Of a DNA stretch of 64,000 bases, positions 1 through 64,000 are shown piece after piece; position 1 is the first letter of the stretch, and every line of letters begins with the position of its first letter. The stretch lies in the NCBI GenBank assembly GCA_934277945.1, contig CAKQWA010000002.1:162410-226409 (forward strand), written 5' to 3'. The DNA is from an uncultured Alphaproteobacteria bacterium (GTDB lineage Bacteria > Pseudomonadota > Alphaproteobacteria > CAAGCB01 > CAG-977). The translations under genes and the position numbers were made by a program. Under the pieces are notes generated by a model. It made no database searches and was not told where the DNA came from. It saw only the letters and a program-made list of their open reading frames with translations.

Positions 1-38
1 TTCGACAAGCGGCGATACTTTACATATAAAGAGTCTTT

Positions 39-1133
39 TTGATAGCAAAGGCGAAAAAAATGGCAAAAAGAAAAGAGAGCGATTTTCAGGCGGAAGCGAA
101 AAACTTTCTGAACGGTCTGTTTTTGAAACGTCCCGCCGTTCCTTTCAAACTGCAAGGCACGCGCGAAGAACAAAAGCGCATGACGATGATCATTGACGAG
201 GTTGCGAACAATTCCCCGTTTGCCAAAGAAATTTTGGAAAAAGCGGCGAACGCGGGCTACACCCTGTCCCTGACGCATCTGGGCAACGCCGTCGGTTCGA
301 CGAACGGCAACGCGAAAACCATCATGCTGCAAGAAAGCGCGTCGTCCGAAAAACTGATGTCAACGCTGATTCACGAATCGCGTCACGCGCAACAGTATGA
401 AAACGGCGTCGATTACGAATTCTTTTCCCTGAACGTCAAATCCGAAATCATGGTGCGGCGCGCCATGGAAGCGGATGCGTGCGCTTGCGCGGCGTTCGGC
501 GTGACGCAGATGAAAGAAAACGGCATGGGCGGCGCGTATTTCGCCTATTCCGACGAAAAACCCGACTTGTTCAAATCGCTGGAAGAAGGGCGCAAACAGG
601 GCGGCGACAAAGGGGCTTTGCGCGGCGCGTTCGACGCGTGGTACAAAGACACCAACCAGAAAGCCGCCTATGAAAACCTGTATCTGACCCAGCCGATGCG
701 CCGTGCCGAACAGGATTGGAATTTCATGTTCATGGATTTCTACAAAGACGTGAAATCCGAAGACGTCATCGACAAAATCTGCGCTTTCGGCGACACCCGC
801 TATTTCGACGGCAAGGACGCGCTGGAAGACAAGAAATATCTGGACATTTCCGAACGCACGAAAGAAATCGCGGACAAATTCTTCAAACTGCGCGAAGATA
901 TGCAGTTCATGAAACCCGACAAATCGTACGAGGAACTGCCGACGCGCCAAGCGTCCATGTCGGAATCGCTGACAATGGTGCTGAACGGCTTTGGCGAACT
1001 GGATATGTCGCAGGAAAGCAAAAAAGAAAAAATCATGGAAAACAAGGAACGCTTCATGAAAGCCCAAGCGCCGAAAAAGAACGTTTCCGCTCTGGCGCGC
1101 GCCGCCGCCATGAAAAAGCAAAACGCCCGATAA
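39..1133 (+). CDS. Hypothetical protein with an HExxH (HESRH...QQ) zincin-like motif; possible metalloprotease or effector-like protein
   Basis: 364-aa ORF with coding-like composition. It contains 'LIHESRHAQQYENG', i.e. an HExxH motif followed by Q/E as in zincin-like folds. No TM segment or signal peptide is obvious. It ends just before a bidirectional terminator. Confidence 0.5.
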   Translation: MIAKAKKMAKRKESDFQAEAKNFLNGLFLKRPAVPFKLQGTREEQKRMTMIIDEVANNSPFAKEILEKAANAGYTLSLTHLGNAVGSTNGNAKTIMLQESASSEKLMSTLIHESRHAQQYENGVDYEFFSLNVKSEIMVRRAMEADACACAAFGVTQMKENGMGGAYFAYSDEKPDLFKSLEEGRKQGGDKGALRGAFDAWYKDTNQKAAYENLYLTQPMRRAEQDWNFMFMDFYKDVKSEDVIDKICAFGDTRYFDGKDALEDKKYLDISERTKEIADKFFKLREDMQFMKPDKSYEELPTRQASMSESLTMVLNGFGELDMSQESKKEKIMENKERFMKAQAPKKNVSALARAAAMKKQNAR

Positions 1134-1149
1134 TTTCTCTGTCAGGCAA

Positions 1150-1180
1150 CAAAAAATCCCCGTGCAAACGGGGATTTTTC
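1150..1180. terminator. Bidirectional rho-independent terminator between convergent genes
   Basis: Sequence aaaaaATCCCCGtgcaaaCGGGGATttttc forms a GC-rich hairpin flanked by an A-tract on one side and a T-tract on the other. It lies between the convergent ORF 39..1133 (+) and yidE-like 1209..2861 (-). Confidence 0.6.
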
Positions 1181-1208
1181 ATATCCGGTTCAAACGCCGC
1201 GCAAACCG

Positions 1209-2861
1209 CTACATCAGCAAAAGCGCGAGCAACTGCGCCGAAATAATACGCAATCCCGTCACCAGCGGATACACCGTCGCGTATCCCAAAACGCCCGCGT
1301 CCGACGTCGACAGGCTGTTGATGAACGACAAGGCGGACAGGTTCGTAATCGAGCCCGACAGCGTGCCGCACATGGACAGGTAATTCATCTTCATCACGAC
1401 GCGCGCGTAAATGCCGGCGAGAATCAGCGGCACAATCGTGATAATCAGCCCGTAGCCGATCAGCCGCAAGCCTTCCCCGTCTTGAAGCGATTGGAAAAAC
1501 GCCCCGCCGGAAGCCAGTCCGACAACCGCCAAAAACATAATGATGCCGAAATCTTTCAGTGCGCCGACGGCAAGCGGGGGCATATAGAAAATCAGCCGCC
1601 CCAAAGAGCCGCGATACGACAAAAGCAGGGCGACGATCAGAGGACCGCCCGCCGTCCCCAAACGCAACGGCATCGACACCCCCGGAATGTGAATGGGAAT
1701 CATGCCCACGAAAATGCCCAGCGTCATGCCGACGAAAAACGGCACGAAACGCATCAGGTTCATCGCCGTCGAACTGTTGCCCAAAAAGCGCACCAACGGC
1801 AGCACGTTGACCGTTCTGCCGACCGCAATGACCGAATCGCCGAACGCCAGTTCCAAATCAGGCTGGGCGGGCAAAGACACGCCGTGACGAATCACGCGCG
1901 AAATCACCCATTGATGCCGCCCGTCGCCCATAATTTTTTTCAGCGGCAGACCGACGCGCGACGGACGCGTGACGCGAATGGTCGTCGATTGAATCTGATC
2001 CGCCGACTCGACCATCAAATCGTGTTCGGGATCCAGTTGGAACAGCAGGGACACGGTGGAAAAGTAGGTTTTCGGACCGAACAGCAAAAGCACGTCGCCG
2101 ACTTTCATTTTCGTTTGCGGATTCGGCACAAGGTATTCGTCGCCGCGTTTCATGCGCGACACGACGACCGCGTTGTTGACCATTTTCGTGAAATGCCCGA
2201 TTTCGATATTGTTGAAATTCGGGTTGTTGACAACGACGTTGAACGCCTCCATTTGCGGATTGTCCTGCGCTTTTTTAAATTCGTAGGACGTCACTTCGTC
2301 TTCGATTTTCACCCGCATGGCAAATTTCAAAAGAACGAAAACGAACAAAGCGCCGATAATCGTGAACGGATACGCCAGCGCGTAAGCCAGACTCGTCTGC
2401 GCCAAAGCCTCGACGCCGAAGCCCAGTTCCGTCAGCACCTGCTGACCCGACGCCAAAGACGGCGTGTTTGTCACCGCGCCGGAAACCAGACCCAGTAAAA
2501 TCGGCAGTTTAATGTCGGCGCACTTGAAAATGACAACGGCGGTCAGCGTGCCCGCCGCAACAACCAAAAAAGCCAGCCCGTTCATCGCCCAGCCGTTTTT
2601 CTTGAACGACGCAAACACGTTGGGACCGATTTGAAGCCCCATGGAATAAATGAACAGAATCAAGCCGTATTCACGGATGAACGCCAGCACTTCGGGATTC
2701 AGCAAAATCTGCGATTTATCCAAAAAATGACCGACAATCAGCCCCGCGAACAAAACGCCGCCGACGCCCAGACCGATGCCCTTGAACTTTAAATTCCCCA
2801 AGAGAAACCCCGTAAAAGACGTCACGGTCAGGCATAAAATGGTAATAACGGTCTGCGACAT
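1209..2861 (-). CDS. YidE/YbjL-family putative transporter (duplicated AspT/YidE permease domains with central TrkA-C/RCK_C domains)
   Basis: 550 aa. The N-terminus 'TVITILCLTVTSFTGFLLGNLKFKGIGLGVGGVLFAGLIVGHF' and a repeated hydrophobic half are typical of the YidE/YbjL family. The middle soluble region resembles RCK_C domains. Confidence 0.7.
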   Translation of the reverse strand: MSQTVITILCLTVTSFTGFLLGNLKFKGIGLGVGGVLFAGLIVGHFLDKSQILLNPEVLAFIREYGLILFIYSMGLQIGPNVFASFKKNGWAMNGLAFLVVAAGTLTAVVIFKCADIKLPILLGLVSGAVTNTPSLASGQQVLTELGFGVEALAQTSLAYALAYPFTIIGALFVFVLLKFAMRVKIEDEVTSYEFKKAQDNPQMEAFNVVVNNPNFNNIEIGHFTKMVNNAVVVSRMKRGDEYLVPNPQTKMKVGDVLLLFGPKTYFSTVSLLFQLDPEHDLMVESADQIQSTTIRVTRPSRVGLPLKKIMGDGRHQWVISRVIRHGVSLPAQPDLELAFGDSVIAVGRTVNVLPLVRFLGNSSTAMNLMRFVPFFVGMTLGIFVGMIPIHIPGVSMPLRLGTAGGPLIVALLLSYRGSLGRLIFYMPPLAVGALKDFGIIMFLAVVGLASGGAFFQSLQDGEGLRLIGYGLIITIVPLILAGIYARVVMKMNYLSMCGTLSGSITNLSALSFINSLSTSDAGVLGYATVYPLVTGLRIISAQLLALLLM

Positions 2862-2878
2862 GATTTTACTCCATCAAG

Positions 2879-3577
2879 TCAAAAACGGGAACGGCGGACG
2901 ATAAATTCGTCAAACAGCGTTTTAATCCCGTTCAGGTACTCTTTGTCAAAGTATTTTTGAATTTCCCGCGCGTCCGGAGAATCTTTTTCTTCGGGGAATG
3001 AATGATATTCCTGCACGGCGTAGGTTTTCACGCCCATGCCGGACAATTCGCGCGCCAAAACGGGCAGTTCGTCAACGGCGATCGTGCGCGGATCGAGCGT
3101 CGTGCGCACCTCGAACGGCACGCCCGACTCGATGACGGCTTGCAGGGAATCGCGCACCGTTTCCCCGTTTGAAAGCGGGATTCTCTGCGCATATTTGTCG
3201 AACGGCGCTTTGATGTCGAATCCGACCCAGTCGATTTGCGGCAGGACGGCGCGCAAACGCGGCGCGAACATTCCCGACGTGTGCAGTCCCGCCAGAAAGC
3301 CCATTTCCTTGACGGCGCGCACCGCGTCTTTAAGATTTTTCTGCATCAGCGGCTCGCCGCCCGAAAAAACGACGGCGTCCAGCAGACCTCTGCGCGTTTG
3401 TAAAAATTCGACCGCCGTTTCCCAAGGCACAGCGGTCTTTGTCTTTTGCGGCGGCTGTAATTCGGGATTGTGGCAGTACGGGCATTGCCACGCGCATCCC
3501 TGACAAAAGAAAACGGCGGCCAACTTCCCCGGATAGTCTATCGTGGTGAAAGTTTGAATACCGCCGATTGTAATCAT
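2879..3577 (-). CDS. nrdG: Anaerobic ribonucleoside-triphosphate reductase activating protein (radical SAM)
   Basis: 232 aa with 'CQGCAWQCPYCHN', a CxxxCxxC radical-SAM cluster motif in an NrdG-like context. It lies immediately downstream of nrdD on the same strand. Confidence 0.8.
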   Translation of the reverse strand: MITIGGIQTFTTIDYPGKLAAVFFCQGCAWQCPYCHNPELQPPQKTKTAVPWETAVEFLQTRRGLLDAVVFSGGEPLMQKNLKDAVRAVKEMGFLAGLHTSGMFAPRLRAVLPQIDWVGFDIKAPFDKYAQRIPLSNGETVRDSLQAVIESGVPFEVRTTLDPRTIAVDELPVLARELSGMGVKTYAVQEYHSFPEEKDSPDAREIQKYFDKEYLNGIKTLFDEFIVRRSRF

Positions 3578-3608
3578 GGCACATGCCTTTTAAAACAAAG
3601 TGAGCGCC

Positions 3609-3794
3609 TTATTCCGCCGCCATCGCGCAACGCGTTTGCAAAGCCTTAACTTCGCTGAAACATTTTCTTTCCGCGTATTCGGATTTTTTGCCGATGTTGA
3701 ATTCGGAAACGGGACGGAAATATCCCATTACGCGCGTCCAGACTTCGCAAGGTTGGCGTTCTTCGTCGGAAATGGTGATGTTGTCTACTGTCAT
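3609..3794 (-). CDS. Small stand-alone glycyl-radical domain protein (class III RNR C-terminal 'RVxGYxRPV...NxGKxxE' motif)
   Basis: 61-aa ORF 'MTVDNITISDEERQPCEVWTRVMGYFRPVSEFNIGKKSEYAERK'. It matches the class III RNR glycyl-radical C-terminus, a motif that the upstream 682-aa NrdD ORF lacks. It has its own ATG, 54 nt downstream of the nrdD stop, with an upstream purine-rich stretch 'aaagagatagaacc'. Confidence 0.55.
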   Translation of the reverse strand: MTVDNITISDEERQPCEVWTRVMGYFRPVSEFNIGKKSEYAERKCFSEVKALQTRCAMAAE

Positions 3795-3847
3795 GGTTCT
3801 ATCTCTTTGCTAGGGTTAACAATCTTCAATCCTCGGCGCGTCCCGCA

Positions 3848-5896
3848 TCAGCAGGCACACGCCTGTTCCTTCTTCACGGCGATCAGTTCTTCGTCGCAGT
3901 ACGGGCAGAATTTGTGTTCGCCTGAAATGTACCCGTGCTTCGGACAAATTGAGAACGTCGGCGTCACCGTTACATATGGTATACGATAATTCTCTAAAAT
4001 TTTCTTAAGAAGATTGCGGCAAACGTCGGCGCTGGAAATTCTTTCGCCCATGTACAAGTGCATGACCGTGCCGCCCGTGTACTTCGATTGCAGGGATTCC
4101 TGCAAATTCAGCGCGGTGAACGGGTCGTCCGTGAAGCCGACCGGCAACTGCGACGAGTTCGTGTAGTACGGCGCTTCTTTCGTGCCCGCCTGAATAATGT
4201 CGGGATAGCGTTTCTGGTCTTCTTTCGCCAGACGGTAGGTCGTGCCTTCCGCGGGCGTGGCTTCCAGATTGTACATATGCCCTGTTTCCTGCTGGAATTC
4301 GACCATTTTGTTGCGGATGTACTCCAAGAAGCGATTCGCCATCGCCTGACCGTAATCGTCGGTGATGTCGTGTTCGTCGTTCGTGAAGTTGCGGATCATT
4401 TCGTTAATGCCGTTCACGCCGATCGTCGAAAAATGGTTGCGCAACGTGCCGAGGTAGCGTTTCGTGAACGGGAACAAGCCGCCGTCGATGTGGCGCTGAA
4501 TGACTTTGCGCTTGATTTCAAGCGTCGTGCGCGCCAAATCCATCAATTCGTCCAAACGGTTCATCATGCCGGCTTCGTCGCCTTTGAACAGATAGCCCAA
4601 ACGCGCGCAGTTCAGCGTCACAACGCCGATGGATCCCGTCTGCTCCGCCGAACCGAACAGCCCGTTGCCGCGCGCCAGCAGTTCGCGCAAATCCAACTGC
4701 AAACGACAGCACATGGAGCGCACCTGACCGGGTTTCAGGCTGGAATTGATGAAGTTCTGGAAGTACGGCAGACCGTATTTCGCGGTCATTTCAAACAGCA
4801 GGTTCGCGTTTTCGCTTTCCCACGGGAAATCGGGCGTGATGTTGTACGTCGGAATCGGGAACGTGAACAGGCGTCCTTTCGCGTCGCCCGCCGTCATGAC
4901 TTCGATATACGCCTTGTTGATCATGTCCATTTCGACCTGCAAATCGCCGTAGGTGAACGGCATTTCCTCGCCGCCGATGACGGGCACCTGTTCGCGCAAA
5001 TCTTCGGGGCAGACCCAGTCGAACGTCAGGTTCGTGAACGGCGTCTGCGTGCCCCAGCGCGACGGAACGTTCAGGTTGTAGATGAATTCCTGAAAATGCT
5101 GTTTGACTTTTTCATACGGCAGATTGTCCTTGCGGATGAACGGCGCCAGATAGGTGTCGCACGACGAGAAAGCCTGCGCGCCCGCCCATTCGTTCTGCAA
5201 AGTGCCGAGGAAGTTGACCATTTGACCCAAAGCGGAACTCAAATGTTTGGGGATGCCCGATTCGACCTTGCCCGGAACGCCGTTCAAGCCTTCTTGCAGC
5301 AGGTTGCGCAAGGACCACCCCGCGCAGTAGCCCGACAGCATATCCAGATCGTGAATGTGGAAATCGCCGCGGCGATGCGCTTCGCCCGCCGCCGTCGGAT
5401 AAACGTGGCTCAACCAGTAGTTCGCGACGATTTTGCCGGACACGTTCAGAATCAAACCGCCCAGAGAATAGCCCTGATTGGCGTTCGCGTTGACGCGCCA
5501 GTCGGCTTTTTCCAGATATTCGTTGACGGAGGACGCGACGTCGACCAGCGTTTTGTGATCCTGACGCAGTTTGCCGCGCTGTTCGCGGTACACGATGTAC
5601 GCGCGCGCCGTCTTGTAATAGTTGGCGGAAATCAGCACCTGCTCGACGATATCCTGAATCTGTTCGATTTCGGGCATTTTCGTCGCGGAAAAACGGTGTT
5701 TCAGCACTTTCAGCACCTGCGTGGTCAGCAGGGAAGCCTCGTCTTCGTCGAATTCTCCGGTCGCTTCACCGGCGCGGCGAATCGCGGAAAGAATTTTGTC
5801 CGAATCGAAAACGACTTGCGTGCCGTCGCGTTTGACGATGCGGGACAAATCCCCGTCCTGTTGAACTTCCTGCGTTTGCGCGGCGTTTTCCGACAT
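3848..5896 (-). CDS. nrdD: Anaerobic ribonucleoside-triphosphate reductase, class III, large subunit; ends after the Zn-ribbon without a glycyl-radical motif
   Basis: 682 aa with an ATP-cone-like N-terminus ('VKRDGTQVVFDSDKILSAIRRAG'), a class III RNR core, and a C-terminal Cys cluster 'CPKHGYISGEHKFCPYC...ACAC'. It ends before any RVxGY glycyl-radical motif. Confidence 0.85.
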   Translation of the reverse strand: MSENAAQTQEVQQDGDLSRIVKRDGTQVVFDSDKILSAIRRAGEATGEFDEDEASLLTTQVLKVLKHRFSATKMPEIEQIQDIVEQVLISANYYKTARAYIVYREQRGKLRQDHKTLVDVASSVNEYLEKADWRVNANANQGYSLGGLILNVSGKIVANYWLSHVYPTAAGEAHRRGDFHIHDLDMLSGYCAGWSLRNLLQEGLNGVPGKVESGIPKHLSSALGQMVNFLGTLQNEWAGAQAFSSCDTYLAPFIRKDNLPYEKVKQHFQEFIYNLNVPSRWGTQTPFTNLTFDWVCPEDLREQVPVIGGEEMPFTYGDLQVEMDMINKAYIEVMTAGDAKGRLFTFPIPTYNITPDFPWESENANLLFEMTAKYGLPYFQNFINSSLKPGQVRSMCCRLQLDLRELLARGNGLFGSAEQTGSIGVVTLNCARLGYLFKGDEAGMMNRLDELMDLARTTLEIKRKVIQRHIDGGLFPFTKRYLGTLRNHFSTIGVNGINEMIRNFTNDEHDITDDYGQAMANRFLEYIRNKMVEFQQETGHMYNLEATPAEGTTYRLAKEDQKRYPDIIQAGTKEAPYYTNSSQLPVGFTDDPFTALNLQESLQSKYTGGTVMHLYMGERISSADVCRNLLKKILENYRIPYVTVTPTFSICPKHGYISGEHKFCPYCDEELIAVKKEQACAC

Positions 5897-6123
5897 ACCG
5901 AATCTCCTTAAAAAACTGTTTTCAATTTTTGTAAAAAAAACGCACTAAACTAACGTTTGTGTGTTTCATGCCCTTCGGATAACAATATCTAGTAAGGACA
6001 AAACGTCAAGAAAAAATGTGCGTTAAAAATTTTTTCTTTATAACCTACTGTAAACGAAAGTGAATTTTATACTGCACGCCTGTATAAATACCCTGCTCCG
6101 CCGACACGCGCCCGAACGCCGCG
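5897..6123 (-). promoter_or_regulatory. AT-rich nrdD upstream region with an imperfect inverted repeat (CACtAAACtaacGTTTgtGTG) as a candidate operator
   Basis: A 227-bp AT-rich non-coding region lies 5' of nrdD. An inverted repeat at about 5942..5963 sits some 45-65 bp upstream of the start. Promoter hexamers were not confidently assigned. Confidence 0.3.
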
Positions 6124-7134
6124 TCACTTCAATTCGTCGGGGAGCGGCGCGGGAATTTTGCCCGCTTTCCACTCTTTTCTGTGCGCGTAAAGCCATTTTT
6201 CGCCGGCTTTGGAATCGGGCCAGCGTTTGTGCAGCCACAGCCACTGCGCCGGATCGTCCCTGATCCAGCGTTCAAAAATCTGATTCATTCGGCACAGTGC
6301 GTTGTAGATATCCGCCTGCTTGTCGCCGGTGCTTTCAAAGTAAATCAGCGGTTCGCACGTCAGACGGTAGCGCGCGCCTTTCAGCCGCTGAATCCGCACG
6401 GGCATAACGGGGATGCCGTATTTCAGCGCCAGATGCGCCAGCGCGGGAGTCGTCATGGCGTTGCGGTTGAAAAACGGCACGGAATCGCCTTTGTTCATCT
6501 TCTGGTCGATAATCAGCCCCAAATGCTCTTTCTTTTTGATTTTTTCGACCATGATGCGCATACTCGCCAGACTTTTGGGAATCAGTTCGCCCTTGCTTTT
6601 GGAGCGGAAGTAGCGAAACAGCCATTCGGCAAGCGGATTGTTCGCGTAGCGGTACACGCGATGCACGGGAATGTCCAGCATATTGATGATGACGCTTGAC
6701 GTTTCCCAGTTGCCGAAATGCCCCGAAAACAAAATGCCCGCCTTGCCGTCGTTTTTCATTTCCAAAGCGTGTTCCATGCCGATCACTTCGGTCAGATGCT
6801 GTTTTTTCGTCACGATGTCGCGCAAATGCGGATATTCCAAAAACGTGCGCCCAACGTTGTCCCACATATCCGCGACGATTCGGTCAATTTCCTGCGGCGA
6901 TTTTTCGGGATACACGCGCATTAAATTGTAGCGCGCCGCCCACGATTCGCGCACGCGCGGTCCGATGTGCCGCCCCAAAAATCCGCCGATTGCGGACGCG
7001 GCGTTCAGCGGCAGCAAACGGAAAAGCGCGCAGAACGGTATCAGCAAAACCAGTTGCAACGGATACGAAACGCAGATTTTAAACCACGATTTCGGCGAAC
7101 GTTCGATTTTAACGGCGGCTTCGGTTGAGGACAT
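6124..7134 (-). CDS. Lipid A biosynthesis lauroyl/myristoyl acyltransferase (LpxL/HtrB/MsbB family)
   Basis: 336 aa with an N-terminal membrane anchor and an LpxL-family core. It is the last gene of the waaA-lpxK operon, 12 bp after lpxK. Confidence 0.7.
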   Translation of the reverse strand: MSSTEAAVKIERSPKSWFKICVSYPLQLVLLIPFCALFRLLPLNAASAIGGFLGRHIGPRVRESWAARYNLMRVYPEKSPQEIDRIVADMWDNVGRTFLEYPHLRDIVTKKQHLTEVIGMEHALEMKNDGKAGILFSGHFGNWETSSVIINMLDIPVHRVYRYANNPLAEWLFRYFRSKSKGELIPKSLASMRIMVEKIKKKEHLGLIIDQKMNKGDSVPFFNRNAMTTPALAHLALKYGIPVMPVRIQRLKGARYRLTCEPLIYFESTGDKQADIYNALCRMNQIFERWIRDDPAQWLWLHKRWPDSKAGEKWLYAHRKEWKAGKIPAPLPDELK

Positions 7135-7146
7135 CGCGCTTCCTTT

Positions 7147-8130
7147 CTAGCAAAAACGGCGCAGCGCCGCCATCAGCGCGTCCGTCGTGTCCCAAACCAT
7201 ATACGCGGGAATTTCGCGCACGCGGTCGCGGAAAGCGGCGGGAACGCGGACGTAATCTTTCGAGGTCGTCAGCAATACGGCGTCCAGACGGGAGGCTTCC
7301 TCGACCAAGCGGTACAAATCCGCGTCCGTATAGGCGTAATGATCCGGAAACGCTTTCGTCGCGACAAGATTCACGCCGTACTCTTTGAGCATATCAAAGA
7401 ATTTTTCCGGCAGACCGATGCCCGCGAACGCCAACGCCCGCGCCCCGTCCAAAGACGAAACGACGGCGGCGTCCTGCTCGACGTGCGTGGCGAAAAACGG
7501 CAATTCCGGAAAATCGCGTTCGATCCGTTCGCGCAAAGCCGTCCTGTCCCTGCCGACGATTAAAAAAGCGTCCGCGCGCGCCAAGCCGTCTTTCATCGGC
7601 TCGCGCAAAGGACCTGCGGGGAAAACGCATCCGTTGCCGCGCCCCAGCCGCCCGTCGAACACGACGACGGAAAAATCTTTGCGCAGATGCGGGTTTTGAA
7701 ATCCGTCGTCCATGATAATCAAATCCGCGCCCAACCGTTCGGCGTATTTCGCCCCGCGCTTGCGGTCGGAATCGACGATTGTCGGCGCGACGCGCGCCAA
7801 AAGCAAGGCTTCGTCGCCGACGTCCTTGGCGGTGTGCTTGTCCAAATCGACCAAAACGCCGGTCAGACCGCCGCCGTACCCTCTGGTCAGGAAGACGGGC
7901 TTTTTGCCGTTGATTTTGTAAAATTCGGCAAAAGAAACCGCCAGCGGCGTTTTGCCCACACCCCCCATCATCAAATTGCCGATGCAAATCACGGGGATTT
8001 TCGCTTCATACGGCTTGGCTTTTTGACGGCGCACCCTGCCCGCGAAAGCGTACAAAGCCGCCAGCGGCGACAATATCTTTGAAACGGCGCCGCGTTTTTT
8101 GTTCCAGAACGACGGAGATGAAAACGGCAT
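7147..8130 (-). CDS. lpxK: Tetraacyldisaccharide 4'-kinase
   Basis: 327 aa with the P-loop 'CIGNLMMGGVGKTP' typical of LpxK. Its start overlaps the waaA stop as TAATG, a 1-nt overlap. Confidence 0.8.
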   Translation of the reverse strand: MPFSSPSFWNKKRGAVSKILSPLAALYAFAGRVRRQKAKPYEAKIPVICIGNLMMGGVGKTPLAVSFAEFYKINGKKPVFLTRGYGGGLTGVLVDLDKHTAKDVGDEALLLARVAPTIVDSDRKRGAKYAERLGADLIIMDDGFQNPHLRKDFSVVVFDGRLGRGNGCVFPAGPLREPMKDGLARADAFLIVGRDRTALRERIERDFPELPFFATHVEQDAAVVSSLDGARALAFAGIGLPEKFFDMLKEYGVNLVATKAFPDHYAYTDADLYRLVEEASRLDAVLLTTSKDYVRVPAAFRDRVREIPAYMVWDTTDALMAALRRFC

Positions 8131-9449
8131 TATTCTTTGTCCTTTTGCGATTTTTTCGCTTCCGCGCCCGACGGCTGAAACGGCAGATGCGGCGCCATTT
8201 CGTCTGTCAGGCGGTCAAGCACGCCCATTTCGGATTTTGCGAAAGCGGCGGCGTTCGCCTGACTTTTCGCCAATTTTTTAGGATGCGTCAGCAACGTTTC
8301 CAGCCTGTCCGCCAGTTCGTCCCTGTCCTTGACGACGCAAACCGCGTCCGCGTCAACCGCGCGTTCCATGATTTCCTTGAAATTGAACGTGTGAGGTCCG
8401 GAAATGACGGCTTTGCCCATACGCGCGGGTTCCAGCACGTTCTGCCCGCCGAACCGGATCAGCGACCCTCCGACAAACGCGACGGACGCCAGTTTGTAAA
8501 ACAGCCCCAGTTCGCCGATCGTGTCCGCCAGATACACGTCCGTCTGCGACGTGATTTTTTCGCCGAGAGAACGGCGGTTGATTTTGATTTTCGCCTTTTT
8601 GAACAATTTTTCGACTTCCTCGCCCCTTTGGGGATGACGCGGCACGACAATCGTCAGCAAATCGGGCAACTTCTTTTTCAGCCGCTGATGCGCGTACAGC
8701 ACGTCCGCCTCCTCGCCGCGATGCGTGCTTGCCGCCACCCAGCAGGGACGGTCGCGCAACTGCAAAAACAGGCTTTCGTATTCTTTGGAATCGACGGGAA
8801 GCGGCGCGGCGGCGCATTTGATGTTGCCGACGCACAGCGCGTTCTTCGCGCCCAAAGCGCTCAATCTGCCGGCGTCCGCCTGCGTCTGACCGAACGACAT
8901 GGTGAACGCTTCCTGAATTTGCGCGGACAGGCGCGGAAAACGCTTCCACGACGCGAAAGATTTTTCAGACACGCGCCCGTTGATTAAAAACAGCGGTATC
9001 TCCCGTTCCTTGATAACGGACAGGATGTTGGGCCAAAATTCCGATTCCAGCCACATCACCGCGTCGGGCTTCCAGTAATCGACGAAACGGCGCACGAACG
9101 GAAAGCAGTCGATGGGAATGTATTGGTGAAAAGCGCGCTTGGGCAGGCGTTTTTCAAGCAGGCACGCGGAAGTCACCGTGCCGGACGTGACCATGATGTG
9201 CAGGGCGGGATATTTTTTCAACAGCGCGTCAATCAGCGGCAGGGCGGACAGCGTTTCGCCGACGCTCGCCCCGTGAATCCAAAGCAATTCGCCCGCCGGA
9301 CGCTTTTTTTCCGCCAAGCCCAAACGTTCGGGAAAGCGTTCCAAATCCTCTTTGCCCTTTTTCTTCCTGAACGCCAGATAAACGCCCAGAAAAGGCTTTA
9401 AAAGCGTGCTTGCCGCACGATACCAAGCCATAGAAACCGGCAACTTCAT
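8130..9449 (-). CDS. waaA: 3-deoxy-D-manno-octulosonic acid (Kdo) transferase
   Basis: Glycosyltransferase N-terminus '...WIHGASVGE...' followed by a GT-B C-terminal domain. The start was chosen at the internal Met 'MKLPVSMAWY', whose ATG overlaps the upstream stop as TGATG. The track ORF extends to 9548, which is probably a spurious N-terminal extension. Confidence 0.8.
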   Translation of the reverse strand: MKLPVSMAWYRAASTLLKPFLGVYLAFRKKKGKEDLERFPERLGLAEKKRPAGELLWIHGASVGETLSALPLIDALLKKYPALHIMVTSGTVTSACLLEKRLPKRAFHQYIPIDCFPFVRRFVDYWKPDAVMWLESEFWPNILSVIKEREIPLFLINGRVSEKSFASWKRFPRLSAQIQEAFTMSFGQTQADAGRLSALGAKNALCVGNIKCAAAPLPVDSKEYESLFLQLRDRPCWVAASTHRGEEADVLYAHQRLKKKLPDLLTIVVPRHPQRGEEVEKLFKKAKIKINRRSLGEKITSQTDVYLADTIGELGLFYKLASVAFVGGSLIRFGGQNVLEPARMGKAVISGPHTFNFKEIMERAVDADAVCVVKDRDELADRLETLLTHPKKLAKSQANAAAFAKSEMGVLDRLTDEMAPHLPFQPSGAEAKKSQKDKE

Positions 9450-10216
9450 CACGCGCCCTCCTTTAAAAAGTCCGGAACTTTCCTGCCCGCGCGTTCTTCC
9501 GCCTTTGCGGTCAACGCCAGCAGACGCTTTTCCAATTTTTCGCGCCATTCGTCAATCTGTCCGTCCGTCAAATCGGCGGGCAGAAAAACGGGCTCGTCCA
9601 AAATCACGACGCCTTTGCCGAACGGAAACGGCAAAAAGAAGCGGTCCCACGTCTTCAAACGCTTGCCGCGCGACGTGGCGGACGCCGCCAGATACACGGG
9701 CTTTTGCGCCTGCGACGCCAGACGGATGATGCCTTTCGTCAACTTGTAACCGGGTTTGCGCCCGTCCGGAGCCATGAACAGAATGGACGATTCTTCCATC
9801 AGGCGAATAATGGCGAGTCCCGCCGCGACCCCGCGCTTTTTGGCGGAACCGTCAATAACGTCGCCGCCGAACATCCGCGCCGTTTTGGCGACGATGCGCC
9901 CGTCGCGGTGCAGGGAAGCCAGCAGATACCACTTGCATTTCTGCTTTTTCGCCGCGTCGTACTTGAAGCCGATAAAGGGCGGCGTCAGCAAATGCCCGTG
10001 CCAGAACGTCACGAAGAACGATTCGCCCGCTTCGCGCTTGTCTTCGGGCCAACCGACAAATTCCCAGCGGTTTGTCGCGTACACCAAACGCGCGTAATAG
10101 TACAGGGCGGCGCCCAAAATTGACGCGGTGACCCCGCTTGCCCCGATTTGTTTGATTTTCGCTTTGATTTTTTCCGACAACGCCATGACCGCACGCTTAA
10201 AAAATTGAAATTGCAC
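9449..10216 (-). CDS. DUF374-family lysophospholipid-acyltransferase-like protein commonly found upstream of waaA
   Basis: 255 aa with an LPLAT-like fold, translationally coupled to waaA. The real start may be the internal 'MALSEKIK'. Confidence 0.5.
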   Translation of the reverse strand: MQFQFFKRAVMALSEKIKAKIKQIGASGVTASILGAALYYYARLVYATNRWEFVGWPEDKREAGESFFVTFWHGHLLTPPFIGFKYDAAKKQKCKWYLLASLHRDGRIVAKTARMFGGDVIDGSAKKRGVAAGLAIIRLMEESSILFMAPDGRKPGYKLTKGIIRLASQAQKPVYLAASATSRGKRLKTWDRFFLPFPFGKGVVILDEPVFLPADLTDGQIDEWREKLEKRLLALTAKAEERAGRKVPDFLKEGA

Positions 10217-10262
10217 CGTTTTTTATCATAATCGGAAAAAAATCTAAAAACCGTTAACGTTT

Positions 10263-11180
10263 TTATTGATTGTCAAAGGAAACGTTCCGCGCTTCGTCCA
10301 TCTCCTTTTTCTGTTCCCGCAAAGCGCGCTCTTTCGCCTCCTTGATCGCCTCCGCCGTGTAATCGGACAAAAGCGTGACGCTGATGCGCCTGTTTTGCGG
10401 CGCCGTCGTGTCGTTCGGCAGATACGGCTTTTTGTCGGCGTATCCCGCCACGCGCACGATTTGCTTCGGATTCACGTTCAGCGCCAACATTCTGCGGCGG
10501 AACGCCAGAGCGCGATCGACGGACAGTTCCCAGTTCGTGTAATTTTTCGCGCCCGAAAACATCACCGAATCCGTATGCCCCTCAATCGCCATTTGCTGCG
10601 GCATTTGGGACAGGACTTTCGCCAGCATCGCCGTCAGACGCAAGCCGTTCGCCGTCAGTTTGTCCGACCCCGACGCGAACAGGTTGTGATCCTGCTGGTC
10701 GATCAGCTGAATGTTCAAACCTTCGGGCGTTTTGGTCACGACCAGATTGTCGATCAGCGCGTACAGGGAGGGATCGGCGTGCAAAGCCTCCTCCAACGCG
10801 ATTTTGGCGCGGTCGAACAGTTCCTGTTCGCGATTGGCGAAATAGCGGCGCTGTTCGTCGTCCATCATGTAGGGCGCGACGTGCGACCCGTCGAAACCGA
10901 CGAACATGGACGTCGCGTTCGCCGTGCCGATTTCCGTTTGTCCCGACAAAATCGTGGGCGCGCCGCCCGCCGCCGAATCCATGACGGAACCCGTCGTAAA
11001 GTAATAGGAAATTGCCTCTTTCTGCTCGTCGGAAGCCATGTTCAACAGCCACATCAGCAAAAAGAACGCCATCATGGCGGTCATGAAGTCGGCGTACGCG
11101 ACCTTCCACGACCCGCCGTGTCCGCCGTGTTCCGCCTTTTTCGGTCTTTTAACAATAACGACTCTTTTGTTTCCCGCCAT
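10263..11180 (-). CDS. motB: Flagellar motor stator protein MotB (OmpA-like C-terminal peptidoglycan-binding domain)
   Basis: N-terminus 'SWKVAYADFMTAMMAFFLLMWLL' is the canonical MotB plug/TM region. The C-terminus 'EGHTDS...NWELSVDRALAFRR' is OmpA-like. It lies directly downstream of motA. Confidence 0.75.
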   Translation of the reverse strand: MAGNKRVVIVKRPKKAEHGGHGGSWKVAYADFMTAMMAFFLLMWLLNMASDEQKEAISYYFTTGSVMDSAAGGAPTILSGQTEIGTANATSMFVGFDGSHVAPYMMDDEQRRYFANREQELFDRAKIALEEALHADPSLYALIDNLVVTKTPEGLNIQLIDQQDHNLFASGSDKLTANGLRLTAMLAKVLSQMPQQMAIEGHTDSVMFSGAKNYTNWELSVDRALAFRRRMLALNVNPKQIVRVAGYADKKPYLPNDTTAPQNRRISVTLLSDYTAEAIKEAKERALREQKKEMDEARNVSFDNQ

Positions 11181-11195
11181 TTTTCACCCGTCTTG

Positions 11196-12062
11196 TCAGC
11201 CGTTCGGCAATTTCAATTCCTGACACATCTTGTCGACTTCCGCAAACGTCGGGCGGATGTCGTGCGGCAGGGCTTTGCGGGCGAATTCGACGGAAATCTG
11301 CGGCGCATAGCCTTGAATATGCCCCATCAGCCCCGCGCGAATGACTTTCAGATATTCCAGTTCGGGAACGGTCACGTTCGCCACCGCGTTCGACAAAGGC
11401 GCGATAAAGCCGTACGCCAGCAAAACGCCGAAAAACGTGCCGACCAACGCCGCCGCAATCAAATGCCCCAGCACTTCGGGCGGTTCGTTAATCGCGCCCA
11501 TCGTGTGAATGACGCCCAGCACCGCCGCGACGATGCCCAATCCGGGACAGCCGTCGGCGACGCGGTTCAGCGCGGCGCTCATTTCCATTTTTTCATGCTC
11601 GATCGTTTCGATTTCCATGTCGATCACGGCTTCGATTTCATGCGGTTCGGGCGATCCGAACGTCAGCAAACGCAAATGCCCGCACAAAAAATCCATTGCC
11701 TCCGCGTTTTTCATAATCGTCGGAAACTGCTTGAAAATTTCGCTGTTCGCGGGATTGTCGACGTGCTGTTCCAAAATCATGTTGCCGCGCGTTTTCGCGT
11801 ATTTGAAGAAAACGAACAGCATGGCGAGCGTTTCGGTGAAACTCTTTTTGTTGTATTTCGGCGGCATAAAGATTTTCGGCAGCGTTTTCAGCGTGGCGAA
11901 CACCGTCGCGGGCGGAGTCGCAATCAGAAAAGCGCCGAATGCCGCGCCGCCGATGATTAAAAATTCGCTGGGCTGAAACAGGGTGCCAAAGTGACCGCCG
12001 CCCCACGCGAAACCGCCGGCGACGCTTCCGATGACAACCAACAAGCCGATTAAAGGGAACAT
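11196..12062 (-). CDS. motA: Flagellar motor stator protein MotA
   Basis: Strong MotA similarity, e.g. 'GIVAAVLGVIHTMGAI' and 'YAPQISVEFARKALP', with 4 TM segments. The start was set at 'MFPLIGLLVV', which is preceded by GGAGAaatcgaaATG. The track ORF extends 8 codons further upstream. Confidence 0.8.
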   Translation of the reverse strand: MFPLIGLLVVIGSVAGGFAWGGGHFGTLFQPSEFLIIGGAAFGAFLIATPPATVFATLKTLPKIFMPPKYNKKSFTETLAMLFVFFKYAKTRGNMILEQHVDNPANSEIFKQFPTIMKNAEAMDFLCGHLRLLTFGSPEPHEIEAVIDMEIETIEHEKMEMSAALNRVADGCPGLGIVAAVLGVIHTMGAINEPPEVLGHLIAAALVGTFFGVLLAYGFIAPLSNAVANVTVPELEYLKVIRAGLMGHIQGYAPQISVEFARKALPHDIRPTFAEVDKMCQELKLPNG

Positions 12063-12194
12063 TTCGATTTCTCCGAACAGACACAATTCTATACACTTAT
12101 ATATCTATCATCTTTTTATTAAAGATAAAAACCTTTTTATTTTTTTTCGGAACGGGGTAAAAATAGAGCATCCAACATACGAAAGGACGAAAAA

Positions 12195-13649
12195 ATGCCG
12201 CCGTTTGATTTTGTCGATTCCGTTTTTTTCAACAACACGCCGCTGGACAAGGACAAAGCTCTGCTTTTGTTAAGGCGGGCGGCGGGCAAGTGCGACGACG
12301 CGGATTTGTATTTACAGCAAAAAACGTCCGAGCATTTCGTTTTCGACGACGGCAGGATTAAAAGCGCGGGGGCGGACTTCACGCGCGGCTTCGGACTGCG
12401 CGTCGTGCAGGGCGACACGTTCGCGTACGCCCATTCGACCGACATCGGCGAAGACGCTTTAAAGCGCGCGGTGCAAAACGTCCTGCCCGTTCACGCGGAA
12501 GCGTCCTGCGGGGAAATTTCACCCGATACGCCGGAACGCGAAACCTCGCTTTACGCGCCGCAGGATTCCGCCGCATTGTACGCCGGCGCGCAAAAGACGG
12601 CTTTTCTGGCGCAGGTCGACGCTTACGTCCGCGCGCAAGATCCGCGCACCGTGCAGGCGACGATATCCCTGTCGTTTTCTTTCGATACGGTGAAAATCAT
12701 GCGTCCCGACGGATTTGAAGCGCAGGACGCCCGCCCGCTTGCGCATTTCAGCGTGCGCGTCGTGCTGGAAGAAAACGGACGGCGCGAAACCGGCTCGTGC
12801 GGATTCGGCGGCAGATACGGCTATGACCGGATATTCGACGAAGCGGCGAACGGAGGCGCGTGGAAAAAAGCGGCGGACGCGGCTTTGGCGCAGGCGCGGG
12901 TCAATCTGTCCGCCGTCAACGCGCCCGTCGGGGAGATGCCCGTCGTTTTGGGCAACGGCTGGTGCGGCGTTCTGCTGCACGAAGCGGTCGGTCACGGCTT
13001 GGAAGGCGATTTCATCCGCAAAAAGACGTCCGTTTTCACGGACAAAATCGGCGAACGGGTGTGCGCCAAAGGCGTGACGATTATTGACGACGGTTCCGTT
13101 CCCGAACGGCGCGGCTCTTTGAACATCGACGACGAAGGCACGCCGACCCGCCGCAACGTTCTGGTGGAGAACGGCGTTTTGAAAGGCTATATGCACGACC
13201 GCATGAACGCCCGCCTGACGCGCGCCTTGCCGACGGGAAACGCGCGCAGGGAATCGTTCGCCGCACCGCCGCAGGTGCGCATGACCAACACGTTCATGCA
13301 AAGCGGCGAGTGCGATTTTGAAGATATGCTGAAAGGCGTCGACAGCGGCATTTACGCCGCGTCGTTTTCGGGCGGGCAAGTCGACATCGTGTCCGGCGAT
13401 TTCGTGTTCTGCACGTCGGAAGCCTATAAAATCGAAAACGGCAAAATCACGACGCCCGTTAAAAACGCCATGCTGATCGGCAACGGACTGGGCGTCATGA
13501 ACGCCATTGACCGCATCGGCAACGATTCGTGTCTGGACGACGGCATCGGGTCGTGCGGCAAAGGCGGACAAAGCGTTCCCGTCGGCGTCGGTCAGCCGTG
13601 CGTGCGCCTGTCGAAAATCACGGTCGGCGGCGCGGCTGACAAGCCTTAA
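12195..13649 (+). CDS. tldD: Metalloprotease TldD
   Basis: 484 aa with 'HEAVGHGLEGDF' and the overall TldD/PmbA family pattern. A good RBS, AAAGGAcgaaaaaATG, precedes the start. Confidence 0.85.
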   Translation: MPPFDFVDSVFFNNTPLDKDKALLLLRRAAGKCDDADLYLQQKTSEHFVFDDGRIKSAGADFTRGFGLRVVQGDTFAYAHSTDIGEDALKRAVQNVLPVHAEASCGEISPDTPERETSLYAPQDSAALYAGAQKTAFLAQVDAYVRAQDPRTVQATISLSFSFDTVKIMRPDGFEAQDARPLAHFSVRVVLEENGRRETGSCGFGGRYGYDRIFDEAANGGAWKKAADAALAQARVNLSAVNAPVGEMPVVLGNGWCGVLLHEAVGHGLEGDFIRKKTSVFTDKIGERVCAKGVTIIDDGSVPERRGSLNIDDEGTPTRRNVLVENGVLKGYMHDRMNARLTRALPTGNARRESFAAPPQVRMTNTFMQSGECDFEDMLKGVDSGIYAASFSGGQVDIVSGDFVFCTSEAYKIENGKITTPVKNAMLIGNGLGVMNAIDRIGNDSCLDDGIGSCGKGGQSVPVGVGQPCVRLSKITVGGAADKP

Positions 13650-14773
13650 TAACGGGCGCGCGCTTTAAATTTGCGGAAAGTCTGCACGCGCGGACGCGAC
13701 GGCTCCGACTGCTGTTCCGTCGCGGGACGGGCGGCGGGCGCATCTTCGACGGATTCGCTTTGAGCAGGCTGTTCCGGCGCGGCGTTTTGCTCCGGTTGAG
13801 ATTCCGGCGCGGTTCCGGCAGACTCGGCGGCTTCCGTTTGCGGTGCGGACGCATCGTCAGCCGGCTGTTCCGGCGCGGTTTCGGCGGATTCGCTTTGAGC
13901 CGGCGGCTCGTTTTCAAACAGCGGTTCTTCGCCCTCGTTTTGCGCAATCCATTCTTCAATCGCGGCGTTCAGACGCTTCTGCTTTTCCACGGGGTCTTTC
14001 ATCAGACGGTTGAAATTTTCAACGAATTTCGGTCTTAAATGGCGGCATTGCGACATTTTCGACCATGCGGCGAACAGTTTGATGGAACGCAACGGCGTTT
14101 GCGAAATGTGCAAACGGTCGTACACTTTGAAGCGTCTGGCTTCCGCCACCGCCGCATAAGGCGACGAAATCATGAAATCCGCCTGACCGGTCAGCAACCG
14201 CTTGAACGCTTCGCGAGGACCGTCCACCCAATCGACTTTGGTGTCCGTCGGCAAAGCGGGCTGAATCAGCTGGCGGATGCCTTCTTCGTTGCGCACGACG
14301 CCGCGCAGACCGCTCAACGCGTCGAACGAAGACACGTCCAGCGGCTTTTCCTGCAAGGAAACGACCACGAACGGATTGCCGAAATAAGCGGGGAAAATGT
14401 AATCGACGTTGGACTTCTTTTCGTCTTCATAGTAAGCGGTGAAAAAAACGTCCGCCTTGCCGTGTTTGATTTCGCGCTTTAATTTTTCATAATCGTCCTG
14501 AAAATAATCTTGAAAAACGATATCCGCCTCTTTCAAGGAATCCTTGACGGTGTCGTACACAAAGCCGCGATATTCGTAGCGGTTCAGGTATTCTTCGTCC
14601 CCCTTGAACGTCATGACTTTCCACGAAAACGGCGGATAGTTCGTATATCCAGCCGTCACGACCGGCATATCTTTCGTGCCGCAGATGTTTAAGATCTCCT
14701 TTTGACTTTGCGCAAAAGCGGCGGATGAAAAAAGCGTTTGCGCGGCAAACAGCGTCATAAGAAATTTTTTCAT
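13646..14773 (-). CDS. Secreted periplasmic substrate-binding-like protein with a Pro/Glu/Gln/Ala-rich low-complexity C-terminal tail
   Basis: Signal peptide 'MKKFLMTLFAAQTLFSSAAFAQ'. The central domain resembles family-3 solute-binding proteins. The C-terminal ~110 aa is PEQPA/ESA-rich. Confidence 0.4.
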   Translation of the reverse strand: MKKFLMTLFAAQTLFSSAAFAQSQKEILNICGTKDMPVVTAGYTNYPPFSWKVMTFKGDEEYLNRYEYRGFVYDTVKDSLKEADIVFQDYFQDDYEKLKREIKHGKADVFFTAYYEDEKKSNVDYIFPAYFGNPFVVVSLQEKPLDVSSFDALSGLRGVVRNEEGIRQLIQPALPTDTKVDWVDGPREAFKRLLTGQADFMISSPYAAVAEARRFKVYDRLHISQTPLRSIKLFAAWSKMSQCRHLRPKFVENFNRLMKDPVEKQKRLNAAIEEWIAQNEGEEPLFENEPPAQSESAETAPEQPADDASAPQTEAAESAGTAPESQPEQNAAPEQPAQSESVEDAPAARPATEQQSEPSRPRVQTFRKFKARARY

Positions 14774-15195
14774 TGCTCGGCTCCCTGTTCAAATCCGTCG
14801 ACAAGCATATCGTCCAAAACGTCCTGCACCTTGAACGCCCAATTCAAAGCAGTCTCCATTTTACCCGAAAAATGCGCCAAACGCACCCTGATTGCGTCCG
14901 CGCGGGCGAAATTGTACGCGACTTCCATGCCGACGCAGAAATCGGGCGTTTCAAAAACGCCTTGAAACAAGCCGTCGGGAAGAATGTACAAACGCGCGGA
15001 TTCGTCGTCGTCCGGCGAAAAATCGTAAATCATTTCCGGCTGTTCGCGTTTTTCCCCGACGCTCGCCGCATCGCACGCGCCGCGCTGTTTTCCCGCCTCC
15101 ACCAAAGAGCAAGCCAGAGTCGCGAATTTATAAATCAGCGTGTCCGCGTCCGTCTGTTCACCAAGGGTTTCGCCCGTTTCTGTCATTTCGTTCAT
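14770..15195 (-). CDS. Hypothetical acidic protein
   Basis: 141-aa ORF whose stop overlaps the downstream start as ATGA. It has coding-like periodicity but no recognised motif. Confidence 0.4.
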   Translation of the reverse strand: MNEMTETGETLGEQTDADTLIYKFATLACSLVEAGKQRGACDAASVGEKREQPEMIYDFSPDDDESARLYILPDGLFQGVFETPDFCVGMEVAYNFARADAIRVRLAHFSGKMETALNWAFKVQDVLDDMLVDGFEQGAEQ

Positions 15196-15280
15196 TTTTT
15201 CAACTCATCTTTAACAAATTCGTTTTTTAATATACCATAGATATAGCATTTGGAACTTTTTTTACAGGAGTTTTTACGTC

Positions 15281-15685
15281 ATGACCCTCAATCCGTACGC
15301 CGCCGCCGATGTTTCCGCCAAGCCGCAAAATGAAATGGAAGCGCGCGCCTTGGTGCGAACCGCCTCTCGTTTAAACGCCCTGAAAGAAAACTGGCCCCCC
15401 AAAAAAGAGGATTTGAACACGGCGCTGGAACTCAACCGGAAACTCTGGGCGTTCTTTTTAAGCGAAGTGTGCGACGAAAGAAACCCCCTGCCGCACGACA
15501 TCAAGCAAAACATCTTCAATCTGGCGCATTTCATTTTCAAACACACGTTCAACATTCAGGCGAAGCCCTCCGCCTCGTCGCTGGACGTGCTGATCAACAT
15601 CAACATGAACATCGCGCGCGGTTTGAACGAACAATCGAAATTCAAAGCGGAACAGGCGGCGAAATCCGGCGGCGCGACCGCGTAA
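15281..15685 (+). CDS. flaF: Flagellar biosynthesis regulator FlaF-like protein
   Basis: 134 aa. The pattern 'NPYA...NRKLWAFFLSEV...NPLPHDIKQNIFNLAHFIFKHT...INMNIARGL' matches the alphaproteobacterial FlaF family. Confidence 0.5.
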   Translation: MTLNPYAAADVSAKPQNEMEARALVRTASRLNALKENWPPKKEDLNTALELNRKLWAFFLSEVCDERNPLPHDIKQNIFNLAHFIFKHTFNIQAKPSASSLDVLININMNIARGLNEQSKFKAEQAAKSGGATA

Positions 15686-15878
15686 GGCGGTCTTTAACGC
15701 CCTGAAACGCAAACGCGCCCCTGAAAGCGCGGACGATTCCCGAAATAAAGCGCTCGCTCAAAACGCAAGCGCGCCCGACAAAATACGGCAAGCCTTAAAC
15801 ACACAGCCGCGCCCCGCAAAAAGCGCCGGCGCACCCTCTCCGAAATGCAAAAAAGCGGCTTTTTCGCCGCTTTTTTTA

Positions 15879-16856
15879 TTATGTCACTTCCGTCACCGCG
15901 CGGATGTTGCCCTGACGGTTGATTTGCACCACGCGCAACTTGTCGTGCATTTCGGCAATCGTCTTTTCGCGGTCGATTGTCGGATAGCAGTGCAGAATAC
16001 GGTCGGTGAACGCCTTGTAAGCGGCTTCGGAGTTTTCGGCGTGGATGGTCGCAAAGCAGTTGTCGTGCCCCGACCCCATCAGTTCCCACAGCGCGCCCGC
16101 GTTCGCCGTTGAAATTTCGCCGCCGATAATCGCGTCGGGAGTGAAACGCACGACCAAGTCGATCAGTTTCGGGTAAGTCATCGTGTTCGTCTGTTCGGTA
16201 CGCGACAGCACCAGATGAACGTGATTGGGATGCGGAACCATCAATTCGCGCGTATCTTCAATGGTGATGACGCGTTTGTGAATGTCCAGAATGGTTAAAA
16301 GGTTGTTCAAAAAAGTCGTTTTACCGGTCGCCGTCGCACCGGAAACCAAGATGTGATCGCCGCGCTTGATTGACAAAATCAGACGTTCGTACGGGTCTTC
16401 GGGGTTTTCCACTTCTTTCAAACGGTTCAGTTTCTGCAAGCGTTCGCCGGCTTTCAATCCGTAATCCCCCAGTCCGAATTTCAATTCTTCGGAGTGGACG
16501 CGGACGCACATGGCGATGCCGCCCGTCAAGTCTTCGTTGTCGTACATGACGTTTTTGCCGGCGATGCCTGTGAAACGGTGATCCCCCGGCAAAGTCGCGT
16601 ACACGGCGGGCGAGCCTTGTTCGGGGTCAAACGGCAGTTCAAACGTGTTGGCGATGATGTGCATGATGTCCGTCAGATAGGTGCGCGACAGGTTTTTGTC
16701 CGCCTGCGCCGCCCATGGATGCGCGCGCCGTCCGCGCAAACGCAGCCAGATTTCGTTCGGGCGGTTGATGGAAATTTCTTCCACATTGTCCTGTTCGTAC
16801 CAATAGGACAAATACCGCAATGTCGACTTTAAAACCTTAAAAGCATCCGTAGACAT
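15879..16856 (-). CDS. virB11: Type IV secretion system ATPase VirB11
   Basis: 325 aa with Walker A 'GATATGKTT', 'RFTPDAIIGGEIS' matching the VirB11 'RPDRIIVGEIRG' box, and the His-box 'CFATIHAENSEAA'. It is the last gene after the virB10 homolog. Confidence 0.8.
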   Translation of the reverse strand: MSTDAFKVLKSTLRYLSYWYEQDNVEEISINRPNEIWLRLRGRRAHPWAAQADKNLSRTYLTDIMHIIANTFELPFDPEQGSPAVYATLPGDHRFTGIAGKNVMYDNEDLTGGIAMCVRVHSEELKFGLGDYGLKAGERLQKLNRLKEVENPEDPYERLILSIKRGDHILVSGATATGKTTFLNNLLTILDIHKRVITIEDTRELMVPHPNHVHLVLSRTEQTNTMTYPKLIDLVVRFTPDAIIGGEISTANAGALWELMGSGHDNCFATIHAENSEAAYKAFTDRILHCYPTIDREKTIAEMHDKLRVVQINRQGNIRAVTEVT

Positions 16857-16875
16857 TTCAACCTCGCTTTACGCA

Positions 16876-19800
16876 TTAAAACAGTTCGGGAATCCCCTCG
16901 TCCTCCGCCGCCGCGGGCGCTTTCGCCGCCGCCTGAGCCGCCGCTTTCGCCGCCGCGTTCTTTGCGTTCGTCTGCTGCGGCGTTTTCGGCGTTTCAAGCG
17001 TCGTTTGCGGCGCTTGCTGTTGCTGGTTCGGCATATTCGGATTGTAGCCGTAATACGCGTTCGCCGGCATTTGCGACGGGGACTGCTCGACTTCGGCGCC
17101 GCTTGTCAGTTTCTGGGAGGAAGCGTCGATTTCACGCTGTTTCTGCTCTCTCAATTCCTGTTCGCGCTTGTCGATCAGTTTTGTCGTCTTTTCGCTCTGA
17201 TAATTCATGTCGTCTTCTTCGTCTTCCGTTTCCGTGCGCAACCACAAATCCTGATTGGCAAAAACGGTGATGCGCGTTCCCGACGGCACGAAAGAGCCGG
17301 ACGAAATCTGTTGCAGTTCGGAGAAGATCGCGTCGAAAATCTCCTGCATTTTGTCGGAGAAGTTGGAACGCGCGTCGTCCAAAGCCTGCTGTTTGCCGGT
17401 CGTCGTCGTCGTCGTACTGCCACCGGAAGCCGTTTCGACGGTCGTGCCGCCGTCCGCCATCATCCACAAAGCCGCGGATTCGACGACCGTTTCCAAAAGC
17501 GGCAGACCGAAGCGTTTCAGCAACTGCAAGTCCAAATAAGCGGGGATGCCGCCGCGTCCCTGCGCGTCGCCCGAAGATCCTTCCGGTTCGAACACGAATC
17601 CGACGCCGTCCGGACGAATCAAACGCGTCCACACGATAGCGATTTTCGACGCCGCCATCGGTCCCGCGCCGCTCTTGCCATCGCCGCCGGAGCCGATTTT
17701 CCCGATCAGGCGGCTGCCCGCCGGAATCAGAATGTTTCTGCCCGTTTCGGAATAAACGTTTCTTTCAACCACGGCGGAAACCGGCACGTTCGTATAGCGC
17801 GAATCAATGGAGCGCACCAAAACGGCGGGAATCGCCTTGTCCGCCAGAATCATGCGGCTCATGTCGACACGGTAGGAGGACGCGGTTTTCTTGATGCCCT
17901 GATCGCTCCAATCCTTGCTGACTTTCTGTTTGCGCCGGCGCTGTTTCTCGATATCGCTCTGCGACGCGCTTTGCAGTTGCCCCATGCTCATGGATTTGCG
18001 GCGCGCTTCCTGCATCGCCTGCAACTGCGCGATTCTTTGCGCGGAATAGCGTTCGCTGCGCCCCTGTCCGTAGCCTTTGATGCCGTACGCACCGCCGGAT
18101 TTGATGCCTTTACCGGCGGGAATTTCCGCCCCGCCCGTTCTTTTGGCTTCGCGCTCGGCATCGATTTTCGCCTGTTCCTCCGGCGACGTCTGCGTGCCGA
18201 TGATATTGCCGTCCGCGTCAATGATGTCGCCGTTTTCGTTGACGTAGCCGATGATGTTGCCGTTTTCGTCGACAACCGTGCCGTCGTCCAGAATGATGCC
18301 GAGTTTTTTACCCGTTTTAGAATAGGCGTATTTCGGTTTCGCCGCGTCGTTCGCGGGCGTAAAAACGCCGTCGTCCCAAGAACCGATGACGTTGCCGTTG
18401 ATGTCGACAATCTGACCGTCGGCGTTAATTCTGCCGATTTCCACGCCGTTCAGATTGACGACGCGGCCGTCGGGCAAAATCAGTCCGATGATGTTGCCGT
18501 CGGCGTCGCGCAACGGTTCGCCCTCCATGACCGACCCGATGACGTTGCCGTTCATGTCGACGACCGTGCCGTCGGGCAAAACTCTGCCGATGATGTTCCC
18601 TTCGTTGTCGCGCACATAGCCGTCCGCGCCGACAATGCCCAAGAACTCGCCGTTTCTGCCGATTGCCATTTTCACGGTTTCGTTGCCGGAAACGGCGGAC
18701 ACCTGACCGATGACGTTGCCGTCCAAATCGACGACCGTGCCGTCTTCCAGCACGCGCCCGATGATGTTGCCGTTCTCATCGCGCACAAAGCCGTCTTCGC
18801 CGACCGTGCCGATGACTTTGCCGTCGGGTCCCAAAACCTGCCTGCCGACAAATTTTTCGCTTGCGCCGACCTGCCCCAGAATGTTGCCGTCCATATCGAC
18901 GACCGTGCCGTCGTCCAGCACTCTGCCGATGACGTTTCCGTTCGCGTCGCGCACCAGACCGTCCGCGCCGACCGTGCCCAAAAGCGTGCCGTCAGGACCG
19001 TACACCTTGCGTCCCTCGAACGTCGCCTGAACTTTGCCGATGGGATTGCCGTTCATATCAACGACCGTTCCGTCCGGCAGAACTCTGCCGATGACATTCC
19101 CGTTCGCGTCGCGCACCAAGCCGTCCGCGCCGACCGTGCCCAAAAGTTTGCCGTCGGGTCCGTACACCTTGCGTCCCTCGAACGACGGCGCGACCTTGCC
19201 GATCGTTTTGCCGTTCATGTCGACGACCGTGCCGTCGGGCAGAACCCTGCCGATGACGTTCCCGTTCGCGTCGCGCACCAAACCGTCCGCGCCGACCGTG
19301 CCCAAAAGTTTGCCGTCGGGTCCGAACACCTGTCTGCCCGCGTAAGAGGGCGCCGCCTTGCCGATGACGTTGCCGTTCAAATCGACGACCGTGCCGTCGG
19401 GCAAAACTCTGCCGATGACGTTGCCGTTCGCGTCGCGCACCAAGCCGTCTTCGCCGATCGTGCCCAGCACTTCGCCGTTCGGTCCCAGAACCTGCTGATT
19501 GGCGAACAGGGAAGCCGGCACGCCGTCTTTCGTGTTCATCATGGAAATCCAGCACAAGTCCGTTCCGTCCTCTTTCACCGCCTTGCCGTTCGCCAGCAGT
19601 TTGCCCAGCACTTCGGAAGCCGTGTTGACGATTGAACCGTCATAATGCACCTTACCGACGGCGACGCCTTTCATTTTACATTCTTCGCCGATAGGCACGA
19701 CGCGCCCCAAGAATTTCTTGTCCGGCGTCAGCGTGCGCATTTCGGACGTGACGTAGCCCAAATCCTTGCCTTTGACGTTAACCACGCGTCCGTAGGGAGT

Positions 19801-22800
19801 CACCGTGCCGACCACGTCGCCCTTTTTGGAAATGACCAGTCTGCCGAAAGGCACTTCCACACCGATTTCCTGTCCGCTTTTGTAAACGGCTTTGCTTTGC
19901 TCGTTGACGACGCCCAGCGCGAAGCCCGTCACGGGATGCACGACGTAGCGGTTGCCGAACACGCGCCCGAGAACACGCCCGTGTCTGTCAACCAGATAAC
20001 GCCACCCCGCCGCCGCGCCGATGATGTTCTTTTCGGCGTCCAGCACCATGCCGTCCTGCGTGAAGCATCCGAGCGGATTGCCCTGATAGTCGATCACTTC
20101 GCCGTCGCCGACCGTGCGTCCGAACGACGAGCCGTCAAACGTGACGACCACGCCTTTCTGCACCAGTCTGCCGAGATTTTTGCCGCGTTTGTCGCGCACG
20201 ACGCCGTCGAAATCGACGCATCCGATTTCATCCATGCGCCCGTTCAGCACGCGCCCCTCGGCGTTCAGATTGCCGACGACCTCGCATTGAGAGCCGACCA
20301 CCGCGCGCGGTGAAACGACCAGACCGATCAAAGAGCCGTCGTTGTCGATCACGCCGCGGTCGTACGTCATGCGGGCGATGTTTTTGCCGTTTTTGAACAC
20401 TTCGCCCGTATCCATGCTCAACACGCCCGCGTCCATGTTGCAGGACGGCGCCAGAACGTACGGATCCATCACGCCGTAGCCGATGACGGCGTTCATTTTG
20501 TCCGTGACCGTTTCGTCGGGCAGGAACTTGCCGACCGTGCCGCGCTGTTGATGCACGACGTCGCCGCGCATGGAAATGCGTCCCAAAAAGTCGTTGGACG
20601 GCGTTAAAGCCAAGCCCGAAGACGATTTGAAGCCGACGACCTGACGTTCCGCGTCCGTCTGCATTTTGCCGATAATTTTGCCGTTGAAGTCGGCGACCGT
20701 GCCGTCCGTCCAGACGCGCCCGATGATTTTGCCTTTGAAATCGCGCACCAGAGCGTCGCGTCCGACAACGCCGAGCGGCTTGCCGTCGAAATCGACCGCC
20801 TGTCTGTTGATGTACTGCGCGGGCGGGTCGATTTGCCCGATGATTTTATCCTTGTCGTCCTCAACCGTGCCGTTGGGCAGAACTTCGCCCAAAACGGCGT
20901 TTTGACGGTCGACGACGTTGTTGTCGTTGTCAACGCGCCCGATGATGTTGCCCGTTTCGTCGTAAGCGCGCAGGGAAACGCGCCCGATGACGCGCCCGTT
21001 CAAATCAAGCACCGTGCCGTCGCGAATGACGCGCCCGATGATTTTGCCGGAGGAATCGCGCACCAGACCGTCGGCAAACACGACACCCAGCACCGTATCG
21101 CCCTGTTGCGAATACACGTCGTGATCCACGAAATTCGCGGGGGCTTCCAACTGCCCGAACACCTTGTTCGCGGAATCGTTGACCAAGCCGTCGGAATCCG
21201 CCGTGCCGACGATTTTGCCATCGTCGGAAACGACTTTGCTGTTTTCGTCCGTCTTGCCGATGAACGTGCCGAAAGAATCGTACGCTTTCGTTCCCACGGC
21301 GGGTTTGACGGAAAGCACTTTTTTGCCCTGCGCGTACTGCCCGATGACTTTTCCGGAAGCGTCCAGCACTTCGCCGGTCGCGGACACATAGCCGATGATG
21401 TTGCCGTTCGCGTCCATAATCGGTTCGCCGACGGCGACGATTTCGCCGATTTCGCGTCCCTCTTTGTCGAAAACGCGGTTGGACATATCGGCGTAACCGA
21501 TGATGTTGCCGTTCAAATCGACGACCGTGCCGTCCGGCAGAGCCGTCCCGATGACTTCGCCGTTTTTGCCGATGACCTGACGCACGCCCATGAACACGCG
21601 CCCGACCGTCGCGCCGTTTTTATCGACGACGCGTCCGTCCGGCAACTGCAAATTGCCCAGAAATTCGGATTTCTTGTCCAGAGCGATCCCCTCCGGCAGA
21701 ATACGCCCGATAATCGCCATGGAAGCGTCGAAAACAGGCACGCCCGCGGGAATGACGCCCGCGATTTTAACGTGTTCCGCGTCTTCAATGTAGCCGGTGC
21801 TGACGACGCGTCCCAAACGCTTGTCGCCGCCCAAAGTCAACGCTTCGCCGCGTTCGTTGCCGCGCCCGAACAGAACGCTGTCCTGATTAAGAGCCAAACC
21901 GGTGGAAAGAGGCGTCCCCAAAAACGCGGGCTTGCGCCCCAGCATACTGATCAGACCGTCCGCGCGCAGACAGCCGACGGGCTTGCCCTCCTCGTCGATC
22001 AGTTCGCCCTTGTAGTTCGTATAGCCCAGATACTCGTTCCGGTTGCCCAAAACGCTGCCGCCCTTGACAACACGTCCGATAAACTTGTCCTTATCGTTGA
22101 AAACGGCGTTATTATCCTGAATGTAGCCCAAACGCTCCATGCGCGAATTGACGATGCGCCCGTCGGGAATGATTCTGCCCAGCGGCAGACACGGCATCTG
22201 CATCGCGTAAGCGTCGCGCGGCACGACGCGCCCGACTTTCGAGCCCGAAGCGTCAACGACGACACCGTCGGAGAACACGCGCCCCAAAACCGCGCCTTTG
22301 ATATCCGTCGCCATCGCGTCGGGAGCGACAAAACCGACGGAACGCCCTTTGGCGTTGATGACGCTGTAATTCGGCAACAGTCCGCCCAGCACGACGTTTG
22401 TGGAATCAATGGCGAGGCGCGACGGATCCATACAGCCGATGACCATGCCTTTCTTATTGACGACCTTGCCGCTTTCGTTGGCGAAGCCTTCCACTTCCCC
22501 CGATGAACCGACGACAATCGGCGTATACGGTATCGCGCCGGTCACCATGCCGTCTGCCCCGAAAACATCTCCCGAAGAACTCAACGAACCTTCCACCTGA
22601 CTTGTCGAAACGGAAACGATCTTGCCTTCCGAGTCAAGATACCCCAAGACTTCACAGCCGGCTCTGACGGCAACGGGAACATCGTCGTTCACCCAAGCGC
22701 CCGTCACCTGCCCCGTCGACGACAGAAAAGCACCGTCGGGCTGAATGCGCCCTTTCAGTTCTCCGCCCGAAACAACCGCGCCGTCCGGCATAATCCGTCC

Positions 22801-24411
22801 GATAAACGCGCCCCGCCGTCCGACGACAACCCCTTTGGGACGGACGCTGGCGATAATTTCCATATCAGAGTTTAAAACGGTGGATTGCGGGGTCAGGCAC
22901 CCCAGCGGATCGCCTTTGTGATTGATCGGCGTGCCGTCCGTGTCAATGCGCCCGATGATGTTGCCGTCCCAGTCCAGCAGCGGACCTTCCTGCACCAAAG
23001 AGCCGACCGGATTGCCGTTCAAATCCAGAATGACGCGCGTGGAGGTCATGTGACCGACAAGTTTGTTGTCTTTCAGCACGGAGCCGTCCGTGCTGACGCG
23101 CCCGAGAACGCGGCATCCGGATCCGACGGCGATACCGGTTTGCACCGTGCGGCTGATGATGTTTTTATTGCTGTCAATAATCAGACCGCCGGGCAGAGCC
23201 TTGCCGATGACCGTGCCGTCTTCGTTGACGACGCGGCCGTCCGGCAGAACGACGCCGAGCGAACGCCCCATGCCGTCCACGACGCCCCCTTGCGGCACCA
23301 GCGTGCCGAGAGGCTTGCCTTCCAAATCGACAACCGTGCCGTCGGGGTTCAAATAGCCTATCAGATTTCCCGTTTCATCGACGACGCGGCCGTCCGGCAG
23401 AACTTTGCCGATGACGTTGCCCTTTTTGTCGTACACGTTGCCCGCCGCAATCGCCGAGCCGATGACGTTGCCGTTCAAATCCACGATCGTGCCGTCGCGC
23501 AACGCCCTGCCGATGACGTTGCCGTGCGAATCAACGACGCGCCCGTCGGGCAGAACCGTGCCGATGACTTCGCCGTTCGGTCCCAAGGCGATTTTCTGCC
23601 CCTCGACGACGCCGATGATGTAACCGTCCGCGTCCACAACGGTGTTGTCGGGCTGAACCATGCCGATTTTCTTGCCGTCCAGACCGATGGCGACGCCGTT
23701 TTCGTCGGCGTACCCGATCGGTTTGCCGTCCAGACCGAGAATCAAGCGTCCCTTGTCCTGCAAATTTTCAATCATCGTGCGTTTTTCGCCCGACGGACTT
23801 TCCACGTTGTCGCAAACGCCGCACATACTTGTGTCGATTGCGGTCGCGGAAACGGGAATGACGACTTTTTTACCGATGATGCCGAAAGTTTCGTCGCGCC
23901 AGCGCACCGCCAGATTGTTTTGAATGGAGCGCGCCTGCTTGGGCTCCCAGCGCACGACGACGTTGCAAACCGCGTCGCCGGTCAAGATTTCGTTCGCCTT
24001 GCACTTGTTTTCCAGCGTAAAGCCGTCTTTCTGGACTTCTTCAAAATCGACGGAAATGATGCTGACCTTGCCCGACGAACTGGACAGCGAAACGGTCGCT
24101 TCCGCCTCGGTGTTCAGCACGACCTGATCGAAACGGATCGCTTCGGGGGTCGCCACGACGCGCACCGTCGTTTTTTCAGGCATGTTGATTTGCAACTGGT
24201 CGACGCCGGTTCCCGTCACGCCGGACGACGCGTCAACACCGTCGCCGACGGTTAGCTTTGCGTCCTCCTTGACCGTTTCGACGCCGCCCATCAGAATAAC
24301 CAACCCGATCAGAAACGCGAACAACGCTCCCAATCCGACGAACAGAATCGTCCGGTTTGTCTTTTTCAAATATGTTTCAGACGAGCTGAGATATTCTTCT
24401 TCGTCAGACAT
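16876..24411 (-). CDS. virB10: Giant VirB10/TrbI-family T4SS protein (2511 aa) with a huge internal tandem-repeat array; CagY/DotG-like architecture
   Basis: Short cytoplasmic N-terminus plus one TM ('ILFVGLGALFAFLIGLVILMGG'). The C-terminal region 'VPVSAVVERNVYSETGRNILIPAGSRLIGKIG...IAIVWTRLIRPDGVGFVFEPEGSSGDAQGRGGIPAYLDLQLLKRFG' matches the VirB10/TrbI barrel domain. About aa 225-2075 consists of ~17-aa 'LPDGTVVDLNGNVIGKV'-type repeats. A Q/A/K-rich tail follows. Confidence 0.8.
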   Translation of the reverse strand: MSDEEEYLSSSETYLKKTNRTILFVGLGALFAFLIGLVILMGGVETVKEDAKLTVGDGVDASSGVTGTGVDQLQINMPEKTTVRVVATPEAIRFDQVVLNTEAEATVSLSSSSGKVSIISVDFEEVQKDGFTLENKCKANEILTGDAVCNVVVRWEPKQARSIQNNLAVRWRDETFGIIGKKVVIPVSATAIDTSMCGVCDNVESPSGEKRTMIENLQDKGRLILGLDGKPIGYADENGVAIGLDGKKIGMVQPDNTVVDADGYIIGVVEGQKIALGPNGEVIGTVLPDGRVVDSHGNVIGRALRDGTIVDLNGNVIGSAIAAGNVYDKKGNVIGKVLPDGRVVDETGNLIGYLNPDGTVVDLEGKPLGTLVPQGGVVDGMGRSLGVVLPDGRVVNEDGTVIGKALPGGLIIDSNKNIISRTVQTGIAVGSGCRVLGRVSTDGSVLKDNKLVGHMTSTRVILDLNGNPVGSLVQEGPLLDWDGNIIGRIDTDGTPINHKGDPLGCLTPQSTVLNSDMEIIASVRPKGVVVGRRGAFIGRIMPDGAVVSGGELKGRIQPDGAFLSSTGQVTGAWVNDDVPVAVRAGCEVLGYLDSEGKIVSVSTSQVEGSLSSSGDVFGADGMVTGAIPYTPIVVGSSGEVEGFANESGKVVNKKGMVIGCMDPSRLAIDSTNVVLGGLLPNYSVINAKGRSVGFVAPDAMATDIKGAVLGRVFSDGVVVDASGSKVGRVVPRDAYAMQMPCLPLGRIIPDGRIVNSRMERLGYIQDNNAVFNDKDKFIGRVVKGGSVLGNRNEYLGYTNYKGELIDEEGKPVGCLRADGLISMLGRKPAFLGTPLSTGLALNQDSVLFGRGNERGEALTLGGDKRLGRVVSTGYIEDAEHVKIAGVIPAGVPVFDASMAIIGRILPEGIALDKKSEFLGNLQLPDGRVVDKNGATVGRVFMGVRQVIGKNGEVIGTALPDGTVVDLNGNIIGYADMSNRVFDKEGREIGEIVAVGEPIMDANGNIIGYVSATGEVLDASGKVIGQYAQGKKVLSVKPAVGTKAYDSFGTFIGKTDENSKVVSDDGKIVGTADSDGLVNDSANKVFGQLEAPANFVDHDVYSQQGDTVLGVVFADGLVRDSSGKIIGRVIRDGTVLDLNGRVIGRVSLRAYDETGNIIGRVDNDNNVVDRQNAVLGEVLPNGTVEDDKDKIIGQIDPPAQYINRQAVDFDGKPLGVVGRDALVRDFKGKIIGRVWTDGTVADFNGKIIGKMQTDAERQVVGFKSSSGLALTPSNDFLGRISMRGDVVHQQRGTVGKFLPDETVTDKMNAVIGYGVMDPYVLAPSCNMDAGVLSMDTGEVFKNGKNIARMTYDRGVIDNDGSLIGLVVSPRAVVGSQCEVVGNLNAEGRVLNGRMDEIGCVDFDGVVRDKRGKNLGRLVQKGVVVTFDGSSFGRTVGDGEVIDYQGNPLGCFTQDGMVLDAEKNIIGAAAGWRYLVDRHGRVLGRVFGNRYVVHPVTGFALGVVNEQSKAVYKSGQEIGVEVPFGRLVISKKGDVVGTVTPYGRVVNVKGKDLGYVTSEMRTLTPDKKFLGRVVPIGEECKMKGVAVGKVHYDGSIVNTASEVLGKLLANGKAVKEDGTDLCWISMMNTKDGVPASLFANQQVLGPNGEVLGTIGEDGLVRDANGNVIGRVLPDGTVVDLNGNVIGKAAPSYAGRQVFGPDGKLLGTVGADGLVRDANGNVIGRVLPDGTVVDMNGKTIGKVAPSFEGRKVYGPDGKLLGTVGADGLVRDANGNVIGRVLPDGTVVDMNGNPIGKVQATFEGRKVYGPDGTLLGTVGADGLVRDANGNVIGRVLDDGTVVDMDGNILGQVGASEKFVGRQVLGPDGKVIGTVGEDGFVRDENGNIIGRVLEDGTVVDLDGNVIGQVSAVSGNETVKMAIGRNGEFLGIVGADGYVRDNEGNIIGRVLPDGTVVDMNGNVIGSVMEGEPLRDADGNIIGLILPDGRVVNLNGVEIGRINADGQIVDINGNVIGSWDDGVFTPANDAAKPKYAYSKTGKKLGIILDDGTVVDENGNIIGYVNENGDIIDADGNIIGTQTSPEEQAKIDAEREAKRTGGAEIPAGKGIKSGGAYGIKGYGQGRSERYSAQRIAQLQAMQEARRKSMSMGQLQSASQSDIEKQRRRKQKVSKDWSDQGIKKTASSYRVDMSRMILADKAIPAVLVRSIDSRYTNVPVSAVVERNVYSETGRNILIPAGSRLIGKIGSGGDGKSGAGPMAASKIAIVWTRLIRPDGVGFVFEPEGSSGDAQGRGGIPAYLDLQLLKRFGLPLLETVVESAALWMMADGGTTVETASGGSTTTTTTGKQQALDDARSNFSDKMQEIFDAIFSELQQISSGSFVPSGTRITVFANQDLWLRTETEDEEDDMNYQSEKTTKLIDKREQELREQKQREIDASSQKLTSGAEVEQSPSQMPANAYYGYNPNMPNQQQQAPQTTLETPKTPQQTNAKNAAAKAAAQAAAKAPAAAEDEGIPELF
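18190..23740 (-). repeat. Coding tandem-repeat array inside virB10
   Basis: The array is roughly 17-aa DGxVVDxxGNVIG units, on the order of 100 copies. They are grouped into 54-aa super-repeats. A sub-region near 18.75-19.5 kb holds near-identical 162-bp DNA copies. Confidence 0.7.
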
Positions 24412-24415
24412 GGTG

Positions 24416-25954
24416 TCATTGTGTCCTTATCACCGTGCAGGCGACGCCGCGGCGTCCCAACTGCGAACATAACGAGTTGCCCTCTTTCAGACTTTCGACG
24501 GGTCCGATGCGCAAACGGAACAGATCCTTGCCGTCGCCGTCCGCCGAAGCGTCAATCGAATAGAACGGCGTGAATTTGCCCAGCAAATCCTTGTTCTTGC
24601 GGGAAATGTTGCCCCACAAGCGTTCCAAATTCGCAATTTCGGCGTCGCTGCCGAATTCGACGGAAATCTTTTCGGGCAGGTTCTTCGCCGCCGGACGCTT
24701 GACATAGCCGTCCGACACCCCTGCACAGCCGGCGCAATTCATTTGAGCCAAGCCCGCCATCGCCTGCGCCGCCGTCATCGGCGCGCCGCTTGTCATCGTG
24801 TTCTTGATTGTCGCGCCGCCCGTCATGTTCAGCCCCGACGTTTTCGGATTGATCGGCGCGGGGACGTATTCGGGCTGGACGGCGGGATCGTAACTGACCC
24901 ATTCCGTGCCGAAAGCGGGATCTTTGCGGATGCGCAGGCAGACAATCCGCTTGCCGTTGCGCAAAACCATGTCGCCAACGCCCTCGACCACAATCAAGCG
25001 GCTGTGCGGTCCCCGAGTTCTGAAACCGACGGGAACTTCGGAGCCCTGCACCAAAAGGTTGACAATCGGACGTTGCAACATGCTCAACGCCTTGGGTCCC
25101 AAGTCGATATAGGTGAAAATTTCGTCGCGCCACACGCGTTCGGGGGCGATTTCAATGTCGTCGGGGTTCGGAATGAACACGTCGATGTCGAAACGCAGTT
25201 TTTCCGGATCGACGGGAATATCGTCAAGCCAGCCGTCGCCGGCGGGATTCGTTTTCGTCGTTCCGCCCTTGCCGACGGCGGAAGAACCGCCTTTGCCGTT
25301 GCGGGAAACGCCGCCGCCCGCGCCTTTCGCCACCGTTCCCGCCGCCATGGGCGTCGTGCCGGAAGCGTCGGGCGTGTAATTCGCGTCGTTGACGACGATG
25401 TCGACGACCGCGTTCGTGATGCGGTCGGTGTTAAACGTTTCGCTTCTTAAATAAAAGACGTATCTGTTGCCCGACCGTCCCATGACGACCATGTTGCTGT
25501 CCACGCCGACGAAGCCGGAGGAGGCTTCCGCGTAAACCAGCAGGGCGTTCGGCGCGGCGAACGTCGTTGAAAAAGCGACCTGATCGCCGACCCAGACCGT
25601 GTCCAGCAATTCCCAAGACGGAAAATTGATCAGCGTGACCATGCCTTCGCGAATGCGCAGCGGCAGAACCAGATCCGGCGTCCATTGATAGCGCGAATAT
25701 CCCGGTTTCGTCTGCCCCTCGCCCAGATGCTCCATCGGCTTGTTCCACGCCTTTTGCTGCATCCCCCAAGACGACAGATGACTGATGTCCATTTCGGAAT
25801 ACTGCCCGTTCGACTGTTCGATTGCGGCGTCCATTGATTCGTAAGAGGACGGGGCGGCTTGCGCGAAAGAGCGCGACGGCAGGCAGGACAGCCCGAAAAC
25901 CGTTGCGGCGAGAATGGATTTTTGAATAAATGTTTTCACGGCAGCACCTATCAT
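24416..25954 (-). CDS. virB9: VirB9/CagX/TrbG-family T4SS outer-membrane core protein with a C-terminal SPOR (peptidoglycan-binding) domain
   Basis: Signal peptide, then a VirB9 N-domain ('RIREGMVTLINFPSWELLDTVWVGD...NRYVFYLRS'). After a Gly-rich linker comes a VirB9 C-domain ('EIFTYIDLG...LRNGKRIVCLRIRK'). The last ~80 aa, 'ISVEFGSDAEIANLERLW...DLFRLRIGPVESLKEGNSLCSQLGRRGVACTVI', is SPOR-like. The start overlaps the virB8b stop by 1 nt. Confidence 0.7.
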   Translation of the reverse strand: MIGAAVKTFIQKSILAATVFGLSCLPSRSFAQAAPSSYESMDAAIEQSNGQYSEMDISHLSSWGMQQKAWNKPMEHLGEGQTKPGYSRYQWTPDLVLPLRIREGMVTLINFPSWELLDTVWVGDQVAFSTTFAAPNALLVYAEASSGFVGVDSNMVVMGRSGNRYVFYLRSETFNTDRITNAVVDIVVNDANYTPDASGTTPMAAGTVAKGAGGGVSRNGKGGSSAVGKGGTTKTNPAGDGWLDDIPVDPEKLRFDIDVFIPNPDDIEIAPERVWRDEIFTYIDLGPKALSMLQRPIVNLLVQGSEVPVGFRTRGPHSRLIVVEGVGDMVLRNGKRIVCLRIRKDPAFGTEWVSYDPAVQPEYVPAPINPKTSGLNMTGGATIKNTMTSGAPMTAAQAMAGLAQMNCAGCAGVSDGYVKRPAAKNLPEKISVEFGSDAEIANLERLWGNISRKNKDLLGKFTPFYSIDASADGDGKDLFRLRIGPVESLKEGNSLCSQLGRRGVACTVIRTQ

Positions 25955-26670
25955 CAGTCGGTTACGCTTTCAATGGAATATCCGTCGACGGAAAAGCCGA
26001 GCGGATTTTTCAAACGGTTGACATATTTCACTTCGTTTTTGGCGAAGTACCGTACCATGACCTGCACTTTCCAGCGGGACAAAGCGGGTTCTTCGGCTTC
26101 GGGAAGCATATCGCGCGTTTGCAGATACACCACCCACAAATTTTGCTGGCGCACGACGGATTCGATACGCACTTCGCGGGTCAGCCCGTCGATTTTGATG
26201 CGTTCCAGCCAATCGCGCAGAGTTTTGTTGAATTCGTTGTAAACGCGGTCGGACGACATCCAGCGGATCGGACCGTCGACGCCCCAGCGGAACGACATTT
26301 CGTCGATATCGGCGACCATGGTGTTGCGCAACAGGACGTACTGGCGGATCAACGCTTCGGTAATGATGTCGGAAGCCGCCAGATTCGCGCTGAGCGGCTG
26401 GACGCGCACGACCTGTTCGTCGCGGCTTTGGAACGTCAGCAGATACGGCTCGACGCGCTTTAACGGCAGCAAATTCCCTATGGCGAGCATTAAAACGATG
26501 TTCGCGCTCAAAGCCACGCCCGACACAATGGCGAAAGCGCGCGCCGTCCACAAATAGCGGCGTTCGCGCAACGCGTCGACGGACACTTCGGAAATTTCGG
26601 GCGTCGGAATTTTCGCCTTCGCCTTTCCGGAAGCGTTGTTTTTCTGTGCGGGAGCGGCGGGTCTAGCCAT
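25954..26670 (-). CDS. virB8: VirB8-family T4SS inner-membrane protein, paralog b
   Basis: Bitopic protein with a cytoplasmic N-terminus, the TM 'AFAIVSGVALSANIVLMLAI', and a periplasmic NTF2-like domain ending with the VirB8 hallmark 'NPLGFSVDGYSI'. Confidence 0.7.
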   Translation of the reverse strand: MARPAAPAQKNNASGKAKAKIPTPEISEVSVDALRERRYLWTARAFAIVSGVALSANIVLMLAIGNLLPLKRVEPYLLTFQSRDEQVVRVQPLSANLAASDIITEALIRQYVLLRNTMVADIDEMSFRWGVDGPIRWMSSDRVYNEFNKTLRDWLERIKIDGLTREVRIESVVRQQNLWVVYLQTRDMLPEAEEPALSRWKVQVMVRYFAKNEVKYVNRLKNPLGFSVDGYSIESVTD

Positions 26671-26691
26671 AGCGTTTCATCCTCGGTCAGA

Positions 26692-26871
26692 TTACGACAT
26701 CAACCATTCGGGCAAACCGGGTTTCAAGTCGATTTGCATACAGGCGCACGGCGATTTTTTCAATTCGGAATAATCGGGTCCTATGCCGACGGGTTCGGTT
26801 TCATAAATCGAACTGCACGCGCCCAGCGCGGCGGTCAATGCGAAAATTAAAATCAATCCTGTTTTTTTCAT
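26692..26871 (-). CDS. Small lipoprotein (59 aa), VirB7-like by position and size
   Basis: Not in the ORF track (<60 aa). The minus-strand ORF reads 'MKKTGLILIFALTAALGACSSIYETEPVGIGPDYSELKKSPCACMQIDLKPGLPEWLMS'. It has a lipoprotein-type signal with Cys at position 19 (LGAC lipobox) and sits between the two virB8 paralogs. Confidence 0.45.
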   Translation of the reverse strand: MKKTGLILIFALTAALGACSSIYETEPVGIGPDYSELKKSPCACMQIDLKPGLPEWLMS

Positions 26872-26935
26872 CGCGTTCTTCCTGTCTGTCTTTTTTTCTT
26901 TTATCCGTTTATCGACCTTTTGTCCATGAGAAAGC

Positions 26936-27640
26936 CTATTTTTTCTGCTTGGCGACGTTATATTGCATCACCGTGAAGCCCATCGGGTTTTTCAAACGGC
27001 GCGCCATGATGGCGTTAAAGGCGAAATAGCGGAATTGAATGGTGGCGATCCAGCTGGTGACAACCGGTTCGACCGCGCCTTCTTTCAGTTCGCGGGTGTC
27101 GAAAAACACCTGCCAGTTGTTCCAGCCGTCCTTGATAATGCGCTTCATGTCGACTTCGACGGTCTGTTCAATGGCTTTTTTGCCGTCGACGATGTCCTCG
27201 ACGTAGCGTGTGGCGAATTTTTCGTACACGGACGGAATGGACAGCGAAGCGATAACCCCGCCGTAGCCCCAGTTGACTTTCATTTCGCGCAGATTCTGCA
27301 CGACGGAGTGGCGAACGGACACATATTGACGCACATACATTTCCGCCAGCGTGTCCATTTTGGGCGCGTCGGCGTGAAGCGGCTCGAAATAAGCGAGATT
27401 TTCGGAAAAAGTCGGCGACGTGACGACGAACGTGTTCGCCTCCGCCTCGCCCGCCAGATGCAGCAGCATCAGGGACAAAAGCGCGGAGGTCGCCGTAAAG
27501 AAAAAGCACAAAGCGCCGAAAATGCGCGATATCCACATAAACTGCGTGGCGCGGTTTTCGGCAATGGCTTCCGCGCGGCGTTTTGCGGCGTTAATGGCGG
27601 CGTTTTGAGCCTTTTTAAGTTGCGTATAATTTTTTTCCAT
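26936..27640 (-). CDS. virB8: VirB8-family T4SS inner-membrane protein, paralog a
   Basis: 234 aa with the TM 'IFGALCFFFTATSALLSLMLLHL' and a periplasmic domain ending 'NPMGFTVMQYNV', the NPxGF VirB8 motif. It is the first gene of the cluster. Confidence 0.7.
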   Translation of the reverse strand: MEKNYTQLKKAQNAAINAAKRRAEAIAENRATQFMWISRIFGALCFFFTATSALLSLMLLHLAGEAEANTFVVTSPTFSENLAYFEPLHADAPKMDTLAEMYVRQYVSVRHSVVQNLREMKVNWGYGGVIASLSIPSVYEKFATRYVEDIVDGKKAIEQTVEVDMKRIIKDGWNNWQVFFDTRELKEGAVEPVVTSWIATIQFRYFAFNAIMARRLKNPMGFTVMQYNVAKQKK

Positions 27641-27680
27641 TCTTCTATATTGTGCTTATTTCGTTAAAAATATCTTTCTT

Positions 27681-28388
27681 TTACGCGCCGGAAACGAACT
27701 TTTCCAAAGAGACCGCAAGCGCGGCGAACGCTTCGCCGTCAATGCAGTGCCCCATGCCGTTCACGGCGTGGAACGAAACGTCGCATCCGGCGGATTTCAG
27801 GAAACTCCGCGTCAGTTCGCAGGCGGGATACGGCACGACGGGGTCGGCGGTGCCGTGAATCAGCGCGACGGGCGGGGTCGAGCGCACGCTTTCCCTGTCG
27901 AACAGCGGGGGACAAAACACCGGACAGCAGGCGGACATACCGATAATGCCCGCCGCTTGCTCTTTTGCAAGCAATCCGGTCAATATGGCAAGCAAACCGC
28001 CCTGCGAAAAGCCCGCCAGCACGATTTTCGACATCGGCAGGGAACACGCTTTTGCGATTTGAGCGACGTAATCCGCCGTCAGTTCCGCCGCCTTCAACGC
28101 GTCGGGCATCAGTTCAAAAAAGATGTCGCGCGGATTGCGCCCCGCTTCGACGTCCTCGAAAAAATGCGGCAAATCGAACCACGCGCGCATATTGACGAAA
28201 GCGGGCGTGTTCGGCACGTCTTCGGGCGCGTCGGGAAAGAAAAAGGCGGTGTCGGGGACTGCGCGCGCCAAATACGGCGCCAATTCCGCCAAATCCGAAC
28301 CGTTCGAGCCGTATCCGTGAAAGAACACGGCGGCGGATGACGGATTTGCGGCGCCCTTGCGCACGGTTGTCAAAGAAAAAGCGGTCAT
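27681..28388 (-). CDS. Phospholipase/carboxylesterase-family alpha/beta hydrolase
   Basis: 235 aa with the nucleophile elbow 'GFSQGG' and His in a C-terminal 'GMGH' motif. It is co-oriented with virB8a and lies 40 bp upstream of it. Confidence 0.65.
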   Translation of the reverse strand: MTAFSLTTVRKGAANPSSAAVFFHGYGSNGSDLAELAPYLARAVPDTAFFFPDAPEDVPNTPAFVNMRAWFDLPHFFEDVEAGRNPRDIFFELMPDALKAAELTADYVAQIAKACSLPMSKIVLAGFSQGGLLAILTGLLAKEQAAGIIGMSACCPVFCPPLFDRESVRSTPPVALIHGTADPVVPYPACELTRSFLKSAGCDVSFHAVNGMGHCIDGEAFAALAVSLEKFVSGA

Positions 28389-28484
28389 AAAAATCCCCCT
28401 TGCGAACGAAAAAAGTTTACAAAACGGCGGTTTTGTTTTTTTATGGATTTAACGGATTTTATACTGAAAAAGGAGCGCGCTTCA

Positions 28485-29030
28485 ATGTTAATTGACAGAA
28501 ACGATTCAACTTTGCTGATTATCGACGTGCAAGAGCATCTGACGCCCGCGCTGAAAACGCCGCGCGATGTCATCACGGGGACGGAAAGACTGGCGAAAGG
28601 TGCGAAAATGCTGGGCGTTCCGGTCATTGCGACGGAGCAGTATCCCAAAGGGCTTGGTCCGACGATGTTCGACGTGCGTTCGGTTCTCGCGCCGGAAGAT
28701 TTCTTTGAAAAATGCGCGTTTTCGGTCTTGGCGCAGGACGGGTTCAAGGAACGTCTGGAAGCGCACGGCAAAAAGCAGGTGATTATCACGGGCGCGGAAA
28801 TGCACATCTGCGTTCTGCAAAGCGCGATCGCGTTAAAAGAAAGCGGCTATTTTCCGTTTGTGGTTGAAAACGCGTGTTCCAGCCGCTTCGACCGCGATTT
28901 TCTGGCGGCGAAAGACCGCCTGACGCAAGAGGGGATTCCGCTTGTAACGGTTGAAATGGTGCTGTTCGAGTGGTTGCGCACGTCAAAAGCGCCGGAATTC
29001 AAACAGGTGCAGTCGCAACTGGTTTATTAA
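28485..29030 (+). CDS. Isochorismatase-family cysteine hydrolase
   Basis: 'STLLIIDVQEHLTP' followed by a 'GAEMHICV' segment typical of the isochorismatase fold. The start was set at the internal 'MLIDRNDS'. Confidence 0.6.
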   Translation: MLIDRNDSTLLIIDVQEHLTPALKTPRDVITGTERLAKGAKMLGVPVIATEQYPKGLGPTMFDVRSVLAPEDFFEKCAFSVLAQDGFKERLEAHGKKQVIITGAEMHICVLQSAIALKESGYFPFVVENACSSRFDRDFLAAKDRLTQEGIPLVTVEMVLFEWLRTSKAPEFKQVQSQLVY

Positions 29031-29039
29031 GGGAAAGCG

Positions 29040-29735
29040 ATGTCGAAAAAGCAAGTCGTGCTGTTGCCCGCGCTGTTGTGCACGCCGGAAATTTTCATCA
29101 ATCAGATTCACGCGTTGCAGCCGCACGCGGACTTTCACACGCCGGACACGACGAAGCGCGCGGATATTGCGTCTTTGGCGAAAGACATTCTGGACGGCGC
29201 GCCGGAACGGTTCGCTCTGGCGGGGATTTCAATGGGCGGCTACGTCGCGTTCGAGATTCTGCGTCAAGCGCCGGAACGCGTGACGGATTTGATATTGATG
29301 GACACGTCCGCCCTGCCCGACGCGCCGGAAAAGCGCGCGAAACGGGCGCAGATTGTGGAATTGGCGAAAGCGCGGGGCATTGAAAGCGTCGTGCCCGCCG
29401 TTTTGCAAAGCCTGCTCGCCCCGCAGTATCGCGACTTGTCGCAGTTGGGGCGTTTCATGACGTTCATGGCGCAGACAATCGGCGTTCAGGGGTTCGCCAA
29501 TCAGCAAAGCGTCATCGCCTCGCGTCCTGATTCGACGGATTTGCTGGGACAAATCGACATTCCGACAACGGTGGTCGGCGGCGCGTGCGACGAAGTGACA
29601 CCGATTGACAAAATGCGCGAACTGGCGGCGCAAATTCCGCACGCGCGCTTTGTATCCGTCGCGGACAGCGGGCATCTGCCGCCTTTGGAAAATCCGGCGG
29701 CGGTCACCCGCATCTTCCAAGACGCGTTACTTTGA
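29040..29735 (+). CDS. Alpha/beta-fold hydrolase
   Basis: 231 aa with 'GISMGGYVA' (GxSxG) and Asp/His residues in the C-terminal half. It starts 9 bp after the isochorismatase gene. Confidence 0.65.
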   Translation: MSKKQVVLLPALLCTPEIFINQIHALQPHADFHTPDTTKRADIASLAKDILDGAPERFALAGISMGGYVAFEILRQAPERVTDLILMDTSALPDAPEKRAKRAQIVELAKARGIESVVPAVLQSLLAPQYRDLSQLGRFMTFMAQTIGVQGFANQQSVIASRPDSTDLLGQIDIPTTVVGGACDEVTPIDKMRELAAQIPHARFVSVADSGHLPPLENPAAVTRIFQDALL

Positions 29736-30716
29736 TTTCCTGTTTTTCTCGCGGAAAGCCTTGATGCGCGCCTGCTGGCGTTCCTTGTAGAGTTGCTTTT
29801 TGGACTTCGGCGTGCCGTCGTCGTTGTACAGGCGGATGCCGTATTCGTCTTTCAAAGCGGACACGTCGTTGCCGGTGATTGAAGCGGACGGCGCGGACGC
29901 GGCGGGCGCGTTCTGGACGGCGGTTTCAGCCGCCTGATTGTTTTTCGCGCTCTGTTTCGCGTTTGACTTTTTAGCGTTTTTCGACGCGGGCTTTGTCTGT
30001 TTCGCCGTTTTGTCGTCTTTGACGGCGGCTTTCTTGCCGGCGGCGTTCTTCAAGTCTTTGGCGGGCTTCGCTTCTTTTTTCTGCGTATCGGCGGATTGAA
30101 CGGCGGACGCTTTTTTCATCTTGGTGACAGCCGCGCCGGAAACGCACTCCTTGCCGCTCCAATACGGCGTTTTGCGGTTGCAGATGTCGCATTTTTGGAA
30201 TTTGACGCACACAAGCGTGCCGTCGTCGTCAATGCCGGAAACGGCTTGATCGCCGGCGTCTTCACCCTCGACGGAAGCGTTCTGCGGCGCGGGCGCGGCG
30301 GATTTTTCAGAAGCCGCCTCCTCCTGCTTTTTCTGTTTTTCCTCGGCGGCTTTTTGCTTGGCAAGATCGGCTTCCTGCTGTTTGCGCAACTTGCGCAGGC
30401 GTTCGACTTCCTTGCGCGCTTCTTCTTGCTTGGCTTCAAATTCCTTGCGGTATTCGGTGTGCGATTTCACCGCCTGCCCGCCGCCCAAAACCCACGGTTG
30501 AGCGCGCCGGCGGGAGTGAATTCCCAGCATATCCTCGGCGGTGGTGTCGGTCGTGTCGTATCCGGCGCGGTCGTCATTTTGGATTTGTTCGGGCGTGTAG
30601 ACGGCATACGCGCCGCCGACGCCGGTCGGATCGCCGGAAGAACCCAAACGCTGTTGCGCGTGCGCGGGCAAGCCGGCGGCAATCAGCAAAGCGGAGAAAA
30701 GAAACCATTTTTTCAT
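29727..30716 (-). CDS. Secreted Lys/Ala/Glu-rich low-complexity protein with a CxxC...CxxC-like cysteine cluster
   Basis: Signal peptide 'MKKWFLFSALLIAAGLPAHA'. It has coiled-coil-like KQEEA repeats and the cluster 'CVKFQKCDICNRKTPYWSGKEC'. It is the third gene of the cluster that follows the 2141-aa protein. Confidence 0.45.
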   Translation of the reverse strand: MKKWFLFSALLIAAGLPAHAQQRLGSSGDPTGVGGAYAVYTPEQIQNDDRAGYDTTDTTAEDMLGIHSRRRAQPWVLGGGQAVKSHTEYRKEFEAKQEEARKEVERLRKLRKQQEADLAKQKAAEEKQKKQEEAASEKSAAPAPQNASVEGEDAGDQAVSGIDDDGTLVCVKFQKCDICNRKTPYWSGKECVSGAAVTKMKKASAVQSADTQKKEAKPAKDLKNAAGKKAAVKDDKTAKQTKPASKNAKKSNAKQSAKNNQAAETAVQNAPAASAPSASITGNDVSALKDEYGIRLYNDDGTPKSKKQLYKERQQARIKAFREKNRKSK

Positions 30717-30728
30717 GACAAATCTCCT

Positions 30729-31559
30729 TTACAAACAGGATCTGTAACGCACGACGCAGGACGCGCCCTTGTATTTCAGCAATTCGACGGCGACCATGTA
30801 CTTTTCAAGCGAGGTGACGCCCTCTTGCGCGCGAATGAAGTTGACGACGCCTTTGGGCAGGAAAACGGCGTTTTTGTCGTCGATGCCCTTGGCGTAAATG
30901 CGGTAGACGGTGGAAGCCTGATCTTCGCCGCCGGAAAATTCGGTGAACGTGCCGTCGTCGTTTCTGGTCATGCGCTTTAAGAAGCCCAAATGCTTGCTCC
31001 CCGGTTCGCGCAAATCGACGGCTTGGAACAGATAGTGCATACTTTTGGTGGCGTAGCGGTAGGGCACGCGCCCGTAAGTGACGACCATGGCGACGGTGTC
31101 GTTGTTGTCGGCGGACAGACTGCACTCGGCGTTGTCGACGGCGGCGGTCAGCACGGGCTCGTCGATTGTCCCGCGCACGCAGAAGTACGCGCTGGTGAAG
31201 CCGTCCGCCATTTTAAGATATTTGTAGGCGTTGATGTGATATCTGCCGCCCTCCGCCAGTTCGGAATTTCCGGCGACTTTGCCGTTCGCGCCGACGGTGA
31301 AGATGATTCCGGAATCGGCGGGGTATTTGGGTTTTGCCTCGCCGACAATGACGGAGGACGCACCCTGCTTTATGGCTTTGTCGTAAACGGTCAGTTTTTT
31401 GGTCGCGTATTCCGCCGCCATTTTGTTTTGTTGCAGCATGGACGACACCATGGCTTCGTACACGGGGACGACGTAATCGTCGGGAGCCTTGGCGACTTCG
31501 CCGAATTTCCCCCATGCGAGCATGGAAATCAAGCTGGCTAAAACGACCCAAAAAAACAT
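30729..31559 (-). CDS. Hypothetical protein with an N-terminal hydrophobic anchor or signal
   Basis: 276 aa with the N-terminus 'MFFWVVLASLISMLAWGKFGEVA'. It lies 56 bp downstream of the giant TadE-like gene. Confidence 0.45.
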   Translation of the reverse strand: MFFWVVLASLISMLAWGKFGEVAKAPDDYVVPVYEAMVSSMLQQNKMAAEYATKKLTVYDKAIKQGASSVIVGEAKPKYPADSGIIFTVGANGKVAGNSELAEGGRYHINAYKYLKMADGFTSAYFCVRGTIDEPVLTAAVDNAECSLSADNNDTVAMVVTYGRVPYRYATKSMHYLFQAVDLREPGSKHLGFLKRMTRNDDGTFTEFSGGEDQASTVYRIYAKGIDDKNAVFLPKGVVNFIRAQEGVTSLEKYMVAVELLKYKGASCVVRYRSCL

Positions 31560-31615
31560 GGCGTTAATCCTTTTGTTGCAGGCGGGGCGTTCGCGGGGAA
31601 CGTCCCGCCCGTTCG

Positions 31616-34600
31616 TTATTTATGCTTCATGAGCAGATTCGGGTTGTCAACCGGTCTGACGCGCCGCTGTTCGTAATCCATGTACGCGTTCGGGAAGTTG
31701 AAGTTCTGCGGATCGAAGTAGCAGTAGGTGTGCACCAGCGCCTGCATCGAGCCGGAGAAAATGCCGCCCATGTTCCAGAAGTAATCCGGCGAAGTGGCGG
31801 ACGTTTTGACCTTGTTCGGCGTCACGGTGCCCATGGCGACCGCCCAACCGCACAAAGTTTTCCCGCCGTATGCACCGCAATCGTAACGGGTCGTATCGGT
31901 GCGCAACCTTGTATCCATTGTAATTTGCAGACAATTTGCCGGCGAGTTCGCGCACAGCGGCTTCGCGGCGACGGCGATGCGCGTCGCGGGCTGGTAGATG
32001 AACGGCACTTCCGTGCGGTAGTCCTGATGTCCGAAGTTCTGGAAACGCCGGCTTGTCTGAATGACGTCCGCCAGATACCTGTTCGGCTGATCGGGATCCG
32101 TATGCGCCTCCCAACCGTAAGTGGGGTCGCCCTCTTGCGAGTCGTCTTCTTCGACAATGGGCAGTTTGCTCAAATCGTTCACGACGTAAAATTCGCCGCC
32201 CGTCGTCGTCGGACCGATAGGAATGGTGCTTGCCGTCGAATTCGACCCCGCGTCGATGAAGATGACCTTGCCCACGTCGAACGCTGTCGGCGTGACGGTC
32301 ATAACGGGCAGATAACCGGCGGGGCAAATGCCTGCCAAATGGTCGTCAATCCCGACAACGCTGCTTCTGCTTGAAGAGTTATACGATGTAAAGCTCACAT
32401 ACATCCCCGGCGCCGGCACGACCCCCATGAACGGGTGGGTCAGACAGCCCGCGGACGACCCGCCGGAACAATGGTAATAATTGTTCGCGGCGTAGGACAC
32501 GAACATGGAACGCGGGTTGACGTTGTACGCCTTGTAGCCGCTTGCGTTCAGCGTGCAGTAGTTTTTGTACCCGAAGCGGTTCATCAGCGAGCAGTCGGTT
32601 TCCCACGCCTCCATGTAATAACTGTTGCGGCTGGCATAGTGGTACTTGTCCAACGTGGCGTTGTTCGTGTCCATATACCGAGCCGGCTCTTTCGCCAATC
32701 TGCCGCGCGGCACGACGAACGAGCAGTTTCCGGGGTTGGAGTTGTAGTAGTTGTAATAACCGTCTTTCCAACCGTCTTCTTTATACATATTTCTTGTCGT
32801 CGCATCGGTTGTGTCGCAGGGCCACGGACCTTTCGCGTATTGGTTGGTTAATGTGTAGATCGACTTCAACACATAGTTCGGCAGAATGTCGCTCAAATTC
32901 GCACCGCCGCGGCTGGTCAGCTTGATGTCGTTCATGACGGACACATACGCGGGGTCCAAACGGAAAGCGTCATAGATTTCCTTGGGTACGTTGGATGTAC
33001 TGCCGTATCTGAACATGGAGGAAGTCGGCTGATACGACTGACCGTCGCCCAGCGCATAACTGTCCCTGCGTCCCGTGGAATAGTTGTAACCGCCGGTTGC
33101 AGTGTCGTTGTCAATCTTTCGAACCTGACGGAACGTCTCGCTGCTGGTATAAGTGTAATATGTCGCATTGTTCCTCCAGTTTATCGTTTGATCCACAGTA
33201 TCGCCGAACTTGCGGGCTTCGTCCCTGTTGACTTCGATGTAGCCGTCCCTGATTTTCCAGTAGCGCGTATCCAAGTCGATGCCTGCCTGACCGTTTCCGG
33301 CAAGTTGCAATCTGCCGTACGACGTGGTTGCCGAACCGTTCCAAGAAGTGTTCGCGGGCTGGTGGACGATTGTCGAAAATTCGGCGATCGGCGGCGTGCC
33401 GTGCGTCGTGTCCGAGCCGTATTGCGACGTGATAATCAAACCGCCGATGATTTTGTTCTGCGCGCCCATGGTGTAGAAACGGGGATCCGCCCTTGTCGCG
33501 TACCTCGGTACGTCAGAACTTAAAGATACGGAGTTCACCAGCGTCGGATTCGGCATGAAATTTTGCGAAACGACGCTCGACTTATTCGGAAGTTTATAAA
33601 AACGCGTATCCGCGCTATTCGTTGAAATTCTGCCGAACGGCGCCCCGTTCAAACCCGAACCGACAGCGTTAATCTGCTCTCTTTGGGTTATAAAGCCGAA
33701 TCTGGCATTTTGCCAGCCTTGCGGCGAATTCGCCGTAAATGCAGTATCAAGCGTTTGTTCGCCCGTACCGACCACAACGCCGGCGGTCGCCCCCAACTTC
33801 AAGTTCATGCCGACGGCGGAAAAGTCGTTCCAAGCAGTACTGTCCGGAACGCGCACAATGTTGCCAAGCAAACCGGACGTGACGTGTATGCCCGAATCGC
33901 CGATCGCCATATAGTCTTGACGGTACGACACGTCGGAAAGCAACTGGCTCTGCGCAAATCTTCTCATTGACGTGCCGGGGGTTTGCGACACGGCAAGCGT
34001 CGTCAAATCGGACGTCGCCGTCAGCAAATTGAAAGTGTCGTAATGGATGCCGCCGGTGCTTCCCGCCGTCATGTTCAACGAAGCGCGCTCCGTCGTATAC
34101 TGTCCTGTCGCTTTGAAAAAGTCGGACGTGGCGCGGTGCTGGTTCTGCCATTCCTCAATGTTGCGGAACGGCGTGCGCGGGTCGAAAAGCACGCGTTCCG
34201 TGCGCAACGAGGAACGCAGTTGCGGCAAAGCGGTGTCCTGAACGCTCGCGTACGAGTCCATTTCCAGCGTCGACCCTTGCAACAGACCGGTGGAGCCGTA
34301 TTCGTCTTCACCCGTAATGTTTTCAGCCACGGCGACCGCCGACAAGTTCAGCGACGGAATGTAGGACAAATGATACCAAGAGTTGTATTGCGCATCCCGT
34401 TTATGATCCGAACGCGGTTGCGACAGCGAGTGCGACCGCAATTTCAACTGCGCCGCCTTTGTCAGCGATTTCCATACTTCGTTGTTGCGCGCGGCTTCCG
34501 AAACCTGTCCGCTTAAAATGTACCCTTTGTGCACGTCGGACGAAACGGCGGACAAAGTCGCCACAGGCGAAGCCGGTTGCATGGCGTCCTGATACGACGA

Positions 34601-37600
34601 GGAAATCGACCCGATGCCCGACGAGCCGACGCCGCCCAGTGCCAGCAAATTCAACTGGCTTGACAAATCCAACTGGGCCTCGCCGGTATCGCGGTTGCCG
34701 CCGGCGGCGTGCGCCGCGTTTGTCGCGTAATAAGCGGAATTCACGGCTTGCGGAACAAAAACGCCGTCGGCATTATAATAACCGCCGCGCTCATACTCGG
34801 TTAAAAGTTCGCTTGTAACAGCCCCCTCATACGAAGACGTCAAACGCGTGCGCGCCTCGCCCAAATAAGTGCCGGCGCTTGTATTCGTTTCTTCAAACGG
34901 CACTTCGTCGTATGTGGACTGGTAAATCTGATTGTGCTCCCGAGAATCGCCCTCTAAAACTTGGGTTTCCAAGCCGCCTTTGAACACATAGTCGTAGTTG
35001 CGCGCCCGACCGTAGCCGCCGATGGAGTTGCCGGAAACAAAGCCTCTGTCCGCATCCTCGTCGCCGTAGTATCTGACGAACAAAGACGCTTTCGGGTTTT
35101 TCTCATACGCGTACATTTTCAAATTCGCGTCGGCATAAGAATTCGCCGCCGCAAAATTAGCGGCGTCATATTGCGCCCCCAGACGCACGGACGGCGCGAT
35201 TCTGTCATTCGCTCCGTAAGCGATGTTTTCCATGTTCAACGACGTCGTCACAACTGCCAAATCGCCCGCCGTCGTACTGTTTCCGGCAAGTTCTCTTGTT
35301 TTCATGGCAATGCGGGAAGAAGAACTGCCAAAGCCTTGCGTGTTTATTTTGGCATACATTCTCAAACCGTTTCGCATTTCGTCATAGTCGCTTTGAGCGA
35401 TGTCCGTTTTGCGATGAATATGTTGCGACCCGCGCGTATCCATGTACTTTTCGTAATCGACGTTTTCCTCGCCGTACGTTTCAAAACGTCCCGACATGGC
35501 GGAAATAAAGGCTTTTGAATCGACATATCTGGAAAGCGCTTCTGAAACAAGGGACGCGGTTTGCGGGGCATACGACATATCTGCGGAATTTGTCGCCGTG
35601 GGCGACAACCCTTTGAACGCTCCGAAACGTCTGTCTTGCCTGTTGTATTCCAATCCGACGAAATACATATCCGAAAGGGGAAGCGCCGTATCGTCGCTGC
35701 CCAAAGCAATATAGTCGTTTAAACTTTTAGGCATTTCCTTTTTCAAACGGGTGGGATTGTTCAATGCAACATACCCCGCCCCCAGTTTTCCGGCGCCCGT
35801 TGACATATCTTGTTTGGCTTCATTGAGGCGGGCGGAGGTCACCATGCCTTCCAATCCGGAATAACGCCTTTCAGAATAATATCCCGAATGGAACGTGTAA
35901 TCGGAACCTATGCTAAACCGTGTCGGCGGCATAAAGCTGTCAGTATATCTGTATCGACTGTTTGTACTGCTTGATTGAAACGGCAGTTCGTCCAATTTAA
36001 CATACGAACGCGTTTCCGTCAGCGTACCGGTGTCAGCCGCGTGTATTTTTGTCGAATAAAGATAAGCTTTGTCAAAAAATGACGAGGAGGTGGAGGAAAA
36101 ATCCAATCCGCTTGCAATGACATTATCGGTTCGGCTCGGTCTATAATTCCTGTAATGTTCCAAAGACAAAGACGGAATTTCATTTCCGTTTCCCGCTCTG
36201 AAATACTGCACGCTGTTCGCCATGACGGATCTGGGCACGTTCACCAACTCGTCAACGTAATTGCTGTACGCGCGCGCATACAATCCGGATTTATAATCGG
36301 TCAGATATCCCGCACCGCCGTGAAACATGGTCGTATTTGCGGACGCGCCCAAACTGTAAGTCGGGTTAAATCCGCGGGAAGCCGCAGAACCGATGGCGCC
36401 GGAATCCGTCAACGTCGGATACACAACCGTTTCATTCGGCTTCATTTCCAGACTGATTGTGCTGTTTTGATTGGCGGCATTCCCCGTTCCTTGTTCATAG
36501 GTGTTGACGCCTGTCGATAAATTGACGTGCGGAGACCTTCCTTGGAAAGAACTGGAAAGAGGAAAAAGAAGATTTTCCGCGCGGGAATCTATTCTTTCGG
36601 AGGCGTTAATATCCAACTTCGCCGTCGTTTCATACCTGTATGTGTCGTTGACGCCGCCTAATTGAAAACCCGAATTGAACGACATTCCGGAAAGCGTTCC
36701 CGCTGTCGTCTGGTCGGCGGGAATTTCGGGCGCCGAAACCGATAAATCCGCATTTGCCTGCGCCGCTCCCGACACATAACGAAAACCGCCCGGTGCGCGA
36801 TACAACCACGTCGCCGCGTTTCTGTGTTCTTTATGGGAAACTCTTGTTTCACCCTCTTGCGTATACCCGTCGTCGTCCAGATTGTGACGGATGCGGTGTT
36901 CTTTGACGTAGCCGTCGTCATTCACCGCGTATTCGCCCGTCGACATGGTTTGACGCGTGAACTGCGCCTGCGGCTTCAAAAGCGCGCGCGTCGCCGAATT
37001 GTAACTTTCGTAATCGGAATCCCCCGGCAACGTCGTGTTGCGCGGCAGGGCGCGCACATACAGCCCCCCGTCGCTCGCCATGAATATGCCTTTCGCGCCC
37101 TTAATGTCGTGCGGCGTGCCGCGACCGTAATCTTCGTCCGTCACCGTGCCGTCGTCGTCGTTCGGAACGCCGACTCTGCCCGCCATGTCCAAATCCGTAA
37201 ACATGGCGTTGCCGCCCTCGACGCTGGTCGGTTTGCGGTACAAAAATTCGCCCAGATTCGAGTTGCCTTTATAAACCGTCGTCACCGCGACCTGTCCGCG
37301 TCCGGGCTGCCACGACGAATTCGCCGCGAAAAAGTCCGTCACGTCCGGAATTTCCCAAATGCCCTGCGCGCCCAAAACGCTGACTTTCGACGCGTCGCCC
37401 GTCACCGCCGCCATGTTCGCCGACGGAATGAAGCCGCCGTCCGCCCCGATCATCGCCGCAATGCGCATCGCGCGCCGGTCCGTAATCTCGTTCGCCGTGC
37501 CGTTGTCCGCGCGCGGTCCCGACACGACCAGAACCGTATAGTCAAACGGCTTGCATTCGTCCGTGCGCTGTCCCGCCGCGTCCCTTGTGTCGCAGGAGTG

Positions 37601-38041
37601 CTGACGCACAATCGCCGCGCGGTAGTTGTCCGCCAGTCTGTTCTGAAACACGCACGTCCCGTTTTCTTCCAGACAGAATCCGGGGGGCAGGAATTTCGCA
37701 AGTTGTCTGTTGTCCAAAACCAGCGATTGCTTTTCCCCGTTCGCCCCCGTGTAACCGCCTCCGAACGCGCCCGAAGCCGACGTGTCCCCCAACGACCCCA
37801 AGTTCGCGTCAATGTACGACATCGCCGCGTCGCGCAACATTTTCATTTGTCCCGCGACCGTGACTTCTTCCACTTCCTGCGTCTTTTCCGACGTCTGCTT
37901 GACAAGCATCGGGCTCATCAGCGTCATCAGCCCCAGAAGCGCAATCGCTTCCAGCATCAGCGCGCCGCGTTCGTCCGAACGCTTTTGCGTATGTGATTCA
38001 ACTCGCGTCTTGCTCATCAGGGACATAAAACGGGACAACAT
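31616..38041 (-). CDS. Giant (2141 aa) S/T/N/Y/G-rich protein with a TadE/pseudopilin-like class III N-terminal signal; putative pilus-associated adhesin
   Basis: The N-terminus 'MLSRFMSLMSKTRVESHTQKRSDERG|ALMLEAIALLGLMTLMSP' has a charged leader ending in Gly, Glu at +5, and a ~18-aa hydrophobic stretch. This resembles the TadE_N 'RGAxxVEFAL' pattern of prepilin-like proteins. The rest is beta-rich and low in charge, with a Cys-rich C-terminal ~250 aa. Confidence 0.55.
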   Translation of the reverse strand: MLSRFMSLMSKTRVESHTQKRSDERGALMLEAIALLGLMTLMSPMLVKQTSEKTQEVEEVTVAGQMKMLRDAAMSYIDANLGSLGDTSASGAFGGGYTGANGEKQSLVLDNRQLAKFLPPGFCLEENGTCVFQNRLADNYRAAIVRQHSCDTRDAAGQRTDECKPFDYTVLVVSGPRADNGTANEITDRRAMRIAAMIGADGGFIPSANMAAVTGDASKVSVLGAQGIWEIPDVTDFFAANSSWQPGRGQVAVTTVYKGNSNLGEFLYRKPTSVEGGNAMFTDLDMAGRVGVPNDDDGTVTDEDYGRGTPHDIKGAKGIFMASDGGLYVRALPRNTTLPGDSDYESYNSATRALLKPQAQFTRQTMSTGEYAVNDDGYVKEHRIRHNLDDDGYTQEGETRVSHKEHRNAATWLYRAPGGFRYVSGAAQANADLSVSAPEIPADQTTAGTLSGMSFNSGFQLGGVNDTYRYETTAKLDINASERIDSRAENLLFPLSSSFQGRSPHVNLSTGVNTYEQGTGNAANQNSTISLEMKPNETVVYPTLTDSGAIGSAASRGFNPTYSLGASANTTMFHGGAGYLTDYKSGLYARAYSNYVDELVNVPRSVMANSVQYFRAGNGNEIPSLSLEHYRNYRPSRTDNVIASGLDFSSTSSSFFDKAYLYSTKIHAADTGTLTETRSYVKLDELPFQSSSTNSRYRYTDSFMPPTRFSIGSDYTFHSGYYSERRYSGLEGMVTSARLNEAKQDMSTGAGKLGAGYVALNNPTRLKKEMPKSLNDYIALGSDDTALPLSDMYFVGLEYNRQDRRFGAFKGLSPTATNSADMSYAPQTASLVSEALSRYVDSKAFISAMSGRFETYGEENVDYEKYMDTRGSQHIHRKTDIAQSDYDEMRNGLRMYAKINTQGFGSSSSRIAMKTRELAGNSTTAGDLAVVTTSLNMENIAYGANDRIAPSVRLGAQYDAANFAAANSYADANLKMYAYEKNPKASLFVRYYGDEDADRGFVSGNSIGGYGRARNYDYVFKGGLETQVLEGDSREHNQIYQSTYDEVPFEETNTSAGTYLGEARTRLTSSYEGAVTSELLTEYERGGYYNADGVFVPQAVNSAYYATNAAHAAGGNRDTGEAQLDLSSQLNLLALGGVGSSGIGSISSSYQDAMQPASPVATLSAVSSDVHKGYILSGQVSEAARNNEVWKSLTKAAQLKLRSHSLSQPRSDHKRDAQYNSWYHLSYIPSLNLSAVAVAENITGEDEYGSTGLLQGSTLEMDSYASVQDTALPQLRSSLRTERVLFDPRTPFRNIEEWQNQHRATSDFFKATGQYTTERASLNMTAGSTGGIHYDTFNLLTATSDLTTLAVSQTPGTSMRRFAQSQLLSDVSYRQDYMAIGDSGIHVTSGLLGNIVRVPDSTAWNDFSAVGMNLKLGATAGVVVGTGEQTLDTAFTANSPQGWQNARFGFITQREQINAVGSGLNGAPFGRISTNSADTRFYKLPNKSSVVSQNFMPNPTLVNSVSLSSDVPRYATRADPRFYTMGAQNKIIGGLIITSQYGSDTTHGTPPIAEFSTIVHQPANTSWNGSATTSYGRLQLAGNGQAGIDLDTRYWKIRDGYIEVNRDEARKFGDTVDQTINWRNNATYYTYTSSETFRQVRKIDNDTATGGYNYSTGRRDSYALGDGQSYQPTSSMFRYGSTSNVPKEIYDAFRLDPAYVSVMNDIKLTSRGGANLSDILPNYVLKSIYTLTNQYAKGPWPCDTTDATTRNMYKEDGWKDGYYNYYNSNPGNCSFVVPRGRLAKEPARYMDTNNATLDKYHYASRNSYYMEAWETDCSLMNRFGYKNYCTLNASGYKAYNVNPRSMFVSYAANNYYHCSGGSSAGCLTHPFMGVVPAPGMYVSFTSYNSSSRSSVVGIDDHLAGICPAGYLPVMTVTPTAFDVGKVIFIDAGSNSTASTIPIGPTTTGGEFYVVNDLSKLPIVEEDDSQEGDPTYGWEAHTDPDQPNRYLADVIQTSRRFQNFGHQDYRTEVPFIYQPATRIAVAAKPLCANSPANCLQITMDTRLRTDTTRYDCGAYGGKTLCGWAVAMGTVTPNKVKTSATSPDYFWNMGGIFSGSMQALVHTYCYFDPQNFNFPNAYMDYEQRRVRPVDNPNLLMKHK

Positions 38042-38295
38042 CGCCTTTACTCCTTTGTTGTGCGGTCGCTTTAAACGCCGCGCCGCCCTGCCATCTTAAA
38101 CGAACTTCCTTAACAACCTTTAAAAAACATCGCTTGATTGCAAGGCGGGCTTAACACTTTTACTTATTGTCAGGCTAGCAAAGCGCGTTTGTCAAAAACA
38201 ACAAAAAACGTGTATATCTGAATCCATAACCCGCGCAAATCCGCCGTTTCAGACGGATATATCTTTGGTCATATACGGTAAAATATCTTTTTATA

Positions 38296-38733
38296 TCAAC
38301 AACTTAAATAATTTTGAAGTTGTTTTATCAGCACTTCGTCCGCCGGCGGCAGACGCTTCACCGCGCCGTTTGAATCCGGCATTTGCATCGCGATGTCGCG
38401 CGCGTTCACGAACGCCGCCTGCTGATTTTCCAAAGGAATCGGATTGCCCGTCCATTCGCGGCAGGCGAAAAACAGCATCACCAAGTGAAAACGCGCGTAC
38501 GAATACGACACAAAGCCGACTTCGCGCAAATCCGACTCGGAAACGCCGATTCCCAATTCCTCTTTCAATTCGCGGCACAGCGCGGCTTGCGGCGTTTCGC
38601 CCGTTTCAATCTTGCCGCCGGGGAATTCCCAGAATCCCGCGAATTCCTTGCCTTCGGGACGCGAGCACATCAGCACCCGCCCCTCCGCGTCAATCAGCGC
38701 GCCCGCAACGACGTAAACAATCTTTTGCATCAC
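38296..38733 (-). CDS. Nudix hydrolase (MutT-like)
   Basis: 145 aa with the Nudix box 'GGKIETGETPQAALCRELKEELGI'. Confidence 0.75.
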   Translation of the reverse strand: MMQKIVYVVAGALIDAEGRVLMCSRPEGKEFAGFWEFPGGKIETGETPQAALCRELKEELGIGVSESDLREVGFVSYSYARFHLVMLFFACREWTGNPIPLENQQAAFVNARDIAMQMPDSNGAVKRLPPADEVLIKQLQNYLSC

Positions 38734-39944
38734 TGGTATCTCAACGCTTCAATCGGATCCAATTTCATGGCTTTGTACGCCGGAAACACGCCCGACACCA
38801 CGCCCACGAAACTCGACACCGTAAACGACAATATCACGGGCCACAGGCTGAACGGCACCGCCGTGTCGTACAAATAGCCGCCCAACTGCGACAAGCCGAC
38901 GCCCAAAATCAGCCCCACCGTGCCGCCCAGCACCGATATCAGCACGGATTCCGCCAAAAACTGCATCATAATCCAGCGGTTCGGCGCGCCCAGCGCTTTG
39001 CGGATGCCGATTTCGCGCGTGCGCTCCGTCACCGACACAAGCATCATGTTCACAATGCCGATCGCCCCCACGACCAGAGAAATCGACGCGATCGCCGACA
39101 GCAGAATCGACAGCACCGTGCCGATCAGTTTGATGTTTTCCACCATTTCCGCCACGTTGAAAATGCGGAAATCGTTGTCGTCCTCGTCTTTAATCTTGTG
39201 CCGCGCGCGCAAAAACCGCGTAATGCGCTGTTCGACGATGTTCAAATCCTCGTTTTCGTTGAATTTCACGGCGATGTGGTTCACCGCGTTCAGTTTCGCA
39301 TAGCGGTTGAAGCGTCTTTGCACCGTCAAAAGCGGCATCATCACGGACGCGTCCTGATTCGCGCCGCCGGAACTCGACCCTTTTTCCTTTAAAATCCCGA
39401 CAACCGTGAACGGCTGGTTGCCGATGCGGATGTTTTTGCCGAGAGGGTCGTCGTACGGAAACAACTCGGAAGCGACTTCCGCGCCGATGACGACACTGGA
39501 CGTGCCTTTTCTGATGTCCTGTTCGTCCAAGCCGCGACCGCGCGCAATCTCCCAGTTCGCCGTCTGCATATACTCCGGCGTCGAACCGATGATCGATACG
39601 CTCCAATTATACGGACCGTTCACCGCCTGCGCGTTCGTGCTCAACACGGGCGCAATCACGTTCATGCCGCGCAAAGCCCGCATCGCCAGCGCGTCGTCCA
39701 GCGTAATGGAAGTCGTCGGACCGGACGTTTTCACCGTCGCTTTCGGACGTTCCGAACGGATAATCAGCAAATTCGCGCCCATTTCCACAAAGCGTTCCTG
39801 AATGATGTTCTGCACCGCCTGCCCCGCCGCCACCATCATCACGACCGCGCACACGCCGATGATGATGCCCAGCGTCGTCAGAAACGAGCGCATCTTGTTG
39901 CCCGTCATGGATAAAAACGCTTCGTACAAAACGGATTTAATCAT
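38730..39944 (-). CDS. ABC transporter permease, MacB/FtsX family
   Basis: It has an N-terminal TM, a large periplasmic MacB_PCD-like domain, and a C-terminal FtsX 3-TM region ('...GIRKALGA...'). The start was set at 'MIKSVLYEAF', whose ATG overlaps the ATPase stop as ATGATTAA. The track ORF is longer upstream. Confidence 0.75.
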   Translation of the reverse strand: MIKSVLYEAFLSMTGNKMRSFLTTLGIIIGVCAVVMMVAAGQAVQNIIQERFVEMGANLLIIRSERPKATVKTSGPTTSITLDDALAMRALRGMNVIAPVLSTNAQAVNGPYNWSVSIIGSTPEYMQTANWEIARGRGLDEQDIRKGTSSVVIGAEVASELFPYDDPLGKNIRIGNQPFTVVGILKEKGSSSGGANQDASVMMPLLTVQRRFNRYAKLNAVNHIAVKFNENEDLNIVEQRITRFLRARHKIKDEDDNDFRIFNVAEMVENIKLIGTVLSILLSAIASISLVVGAIGIVNMMLVSVTERTREIGIRKALGAPNRWIMMQFLAESVLISVLGGTVGLILGVGLSQLGGYLYDTAVPFSLWPVILSFTVSSFVGVVSGVFPAYKAMKLDPIEALRYQ

Positions 39945-40662
39945 CTGATTCTCCGTGAAAACCTTTGTAATCCGACACTTTGCCGTCATACGCGATCGTG
40001 CCGTCGACAATGCGCACCAGCCGGTCGGCGTACATCGCCACGTCGGGTTCGTGCGTGACAAGCACAATCGTAATGCCCTGCTCTTTGTTCAAATTCTGCA
40101 AAAACAGCATGATTTCGTCGCTGGTTTTGGAATCCAGATTCCCTGTCGGTTCGTCCGCCAAAATCATTTCGGGCGAATTGACCAAGGCGCGCGCAATCGC
40201 GACCCTTTGCTGCATACCGCCGGAAATCTGATTGGGAAAACGGCTCGCAAAATTCTTCAAACCGACCAGCGTCAGCATCTCTTTCGCGCGCTGTTCGCGC
40301 TCCGGCTTGTCCATGTCGTTCGCGTAAATCAGCGGCAAAGACACGTTGTCGGTCAGCGACCGGCGCATCAGAAGATTGAAGCCCTGAAACACGAATCCGA
40401 TCATGCGGTTGCGCACATACGCCAGATCGTCGTCGTTCATGTCGGAAACGACTTTGCCGCCCAGAACGTACTTGCCCGACGTGGGACGGTCAAGACAGCC
40501 CAAAATGTTCATAAAAGTCGACTTGCCCGCGCCCGACGGTCCCATAATGGCGACGAATTCGCCCTTTTCAACGGTCATATTGACTTTTTTCAGGACGTCC
40601 TGCTTCATGCCGCCCGCCATAAAGTACGTTTTGCAGACGTTTTTGATTTCAATGACGCTCAT
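39937..40662 (-). CDS. ABC transporter ATP-binding protein (MacB/LolD-like)
   Basis: Walker A 'GPSGAGKST', signature 'ISGGMQQRVAIARAL', and Walker B 'ILADEPTGNLD'. Confidence 0.85.
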   Translation of the reverse strand: MSVIEIKNVCKTYFMAGGMKQDVLKKVNMTVEKGEFVAIMGPSGAGKSTFMNILGCLDRPTSGKYVLGGKVVSDMNDDDLAYVRNRMIGFVFQGFNLLMRRSLTDNVSLPLIYANDMDKPEREQRAKEMLTLVGLKNFASRFPNQISGGMQQRVAIARALVNSPEMILADEPTGNLDSKTSDEIMLFLQNLNKEQGITIVLVTHEPDVAMYADRLVRIVDGTIAYDGKVSDYKGFHGESDD

Positions 40663-41819
40663 GGAGGTCCTCCGCGCTTAACGGACACTTTCGTCGTCAA
40701 ATCTTCGGTCACGACGGAATCACCCTCTTTCAGCCCCGACACGATTTCCGTGTAGACCAGATTGGAAATGCCTTTGACGACTTTCGTCGCGACGGGCGTG
40801 TCGTTGACCAGTTTGTAAACAATCGCCTCGTTTTTCTTCAATTCCTTACGTTCTTCGCGAATACGCATCTTGTCGATGTTCGACTTTTTGCCGTTGTTTG
40901 TATTCGGCGTCACGGGGCGGAACTGAAAAGCCATGTTCGCCAGTTTCAGCACGTCGTCGCGTTCGTCGACGTTGACCGTAATGTAGGCGGTCATGCCGGG
41001 GAGCAGACGCAAATCGTCGTTTGAAATCGACACGACGACCGTGTACATCACGACGTTTGAATCTTCCGTCGGCTGCAAACGCACCTGCGACACCGTGCCG
41101 CTGAACGTGTCCGCCGGATAGGTGTCGACCGTGAATTCGACGGGCAGTCCTGCTTTAACGGGTCCGATGTCCGCCTCCGACACGCTCGCCTCTATCTGCA
41201 TTTTCGTCAAATCTTCCGCGATTGTGAACAGTTCGGGCGTTTGGAAACTGGACGCGACGGTCTGCCCCTCCTCGACCTCTTTGGTGATGATCGTGCCGGA
41301 AACGGGGGAGATGATGTTCGCATAGCCCAAATTGCGCTGGGCTTTTTTGACTTGCGCCACCGCCCGATCGTAATTCGAGCGCGCGGTCACGACGTCGATG
41401 TCCGACTGCTCCCATTCCGATTTGGAAATGAAGTTGTTTTCGTACAATTCCTTGTTGCGCTTCGCCGTCAAAATCGCGTAGTCCAGTTTGGATTTGTAAT
41501 CTTTCAGCAAAGCCTTCGCCTCGTTCAAATCCTGTTCAAGCGTGAACGTTTCCAACTGGGCGATCAACTGCCCCTTGACGACCTGCGAATTGTAATCGAC
41601 GAACACTTTTTCGATAATGCCGGACACCTGCGTGCCGACGGAAACCACGTTGACGGGCTGGATTGTCCCCGTCGCCGTCACGTCGACCCGCAAATTGCCT
41701 TTCGTCACGGTCACATAATCGTAAACGATTTTTTCTTTGCGCGGGAAAAAGTGGCGATACCCCGAAAAACCGGCGGCACCCAGAATGACGACAATCAGAA
41801 AAACGGATAATTTTTTCAT
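40659..41819 (-). CDS. Efflux periplasmic adaptor (membrane fusion protein, HlyD/MacA family)
   Basis: 386 aa with an N-terminal TM, a coiled-coil hairpin region, and lipoyl/beta-barrel MFP domains. Its stop overlaps the ATPase start. Confidence 0.75.
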   Translation of the reverse strand: MKKLSVFLIVVILGAAGFSGYRHFFPRKEKIVYDYVTVTKGNLRVDVTATGTIQPVNVVSVGTQVSGIIEKVFVDYNSQVVKGQLIAQLETFTLEQDLNEAKALLKDYKSKLDYAILTAKRNKELYENNFISKSEWEQSDIDVVTARSNYDRAVAQVKKAQRNLGYANIISPVSGTIITKEVEEGQTVASSFQTPELFTIAEDLTKMQIEASVSEADIGPVKAGLPVEFTVDTYPADTFSGTVSQVRLQPTEDSNVVMYTVVVSISNDDLRLLPGMTAYITVNVDERDDVLKLANMAFQFRPVTPNTNNGKKSNIDKMRIREERKELKKNEAIVYKLVNDTPVATKVVKGISNLVYTEIVSGLKEGDSVVTEDLTTKVSVKRGGPP

Positions 41820-41822
41820 ATC

Positions 41823-43211
41823 TTACAGTCCCTTATCGGTCTTGAACGGGTCGATCAGTCCCATGGAGCGAATCAAATTGCTTTTGGAAATCAGCAGGTT
41901 GTAGAACGAGCGGCTTTTGGACGTGCGCGCGTCCGCCAGTTTCGACTGCGCGTCCAAAACGTTCAGAATGTTGCCTTTGCCCGCCTTGTACGCCCCCAAA
42001 GCGACATTCGCGCTCTGCGACGCGCTTTTCAGCAGGGTCAGACTGATTTCGTGCGTTTTTTTCGCCGTGTTGAACGTCTGGTAGTTTTCCCACACGTCGC
42101 TTTGCACGCTGTTTTCCAATTCTTTGAGTTCGGCGCGTTTTTGCTCCGCCTGATAGCGCGCGCGGGTGATTTTGTACTGGTTTTTAAAGCCCGTGAACAG
42201 CGGAAGGGTCATCGACAGCCCAACGCGGCTGGAATACTCCTTGTCGCCGCCTTTGGTCAAATCGTCCGTGGCGTCCAGCCCCGCGGTCATGGAAAAAGAC
42301 GGGGCGTTCTGCGCTTTTTCGTAATTCAGCGTCGCAAGGGATTGCTTCAAATCGGCTTTTTTCGCCAGAATGTCCGAACGGTTTTGAAGCGCGATGTCCA
42401 GCAGGCTTTCGATTTTTTCGTCGATTTCCAGATTTTCAAGCGTGTAGGGTTGCGGTTCCAGCAAAAAACTCTTTTGCGGCGGATAATTCAGCAAAACCGC
42501 CAGCGCGCCCTTTGTCAAAGACAGGGCTTCCTCGGCTTCGGCGGCGGTCAGTTGCGCTTGCGAGTACGACGTTTCCGCCTGCAATTTGTCGCTTAAAGCC
42601 GCCAATCCGAGTTCATAGCGTTTTGCCGCCGCGTCGTAGGCGGATTTCGCGGCGTCGACCGTCGCTTGCGAATTGGCGTATTCCTCCTGCGCGGCGAAAA
42701 GGCGGTAATACGCGCGCGTCACTTCAAAAATCAGCGTTTGAAGCGTGTCGGAGCGCGTGAAAGAGGACGAAATCAACGCCTGACGCACGGCTTCCGTATT
42801 TTGCGCGCGCCCGCCGAAATCGTACAAAAGCCAGTTCAAAGACAGCGAGCCGGACAGCCCCGAAGAATTGGAATCGTGACGCGAATTGTCAGCTTCCGTG
42901 TTTGATGTTTTGACATCCGCGCTTAAATCCGCCGTCGGCAGATAATCGGCTTTCGCCTCGCCGAACGCGGCGGCTTTCTGCATGGCGGCGGCGTATTGCG
43001 CCGCGGTTTGCGGATTGTTGCACAGCGCGAGATTCACAACGTCCGACAAAGTGAGCTTTTTATCGGCGATATCGGCGGAGCACACGGGTTCGCGCACCTG
43101 CGTTTCGACCGATTGCGCCGTGTTGAACGGATCGCCGCCGAACGCGAACGCCCGCGCCGGACTCAACAAAGCCGCCATAAAGAGCCATTTTGCAAACTGT
43201 CCTGATTTCAA
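41823..43211 (-). CDS. TolC-family outer-membrane efflux channel
   Basis: 462 aa with a signal peptide and a duplicated TolC-type alpha-helical/beta-barrel repeat. It heads a four-gene efflux operon. Confidence 0.75.
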   Translation of the reverse strand: MKSGQFAKWLFMAALLSPARAFAFGGDPFNTAQSVETQVREPVCSADIADKKLTLSDVVNLALCNNPQTAAQYAAAMQKAAAFGEAKADYLPTADLSADVKTSNTEADNSRHDSNSSGLSGSLSLNWLLYDFGGRAQNTEAVRQALISSSFTRSDTLQTLIFEVTRAYYRLFAAQEEYANSQATVDAAKSAYDAAAKRYELGLAALSDKLQAETSYSQAQLTAAEAEEALSLTKGALAVLLNYPPQKSFLLEPQPYTLENLEIDEKIESLLDIALQNRSDILAKKADLKQSLATLNYEKAQNAPSFSMTAGLDATDDLTKGGDKEYSSRVGLSMTLPLFTGFKNQYKITRARYQAEQKRAELKELENSVQSDVWENYQTFNTAKKTHEISLTLLKSASQSANVALGAYKAGKGNILNVLDAQSKLADARTSKSRSFYNLLISKSNLIRSMGLIDPFKTDKGL

Positions 43212-43288
43212 AGCCGTATCCTTTGTCTTTTCATGATATTTTCGTTCATCTTTACGTTAATACGCAAAGCGGGCAAGATGTCTTTCGT

Positions 43289-44713
43289 TTAAAATACACT
43301 ATTTTCGCTTTCGGCGGACATTTTTTTATAATGAATCATCTGGCGGCGGAAAATTTCAAGCGCGCACAGGAAAGCGACCGCGTCCGAAACGGGAATGGCG
43401 GCATACACGCCGCGCAATCCGAAATAATGCGGCAGGATGTGCAAAGCGGGCACCAAAAACAGCAGTTGACGCGACAGTACAAGAAACATCGCCGTTTTCG
43501 TGCGCTTCGTCGCCTGCAAAAACAGGCTGGTCGCAATCTGCATCCCGACGGTGCAAAGCCCTGCGGAAGCCGTCGGCAGAGCGATCAGCGCGACTTTCAG
43601 CCATTCCTCGTCCGCCGGATTGAACAGCAGGGCGATCGCGCGGGTTTGCGTAAAGATCACGGTTTGCCCGACGATGCACAAAAGCGTGGACACGCCCGTC
43701 GTCGTCATGAACACGCGGCGCAGGCGGTCGTACTTCTTCGCGCCGAAATTGAACGCGATAATCGGTTGCGCCCCCTCGCACAGACCGATGACGAACATCA
43801 GCATGAACAGAACCGTCGACGTGGACACGCTCATCGCCGACAAAGCGTCGTCGCCGCCGTACGCGCGCAGAGAGCGGTTCAGAATCGTCTGGACGAACCC
43901 CGCGCAAATCTGAATGGCGAACTGCGCCATGCCCGTGTTGACAATCGCCAGAACGACGTTCAGGCTCAACATCAGGTTGCGTCGGCGCACCTTGAACGGC
44001 GAGCGTTTGACAAAGAACGACGCGGCGAACAAAAACGACAGCACCTGCGAAATGACCGTCGCCTGCGCCGCGCCCGCAATGCCCCTGTTCAGCACGAAAA
44101 TGAAAATCGGGTCGAGCACCGTGTTCGCGACCGCGCCGACCATCAGCGTCATCATCGCGTATCGGGGATGCCCGCACGCGCGGATGAAGTTGTTTAAAAC
44201 CATGTTCGTCATGTACAGCGTGCCGCTCAAAAGGCAGATGCGCACATACGTTTCGGCGTAGGGCAAAATGGTTTGCGTCGCGCCCAAAAACAGCAAAATG
44301 TCTTTCAAAAAAACGCGTAAAAGCAGGCTTGTCACCGCGCCGGCGATGAAAATCAGCACAAAAGCGTTCGCCATGATGCGTTCCGCCGTCGGAATTTTAT
44401 TCTGTCCCAGCCGCACGGAAAAATTCACGCTGCCGCCGACGCCGACCATCATCGCGACCGCCATCATGAAAATAAAGACGGGATAACTGACGGCGACCGC
44501 GCCCAGCCCGACGGAGCCGACGCCGTTGCCGACAAAAATGCGGTCAACCAGATAATACAGTGAATTGACGACCAATCCGGCAATGGCGGGCAAGCCGAAC
44601 CGCCAGAGCAGTTTCGATATTTTTTCGTTCGCCAGATCCTTTTGAATGTCCGCCGCGTCGTTTTTCATGTCTTTTTCTTTCACGAAAACCCCCTTGCCTT
44701 TATTGAAAAGCAA
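43289..44713 (-). CDS. MATE-family multidrug efflux transporter
   Basis: About 12 TM segments with MATE/NorM-like repeats. The true start may be the internal 'MKNDAAD'. Confidence 0.7.
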   Translation of the reverse strand: MLFNKGKGVFVKEKDMKNDAADIQKDLANEKISKLLWRFGLPAIAGLVVNSLYYLVDRIFVGNGVGSVGLGAVAVSYPVFIFMMAVAMMVGVGGSVNFSVRLGQNKIPTAERIMANAFVLIFIAGAVTSLLLRVFLKDILLFLGATQTILPYAETYVRICLLSGTLYMTNMVLNNFIRACGHPRYAMMTLMVGAVANTVLDPIFIFVLNRGIAGAAQATVISQVLSFLFAASFFVKRSPFKVRRRNLMLSLNVVLAIVNTGMAQFAIQICAGFVQTILNRSLRAYGGDDALSAMSVSTSTVLFMLMFVIGLCEGAQPIIAFNFGAKKYDRLRRVFMTTTGVSTLLCIVGQTVIFTQTRAIALLFNPADEEWLKVALIALPTASAGLCTVGMQIATSLFLQATKRTKTAMFLVLSRQLLFLVPALHILPHYFGLRGVYAAIPVSDAVAFLCALEIFRRQMIHYKKMSAESENSVF

Positions 44714-44738
44714 GGGGGTTTGTCAAGAGCGTCTTTTG

Positions 44739-45494
44739 TTAAAAAGCGATTTTGAAATTCGCCCCCACGGAAAAACCGGACGTGTCGACGCCCGTGTCGT
44801 GAAACAGATACGATCCGTTCACGCCGACCGCCATTCTGTCGGACAGGACGTATTCCGCTTCGCCAAAGACGGAATAAGCCTGCTCTCTGGCGTCTTCGTG
44901 GCGGTAGGAAGCGTCGAAGCCCGCGCGCACGGCGACGGTTTCCTTAATCATGGAATAGCCCGCCACGCGCACGTCGTAGTACGCTTCGTTGCGGTCTTTG
45001 CCGTAGTTGACCGGCTGTGTGAAGCGGAATTCGGCATACGGCATGACCACCGCGTCGGGCGTGTAGCCGACGCGCACGAAAGCCGACAGGTCGCGGTGCG
45101 ATCCCTCCTGCTTGTACGACGCGCCGATCAGCGTCAGAATGTCGGGGTATTGCGCCATGTCAAGCGCGTACACGCCGCCGAATCCCCAATAAACGTTGCG
45201 CATATCCTCGCTGGCTTCAAAACGGTTGCCGAGCGTGCCGGTCAGAGCGAAATTGTTGGAAACGCCGAAGCTGAATTCTTCGTTCAGATAAGTTTCCTCG
45301 CGTCTGTCCGTGCCGAAGCCGTACTTGTAATCGTCCCTGTGATACACCAGCGACGTGTGCGACAAAGCCCTGTTTTTCAGCGGCATATAAAACGGATTGG
45401 TGATGTCGCCGTACACGTTGGCGTCGACTTGTTCCTGCGCGTTCGCGGCGGAGCAAATCAAAATTCCGGTCAAAATCAGTAAAATTTTTTTCAT
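44739..45494 (-). CDS. Putative outer-membrane beta-barrel protein
   Basis: Signal peptide 'MKKILLILTGILICSAANA' and an aromatic-rich alternating sequence ending in '...FKIAF', a C-terminal Phe. The start was set at the internal Met. Confidence 0.45.
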   Translation of the reverse strand: MKKILLILTGILICSAANAQEQVDANVYGDITNPFYMPLKNRALSHTSLVYHRDDYKYGFGTDRREETYLNEEFSFGVSNNFALTGTLGNRFEASEDMRNVYWGFGGVYALDMAQYPDILTLIGASYKQEGSHRDLSAFVRVGYTPDAVVMPYAEFRFTQPVNYGKDRNEAYYDVRVAGYSMIKETVAVRAGFDASYRHEDAREQAYSVFGEAEYVLSDRMAVGVNGSYLFHDTGVDTSGFSVGANFKIAF

Positions 45495-45550
45495 GACAAG
45501 GTACTCCCCAAAATTACGCACATTGTAGGGAAACTGTGTTAACAAATCTT

Positions 45551-46291
45551 TTATCCGTTCGATTTTTTATCCCACGCCATCGCAATTCGGGCAAATTCCC
45601 TGCCGTCCGGCGCGCAGACGCTGTGAAACGTTTCGTTGCCGGTAAAGAGGACTTTCGAGATGATTTCATCGTCCGCGACGGCGGATTTTTTAAATTCGAC
45701 ACGGATTTGACGCAAAACGTTGTCTTTCAAAAAGTCGGCAGACAGCGCGTCCTGCGCGTACACGGGGTAAATCGAATTGTTCACATGGCCGTTCATGTCG
45801 ATGTCGTCGTAGCGCACGCTTTGGCGTTTTTCAACGTCCCACGTTTCAGGAAGCGGCAGACGCGCGAACGGCTCGTCAACGACGCGCTCCGGCACGACCT
45901 GATATTTGTCCGTCAGATTTTTGACGACGGACACGGGGCGCAAACGGACGGCGTCCAGCATGGCGAAGCGGCACGACGCGTTGACAAGGGCTTCCCCGTC
46001 CTGCGTTTTCATCTGCAATTCGCGCACGGCGATCATTGTCGTCGTTTCGCTGGGCCACGTCGTCAGCACGACTTTTTCGTCCCACGTCGGCAGGCGCGCG
46101 ATGCGGATGTCGTAAGACACATACACCCAGAAAACGCCTTTCGCCGCCAAATCGTAAAATCCGACACCCAGCCTGTCGGCGTGATCCGTCGCCGCCGCCT
46201 GCAACAGATTGAACAGCGACACCAGACGCAAGGTCTTTTGCGCGTCGCACTCGTAAGTGCGAATCGTGTAAGGAATTGAATACTTTTCCAT
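45551..46291 (-). CDS. Acyl-ACP thioesterase-like (double hot-dog) protein
   Basis: About 246 aa. 'YTIRTYECD...' and the second-half 'RYDDIDMNGHVNNSIY' resemble the acyl-ACP thioesterase family. The start was set at 'MEKYSIPY'. Confidence 0.55.
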   Translation of the reverse strand: MEKYSIPYTIRTYECDAQKTLRLVSLFNLLQAAATDHADRLGVGFYDLAAKGVFWVYVSYDIRIARLPTWDEKVVLTTWPSETTTMIAVRELQMKTQDGEALVNASCRFAMLDAVRLRPVSVVKNLTDKYQVVPERVVDEPFARLPLPETWDVEKRQSVRYDDIDMNGHVNNSIYPVYAQDALSADFLKDNVLRQIRVEFKKSAVADDEIISKVLFTGNETFHSVCAPDGREFARIAMAWDKKSNG

Positions 46292-46362
46292 TTTCCGCTC
46301 CGAACCGCCATTAACACGGCGCATTAGTCATCTGATAATATGAACACCGTTAAAACGGATTT

Positions 46363-47970
46363 TCAAGCGTTTTGCAAAATTTTTTCGGCGCACCTGAATC
46401 CGTCCGCGCCCGCCGACACAATGCCGCCGGCGTAACCCGCGCCCTCGCCGCACGGGTACAGTCCCGCGCAGGACACGCTTTCGCACGTCGCCGCGTCGCG
46501 CACGATGCGCACCGGAGAGGACGAACGGGTTTCAACGCCCGTCAGCACCGCGTCCGGACAATCGAATCCTCGCATTTTCCGCCCCGCCTGCACCAAACCG
46601 TCTTTTAAAGCCTCGTGCATGAAAGCGGGCAGGCACGCGCGCAAATCGCACGGCTGAACGCCGGACGGAAAAGACGGCGCAACGCTTTGAAACGCTTTTG
46701 TTTCGCGATTTTTTAAAAAATCCTCCGCCCTTTGCGCCGGCGCTTTGTACGATTTTCCGCCCGCGATAAAGGCGGTGCGCTCCATTTGCCGCTGAAACTC
46801 CACGCCCGCCAGCACGTCGCCGGACGGAAAATCGTCGGGCGTCACGTTGATTAAAAACGCGCTGTTCGCGTTCTCGCCGTCGCGCGCGTAATAACTCATG
46901 CCGTTCGTCACGACGGAATTTTCCTCGCTCGCCGCGCCGACGACCACGCCCCCCGGACACATACAGAACGAATACGCCGTCCTGCCCGACGCCAGATGAA
47001 GCACCAGTTTGTAATCCGCCGCGCCCAGCGGAAAAGGCGGCGTTTCGCGCCCGTACTGGATTTTGTTGATCAGCGACTGCCTGTGTTCGATGCGCACGCC
47101 CGCCGCAAACGCCTTGCGCTCCATGACGACGCCCGCGTTTTTCAGCATGGCGAACGTGTCGCGCGCCGAATGACCGATCGCCAGAATCAGACGATCCGCC
47201 GCGATTTCGTCCCTTTTGCCGTCGGACGAAAGCGTTTCAACGCCTGTCAGTCTGCCGTTTTGCATGCGCAAACCGCTCAATTTCGTTTCAAAGCGGTATT
47301 CCCCGCCCATCGCGACGACTTTTTCGCGCCAATTCTTCACGACGACCGCCAGATTATCCGTGCCGACATGCGCTTTCGCCAGATAAACGATTTCTTCGGG
47401 CGCGCTGCAATCGACAAACATGGCAAGCAGTTTTTCAATGTAAACGTCGCGTTTGTTGCCCGTATTGAGTTTGCCGTCGGAAAAAGCCCCCGCGCCGCCT
47501 TCGCCGAACTGCACGTTGCTTTCGGCGTTCAGCACGGATTTTTCCCAAAAAGTCCGCACGTCCGCCTGCCTTTGCGCAATCGGCTTGCCGCGCTCCAAAA
47601 TAATCGGACGCGTTCCCGCCGCCGCCAAAGCGAACGCCGCCGCCATGCCCGCGGGTCCCGTGCCGCACACGACGGGGCGGTTTTTCAAAACGGTTTTCGG
47701 GAAATCAAGCGGCGGTTCGGGCGCGTGCAATGCGGCGTACGGATACGAAATCCGGCGCAAAACGTCTTCTTCGCCGCCGTCGACCGACACGTCGAACGAA
47801 AACAGAAAGCGGATGTTGCTTTTCCGGCGCGCGTCGACGGATTTTTTCACCACGCGGCAGGACCGGATGTTTTGAATGCCCGTTTTGCGCGCAATCAGGC
47901 TTTCGTACTCCGACGGCTTGATTGTCAGCGGCGCGTCAATGTTGGAAATGCGAATCATGCGCCCTCTCAA
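46363..47970 (-). CDS. FAD/NAD(P)-binding oxidoreductase (uncharacterised FAD-dependent dehydrogenase family)
   Basis: Rossmann motif 'VVCGTGPAGMAAAFALAAAG' and FAD-dependent dehydrogenase-like regions. Confidence 0.6.
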   Translation of the reverse strand: MRGRMIRISNIDAPLTIKPSEYESLIARKTGIQNIRSCRVVKKSVDARRKSNIRFLFSFDVSVDGGEEDVLRRISYPYAALHAPEPPLDFPKTVLKNRPVVCGTGPAGMAAAFALAAAGTRPIILERGKPIAQRQADVRTFWEKSVLNAESNVQFGEGGAGAFSDGKLNTGNKRDVYIEKLLAMFVDCSAPEEIVYLAKAHVGTDNLAVVVKNWREKVVAMGGEYRFETKLSGLRMQNGRLTGVETLSSDGKRDEIAADRLILAIGHSARDTFAMLKNAGVVMERKAFAAGVRIEHRQSLINKIQYGRETPPFPLGAADYKLVLHLASGRTAYSFCMCPGGVVVGAASEENSVVTNGMSYYARDGENANSAFLINVTPDDFPSGDVLAGVEFQRQMERTAFIAGGKSYKAPAQRAEDFLKNRETKAFQSVAPSFPSGVQPCDLRACLPAFMHEALKDGLVQAGRKMRGFDCPDAVLTGVETRSSSPVRIVRDAATCESVSCAGLYPCGEGAGYAGGIVSAGADGFRCAEKILQNA

Positions 47971-48512
47971 AAATAAATGCGGATTTTCGCCATGACGGTT
48001 TCCGCGTCGAATTTGTTTTTCGTGATTTCGCCCTCCGCATCGGATTTGATGCGGCGGTATTCCGCGCCGATCGACAGATTTTGTCCCAGCGGCAGTTCAA
48101 CGCCGCCGATGTATTGAATCATGTCCGTCGTCACGCCGTCCCAGTCGCCGCGCCCGAAGCCGATGCCGCCGTACAGAAACTCGCCCAGATAGTAATTGTT
48201 GAAAACGCCGTGCAGTTTGTACGTCGCCTTGTCGTTTCCCGTCGGTTCGGCGGGCGTGTCTTTCTTGTCGATGTTCAGGTATTCCAGTTCCAGCCGGAAA
48301 AACGGAAAGACGACGCCGAACGCGCCCGAATACGCCGCGCGGGACGTGTTTTCGTTCAGCGTCGCGCCGCCCGCGCCCGATATGTAGCCGCTCATGCGTC
48401 CGTAGCGCATCATTTCGGACGCGTATTCCCCCGCCAAAGAACGCGCCCGCGCAACGTTCGCGCTCATCAGGCAGGCACAGCAGGCAATCAGGAAAAAAGC
48501 AATCTTTCTCAT
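47967..48512 (-). CDS. Small outer-membrane beta-barrel protein (OmpA-like / Opa-like porin family)
   Basis: Signal peptide, alternating Tyr/Gly-rich strands, and a C-terminal '...AKIRIYF'. The gene is coupled to its neighbours by ATGA overlaps. Confidence 0.55.
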   Translation of the reverse strand: MRKIAFFLIACCACLMSANVARARSLAGEYASEMMRYGRMSGYISGAGGATLNENTSRAAYSGAFGVVFPFFRLELEYLNIDKKDTPAEPTGNDKATYKLHGVFNNYYLGEFLYGGIGFGRGDWDGVTTDMIQYIGGVELPLGQNLSIGAEYRRIKSDAEGEITKNKFDAETVMAKIRIYF

Positions 48513-49054
48513 ACGCCCAACTCGGCGAAAATGCGGTCGATGTCATCCGTGTAGGTCGCAAGAAAAGCGTCTTCCTCCTGCACGAAATTGTTTTGAATCA
48601 GCGCGTTGACGCAGTTGCGGAAATCGTCCCAAAAACCGTTTTTGTTGTAAAAGAAGACGGGCTTGTTCTGCTCGCCGATTTGTTTCAGCACCAGAATTTC
48701 CGACGCTTCGTCCAGCGTGCCGAGTCCCCCCGGAAGCACGCAAAAAGCGTCCGAAGCCGCGTACATCGCGTCTTTGCGTTCGTGCATACTGGCGAATTGA
48801 TACACTTTTGTCAGCTCGAACCTCTGCAATTCGCGCTCCAAAAGATAATCGTTGATGTAGCCGACGACCGTACCGCCCGCCGCCATGCAACTTTTCGCCG
48901 CCGCGCCGATGACGCCGGACTGCCCCGCGCCGTAGTTCATGACAATGCCCTTTTGCGCCAGACGCTGCCCCAAAAGCACCGCACCGTCGTGATACACGGG
49001 GGAATTCCCCATGGCAGAACCGCCGAAAACCGCTATGGATTTAATTTCGCTCAT
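48509..49054 (-). CDS. LOG-family protein (cytokinin riboside 5'-monophosphate phosphoribohydrolase-like)
   Basis: 'AVFGGSAMGNSPVYHDGAVLLGQRLA', 'PGGLGTLDEASE' and 'GYINDY' match LOG/TIGR00730. Confidence 0.75.
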   Translation of the reverse strand: MSEIKSIAVFGGSAMGNSPVYHDGAVLLGQRLAQKGIVMNYGAGQSGVIGAAAKSCMAAGGTVVGYINDYLLERELQRFELTKVYQFASMHERKDAMYAASDAFCVLPGGLGTLDEASEILVLKQIGEQNKPVFFYNKNGFWDDFRNCVNALIQNNFVQEEDAFLATYTDDIDRIFAELGV

Positions 49055-49135
49055 TTTAATTTTTCCTTAAAAAACTTTTGCTTAAATATAGGCAAACGAG
49101 ATGTGTCTGTCATTATTTTTTGCGATTTTTTCCTG

Positions 49136-49912
49136 ATGAAAACTCTTTTTTTCGCCCTGATGTTCTCTTTGGCTCCGATGGAAGCGCGGGCGCAAAACGA
49201 CCCGTCCCTGCCCTCTTTGGGCGGCAACATCGGCGAGGGCGCGGAAGACGGCGAAGTGTTGAGTTTTATGGAATTGCGCCGTAAAAACATCAACTATTCA
49301 TCAAATGTTGATTCTTTTGACGTTGCGGGCTTGAAAATCGGGGAAAATCCGACTGCCGTCATCGCAACGGCGGAAGCGAACGGATTTCGCCTGAAACACA
49401 CGATTAAGAAAATCCCGACCTTTCTGGAATGGCAGCACAAGCGCGATTGCCTGAAAGACAAGGGACCGTCCTACGCGACTTTAAAAACCTGCGTCATGGG
49501 CGCGGCGGAAGACCACAATCAGCGTTACGTCGAAACGCTCGTCTTTGAAAAGCGGGAAATGAAAGAAAAACTGACAGTGTCGTTCACCAGCCCGTTTCAA
49601 GACAACGTCGCATACCGCATCGTGTACAAAAGCACGGGCAACCATTCTTGGAATTCGTCCGAAGAGGGACGCTATTTAAAGCAGAAACGCTGGATTGACT
49701 TTTGGACAATCGTCGCGCGCAAATACGGCACGGCGGACGATGAAGAATTGATGGTGTGGGGCAACAGCGAAGAAGGCGCGACTCTGCAAATCAAAATGAC
49801 GCCGTCGAATCTGGACGCTTACGTCACATTGGAAAATCTGACAATGCTGGATCGCGACACGGAAAATCAGAAATTGTCCGACCAAACGACCATGAACAAA
49901 TTCAGTTTTTAA
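49136..49912 (+). CDS. Secreted hypothetical protein
   Basis: An internal start 'MKTLFFALMFSLAPMEARAQ' gives a signal peptide, about 258 aa. A rho-independent terminator follows. Confidence 0.5.
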   Translation: MKTLFFALMFSLAPMEARAQNDPSLPSLGGNIGEGAEDGEVLSFMELRRKNINYSSNVDSFDVAGLKIGENPTAVIATAEANGFRLKHTIKKIPTFLEWQHKRDCLKDKGPSYATLKTCVMGAAEDHNQRYVETLVFEKREMKEKLTVSFTSPFQDNVAYRIVYKSTGNHSWNSSEEGRYLKQKRWIDFWTIVARKYGTADDEELMVWGNSEEGATLQIKMTPSNLDAYVTLENLTMLDRDTENQKLSDQTTMNKFSF

Positions 49913-49928
49913 TCTTTCCGACGAAAAA

Positions 49929-49955
49929 GCCCCTGAAAACAGGGGCTTTCGTTTG
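49929..49955 (+). terminator. Rho-independent terminator
   Basis: GCCCCTGaaaaCAGGGGC hairpin followed by TTTCGTTT. Confidence 0.6.
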
Positions 49956-50211
49956 CCGGAAACGGATTACTTGTACGTCCATGTAAGTTTGTTGCTTGTT
50001 TTATTTCCGCAAGCAGATGCGACTTCCGCCAAAGGCGGCGGCAACGGTTTGCCCGTATCGCCCAAATATTCTCTTTGACGCAGGAAAAACACGTCCGCGC
50101 GCCGCAAACGCCGCGCCCGCAACACAGACGAAAAGGCGGTAAAGCCCTGTACTCCGCTTCCCCTTTCCCGTGCGCCCCTCGCAAACACCCCTTTTGTCCG
50201 CCGCGCGCAAA

Positions 50212-50248
50212 CAAAAACCGCCGGAGAAAAACTCCGGCGGCTTTTTTC
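50212..50248. terminator. Bidirectional rho-independent terminator downstream of rpoC
   Basis: CCGCCGGAGaaaaaCTCCGGCGG hairpin with an A-tract 5' and a T-tract 3'. Read from the minus strand it gives a hairpin plus TTTTTGT after the rpoC stop. Confidence 0.65.
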
Positions 50249-50261
50249 TTCATAAGATCAA

Positions 50262-53200
50262 TCACTCTTCCTGAACGGGCGTGACGATTTCTTCGTTCTG
50301 ACCGGCAATAACCGGCGCTTCGATCGCTTCTCTGGCTTCCTTGTCGCGTTCGGCGGCAATGCGGCGCATTTTGCTGATGACCGAACCCGTGCCCGCCGGA
50401 ATCAAACGACCGACAATCACGTTTTCTTTCAGCCCGATCAAATCGTCTTCGCGGCCCGACACGGCGGCTTCCGTCAACACGCGGGTCGTTTCTTGGAACG
50501 ATGCCGCGGAAATGAACGAATCCGTCTGCAAGCTGGCTTTCGTAATACCCAGCAGGACGGGCACGGCCGTCGCTTCGCGTCCGCCGGAAGCCAACGTCTT
50601 GGCGTTTTCCTTTTCCAGCGTCGCTTCGTCGATCTGTTCGCCCGCCAGCAACGTCGTGTCGCCGGGGTTGACGACTTCCAGTTTCTGCAACATACGGCGC
50701 GCAATCACTTCAATGTGCTTGTCGTTGATTTTCACGCCTTGCAGTCTGTAAACCGCCTGAATTTCGCGAACCATGTATTCGGCGAACGCTTCAATGCCCT
50801 TGACGCGCAAGATGTCGTGCGGATCTTCCGAACCCAGCGTCATCATATCGCCTTTTTTGACCGTATCGCCTTCCTGAACCAGAATCAGTTTGTCCTTGGG
50901 CACGGGGTATTCGCGTTTTTCGCCGTCCGCGCCTTCGATAATCAGGTTCTGTTTGGCTTTGTAGTCCTTGCCCAGTTTCACGACGCCGTCGATTTCCGCG
51001 ATAATGGCGCAATCTTTCGGGCGGCGGGATTCAAACAATTCCGCCACGCGCGGCAGACCGCCCGTAATGTCGCGGGACTTACGTTCGATTTCAATCTGCG
51101 CGTAAACGTCGCCGAATTTGACCTGCGCGCCGTCGGCGACCATAATCGTCGATTTCGCCGGCAGGTTGTACGAACGAGCCGCCTGACCGTCGATTTCAAT
51201 GACAATCTGCGCCTTTTTCGCCGTTCCGTGCGTTTCAATCACATGAATCTGGCTCAAACCGGTCGCTTCGTCGCGCACTTCGTGAATGGTTTCGCCTTCG
51301 ACGAAGTTTTCAAACTTCACCGAGCCCGCCATGTCGACAAAGTACGGAATGACGTACGCGTTCCATTCAGCCAAGCGCGTGCCTTTTTCGATTTTGTCGC
51401 CCGTCTTGACCGCGACGACCGCACCGAACGGCACATGATAGTGCGTTTTGACAACGCCCTTGTCGTCGACAATCGACAATTCGCAGTCGCGCGCCGTGAC
51501 AATCGCTTCGCCCTTGGTGTTGATTTCGGGTTCGACGGAGAACTTCACAACGCCGTCCGCACCCGCTTCAATCGCGGACACTTCGACGTTTTGAGCCGTA
51601 CCGCCGACGTGGAACGTACGCATGGTCAACTGCGTCCCCGGTTCGCCGATGGACTGCGCCGCGATGACGCCGACCGCTTCGCCGATGTTCACGGGCGTGC
51701 CGCGCGCCAAATCGCGACCGTAGCACTTCGCGCAAACGCCGTTGTGACATTCGCAGGTCAGCGCGGAACGGACGTAGACTTTGTCAATGCCCGCTTTTTC
51801 AATCGCTTCCGCGTCGTTTTCGTCAATCAGGTGACCTTTGACCATCACGTCCGTCGTTTCATGGATTTCGTTCGTATCCATGTGAACGTGCGATTTTTTG
51901 ACAACCAGCGGTTTGCCTGTCGCGGGATCGATCACGTCTTCCTGAATCGTGCGTCCCAAGATGCGATCCGCCAGCGAAGCGACAACCGTCGCGCCGTCCA
52001 TGGCGGCGGAAACCCAGATGCCTTTTTCCGTGCCGCAATCGTCTTCGACGATAATCGCGTCCTGCGCCACGTCGACCAGACGGCGCGTCAGGTAACCGGA
52101 GTTCGCGGTCTTCAAAGCCGTGTCGGACAAGCCTTTGCGCGCGCCGTGCGACGAATTGAAGTATTCCGCCACGGTCAGCCCCTCTTTAAAGTTGGAGATG
52201 ATCGGCGTTTCAATGATTTCGCCGTTCGGCTTCGCCATCAAGCCGCGCATACCGCCCAACTGCTTCATTTGAGCCGCGGAACCGCGCGCGCCGGAGTGAG
52301 CCATCATGTAGACGGAGTTCAGCGGTTTGCTCGGATCGTCCTTGGAAATTTCCTTCATCATTTCGTCGGTGACCAGATCCGTACATTTCGACCACGCGTC
52401 AATGACTTTGTTGTATTTTTCACCTTGCGTAATCAAGCCGTCCTGATACTGCTGTTCAAATTCCTTGACCTGCTTTTCCGTCGCTTTAATCAGTTTCGTT
52501 TTCGCTTCGGGGATGATCATGTCGTCCTTGCCGAACGAAATGCCCGAAACGGCGGCGTATTTGTAGCCCATGTTTTTGATTTTGTCGGCGAAAATGCACG
52601 TCGCTTTCTGACCGCAGTGGCGGTACACGATGTCGATGATTTCCGTGACTTCCTTTTTACGCAACAGTCTGTTGAACAGGCTGAACGGAATGTTCGGATG
52701 CTTCGGCACAATCTGCGACAGTAAAACGCGCCCCGGAGTCGTGTCGAACACCTTTTTGACGATTTTGCCGTTGTCGTCCATGACTTCCAAGCGGCATTTG
52801 ATTTTCGACTGGTAGTTGACCAAGTGTTCAAACAGCGCCATTTCGACTTCGTTGACGCCGGAGAACATCATGCCCTCGCCGGGCTGTCCGTCGCGCGCCA
52901 AAGTCAGATAGTACACGCCCAAAATCATGTCTTGCGTCGGCACGATAATCGGCTTGCCGTTCGCGGGGGACAGAATGTTGTTCGTGGACATCATCAAAAC
53001 GCGGGCTTCCAACTGCGCTTCCAGCGACAAAGGGACGTGAACGGCCATTTGGTCGCCGTCGAAGTCGGCGTTGAACGCGGTGCAGACCAGCGGATGCAAC
53101 TGAATCGCCTTGCCTTCGATCAGCACGGGTTCAAAAGCCTGAATACCCAAGCGGTGCAGCGTCGGCGCGCGGTTCAGCAGAACGGGATGTTCGCGGATGA

Positions 53201-54443
53201 CTTCTTCCAGAATGTCCCAGACTTCCGGACGTTCTTTTTCGACCGCGCTCTTGGCGGATTTCAGGGTCGACTGACCGTACATCTGCAATTTTGCCAAAAC
53301 GAACGGCTTGAACAGTTCCAAAGCCATTTTCTTGGGAATGCCGCATTGATGCAGTTTCAGTTCGGGACCCACGACAATCACGGAACGACCGGAATAGTCG
53401 ACGCGCTTGCCGAGCAGGTTCTGACGGAAACGCCCCTGTTTGCCTTTCAGCATATCGGCAAGAGATTTCAGCGGACGTTTGTTCGCGCCCGTAATCGCGC
53501 GACCGCGGCGACCGTTGTCGAACAAAGCGTCGACGGATTCCTGCAACATACGCTTTTCGTTGCGCACGATGATTTCCGGCGCGCGCAGTTCCAGCAAGCG
53601 TTTCAAACGGTTGTTGCGGTTGATGACGCGGCGGTACAAATCGTTCAAGTCGGACGTGGCGAAACGACCGCCGTCCAAGGGAACCAACGGACGCAAATCA
53701 GGCGGAATGACGGGAATGACGTCCAGAATCATCCATTCGGGTTTGGAACCGGATTCCAAGAACGCTTCGACCAGTTTCAAGCGTTTGATCAGTTTTTTGC
53801 GGCGCGCTTCCGAATTCGTCGAACGCAATTCGGCGCGGATGGTCTCCGCTTCCTGTTCCAGATTGATGGACGACAGGATTTCTTTCAACGCTTCGGCGCC
53901 GATGCCCGCGCGGAACGAATCTTCGCCGTATTCCTCAATCGCTTTCTGATACTGGTCTTCGGTCAGCAGTTCGTTGACTTTCAACGGCGTCAGACCGGGT
54001 TCGATGACGATGTATTTTTCAAAATACAGCACCGCTTCCAAGTCTTTCAGCATCATGTCGACCAGCAGACCGATGCGGCTCGGCAGGGATTTCAAGAACC
54101 AGATGTGCGCGACGGGCGCCGCCAGTTCAATGTGTCCCATGCGTTCGCGGCGCACTTTGGAGGTCGTGACTTCCACGCCGCACTTTTCGCAGACCAAGCC
54201 TTTGTATTTCGTGCGTTTGTACTTGCCGCACAAACATTCGTAGTCCTTGACGGGTCCGAAAATGTGCGCGCAGAACAGACCGTCGCGTTCGGGTTTGAAC
54301 GTGCGGTAGTTGATCGTTTCCGGCTTTTTGATTTCGCCGTACGACCACGAACGGATACGATCGGGCGACGCCAGAGAAATCTTGATGTGATCGAAAGATT
54401 TGGGCTTTTCGACCGGATTGTAAGTTTTCATAACTTCGTTCAT
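50262..54443 (-). CDS. rpoC: DNA-directed RNA polymerase subunit beta'
   Basis: 1393 aa with '[14 protein letters not shown]', the Zn-binding CxxC motifs, and other unmistakable beta' motifs. Confidence 0.97.
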
Positions 54444-54469
54444 GTTTTTCCTCTTTTTTCAAAAAGCGA

Positions 54470-57400
54470 TCAGTCCAACTCGACGTTCAAGCACAAGGAA
54501 CGCATTTCGTTGACCAAAACATTGAAAGATTCGGGAATGCCCGCCTCCATCTTGTCGTCGCCGCGCGTAATGGCGTTGTAAACCGCCGTACGTCCCGCGG
54601 TGTCGTCCGATTTCACGGTCAAAATTTCCTGCAACGTGTACGCCGCGCCGTAAGCCTGCAAAGCCCACACTTCCATTTCGCCGAAACGTTGTCCGCCGAA
54701 TTGCGCCTTGCCGCCCAAAGGCTGCTGCGTAACCAGCGAGTAAGGACCCGTCGAACGCGCGTGGATCTTTTCGTCGACCAAGTGGTGCAGTTTCAACATA
54801 TAGGTGATGCCGACGGTGACGGGACGTTCAAACGCTTCGCCCGTTCTGCCGTCAAACAGCTGAACCTGACCCGAAACGGGCAAGCCCGCCATTTTCAGCA
54901 TCTCGTTGATGTCGGCTTCGCGCGCGCCGTCGAAAACGGGCGTGGAAATCGGCAGACCGTTCTTCATGTTGGAGGCAATCTCGACAATGTCGGAATCGTC
55001 CAGTTTTTCCAACTTCGCGGCGTATTCCTTCTTGCCGTAGACTTCCGCCATTTTCGCGCGCAGGTCGTCCATCGTCGCCTTGCCGCTCTGAACGTCTTGC
55101 AGCAAAGCGTAGATCTGCTGACCGAGTTTGCGGCAGGACCAGCCCAAGTGACATTCCAGAATTTGCCCGACGTTCATACGCGACGGCACGCCCAGCGGAT
55201 TCAGCACCAGATCGACGGGAGTTCCGTCCGCCATGTGCGGCATATCTTCAATCGGCAGAACGCGGGAAACGACGCCCTTGTTGCCGTGACGACCCGCCAT
55301 TTTGTCGCCCGGTTGCAGTTTGCGCTTCACGGCGATGTAGACTTTGACCATCTTCAACACGCCCGGAGGCAGTTCGTCGCCGCGGCGGACTTTTTCCGCC
55401 TTGTTTTCAAAGCGTTCCTGCAAACGTTCAATGCCCGCGTCGAACACTTTGCCCATTTTTTCAATGTCGCTCATGACTTCGTCGTTTTCGACCGCCACTT
55501 TGCGCCACTGATAACGCGGCAGAGCGTTCAAATCGTCTTCGGTGATGACTTTGCCGGCTTCAATCTTCGAGCCTTTCGTCGCCGTCTGACCGACCAGAAC
55601 GTCTTTCAAACGCTGGAAGAAGTCGTTTTCCAAAATGGATCTTTCGGCGTCGCGGTCTTTTTCCAAAGACTTGATTTCTTCCTGTTCAATCGAAATGGCG
55701 CGTTCGTCCTTGTCGACGCCGCGGCGCGAGAACACGCGGACTTCGACGACCGTGCCGGAAATTCCGGGCGGCACTTTCAAAGACGTGTCTTTCACATCCG
55801 CCGCTTTTTCGGCGAAAATGGCGCGCAACAATTTTTCTTCCGGCGTTAGCTGGGATTCGCCTTTCGGCGTCACTTTGCCGACCAGAATGTCGTGTTCTTT
55901 GACTTCCGCGCCAATGTGAATGATGCCCGCTTCGTCCAACTGACGCAGTTTTTCTTCGCCGACGTTGGGAATGTCGCGGGTGATTTCTTCCTGACCCAAC
56001 TTCGTGTCGCGCGCCATCACTTCAAATTCGTCGATGTGAATGGACGTGAACACGTCGTCGCGGGAGATGCGTTCGGAAATCAAAATCGCGTCTTCGTAGT
56101 TGTAGCCGTTCCAAGGCATATAAGCCACCAGAACGTTGCGCCCCAAAGCCAGTTCGCCCAACTGCGTCGAACCGCCGTCCGCGATGATGTCGCCTTTGGC
56201 AACGATGTCGCCGACGCGCACCAACGGACGCTGCGTAATGCAGGTCGACTGGTTCGAGCGCTGGAATTTGCGCATGCGGTAGATGTCAACGCCGGATTCG
56301 TCGGCTTTCAGTTTGCCGGTCGCGCGGATAACAATGCGCATACCGTCGACGGACTGCACGACGCCGTCGCGTTTGGCGGCAATCGCCGCGCCCGAGTCGC
56401 GCGCCACGGCGTCTTCAATGCCGGTGCCGACCAGCGGAGCGTCCGCCTGCAACAAAGGAACGGCTTGACGCTGCATGTTCGCACCCATCAAAGCGCGGTT
56501 CGCGTCGTCGTTTTCCAAGAACGGAATCAAAGCCGCCGCGACGGAAACCAACTGCTTCGGCGAAACGTCGATCATGGTGATTTCTTCGGGCTTGCACAGC
56601 ACGAATTCGCCGTTTTTGCGGCAGCTGACCAACGCTTCCTTGAACTGACCTTTGGAGTCGAGTTCCGCGTTCGCCTGCGCGATGACGTATTTGTTTTCTT
56701 CCATCGCGGACAGGTAGACGACTTCTTTGGTGACTTTGCCGTCGACAACTTTGCGGTACGGGGCTTCGATGAAGCCGTACTTGTTGACGCGGGCGAACGT
56801 CGCCAGAGAGTTGATCAAGCCGATGTTCGGACCTTCGGGGGTCTCGATCGGGCAGATGCGGCCGTAGTGGGTCGGATGCACGTCGCGGACTTCAAAGCCG
56901 GCGCGGTCGCGCGTCAAACCGCCGGGTCCCAAAGCGGACAAACGGCGTTTGTGCGTGATTTCGGCAAGCGGGTTGTTCTGGTCCATGAATTGCGACAACT
57001 GCGACGAACCGAAGAATTCGCGGACGGCGGCGGCGGCAGGTTTCGCGTTAATCAAATCCTGCGGCTTCAAGTTGTCGATTTCGCCCGAGCTCATGCGTTC
57101 GCGAATCGCGCGTTCCATGCGCAACAGACCGATGCGGTACTGGTTTTCCATCAATTCGCCGACGGAGCGCACGCGGCGGTTGCCCAAGTTGTCGATATCG
57201 TCGATTTCGCCGTGGCCGTCTTTCAGTTCGACCAGCACGCGCACGATTTCCAAAATGTCCTCTTTGCGCAGGATGCGGACGGTGTCGGGTACCTGTTCGG
57301 CGTCGAAGCCCAGACGGGAATTCATTTTCACGCGGCCGACGGCGGACAAATCGTAGCGTTCCAAATCGAAGAACATACCGCGGAACAAAGCGTCGGCGGA

Positions 57401-58633
57401 TTCGACGGTCGGCGGTTCGCCGGGGCGCATCACTTTATAGATGTCTACCAAAGCGTCTTCGCGGCAGGTGTTCTTGTCGGCCGCCATCGTGTTGCGGATG
57501 TACGGACCGTGATCGGAGTCGATTTTCAAAACCGCGATTTCGGTGTCGCCGTTTTCTTTCAGCGCGTCCAAGATTTCCTGCGTGATTTCGTTGCCGGCTT
57601 CAATCAGGATTTCGCCCGTTTTTTCGTTAATCATGTCTTCGGCGATGTAACTGCCGACGATGCGTTCTTCGGGAACGTACAACTGTTCAACGTTCGCTTT
57701 TTTCATTTTCGCGATGCGGGAAGCCGTAATCTGTTCGCCGGCGGCGATCATCACTTCGCCCGTTTTGGCGTCGATCACGTCGTACGGATATTTTTTGCCT
57801 TTCAGGTTTTCGGCGATGAACGGGGTCGTCCATGTGCCGTCTTTCAGCGTGAAGACAATCTTGTCATAGAAATAGGACAGGATTTCCTCTTGGCTCATGC
57901 CGCGCACTTCAGTCAGATTGACGGAACGGCCCTGCGCTTCGCGTTCTTTGCGCAAAGCGTGCGTTTCGGCGGATTCCAAAGCGTACAAAAGCGTCGTCAC
58001 CGGCAGTTTGCGGCGGCGGTCGATGCGGACGTAAACCAAGTCTTTGGCGTCGAATTCAAAATCCAGCCACGAGCCGCGATAGGGGATGATGCGCGACGAG
58101 AACAGATATTTGCCTGACGAATGGGTTTTGCCTTTGTCGTGGTCGAAGAAAACGCCGGGGGAGCGGTGCATCTGCGACACGATGACGCGTTCCGTGCCGT
58201 TGACGATGAACGTGCCGGTTTCGGTCATCAGGGGCATATCGCCCATGTAAACGTCCTGTTCCTTAATGTCTTTGAGCAGGCGCGCGCCCGTGTCTTCGTT
58301 GATTTCCCAAACGACCAGACGGAGCGTCACGCGCAGGGGGGCAGCGTAGGTCATGCCGCGTTGCAGACATTCTTCAACGTCGTACTTCGGTTCATCAAGC
58401 TCGTATCTGAGAAATTCGAGTTCGCCGCGTCCCGAAAAGTCCTTAATCGGAAAAACGGATTTCAGCACTTCCTGCAAACCCGTATCCGTGCGGTCTTCGG
58501 GTTTGACGCCTGTTTGAAGGAATTGGTCGTAGGAACTTTTCTGCACCTCGATCAAGTTGGGCATAGCCGCAACTGACGGGATTCGTCCGAAGTTTTTGCG
58601 TACACGCTTGCGTCCTGTAAAGGATTTAACCAT
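54470..58633 (-). CDS. rpoB: DNA-directed RNA polymerase subunit beta
   Basis: The start was chosen at the conserved '[19 protein letters not shown]...'. The track ORF has a 37-codon upstream extension. The sequence carries canonical beta-subunit motifs throughout. Confidence 0.95.
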
Positions 58634-58794
58634 ATTGCTTCCCCATAAAAAAGAATCTGTTTTGCGTCGTTCTTTGGCTTTTTTGTGTCCGAACGACAGG
58701 ACACGACTCTTAAAGACAACTTCAAGGACTGGGGAAAAAGACACCGTTCAGGATGCCTTTTTCGACCAGCCCTCCAAGTTCACGCGAAGTAAAA

Positions 58795-59160
58795 TTACTT
58801 CACTTCGACTTTTGCACCGGCTTTTTCCAGCTGTTCTTTCATCTTGGCGGCGTCTTCTTTGGACACGCCTTCTTTAACAGTCTTGGGAGCGCCTTCGACC
58901 AAGTCTTTCGCTTCTTTCAAGCCCAGAGCCGTGATAGCGCGGACTTCTTTAATAACGGCAATCTTGTTCGCGCCGGCGTCAACCAGAACGACATCAAATT
59001 CCGTTTTTTCTTCCGCAGGAGCGGCAGCGCCGGCCGCGGCGACAGCCACGGGAGCGGCGGCGGAAACGCCCCATTTTTCTTCCAGCATTTTGGACAATTC
59101 AGCAGCTTCAATAATTGTCAGAGAGGACAATTCTTCAACGATTTTGGCGAGATCAGCCAT
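58795..59160 (-). CDS. rplL: 50S ribosomal protein L7/L12
   Basis: '[37 protein letters not shown]...' is the alphaproteobacterial type. Confidence 0.97.
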
Positions 59161-59247
59161 TTTAATATACTCCGTTTAATAAAGTTTATATATGTCGCAA
59201 GGACATAAAATTCAACACTCGGGAACAATTCCCGAAAACAAGTCTGC

Positions 59248-59763
59248 TTACGCAGCCTCTCCCTTGTCGGCATAGGCTTTGAAAACGCGGGCGATTTTGC
59301 CGGCGGGCGCTTGGATAAGCCCGACCAGTTTACCGCGCATTTCATCCATGGAGGGCAGTTCGCCGAGGGCTTTAACTTCCTCAACGGACATCAGTTTGCC
59401 GTCCATGATAGCGCCGCGAATGACCAGTTTGTCATTCTTTTTCGCAAACGCGACAACGGCTTTGGCGGCGGCAACGGGGTCTTTCGAGAAAGACACCGCC
59501 GTCGGACCTTTCATCAGGTCTGCCAGCAATCCGTGCTGCGTTTCGGCAAGGGCAAGACGAGTAATGCGATTCTTTGTAACACGGAACTTTGCGCCGGATT
59601 TACGAACCGCATTGCGCAATTCGGAAATTTCAGCGACCGTCAACCCTGTGTAGTGGGTCACAACGATCAGTTCCGCATCGCGAAATTCGTCGTTCATCGT
59701 CGAAAGCAACTGTGTTTTTTCTTCTCTTTTCACTTTCGTCTCCGCTTCAAGTCTTTCGGACAA
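59248..59763 (-). CDS. rplJ: 50S ribosomal protein L10
   Basis: '...VVTHYTGLTVAEISELR...' followed by the L10 core. The true start may be an internal GTG at 'VKREEK'. Confidence 0.9.
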   Translation of the reverse strand: MSERLEAETKVKREEKTQLLSTMNDEFRDAELIVVTHYTGLTVAEISELRNAVRKSGAKFRVTKNRITRLALAETQHGLLADLMKGPTAVSFSKDPVAAAKAVVAFAKKNDKLVIRGAIMDGKLMSVEEVKALGELPSMDEMRGKLVGLIQAPAGKIARVFKAYADKGEAA

Positions 59764-59999
59764 TCGCCGAAAGAACGGTTAAAATGAACTTTGACACCAT
59801 GCCAAAGCCCTGTTTCTGTCCCGGAAGCACAAACTTAAAGACCACAACGGAGCAGTCTGAATTTTGTTCTACCGTCTATGCCGGCGGCGTAACGCCATTA
59901 AACGCCTTGCGGCGAACCGAGCAGTCTCGGACAGTTGTCAAGAAAGTCCGAAAACTTTCTTGAAGACCGGCTCCGGCAAAAGCCGAAGCCGGAATTTTC
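59764..59999 (-). promoter_or_regulatory. rplJ leader region (probable L10(L12)4 autoregulatory leader)
   Basis: A 236-nt untranslated spacer lies between rplA and rplJ, as in other bacteria where it forms the L10-binding leader. No structure was modelled here. Confidence 0.4.
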
Positions 60000-60710
60000 T
60001 TACTTCGCGCTCATCAAAGCGACGAACTCGGGCAAGGACAACTTAATGCCGACGCCCTGCGTCGTGCTCAACCCGACATGATTGACATAAGAGCCTTTCA
60101 CGCTGGCGGGCTTGGCTTTCATAATCGCCTGAGCGAACGCAATGATGTTTTCTTTGATTTTCGCTTCGTCAAAGCTGACTTTGCCGACGGCGGCGTGAAT
60201 CTGACCGGCGGATTCCACACGGAATTCAACCTGTCCGGCTTTCACCGCTTTGACGGCGCCCGCGACGTCCATCGTCACGGTGCCCAGCTTCGGGTTCGGC
60301 ATCAGACCGCGGGGACCCAAAACCTTACCCAAGCGACCGACGACGCCCATCATGTCGGGCGTGGCGATGCAGCGGTCGAATTCGATTTTACCCGCCAAAA
60401 CGGTTTCCATCAAATCTTCCGCGCCGACCAGTTCCGCGCCGGCTTTTTTCGCGTCTTCGGCTTTCGGACCTTTGGCGAACACGGCAACGCGCACGGTTTT
60501 ACCCGTACCGTTAGGCAGTCCGACAACGCCGCGAATCATCTGGTCCGCCTGACGCGGATCGACGTTCAAGCCCATGACGATTTCGACGGATTCGTCAAAT
60601 TTCGCTTTCGGAGCGTTTTTCAACAAAGAGATGGCTTCGTCCAGCTGATAGGCTTTCAAAGCATCGACGGTTTTATAAGCCGCCGTCAAACGTTTTCCCT
60701 GTTTAGCCAT
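60000..60710 (-). CDS. rplA: 50S ribosomal protein L1
   Basis: 'MAKQGKRL...' with the L1 core. Confidence 0.95.
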
Positions 60711-60714
60711 GACG

Positions 60715-61143
60715 TTACTCCACCACTTCGACGCCCATGGAACGAGCCTGACCCGCCACCATAGCCATAGCGGCTTCGACGGTCGAGCAGTTCAAGTCCG
60801 GCATCTTCTTTTCAGCAATTTCTTTGACTTGCGCTTTTGTCAGCTTGCCGACTTTCGTACGGCCGGGTTCTTTGGAACCTTTCGGCAGTCCGGCGGCTTT
60901 CGTAATGAAGTAGCTGACGGGGGGCATTTTCGTAATGAACGAGAACGTGCGGTCGGCGTAAGCCGTAATCACGACGGGAATCGGCATCCCCGGTTCCAGT
61001 TTCTGCGTCGCGGCGTTGAACGCCTTGCAGAATTCCATGATGTTCAAACCGCGCTGACCCAGCGCAGGACCGACAGGAGGCGACGGGTTCGCTTTGCCTG
61101 CCGGGATTTGCAATTTAATAAACCCGACAATTTTTTTTGCCAT
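60715..61143 (-). CDS. rplK: 50S ribosomal protein L11
   Basis: '[44 protein letters not shown]'. Confidence 0.97.
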
Positions 61144-61279
61144 TGTTAAGACCTTTTATTTACTTCGGTTTGCCCCGATCACCCTGACCGGTAAAGGTTT
61201 GCGGTGCGATAAAATGGCTTATCTTCCGCAAGAAGCCCCCGCGCCGCAAACCGATCGGCGAAAGGGCGTTGTTTCCAAA
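61144..61279 (-). promoter_or_regulatory. rplK-rplA leader (probable L1 autoregulatory site and promoter)
   Basis: 136-nt spacer between nusG and rplK. Its position matches the L11-operon leader known in other bacteria. Confidence 0.35.
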
Positions 61280-61810
61280 TCAGACTTTTTCGACCTGCGC
61301 GAAATCCAAATCGACAGGCGTCAAGCGGCCAAAAATGGAAACGGAAACTGTCAAACGGGATTTTTCCTCGTCAACGGTTTCAACAACCGCGACGCAAGAA
61401 GCAAAAGCGCCGTCCGTGATGCGCACCTGTTCGCCGATTTCGTAAGCCACGGCGACTTTGGGCGACTCGACGGTTTCCTGCATACGATTCAGGATGCGGT
61501 CGGCTTCGGCTTCCGTAATGGGAGTCGGGCGTTCGCGTTCGCCCAAAAAGCCCGTCACTTTCGGCGTGTTTTTAACCATGTGCCACGATTCGTCCGTCAG
61601 ATTCATCTTGATCAGGACGTAACCGGGGAAGAACTTGCGTTCGGCGTTGACTTTCTGCCCGCGGCGCACTTCAACCACCTTTTCAGTCGGAACGCGGATA
61701 TCTTCAATATAATCCTCCATTCCTTTCTGACGGGCGATTTCCATCACCGACTCGGCGACTTTCTTTTCAAAACCTGAATAAACGTGCAAGACATACCAAC
61801 GCGCCGCCAT
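61280..61810 (-). CDS. nusG: Transcription termination/antitermination factor NusG
   Basis: 176 aa with an NGN domain 'RWYVLHVYSGFEKKV' and a KOW motif at the C-terminus. Confidence 0.95.
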   Translation of the reverse strand: MAARWYVLHVYSGFEKKVAESVMEIARQKGMEDYIEDIRVPTEKVVEVRRGQKVNAERKFFPGYVLIKMNLTDESWHMVKNTPKVTGFLGERERPTPITEAEADRILNRMQETVESPKVAVAYEIGEQVRITDGAFASCVAVVETVDEEKSRLTVSVSIFGRLTPVDLDFAQVEKV

Positions 61811-61813
61811 GAT

Positions 61814-62011
61814 TTACGCTCCAAACCCCAAAATCAATTTTACGACATACGCCAAAACCTGATCGACCACGAAAAAGAACGTCGCGGCCATCAGCGTAAA
61901 GACCAAAACCATAGCCGTAGACATCATCGTTTCACGACGCGTGGGCCACGTCACTTTGCTGATTTCCTGCGACACTTGACGGAAAAACAAAACAGGACTG
62001 ACTTTTGCCAT
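61814..62011 (-). CDS. secE: Preprotein translocase subunit SecE
   Basis: The start was set at 'MAKVSPVLFFRQVSQEISKVTWPTRRE', giving 65 aa with a single C-terminal TM. The track ORF's upstream extension overlaps tRNA-Trp and is rejected. Confidence 0.85.
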   Translation of the reverse strand: MAKVSPVLFFRQVSQEISKVTWPTRRETMMSTAMVLVFTLMAATFFFVVDQVLAYVVKLILGFGA

Positions 62012-62047
62012 AAGAAACTCTACTTTAAAAATGTAACCCCTCGGTGC

Positions 62048-62123
62048 TGGCAGGGGCGGCAGGGATCGAACCCGCAACCCCCGGTTTTGGAGACCGGTGC
62101 TCTACCAATTGAGCTACACCCCT
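62048..62123 (-). tRNA. tRNA-Trp (anticodon CCA)
   Basis: The minus-strand sequence AGGGGTGTAGCTCAATTGGTAGAGCACCGGTCTCCAAAACCGGGGGTTGCGGGTTCGATCCCTGCCGCCCCTGCCA forms a cloverleaf with anticodon loop CUCCAAA and an encoded CCA. Confidence 0.9.
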
Positions 62124-62149
62124 AGCAACCGCAGTCACCCGTTTCGACT

Positions 62150-62187
62150 CTATAAAAAGAAACGAGATAGGTAAACCTACCTATCTC
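62150..62187 (-). terminator. Hairpin plus U-tract downstream of tuf (terminator or attenuator before tRNA-Trp/secE)
   Basis: GAGATAGGtaaacctaCCTATCTC inverted repeat. On the minus strand it is followed by GTTTCTTTTTAT. Confidence 0.5.
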
Positions 62188-62258
62188 GTCACAGAAAATC
62201 AAGAACTTTCATCAATATTTTGAATTTTTTTTTCAAAATATCAAATCAGCGGCGTTCC

Positions 62259-63449
<1,191 letters not shown>

Positions 63450-63510
63450 TTGATTTCCCTGTCAAATCTGTATACAAATAAAGCACCCTTTCGGGTACCT
63501 TCGGAAAACT

Positions 63511-63584
63511 TGGAGCGGGTGATGGGAATCGAACCCACGTAGTAAGCTTGGAAGGCTTCTGCTCTACCATTGAGCTACACCCGC
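63511..63584 (-). tRNA. tRNA-Gly (anticodon UCC)
   Basis: Minus strand GCGGGTGTAGCTCAATGGTAGAGCAGAAGCCTTCCAAGCTTACTACGTGGGTTCGATTCCCATCACCCGCTCCA, with anticodon loop CUUCCAA. Confidence 0.9.
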
Positions 63585-63585
63585 G

Positions 63586-63671
63586 TGGTGGATGGGGGTA
63601 GATTCGAACTACCGTAGACAAAAGTCGGCAGATTTACAGTCTGCTGCCATTAACCACTCGGCCACCCATCC
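63586..63671 (-). tRNA. tRNA-Tyr (anticodon GUA) with a long variable arm
   Basis: Minus strand GGATGGGTGGCCGAGTGGTTAATGGCAGCAGACTGTAAATCTGCCGACTTTTGTCTACGGTAGTTCGAATCTACCCCCATCCACCA. It lies 1 nt from tRNA-Gly. Confidence 0.9.
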
Positions 63672-63804
63672 GTTACGTTTCTTCAAACGCGGTGTTTAGT
63701 GAATAGGAAATTTTATCGCCGCTGTCAATTAAAAAAATAAAATATCGCTGTTTTTCTTGTTTAAAAATGATACAACAAGGGAAATTTCAACGAAAGGGAA
63801 ACCC
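63672..63804. promoter_or_regulatory. Divergent promoter region (tRNA-Tyr/Gly-tuf operon on minus, rlmB-like gene on plus)
   Basis: AT-rich 133-bp spacer between divergently oriented genes. No confident -35/-10 assignment. Confidence 0.3.
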
Positions 63805-64000
63805 ATGTCGAACGACAAAAATCACCGCAACGCGCGGAAAAATCGCGATTCACGTCCCGCAAACGCTTCGGGGGCTGACATCTGGCTGTACGGCTATCAC
63901 GCCGTCATCGCCGCTCTGAAAAACAAGAATCGCGCTGTTTTGCGCCTGCTGACGACGTCGGAAACGGCGAAAGAACTGGCGCAGGAGCGAATCGAGGCGC
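63805..64000 (+). CDS. TrmH/SpoU-family rRNA 2'-O-methyltransferase (RlmB-like), N-terminal fragment truncated by the window edge
   Basis: ATG at 63805. '...ADIWLYGYHAVIAALKNKNRAVLRLL' matches the RlmB N-terminal substrate-binding domain. The ORF continues past the window end. Confidence 0.5.
   Translation, partial: MSNDKNHRNARKNRDSRPANASGADIWLYGYHAVIAALKNKNRAVLRLLTTSETAKELAQERIEA

Follow-up and report, generated by a model that had tools for sequence, protein, structure and literature searches.

The question raised by this locus is whether a small open reading frame (ORF) between two virB8-like genes encodes a genuine VirB7, and whether the resulting VirB8-VirB7-VirB8 layout marks an rvh-type type IV secretion system (T4SS), as the initial annotation of this DNA had implied. 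The host is an uncultured gut alphaproteobacterium, the relatives of which carry the labels Acetobacter sp. CAG:977 and Rhodospirillaceae UMGS1574. In the following, the window denotes the whole stretch of 64,000 nucleotides that was analysed. Its relevant features are:

26936..27640, minus strand: virB8-a, 234 aa, the VirB8 paralog that lies upstream and evolves fast (Pfam VirB8, 9.2e-14)
26692..26871, minus strand: virB7-like lipoprotein gene, 59 aa (conservation, synteny, lipobox, virB7 slot on 7 plasmids, hhalign to pVir VirB7)
25954..26670, minus strand: virB8-b, 238 aa, the VirB8 paralog that lies downstream and is conserved (Pfam VirB8, 1e-19)
24416..25954, minus strand: virB9, 512 aa, SPOR domain at the C-terminus (Pfam CagX 9e-13, SPOR 3.8e-5)
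16876..24411, minus strand: giant virB10, 2511 aa (Pfam Bflower_2 6e-135 in 19 stretches, DUF3659, TrbI 8e-31)
15879..16856, minus strand: virB11 ATPase, closing the operon (NCBIfam VirB11 3.6e-42, under the equivalog cut-off; Pfam T2SSE)

The locus represents the distal half of a P-type (VirB-like) T4SS operon on the chromosome. The genes follow each other on the minus strand in the order virB8a-virB7-virB8b-virB9-virB10-virB11, with gaps of 64, 21, -1, 4 and 19 bp, the stop codon of virB8-b overlapping the start of virB9. No terminator-like sites were seen between the operon genes, and virB11 is followed by a bidirectional terminator-like hairpin at 15849-15876. Genes virB2-B6 and virD4 neither adjoin the cluster nor occur in the 64-kb window, and T4SS genes are spread over several chromosomal sites. 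As a whole, an explanation that combines a VirB7-type lipoprotein, a lineage-specific VirB8 duplication and co-assembly of both copies appears fairly probable.

The small ORF extends on the minus strand from an ATG at 26871 to a stop at 26692, within the 265-bp gap described in the initial annotation, and its 59-aa product begins MKKTGLILIFALTAALGACSS. An AGGAAG Shine-Dalgarno-like sequence is located 8 nt 5' of the ATG. The product carries a signal peptide and the lipobox LGAC, which contains Cys19, and its mature peptide, YE.EPVGIGPDYSELKKSPCAC...LPEW, is conserved. According to a PROSITE-type pattern, the lipobox is present in the window lipoprotein and in its relatives (41/41, 79/80 and 70/77). 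The length of 59 aa is just below the 60-aa default of an ORF lister, which would account for the absence of this gene from the ORF track. An ORF of such size alone is no evidence, because the ORF list of the window holds dozens of spurious ones; the evidence for a real gene is, on the level of sequence comparison, its conservation. Relatives fall into 40 clusters with 57-98% identity, and their alignment displays a variable signal peptide and 16 invariant columns in the mature part (C19, E24, E26, P27, V28, I30, G31, D33, E36, L37, K38, S40, P41, C42, A43, C44). The gene is kept in 80 syntenic loci from species-level genomes, all of uncultured Alphaproteobacteria from gut and rumen, immediately 5' of virB8-b every time, and its dN is much smaller than dS (about 0.13-0.2, a rough value given the saturation of dS). 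The lipoprotein gene of the window is thus real, as had been proposed, and was never annotated before.

Searching 1.84 billion proteins yielded at least 197 representative clusters of this family (E ≤ 1e-3). All members are small lipoproteins with the motif PVGIG..ELK[KR]SPCAC, for which no Pfam, NCBIfam or PDB model exists. Family members occupy the virB7 slot on seven alphaproteobacterial plasmids (Magnetospira, Thalassospira, Erythrobacter, Roseibium, Magnetospirillum, Microvirga, Sphingosinicella), immediately 5' of virB8 and 3' of virB2-B6-like genes; six are annotated as "hypothetical" and one is uncalled. These plasmid MPF-T systems (Microvirga pMVF16-3, Erythrobacter aureus, Sphingosinicella p1, Magnetospira, Thalassospira, Roseibium and M. 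gryphiswaldense pMSR-1) belong to free-living Alphaproteobacteria, and several of them have a long VirB9 as in the window. They differ from the window in a full canonical virB2-B3-B4-...-B7-B8-B9-B10-B11-D4 set with a single virB8 and a VirB10 of normal size, and they reside on plasmids, some of which are typed as conjugative or mobilizable, whereas the window system is chromosomal.

Alignment to VirB7, which the initial annotation had recommended, supports the assignment: hhalign of the family profile against VirB7 of the Campylobacter jejuni plasmid pVir (WP_002815096.1, annotated as "type IV secretion system protein VirB7"; ...KKSPCAC...) gives 96.9% with E 1.4e-10. Both proteins carry the KKSPCAC motif after the lipobox Cys, and pVir VirB7, like the ComB7-type lipoproteins of Epsilonproteobacteria, is also a small lipoprotein encoded directly 5' of virB8. 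The window family differs from pVir VirB7 by about 10 extra, highly conserved residues between lipobox and motif (..YE.EPVGIG.D..EL) and by a conserved C-terminal LPEW tail; furthermore, pVir has one virB8 and the window two. We place the window lipoprotein in a large "KSPCAC" branch of VirB7, which is unmodelled and includes the (ComB7-type) VirB7 of Campylobacter pVir. We consider it very probable that the 59-aa ORF encodes a real VirB7-type lipoprotein.

Small lipoproteins such as EexN are found in T4SS operons, and in an Agrobacterium plasmid locus such a protein is encoded between virB5 and virB6. [quoted passage not shown] Agrobacterium VirB7 and pKM101 TraN are 4-5 kDa outer-membrane lipoproteins that are encoded 5' of virB8 and bind the C-terminal domain of VirB9; their sequence similarity to the window lipoprotein is undetectable. 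However, family members always occupy the virB7 slot, directly 5' of virB8 and 3' of a virB6-like gene, and exclusion would be purposeless in a chromosomal system with neither relaxase nor coupling protein nearby. The mature peptide is extremely conserved, while exclusion proteins usually diversify. Together with the homology to annotated pVir VirB7 and a co-conserved Cys in the C-terminal domain of VirB9, this renders an accessory role most improbable.

This Cys, VirB9 Cys339 (...NGKRIVCLRI...), is invariant across 75 orthologs, and R. typhi VirB9a, pVir VirB9 and Agrobacterium VirB9 each have a Cys of the C-terminal domain aligned with it; the disulfide between VirB7 and VirB9 of Agrobacterium uses the VirB9 Cys at the aligned position (PMC2653234). 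Cys339 is predicted to form a disulfide with the lipoprotein. An AF2 model of the latter shows only the signal helix, the mature part having a pLDDT around 55, which would fit a peptide that folds on its partner. As suggested by the lipobox, the lipoprotein would be exported, lipidated on Cys19 and thereby tethered to the outer membrane. The most likely partner of its short mature peptide, presumably without a fold of its own, is the VirB9 C-terminal domain within the outer-membrane core complex, and one of the two invariant SPCAC cysteines is likely to form a disulfide with Cys339, the way VirB7 and VirB9 are linked in Agrobacterium; conservation and homology to pVir VirB7 suggest this bond.

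The two flanking genes are VirB8-like as initially described. Their products score 52.2 (virB8-a) and 71.7 bits (virB8-b) against Pfam VirB8 PF04335 (curated cut-off 23.2) and end in LKNPMGF and LKNPLGF, respectively. With 29% identity over 201 aa they are diverged, and a recent origin as near-identical duplicates does not apply. VirB8-a displays one N-terminal transmembrane (TM) segment (aa 37-64 by hydropathy), a periplasmic VirB8 domain and NPMG at 218-221; in virB8-b the TM segment spans aa 43-70, the juxtamembrane motif reads ERRYLWTARAF and NPLG occupies 222-225. The virB8-b profile matches VirB8 structures of Bartonella, Brucella, TraE and TrwG at 8e-13 to 1e-5, and a PDB search with the VirB8 profile also gave a weak IcmL-like match.

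Rickettsia rvh islet C reads rvhB9a-rvhB8a and, on the opposite strand, rvhB7-rvhB8b-rvhB9b-rvhB10-rvhB11-rvhD4, RvhB7 being Pfam DUF2706. The gene order virB8a, virB7, virB8b, virB9b, virB10, virB11 thus resembles that of the window, including a small lipoprotein gene between diverged virB8 paralogs, one conserved and one fast-evolving. In both cases T4SS genes are scattered on the chromosome, and the lipoprotein has a [KI]KSP-Cys motif and a partner Cys in VirB9. The initial annotation had taken virB8 duplication with an interposed virB7 as characteristic of rvh systems in Rickettsiales. This is correct for the genus Rickettsia, where a small virB7 lies between virB8a and virB8b (PMC2653234), as it also does in the R. 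typhi locus that we examined, but it is not general in Rickettsiaceae: loci of Tisiphia and others have rvhB8b with neither B8a nor B7 adjoining. The resemblance may suggest a true rvh-type system, in which B8a-B7-B8b would stem from the same ancient duplication as RvhB8-II/RvhB7/RvhB8-I, with orthology hidden by divergence. Hhalign of the lipoprotein alignment A1 against RvhB7 reaches 71%, but covers only signal peptide, lipobox and YE; the broad lipoprotein profile gives 9.7%, DUF2706 does not match the lipoprotein, and the KSPC motif is all that it has in common with RvhB7.

The VirB8 sequences likewise fail to bear out the implied rvh affiliation. The best non-orthologous phmmer match of B8a is its own B8b with 92.8 bits, followed by plasmid VirB8 proteins (at most 74.5) and Rickettsia (at most 13.6). 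HMM scores and reciprocal phmmer agree that B8a and B8b are each other's nearest relatives: the B8a HMM gives 138 bits for its own B8b and 123 bits for a Microvirga plasmid VirB8, versus 31-42 bits for RvhB8b and 5-14 bits for RvhB8a. The closest other VirB8 relatives are encoded on MPF-T plasmids (Microvirga, Erythrobacter, Sphingosinicella; 123-142 bits to the B8b HMM), and the nearest plasmid proteins come from KSPCAC-lipoprotein-bearing and pVir-type plasmids, pVir-type VirB8 being among the few plasmid VirB8 proteins detected by window B8b. A neighbour-joining tree, calculated on saturated distances with few outgroups, groups B8a orthologs in 58% and B8b orthologs in 26% of bootstrap replicates, and joins B8a with RvhB8a, B8b with RvhB8b, or either copy with any Rickettsia paralog in 0%. 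The divergent Rickettsia paralog, RvhB8-II, has lost NPxG and retains at most 19% identity to its partner RvhB8-I (PMC4676284), whereas NPxG is intact in both window copies. The Rickettsia virB8 paralogs lie on opposite strands, each paired with a virB9 copy, and virD4 follows virB11; in the window cluster the virB8 genes share a strand, virB9 is single and the hairpin follows virB11. Related loci with a single VirB8 (L078-L080) have the canonical order B4-B5-like-...-B7-B8. Flagellar motor and LPS genes, also encoded in the window, point to an ordinary free-living or commensal cell. Hence, no specific relationship of the sequences was found, and descent from an rvh system is very unlikely. 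B8a and B8b instead appear to sit within a clade of alphaproteobacterial plasmid VirB8 proteins, and the layout would represent a parallel, lineage-specific duplication that merely resembles Rickettsia.

VirB8-b is present in 80/80 related loci and virB8-a in 75/80; 5/80 are devoid of the latter, the loci named being L023, L035, L063 and L078-L080, of which L023 and L035 are nested among lineages that bear virB8-a. A B8a encoded at this position is therefore dispensable for the machine. NPxG is kept in 75/75 upstream and 81/81 downstream copies scored. Conservation of virB8-a is lower than that of virB8-b in all regions, with a mean column identity of 27%, no conserved juxtamembrane motif and R104, N218, P219 and G221 as invariant residues; its dN is about twice that of virB8-b, dS being saturated and the values rough. 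Absence in some loci, faster evolution and lost N-terminal motifs are also the pattern of a decaying or accessory copy.

If virB8-a were such a redundant or decaying duplicate, the machine would be built by B8b only, and the missing loci, the doubled dN and the general loss of conservation including the juxtamembrane motif would follow. On the other hand, an intact full-length ORF with TM segment and invariant R104/N218/P219/G221 persists in 75/80 species-level loci, a neutral copy would not last across a divergence at which dS is saturated, and dN of B8a is well below dS wherever dS can be estimated. We thus regard decay as improbable, and a lineage-specific duplication with both copies functional as probable with good confidence. 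B8b would be the canonical subunit, with cytoplasmic and juxtamembrane motif, linker and NTF2-type core, while B8a retains no more than the periplasmic core plus the NPxG site for dimerisation. A precedent is offered by the Legionella type IVB proteins DotI and DotJ, VirB8-fold paralogs whose genes are neighbours and which belong to one inner-membrane subcomplex. DotJ is not known to have a periplasmic domain; B8a instead keeps this domain and has an unconstrained N-terminal part.

The initial annotation had considered heterodimeric VirB8 assemblies or subunit swapping. The cryo-EM structure of the R388 machine (PMC9259494) shows VirB8 as trimers in which the protomers are non-equivalent, and of the three N-terminal tails one has hardly any contact with VirB4. 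Specialisation of B8a for a position under such weak constraint is conceivable, and co-assembly of B8a and B8b in non-equivalent VirB8 positions is the mode that we favour, although we propose mixed assembly in one machine only tentatively. Alternatively, both proteins may be unmixed subunits of two machine versions, or B8a may regulate by competition with B8b, a role that has been put forward for rvh-II components; B8a has no conserved counterpart of the N-terminal tail that contacts VirB4 in R388, and non-productive or differently wired complexes are conceivable. However, judged by gene packing the two copies would be co-transcribed. The tightly packed operon, with no promoter- or terminator-like site between genes beyond chance, argues against stage-specific expression from this locus, and differential expression would require post-transcriptional control. 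In addition, the NPxG dimer site, the obstacle to heterodimers in Rickettsia, is intact here. Unmixed use of the copies is thus rather unlikely, and co-assembly is preferred.

In the giant VirB10, a TM segment in the N-terminal part and the C-terminal TrbI domain (2188-2391) flank a stretch of about 2100 aa that is made up of beta-flower and DUF3659 repeats. A homolog of its N-terminus follows virB9 in nearly all related loci.

The VirB7-like ORF is the second of six genes of a type IV secretion system (T4SS), all on the minus strand and given here in the order of transcription.

Genes of the T4SS cluster (window positions)
27640..26936, minus strand: virB8-a, the upstream VirB8 paralog, 234 aa, with a Pfam VirB8 match
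26871..26692, minus strand: VirB7-like lipoprotein ORF, 59 aa; MKK is followed by a hydrophobic segment and then by LGAC (lipobox Cys19)
26670..25954, minus strand: virB8-b, the downstream VirB8 paralog, 238 aa, with a Pfam VirB8 match
25954..24416, minus strand: virB9 homolog, 512 aa, with a SPOR domain at the C-terminus
24411..16876, minus strand: virB10, 2511 aa, the TrbI/VirB10 domain forming the last 320 residues
16856..15879, minus strand: virB11 ATPase, the last of the six genes

On re-reading of the sequence, the coordinates and descriptions of both VirB8 ORFs and of the small ORF in the initial annotation proved accurate; IYETEPVGIGPDYSELK is an example of a peptide encoded in this region. 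Successive genes are separated by 64, 21, -1, 4 and 19 bp. A sequence scan displays no terminator-like hairpin between the genes of the cluster and a bidirectional hairpin directly 3′ of virB11, promoter and terminator scans overall being at chance level. Because of the tight gaps and the position of the hairpin after virB11 only, the six genes are read as a putative single operon. One flank carries alpha/beta hydrolases and an isochorismatase, the other TldD, MotA, MotB and KdtA, which are ordinary chromosomal genes. Neither virB2 to virB6 nor virD4 is found anywhere within the 64-kb window. An assignment of the cluster to a conjugative element was considered and ruled out by the lack of a relaxase and of virD4, by the housekeeping flanks, and by an upstream hydrolase gene that is kept in close relatives.

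Dozens of overlapping ORFs of similar length are listed in the window, so that ORF length alone is no evidence of a gene; the ORF between the virB8 copies is moreover 1 aa below a common length cut-off. Its conservation in relatives (40 clusters, 80 syntenic loci) rules out a chance ORF and establishes the genuine gene that had been proposed. A protein search with the 59-aa sequence returned 40 clusters at 57–98% identity. Scanning with each species represented by a single genome gave 80 loci, which without exception come from uncultured gut Alphaproteobacteria (human, ruminant, rabbit, horse and similar); the nearest bear the labels Rhodospirillaceae UMGS1574 and Acetobacter sp. CAG:977. A virB8 gene lies next to the ORF, downstream and on the same strand, in 80/80 loci, followed by virB9 and the start of virB10 wherever these were detected by tblastn. 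In the alignment of relatives the signal peptide varies freely, and the lipobox Cys together with 15 positions of the mature peptide is invariant, the mature consensus being C-GSVYEKEPVGIGPDYSELKKSPCAC...LPEW. The lipoprotein-type signal with a lipobox-like LGAC, as initially described, matches a PROSITE-type pattern in the window protein, and so do 41/41, 79/80 and 70/77 sequences in sets of relatives, the second set being the 80 genome loci. Non-synonymous divergence of the lipoprotein is a fraction of the synonymous divergence; as the latter is saturated, dN/dS values are unreliable.

Pfam and NCBIfam scans with the 59-aa protein at E up to 10 gave signal-peptide-level noise only, and the family profile matched no PDB sequence. 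Among 1.84 billion representative proteins, the profile matched 197 clusters at E ≤ 1e-3, and of these the 150 that were listed are almost all lipoproteins of 48–127 aa with the common core [ED]P[VI]GIG...[ED][LM]K[KR]SPCAC, here referred to as KSPCAC lipoproteins. Distant cluster members are named only "hypothetical protein" or "MAG Alphaproteobacteria". A word-index search with alignment contained close relatives only among the best 120 of 642 matches. By tblastn against 72,556 plasmids, weak matches were obtained which on inspection are located in T4SS operons. Seven such plasmid loci with the lipoprotein were retrieved (Magnetospira, Thalassospira, Erythrobacter, Roseibium, Magnetospirillum, Microvirga and Sphingosinicella), and in all seven the gene lies immediately 5′ of virB8 and 3′ of virB2-B6-like genes, i.e. 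in the canonical virB7 slot. Six of these homologs are annotated as "hypothetical protein" and one is without annotation. The unannotated copy is a KSPCAC-type ORF adjoining virB8 on its upstream side on plasmid p1 of Sphingosinicella sp. BN140058 (L093:6528-6824), its annotation being missing from the plasmid table consulted. The gene thus lies directly upstream of virB8-virB9-virB10 in the window, in the 80 genome loci and in the seven plasmid loci, which bears out the VirB7-like position noted from the sequence at the outset.

The annotated VirB7 of the Campylobacter jejuni plasmid pVir reads MKILKISILTITIIFFSACATTNKEIPKKSPCACNYDVIKIS. Comparison of the broad profile, which represents the lipoprotein family at large (197 clusters), with pVir VirB7 by hhalign gives a probability of 96.9% (E 1.4e-10), with the lipobox Cys and KSPCAC aligned across a 10-residue gap; by this homology, and by a K-K/R-S-P-C motif soon after the lipobox, the family is of the pVir/ComB7 type. 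A [KI]KSP motif beside a second conserved Cys is described for Rickettsia RvhB7 and for ComB7 of Helicobacter and Campylobacter (Gillespie et al. 2009, PMC2653234), and this second Cys is proposed to bond with a conserved Cys in the C-terminal domain of VirB9, like the VirB7-VirB9 bond demonstrated in Agrobacterium (PMC2653234). Both partners are present in the gut system: in the broad family, C42 of the lipoprotein never varies and C44 hardly does, and Cys339 of VirB9 (...NGKRIVCLRI...) is invariant in 75 orthologs and aligns with a Cys of R. typhi VirB9a, of pVir VirB9 and of an Agrobacterium VirB9. A disulfide between the C42/C44 pair and Cys339, as in the Agrobacterium, ComB and Rickettsia type, may be inferred from this pattern. 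The P[ILV]NK motif, by which VirB7 of the TraN/TraO type docks into the C-terminal domain of VirB9, is not present: neither the 59-aa protein nor the consensus of its family contains P[ILV]N. An AlphaFold (AF2) monomer model displays the signal helix only and is otherwise without fold, as is expected of a peptide taken to fold on VirB9. Based on the virB7 slot, the pVir homology and the paired invariant Cys residues, we conclude that the 59-aa product is the putative VirB7 of this system, belonging to a KSPCAC (ComB7/pVir-like) type without a curated model.

Both adjoining genes code for VirB8. Against a cut-off of 23.2 bits for Pfam PF04335, virB8-a scores 52.2 and virB8-b 71.7, and the profile of virB8-b matches solved VirB8, TraE and TrwG chains at 8e-13 to 1e-5. 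Hydropathy displays one hydrophobic segment each (aa 37–64 in virB8-a, 43–70 in virB8-b), as in the bitopic VirB8 topology, and both proteins have an NPxGF motif close to the C-terminus (NPMG in virB8-a, NPLG in virB8-b). NPxG, the main dimerisation site, is intact in 75/75 upstream and 81/81 downstream copies scored. At 29% identity the two genes are clearly diverged, as the initial annotation had stated, and recent near-identical duplicates are ruled out. Divergence is distributed as follows.

Divergence and conserved motifs of the two VirB8 paralogs
Identity to the window protein across loci: virB8-a 22–57%; virB8-b 29–75%
Mean column identity: virB8-a 27%; virB8-b 40%
dN versus close relatives: virB8-a about 0.38–0.45; virB8-b about 0.19–0.25
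Conserved motifs: virB8-a, periplasmic core only (dEmlvR.Y...R, EM..rWg..G, NP.Gf); virB8-b, juxtamembrane errYLWmARaF and post-TM sL.Pl.RVqPF, plus the core

As one possibility, virB8-a might act as an alternative subunit or as a regulator, a role which we regard as unlikely. Of the 80 loci, 75 have a VirB8-like ORF on the upstream side of the lipoprotein gene; the other five (L023, L035 and L078-L080) lack virB8-a within 6 kb. L078-L080 are the most distant of the related systems; in L078, VirB4 and a weakly VirB5-like ORF lie ahead of the lipoprotein gene. Since L023 and L035 are nested among lineages having virB8-a, their sequences point to secondary loss or relocation of the gene. That virB8-a is a dispensable copy, a reading on which these five loci and the uniformly intact NPxG of the remaining copies both bear, appears quite improbable to us.

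Five co-directional ORFs precede virB8-a in some distant relatives (L014:358-5269, L034:70-5258, L004 and L059, plus strand), four of about 250–320 aa and one of about 520 aa. A hydrophobic, signal-like N-terminal segment is present in 5/5 of these ORFs in L014 and in 2/5 scored by hydropathy scan in L034. The L014 set has no Pfam match, and BLAST between loci, against plasmid VirB5/VirB6-like genes and against the ORFs of the window without Pfam match displays almost no similarity. These ORFs are not polytopic, which rules out multicopy VirB6; they might be VirB5-like or adhesin genes.

In Rickettsia, a small virB7 lies between virB8a and virB8b (PMC2653234), and the initial annotation had linked the window to this Rickettsiales vir homolog (rvh) T4SS. 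The resemblance in gene order stands; an affiliation with rvh is not supported. The R. typhi locus retrieved reads rvhB9a(-), rvhB8a(-), rvhB7(+), rvhB8b, rvhB9b, rvhB10, rvhB11, rvhD4: the virB8 paralogs of Rickettsia are transcribed away from each other, each with its own virB9 copy, unlike in the window. Tisiphia and two other Rickettsiaceae loci differ as well, with rvhB8b lacking an adjacent rvhB8a or rvhB7. The virB9 duplication of rvh, with full-length and truncated copies flanking virB8, is not found in the window, where one full-length SPOR-fused virB9 is present. Further hallmarks of rvh are a duplicated VirB4, multicopy VirB6 and the lack of VirB5 (bioRxiv 10.1101/2023.02.26.530123); none of virB4, virB5 and virB6 occurs within the 64-kb window.

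The VirB8 proteins themselves lead to the same separation. RvhB8-II, one of the two rvh VirB8 paralogs, has a lost or degraded NPxG and at most 19% identity to the other, RvhB8-I (PMC4676284); the window paralogs, in contrast, are 29% identical, and NPxG is intact in every virB8-a copy scored. Sequences of Rickettsia VirB8a and VirB8b were taken from the supplementary alignment of PMC2653234, and further Rickettsiaceae were obtained by a homolog search seeded with one of these. With Rickettsiales thus represented by Rickettsiaceae in score and tree comparisons, a virB8-a HMM assigns 5–14 bits to RvhB8a and 31–42 to RvhB8b, versus 138 to virB8-b of the window and 123 to the Microvirga plasmid VirB8. 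By phmmer, the best match of the window virB8-a outside its orthologs is its own virB8-b (92.8 bits), with plasmid VirB8 at up to 74.5 and Rickettsia at up to 13.6 bits. Bootstrapped neighbor joining, which is a crude method, gives 0% for a grouping of virB8-a with RvhB8a or of virB8-b with RvhB8b, so the phylogeny does not confirm a relation to the Rickettsia copies. The solved R. typhi RvhB8-II is absent among PDB matches of the virB8-b profile at E ≤ 10. A search of the 72,556 plasmids with virB8-b found VirB8 on 52 only, mainly pVir-type and KSPCAC-carrying alphaproteobacterial plasmids. In these comparisons the two virB8 copies of the window lie nearest to one another and to VirB8 of alphaproteobacterial plasmids, and their orthology to RvhB8-I and RvhB8-II is not supported.

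Relatively close to virB8-b of the window is also a VirB8 (29% identical, 1e-11) that three plasmids of Candidatus Paracaedimonas acanthamoebae (L091), an Acanthamoeba endosymbiont of the Holosporales, carry. All genes of this T4SS are annotated as "hypothetical", and the strand searched contains no KSPCAC ORF.

As to the lipoprotein, Pfam PF10913 (DUF2706) has no match at E ≤ 10 among 41 members of its family. Compared with RvhB7 by hhalign, the broad profile reaches 9.7% and a narrow one 71%, either alignment being confined to the signal peptide, lipobox and YE; beyond the signal-peptide part, only a KSPC motif is common to both proteins. Judging from the HMM and phmmer scores, the neighbor-joining tree, the lipoprotein non-match and the plasmid relatives, the VirB8 duplication of the window is a lineage-specific one, parallel to that of Rickettsiales. 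PF10913, listed as a domain of unknown function, matches the R. typhi RvhB7 product (L087:5771-5950), and hence the DUF2706 family would correspond to the proposed rickettsial VirB7.

In a possible mechanism, the lipoprotein would be lipidated and sorted to the outer membrane, and would clamp the VirB9 C-terminal domain in the O-layer, probably with a disulfide. For R388, 18 VirB8 subunits per machine are described, with periplasmic domains in six trimeric units of two interface kinds (PMC9259494) and N-terminal tails forming three-helix bundles on VirB4, in which one tail has sparse contacts (PMC9259494). With its periplasmic core and NPxG kept and its tail unconstrained, virB8-a would fit such a sparsely contacting third position. 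Mixed assemblies of both paralogs in one machine are the reading which we tentatively favour. Stage-specific swapping of VirB8 subunits, the other possibility raised initially, is less likely since both genes are co-operonic. We also hypothesize, with considerable doubt, that the gut clade has independently evolved two obligatorily paired, diverged VirB8 proteins in one T4SS, with virB8-a as a third-position specialist that would keep the periplasmic arch domain and the NPxG interface and shed the VirB4-binding tail. If true, the asymmetry of the R388 structure would be genetically hard-wired here, a second independent data point on why T4SSs duplicate VirB8 would be available, and KSPCAC lipoproteins would be the missing VirB7 of many alphaproteobacterial T4SSs.

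VirB7, VirB8 paralogy and rvh as such are already known, and a structural study of rvh from 2015 stated that such divergent VirB8 paralogs in one system are unknown outside Rickettsiales (PMC4676284). No prior description was found in literature on RF32 with T4SS, on DUF2706 or on VirB8 paralogs in gut Alphaproteobacteria. New are a VirB7 family without a model, uniformly unannotated and tied to VirB7 of the ComB7/pVir type; a second case of within-system VirB8 paralogy, which is independent, widely conserved and of another divergence pattern; and the host, a clade of common, uncultured gut Alphaproteobacteria for which the literature searched gave no T4SS. At least 197 T4SS lipoprotein clusters are labelled "hypothetical" or uncalled, and neither Pfam nor NCBIfam has a model. 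A model built from the lipoprotein alignment would supply the missing VirB7 for many chromosomal and plasmid T4SSs of Alphaproteobacteria, and would connect these to ComB7/pVir-type VirB7. The second case of VirB8 paralogs comprises about 75 species, is of independent origin and took another route (NPxG kept, N-terminal tail freed). Comparing the Rickettsiales and gut cases could part general VirB8 paralogy from peculiarities of obligate intracellular life.

VirB10 of the window consists of an N-terminal TM helix, about 2100 aa of repeats (19 Bflower_2 stretches, DUF3659 and a weak RHS match) and the TrbI domain. In nearly all 80 loci, the gene after virB9 encodes a homolog of this VirB10 N-terminus, full lengths extending beyond the flanks covered. 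CagY of Helicobacter is a giant repeat-bearing VirB10 homolog, to which the 2511-aa protein of the window may be likened in both respects. The conservation of a chromosomal T4SS with a CagY-like giant VirB10 suggests an undescribed contact-dependent interaction with host or neighbour cells, the bacteria being common, uncultured members of human and ruminant gut communities. The peptidoglycan-binding SPOR domain of VirB9 covers aa 435–510, past a Gly/Ala-rich linker, and 96% of 75 VirB9 orthologs, which are 429–622 aa long, have its Cys pair (C496, C506). With SPOR fused to VirB9, the core complex would be anchored to the cell wall.

Three co-directional ORFs without Pfam match (29727..38041, minus strand) lie some 1.3 kb upstream of the operon, from which three unrelated genes separate them. 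Their products are 2141, 276 and 329 aa long; the longest has a TM segment at its N-terminus, and the 329-aa one has a signal peptide. They might be surface proteins associated with the T4SS, or its substrates. In the interval from virB11 to the next gene, an ORF of 134 aa (15281..15685, plus strand) looks like the flagellar regulator FlaF. Together with MotA/MotB at 10263..12086, this putative FlaF suggests a motile organism.

What the first reader, a model, noticed from the sequence alone, without database searches (positions are those of the whole stretch)
29727..38041. Three-gene minus-strand cluster headed by a 2141-aa protein with a TadE/pseudopilin-type class III signal; possible giant pilus-tip adhesin module
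The 2141-aa protein begins with a long basic leader ending in Gly. It continues with 'ALMLEAIALLGLMTLMSP', with Glu at +5 after the Gly and an ~18-aa hydrophobic helix. This is the signature of prepilin-peptidase substrates and fits the TadE/TadG 'RGAxxxEFAL' N-motif. The remainder is a very long S/T/N/Y/G-rich, low-charge, presumably beta-rich polypeptide with a Cys-rich C-terminus, and it has no obvious enzymatic motifs. TadG-like minor pilins are normally 400-700 aa, so a 2.1-kDa-scale version is unusual. The two co-directional genes that follow (276 aa with an N-terminal anchor; 329 aa secreted, K/A/E-rich, with a Cys cluster) have no recognisable function and may be partners.
Basis: partly seen in the sequence, partly recalled or inferred. 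Interest (0 to 1): 0.6.

Follow-up and report, generated by a model that had tools for sequence, protein, structure and literature searches.

The report
Giant PilV-like type IV pilin module
The 2141-residue protein is a hugely enlarged relative of PilV, the tip adhesin of plasmid type IV pili. It belongs to an unnamed two-gene module found widely in uncultured gut and rumen Alphaproteobacteria, and no pilus-building genes were found near it.

Summary
Three co-directional minus-strand genes encode proteins of 2141, 276 and 329 aa. The first begins with a basic leader, then Gly | ALMLE (Glu at +5) and a hydrophobic helix.

The prepilin-type reading is supported. The leader varies among 14 full-length homologues, while everything from RG|ALMLEAIALLGL onward is invariant. 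An exhaustive search found 487 related clusters, typically 900-1400 aa. Gly(-1) and Glu(+5) are invariant in 50 diverse members.

The TadE/TadG assignment is not supported, because no member matches that model. Instead, the N-terminal domain is homologous to the constant region of PilV, the IncI-plasmid type IVb thin-pilus tip adhesin (Pfam Shufflon_N). The family profile scores 99 bits against a plasmid PilV.

The giant equals the family's N- and C-domains plus a clade-specific insert of about 1300 aa. The 276-aa gene is an obligate partner, adjacent in 73 of 85 loci. The 329-aa secreted protein is specific to the giant clade.

No peptidase or pilus machinery lies in the window or within 10 kb of any relative examined. 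Cleavage, filament incorporation and adhesion are therefore inferred. Verdict: a new variant of a known kind, of moderate interest.

The parts
38166..38195 (-). Candidate sigma70-type promoter (TTGACA-18-GACAAT) upstream of the giant gene
   Evidence: Consensus scan only. It lies in the 254-nt gap after the NUDIX gene.
31616..38041 (-). Giant PilV-like type IV pilin-like protein (2141 aa)
   Evidence: ORF. There are 14 full-length homologues and 487 related clusters.
37964..38041 (-). Class III-type leader, aa 1-26 (or 21 aa if translation starts at Met6), basic and ending in Gly26
   Evidence: The leader varies in length and sequence among homologues, while the following residues are invariant. 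An AGGAG ribosome-binding site precedes Met1.
37901..37963 (-). Hydrophobic start of the mature protein, ALMLEAIALLGLMTLMSPMLV (Glu at +5, Pro at +18)
   Evidence: Invariant in 15 giants. G(-1) and E(+5) are invariant in 50 diverse members. Pro is at +18 in 148 of 151 members.
36842..37963 (-). Conserved N-terminal domain (aa 27-400): a long helix followed by an alpha/beta domain related to the PilV constant region
   Evidence: Column identity is 0.66-0.94 across the giant clade. The family HMM scores 99 bits against plasmid PilV. tblastn hits an annotated pilV over residues 3-289. AF2 shows a helix at 25-81, at low confidence.
37178..37504 (-). Best-conserved stretch shared with PilV (aa 180-288), including RIAAMIGADGGF and FLYRK…N.M.T.L.M.G
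   Evidence: BLASTP gives 35% identity over 112 aa to C. freundii plasmid PilV. The same columns carry the profile match.
32975..36841 (-). Clade-specific central insert or 'shaft' (aa 401-1689): Cys-free, S/T/G/Y/N-rich and fast-evolving
   Evidence: Identity is about 0.34-0.6 here against about 0.9 in the termini. There is no similarity to the middles of ~1000-aa relatives and no internal repeats. No Pfam, PDB or PHROG hit was found.
31619..32974 (-). Conserved C-terminal domain (aa 1690-2141) with 12 Cys, shared with the whole family
   Evidence: The family-wide motif VNPAYTSVMNDIKLTSRGGARLSD… appears. Relatives match query positions 395-852. The fold is unknown: the AF2 model has pLDDT 29 and there is no PDB hit.
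31581..31609 (.). GC-rich hairpin (12-bp stem) between the giant and partner genes, with no T-run after it on the coding strand
   Evidence: Its function is unknown.
30729..31559 (-). Obligate partner protein (276 aa): leaderless N-terminal hydrophobic helix MFFWVVLA…, then an amphipathic helix, then a domain with two conserved Cys
   Evidence: It is adjacent on the same strand in 73 of 85 loci and is one of only two families conserved across 46 locus groups. See alignment A8. hhalign to the PilV-like N-domain is weak (E 8e-4, probability 25%, shared YLPxGF motif). It has no Pfam match and no name.
29727..30716 (-). Sec-secreted, largely disordered K/E/A-rich protein (329 aa), found only in the giant clade
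   Evidence: Homologues occur only downstream of giant-type genes in L001, L003 and L058.
30591..30617 (-). Conserved motif GGAYAVYTP near the mature N-terminus of the 329-aa protein. It resembles the CofJ-type 'SxGGAFT…P' pilus secretion signal.
   Evidence: The sequence is conserved in 4 homologues. The motif and spacing are compared with PMC9565799. This is a resemblance only.

Best explanation
The 2141-aa ORF is a giant member of an unnamed family of PilV-class (type IVb-like) minor pilins. The family is widespread in uncultured gut and rumen Alphaproteobacteria.

Shown:
- The protein has a prepilin-type N-terminus: a 21-26-aa basic leader, Gly at -1, Glu at +5 and a hydrophobic helix.
- This is followed by a ~260-aa domain homologous to the constant N-terminal region of PilV, the IncI-plasmid thin-pilus tip adhesin.
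- Next come a clade-specific, fast-evolving shaft of about 1300 aa and a conserved 12-Cys C-terminal domain of about 450 aa that is shared by the whole family.
- The gene always travels with one partner gene. That partner encodes a leaderless protein with an N-terminal hydrophobic helix.

Inferred:
- The protein inserts into the inner membrane and is cut after Gly26 by an A24 prepilin peptidase encoded elsewhere.
- Through its hydrophobic helix it is built, probably together with the partner and possibly as an oligomer, into the tip of a type IV filament.
- There it primes assembly and holds the conserved C-terminal domain far from the cell, to bind a target or to carry the co-encoded secreted protein.
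For: N-terminus:
- The leader is variable and the mature N-terminus is invariant.
- 151 of 161 retrieved relatives carry the motif and the rest are fragments. The median leader is 12 aa, residue +1 is S/A/T/G, and Pro is at +18.
- G(-1) and E(+5) are invariant in a 50-member alignment.

Homology to PilV:
- Shufflon_N (PF04917) is hit by 8 of 50 members, best E 1.7e-13.
- A member (P0049) hits pilV in 2486 plasmids.
- The family N-domain HMM scores 99 bits against a plasmid PilV, sharing the IGADGGF and LYRK motifs.
- The window protein itself gives 35% identity over 112 aa. Its tblastn hit to an annotated pilV has E 2e-5 over residues 3-289.

Architecture:
- Relatives of 900-1400 aa match both the N- and the C-domain.
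- The insert is unique to the giant clade.

Partner linkage.

Type IV pilus-type genes exist, scattered, in related genomes:
- a PilS-domain pilin (PF08805, 6.6e-13) 4 kb from a family member;
- small class III pilins in L039 and L121;
- a solitary PilT/ComGA-like ATPase in L044 and L049.

PilV biology (minor pilin and adhesin, with constant N-terminal and variable C-terminal parts) is from PMC9045228.
Against: - No prepilin peptidase, assembly ATPase, platform protein, secretin or major pilin is present in the 64-kb window.
- None lies within 10 kb of the gene in about 90 related loci.
- The window protein itself does not reach any Pfam or NCBIfam pilin model: N_methyl, Shufflon_N and TadE all fail.
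- A ~230-kDa pilin subunit is far larger than any characterised one, and how it would pass a secretin is unclear.
- The structure models were too poor to confirm a pilin fold.
- The most conserved part of the family is the C-terminal domain. In PilV the receptor-binding C-terminus is the variable part, so this differs.
Confidence: 0.6

Rival explanations
1. It is a TadE/TadG-type pseudopilin of a Tad (type IVc) pilus. A TadV/CpaA peptidase would process it, and it would act as the Tad tip or anchor subunit.
For: The residue after the Gly is small (S/A/T/G) and Glu is at +5, as in Flp/TadE-type substrates (the comparison to Tad motifs rests on my own knowledge). Tad loci are common in Alphaproteobacteria. 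TadG/CpaL is a large minor-pilin-like tip protein (PMC13533445).
Against: PF07811 (TadE) matches neither the window protein nor any of 50 relatives. The globular domain is homologous to PilV/Shufflon_N instead. No tad or cpa genes appear in the window or in any neighbourhood.
Confidence: 0.1
2. It is an accessory adhesin of the neighbouring rvh/VirB-like type IV secretion system. It would stabilise contact with target cells, as PilV does for IncI conjugation.
For: In the giant clade the module lies 2-4 kb from a VirB8-VirB7-like-VirB8-VirB9-VirB10-VirB11 cluster, in the window and in L001 and L003. PilV supports mating-pair stabilisation for a T4SS (PMC9045228). Plasmid L037 carries VirB genes beside the type IVb pil operon.
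Against: Three conserved metabolic genes separate the two clusters. None of the other contexts inspected individually has VirB genes within 10 kb. No T4SS family recurs in the 46 locus groups. The adjacency is therefore probably local synteny.
Confidence: 0.1
3. It is not a filament subunit. The pilin-like N-terminus would be an uncleaved signal-anchor, or a relic, that tethers a very long envelope protein to the inner membrane together with its bitopic partner.
For: No peptidase or machinery was found anywhere near about 90 loci. Generic prepilin HMMs do not match. The protein is very large.
Against: G(-1) and E(+5) are invariant across 50 diverse members, and the leader varies freely. That is the signature of a processed pilin, not of a plain anchor. 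Pilins and a PilT-like ATPase exist in related genomes.
Confidence: 0.15

Closest known systems
PilV, minor pilin and tip adhesin of the IncI1/IncI2 (R64, TP114) type IVb thin pilus (Pfam Shufflon_N, PF04917)
   Same: The N-terminal constant domain is homologous. Both have a leader of type IVb-like length. Both pair a conserved N-terminal part with a more variable distal part.
   Different: - PilV is about 430-470 aa, against 2141 aa here.
- PilV's variability comes from a shufflon and the Rci recombinase. No such repeats or recombinase occur here.
- PilV sits inside a complete pil operon on a plasmid. This gene is chromosomal, with only one partner gene.
- The plasmid PilV examined lacks Glu at +5 (sequence), whereas this family keeps it.
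- This family has a conserved Cys-rich C-terminal domain that PilV lacks.
CofB / TcpB, type IVb minor pilins that form a trimeric tip-initiation complex and bind the N-terminus of the operon-encoded secreted proteins CofJ / TcpF
   Same: Both show the same logic: a pilin domain followed by beta-rich distal domains. A co-encoded Sec-secreted protein has a conserved N-terminal peptide, GGAYAVYTP, that resembles the CofJ motif SxGGAFT…P in composition and spacing.
   Different: No sequence similarity to any solved structure, CofB and TcpB included, was detected. Trimerisation and cargo binding are untested. The secreted protein is found only in the giant clade.
TadG / CpaL and PilY1 / PilC, large tip-associated proteins of Tad and type IVa pili
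   Same: All are large proteins proposed to sit at a type IV filament tip and to present an adhesive domain (PMC13533445).
   Different: There is no TadE-domain, vWA or beta-propeller match. PilY1/PilC use Sec signals rather than a pilin N-terminus.

Membership tests
Type IV pilin-like proteins (class III signal peptide substrates) | Short, positively charged leader that ends in Gly | tested here: met
   The leader is 21-26 aa in the window protein, and Gly is invariant. The family median is 12 aa, range 5-41, with median net charge +2.
Type IV pilin-like proteins (class III signal peptide substrates) | Glu at +5, followed by about 20 hydrophobic residues that start a long N-terminal helix | tested here: met
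   E31 is invariant in 15 giants and in 50 diverse members. A helix at 25-81 appears in the AF2 model, but at low confidence.
Type IV pilin-like proteins (class III signal peptide substrates) | Match to the generic prepilin N-terminal models (Pfam N_methyl, TIGR02532) | tested here: not met
   No hit in the window protein or in 50 relatives at E<=0.01. These are short models tuned to type IVa and T2SS sequences.
Type IV pilin-like proteins (class III signal peptide substrates) | Cleavage by an A24 prepilin peptidase and assembly by an ATPase, platform protein and secretin encoded in the genome | tested here: inconclusive
   None is present in the window or within 10 kb of about 90 loci. Related genomes hold scattered pilins and a PilT-like ATPase. 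Whole genomes could not be searched.
PilV / Shufflon_N (PF04917) | Sequence homology of the N-terminal constant region | tested here: met
   The window protein does not reach the Pfam model directly. Homology is nevertheless supported: 8 of 50 relatives hit it, the family HMM scores 99 bits against plasmid PilV, the window protein shows 35% identity over 112 aa, and tblastn gives E 2e-5 to an annotated pilV.
PilV / Shufflon_N (PF04917) | Shufflon: invertible 3' segments flanked by sfx repeats, plus an Rci recombinase | tested here: not met
   No significant inverted or direct repeats occur in 29500-38400. No recombinase gene is among the neighbours.
PilV / Shufflon_N (PF04917) | Location in a type IVb pil operon on a conjugative plasmid | tested here: not met
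   The context is chromosomal housekeeping genes. No homologues of the plasmid pil genes are present.
TadE / TadG pseudopilins (PF07811) | TadE-like N-terminal domain; a vWA domain in TadG | tested here: not met
   No PF07811 or vWA hit in the window protein or in 50 relatives.
CofB / TcpB type IVb minor pilins | Sequence or fold similarity to the solved CofB or TcpB structures; a trimeric H-type lectin distal domain | tested here: inconclusive
   Profile searches of PDB sequences found nothing. The structure models were too poor for a fold comparison.

The most novel reading that the evidence does not exclude
The module is a self-contained tip complex of a dispersed type IVb-like system in gut Alphaproteobacteria.

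- The PilV-like protein would oligomerise through a beta-helical or extended shaft.
- The leaderless 'MFFW' partner would be a cryptic pilin that caps or completes it without needing a peptidase.
- The downstream Sec-secreted protein would be cargo hooked on by an N-terminal peptide. That peptide is GGAYAVYTP here and EGVQSFQQ..DAWRR in a distant clade. This would mirror CofB-CofJ and TcpB-TcpF.

At 2141 aa this would be by far the largest pilin known (to my knowledge). It would raise the question of how such a subunit crosses the outer membrane.
Probability: 0.2. Interest if true: 0.75.

Novelty: new variant of a known kind. Interest (0 to 1): 0.5.

Why it matters
To my knowledge, type IV pilins are normally 7-60 kDa, so a ~230-kDa protein with an intact prepilin N-terminus stretches what the assembly machinery and secretin are thought to handle.

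The gene belongs to a large, wholly uncharacterised family of about 490 clusters at 50% identity. Every member that carries a source name comes from an uncultured Alphaproteobacteria MAG and is labelled 'hypothetical protein', apart from one annotated PilV. The related loci come mostly from human-gut metagenomes, and the window's closest genomes are gut and rumen MAGs. The family always pairs with one unknown partner gene and is never found beside pilus machinery.

If these proteins are tip adhesins or cargo carriers, they are candidate colonisation factors of a common but unstudied group of gut bacteria. They would also show that the PilV-type tip module has a chromosomal life outside conjugative plasmids.

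Tried and rejected
- Pfam, NCBIfam and PHROGs scans of the three window proteins gave nothing significant.
- Profile searches of PDB sequences with the giant clade (A1), the wider family (A7) and the partner (A8) found only chance-level hits.
The N-domain model has pLDDT 47 and the C-domain model pLDDT 29. Foldseek on the N-domain model returned noise.
- A GTDB genome scan with the giant-clade alignment found no homologue. A second scan with the neighbouring MacB gene identified relatives (uncultured gut and rumen Alphaproteobacteria, including 'Acetobacter sp. CAG:977'). None carries the giant downstream of MacB.
A chimeric single sequence, N400 plus C452 of the window protein, was used instead.
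- Searching with only the 67-aa N-terminus, in the hope of finding a major pilin with the same N-terminus, returned three contig-end fragments.
- tblastn with the plasmid type IVb machinery proteins against the window and all loci found only the solitary ATPase in L044 and L049.
- No internal repeats and no similarity to other members were found in the central insert. No shufflon-like repeats were found.
- Literature searches for RF32 plus type IV, and for Shufflon_N, gave nothing relevant.
- The T4SS-accessory reading was considered and down-weighted, because the adjacency is confined to the giant clade.


Full report
**Observation.** Gaps of 56 and 12 nt suggest one transcript. An AGGAG ribosome-binding site precedes the first ATG, and a sigma70-like hexamer pair lies in the 254-nt upstream gap. 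The giant begins MLSRFMSLMSKTRVESHTQKRSDERG|ALMLEAIALLGLMTLMSPMLV. A six-frame scan of the whole window for G-x4-E plus a hydrophobic stretch found this site and only one other, a spurious 24-residue stub. The composition claims hold: the middle (400-1690) is Cys-free and S/A/G/T/Y/N-rich, and 12 of the 16 Cys lie in residues 1742-2107.

**Is the N-terminus a real prepilin signal?** A word-indexed search found only 14 homologues. All are 1889-2175 aa, all come from metagenomes, and none carries a Pfam domain. In their alignment the leader before Gly26 differs in length and sequence. Everything from RG|ALMLEAIALLGLMTLMSPMLVKQTSEKTQEVEEV onward is invariant, even between proteins only 37-50% identical overall. 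That is the conservation pattern expected of a processed pilin.

An exhaustive HMMER search was then run with a chimera of the conserved N-terminal 400 and C-terminal 452 residues. It found 487 cluster representatives. Most are 900-1400 aa and match both ends. Of 161 sequences retrieved, 151 carry a short variable leader, then G|[SATG][LM][ML][IVL]E-A-x-A-x-L-G-L, with Pro at +18. The remainder are fragments. In a 50-member alignment with a mean column identity of 18%, Gly(-1) and Glu(+5) are among the few invariant columns.

PF07811 is not hit by the window protein or by any of 50 relatives. The generic N_methyl models are not hit either. The link is instead to PilV, the minor pilin and tip adhesin of the IncI-plasmid type IVb thin pilus:
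- One relative is named PilV by NCBI.
- Pfam Shufflon_N (PF04917, the PilV constant region) is hit by 8 of 50 relatives, best E 1.7e-13.
- Relative P0049 hits pilV genes on 2486 plasmids by tblastn.
- An HMM of the family's N-terminal 330 residues scores 99 bits against a Citrobacter plasmid PilV. It aligns the motifs RIA..IGA(D/N)GGF and (F/Y)LYRK…N.M.T.L.MGG.
- The window protein alone gives 35% identity over 112 residues to that PilV. It also gives a tblastn hit (E 2e-5, residues 3-289) to an annotated pilV on an Acetobacter pasteurianus megaplasmid.

The N-terminal ~290 residues are therefore a PilV-type pilin domain. PilV is an experimentally shown minor pilin and adhesin, with a constant N-terminal part and a variable C-terminal part (PMC9045228).

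**Architecture of the giant.** Typical members are about 1000 aa. They combine the PilV-like domain, a middle region with weak beta-helix signals, and a conserved Cys-containing C-terminal domain that opens with VNPAYTSVMNDIKLTSRGGARLSD. The beta-helix signals are DUF2345 in 7 of 50 members, bactofilin in 5 of 50, and the phage gp5 needle at E 0.18.

The window protein keeps both end domains and adds about 1300 residues (401-1689). This insert has no similarity to other members and no internal repeats. It evolves much faster than the ends, at about 0.4 against 0.9 column identity. No family, phage or solved-structure match exists for the insert or the C-domain. My two structure predictions were made on shallow alignments and are unusable beyond a low-confidence helix at residues 25-81.

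**Partners.** I collected 90 sequences: the window and 89 loci that encode family members. These came from contig look-ups and a metagenome scan.
- The 276-aa protein's family lies immediately beside the PilV-like gene, on the same strand, in 73 of 85 loci where the gene is detected. The exceptions are contig ends.
- It lies downstream in the giant's wider clade and upstream in a distant clade.
- In an all-against-all clustering, only these two families are conserved across the 46 locus groups. They occur in 47 and 38 groups in the script's tally, which adds one bin for loci outside the grouping. The next-best genuine family is confined to 9 groups; one cluster in 13 groups is an antisense ORF overlapping the PilV-like gene.
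- All partners begin at Met1 with M-(F/Y/L)-(F/Y/I/V)-W and a hydrophobic helix. An amphipathic helix and a domain with two invariant Cys follow.
- hhalign against the PilV-like N-domain gives a weak signal (E 8e-4, probability 25%). It aligns the second half of the helix and a shared YLPxGF motif.

I infer, without proof, that the partner is a leaderless pilin-like protein.

The 329-aa protein has a Sec signal and is mostly low-complexity. Homologues occur only after giant-type genes. Its best-conserved segment is near the mature N-terminus: …G-G-A-Y-A-V-Y-T-P. This has the same residues and spacing as the CofJ-type pilus secretion signal, 'SxGGAFT…P' (G7 G8 A9 F10 … P15). That signal hooks CofJ onto the trimeric type IVb minor pilin CofB (PMC9565799; PMC6048534). 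In the distant clade, an unrelated Sec-secreted protein of about 260 aa follows the PilV-like gene in many loci. It has the conserved mature N-terminus EGVQSFQQ..DAWRR. This parallel with type IVb 'minor pilin plus cognate secreted protein' pairs is suggestive only.

**Machinery.** This is the weak point. The window encodes no prepilin peptidase, assembly ATPase, platform, secretin or other pilin. None of the roughly 90 neighbourhoods does so consistently. Type IV pilus-type genes do exist, singly and scattered, in related genomes:
- a PilS-domain (type IVb) pilin 4 kb from a family member;
- small class III pilins, G|RSM(I/V)EMLGVLAII…, in L039 and L121;
- a 322-aa ATPase closest to the PilT/ComGA families and 28% identical to the small ATPase of the plasmid pil operon, in L044 and L049.

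Whole genomes could not be searched, so cleavage and filament incorporation remain inferences.

**Context.** The MacB neighbour is 77-85% identical to MAGs of uncultured gut and rumen Alphaproteobacteria. In the giant clade the module lies near an rvh/VirB-like type IV secretion cluster. None of the other family contexts I inspected individually has VirB genes within 10 kb. I therefore treat the adjacency as local synteny rather than functional linkage.

**Verdict.** The 'prepilin signal' and 'tip adhesin' ideas are supported in outline. The TadE/TadG label should be replaced by 'PilV-class (type IVb-like) minor pilin'. The finding is a new, very large variant of a known kind of protein, inside a large uncharacterised family that forms a fixed two-gene module. 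The main open question is which machinery, if any, assembles it.

Noticed in passing
window 16876-24411 (-): A 2511-aa VirB10/TrbI homologue. The TrbI domain sits at residues 2188-2391, preceded by 19 'beta-flower' repeats (PF21785), DUF3659 repeats and a weak RHS hit. This resembles a CagY-style giant VirB10. The same giant occurs in L001 (2517 aa).
   Followed up: partly
window 15879-27640 (-): An rvh-like type IV secretion gene order: VirB8 (26936-27640), a 59-aa lipoprotein with an LGAC lipobox that is probably VirB7 (26692-26871), a second VirB8 (25954-26670), VirB9/CagX carrying a C-terminal SPOR domain (24416-25954), the giant VirB10, and VirB11 (15879-16856). The order is conserved in L001 and L003.
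   Followed up: partly
L035 4433-6973; L041 4124-6375: Pairs of radical SAM / SPASM-domain genes lie directly beside the PilV-like gene in two distant family members. They may be maturases for a Cys-rich protein or peptide.
   Followed up: no
L044 217-1188 (-); L049 2061-3029 (-): A solitary 322-aa ATPase closest to the PilT/ComGA families (E about 3e-28; VirB11 only 9e-12). It sits next to znuABC-zur, about 5 kb from the PilV-like module, with no other pilus genes around.
   Followed up: partly
L039 19601-20044 (-); L121 233-1024 (+); L042 18017-18640 (+): Solitary pilin genes lie 4-8 kb from family members. Two have a class III signal, G|RSM(I/V)EMLGVLAII. One has a PilS (type IVb) domain but an atypical N-terminus. 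They are candidate major pilins of a dispersed system.
   Followed up: partly
L060-L094, directly downstream of the PilV-like gene (e.g. L083 11949-12713): A family of ~255-280-aa Sec-secreted proteins with the conserved mature N-terminus EGVQSFQQ..DAWRR and the C-terminal motif GWNNLN. It is unrelated to the window's 329-aa protein but occupies the same position.
   Followed up: partly
L122 11968-14028 (Acetobacter pasteurianus pAP22518-1): A 686-aa gene annotated pilV on a 471-kb replicon. It has a similar leader (…RRDERG|YTPLQ) but Gln instead of Glu at +5. No pil operon is seen in the flanks.
   Followed up: no
window 31581-31609: A 12-bp GC-rich hairpin lies between the giant gene's stop and the partner's ribosome-binding site. 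No T-run follows it on the coding strand, so it is not a canonical terminator.
   Followed up: no
window 38296-38733 (-) and L001, L003, L035, L049, L121: A NUDIX (MutT-like) gene lies immediately upstream of the module, both in the giant clade and in distant members. This is unusually persistent synteny for an unrelated function.
   Followed up: no
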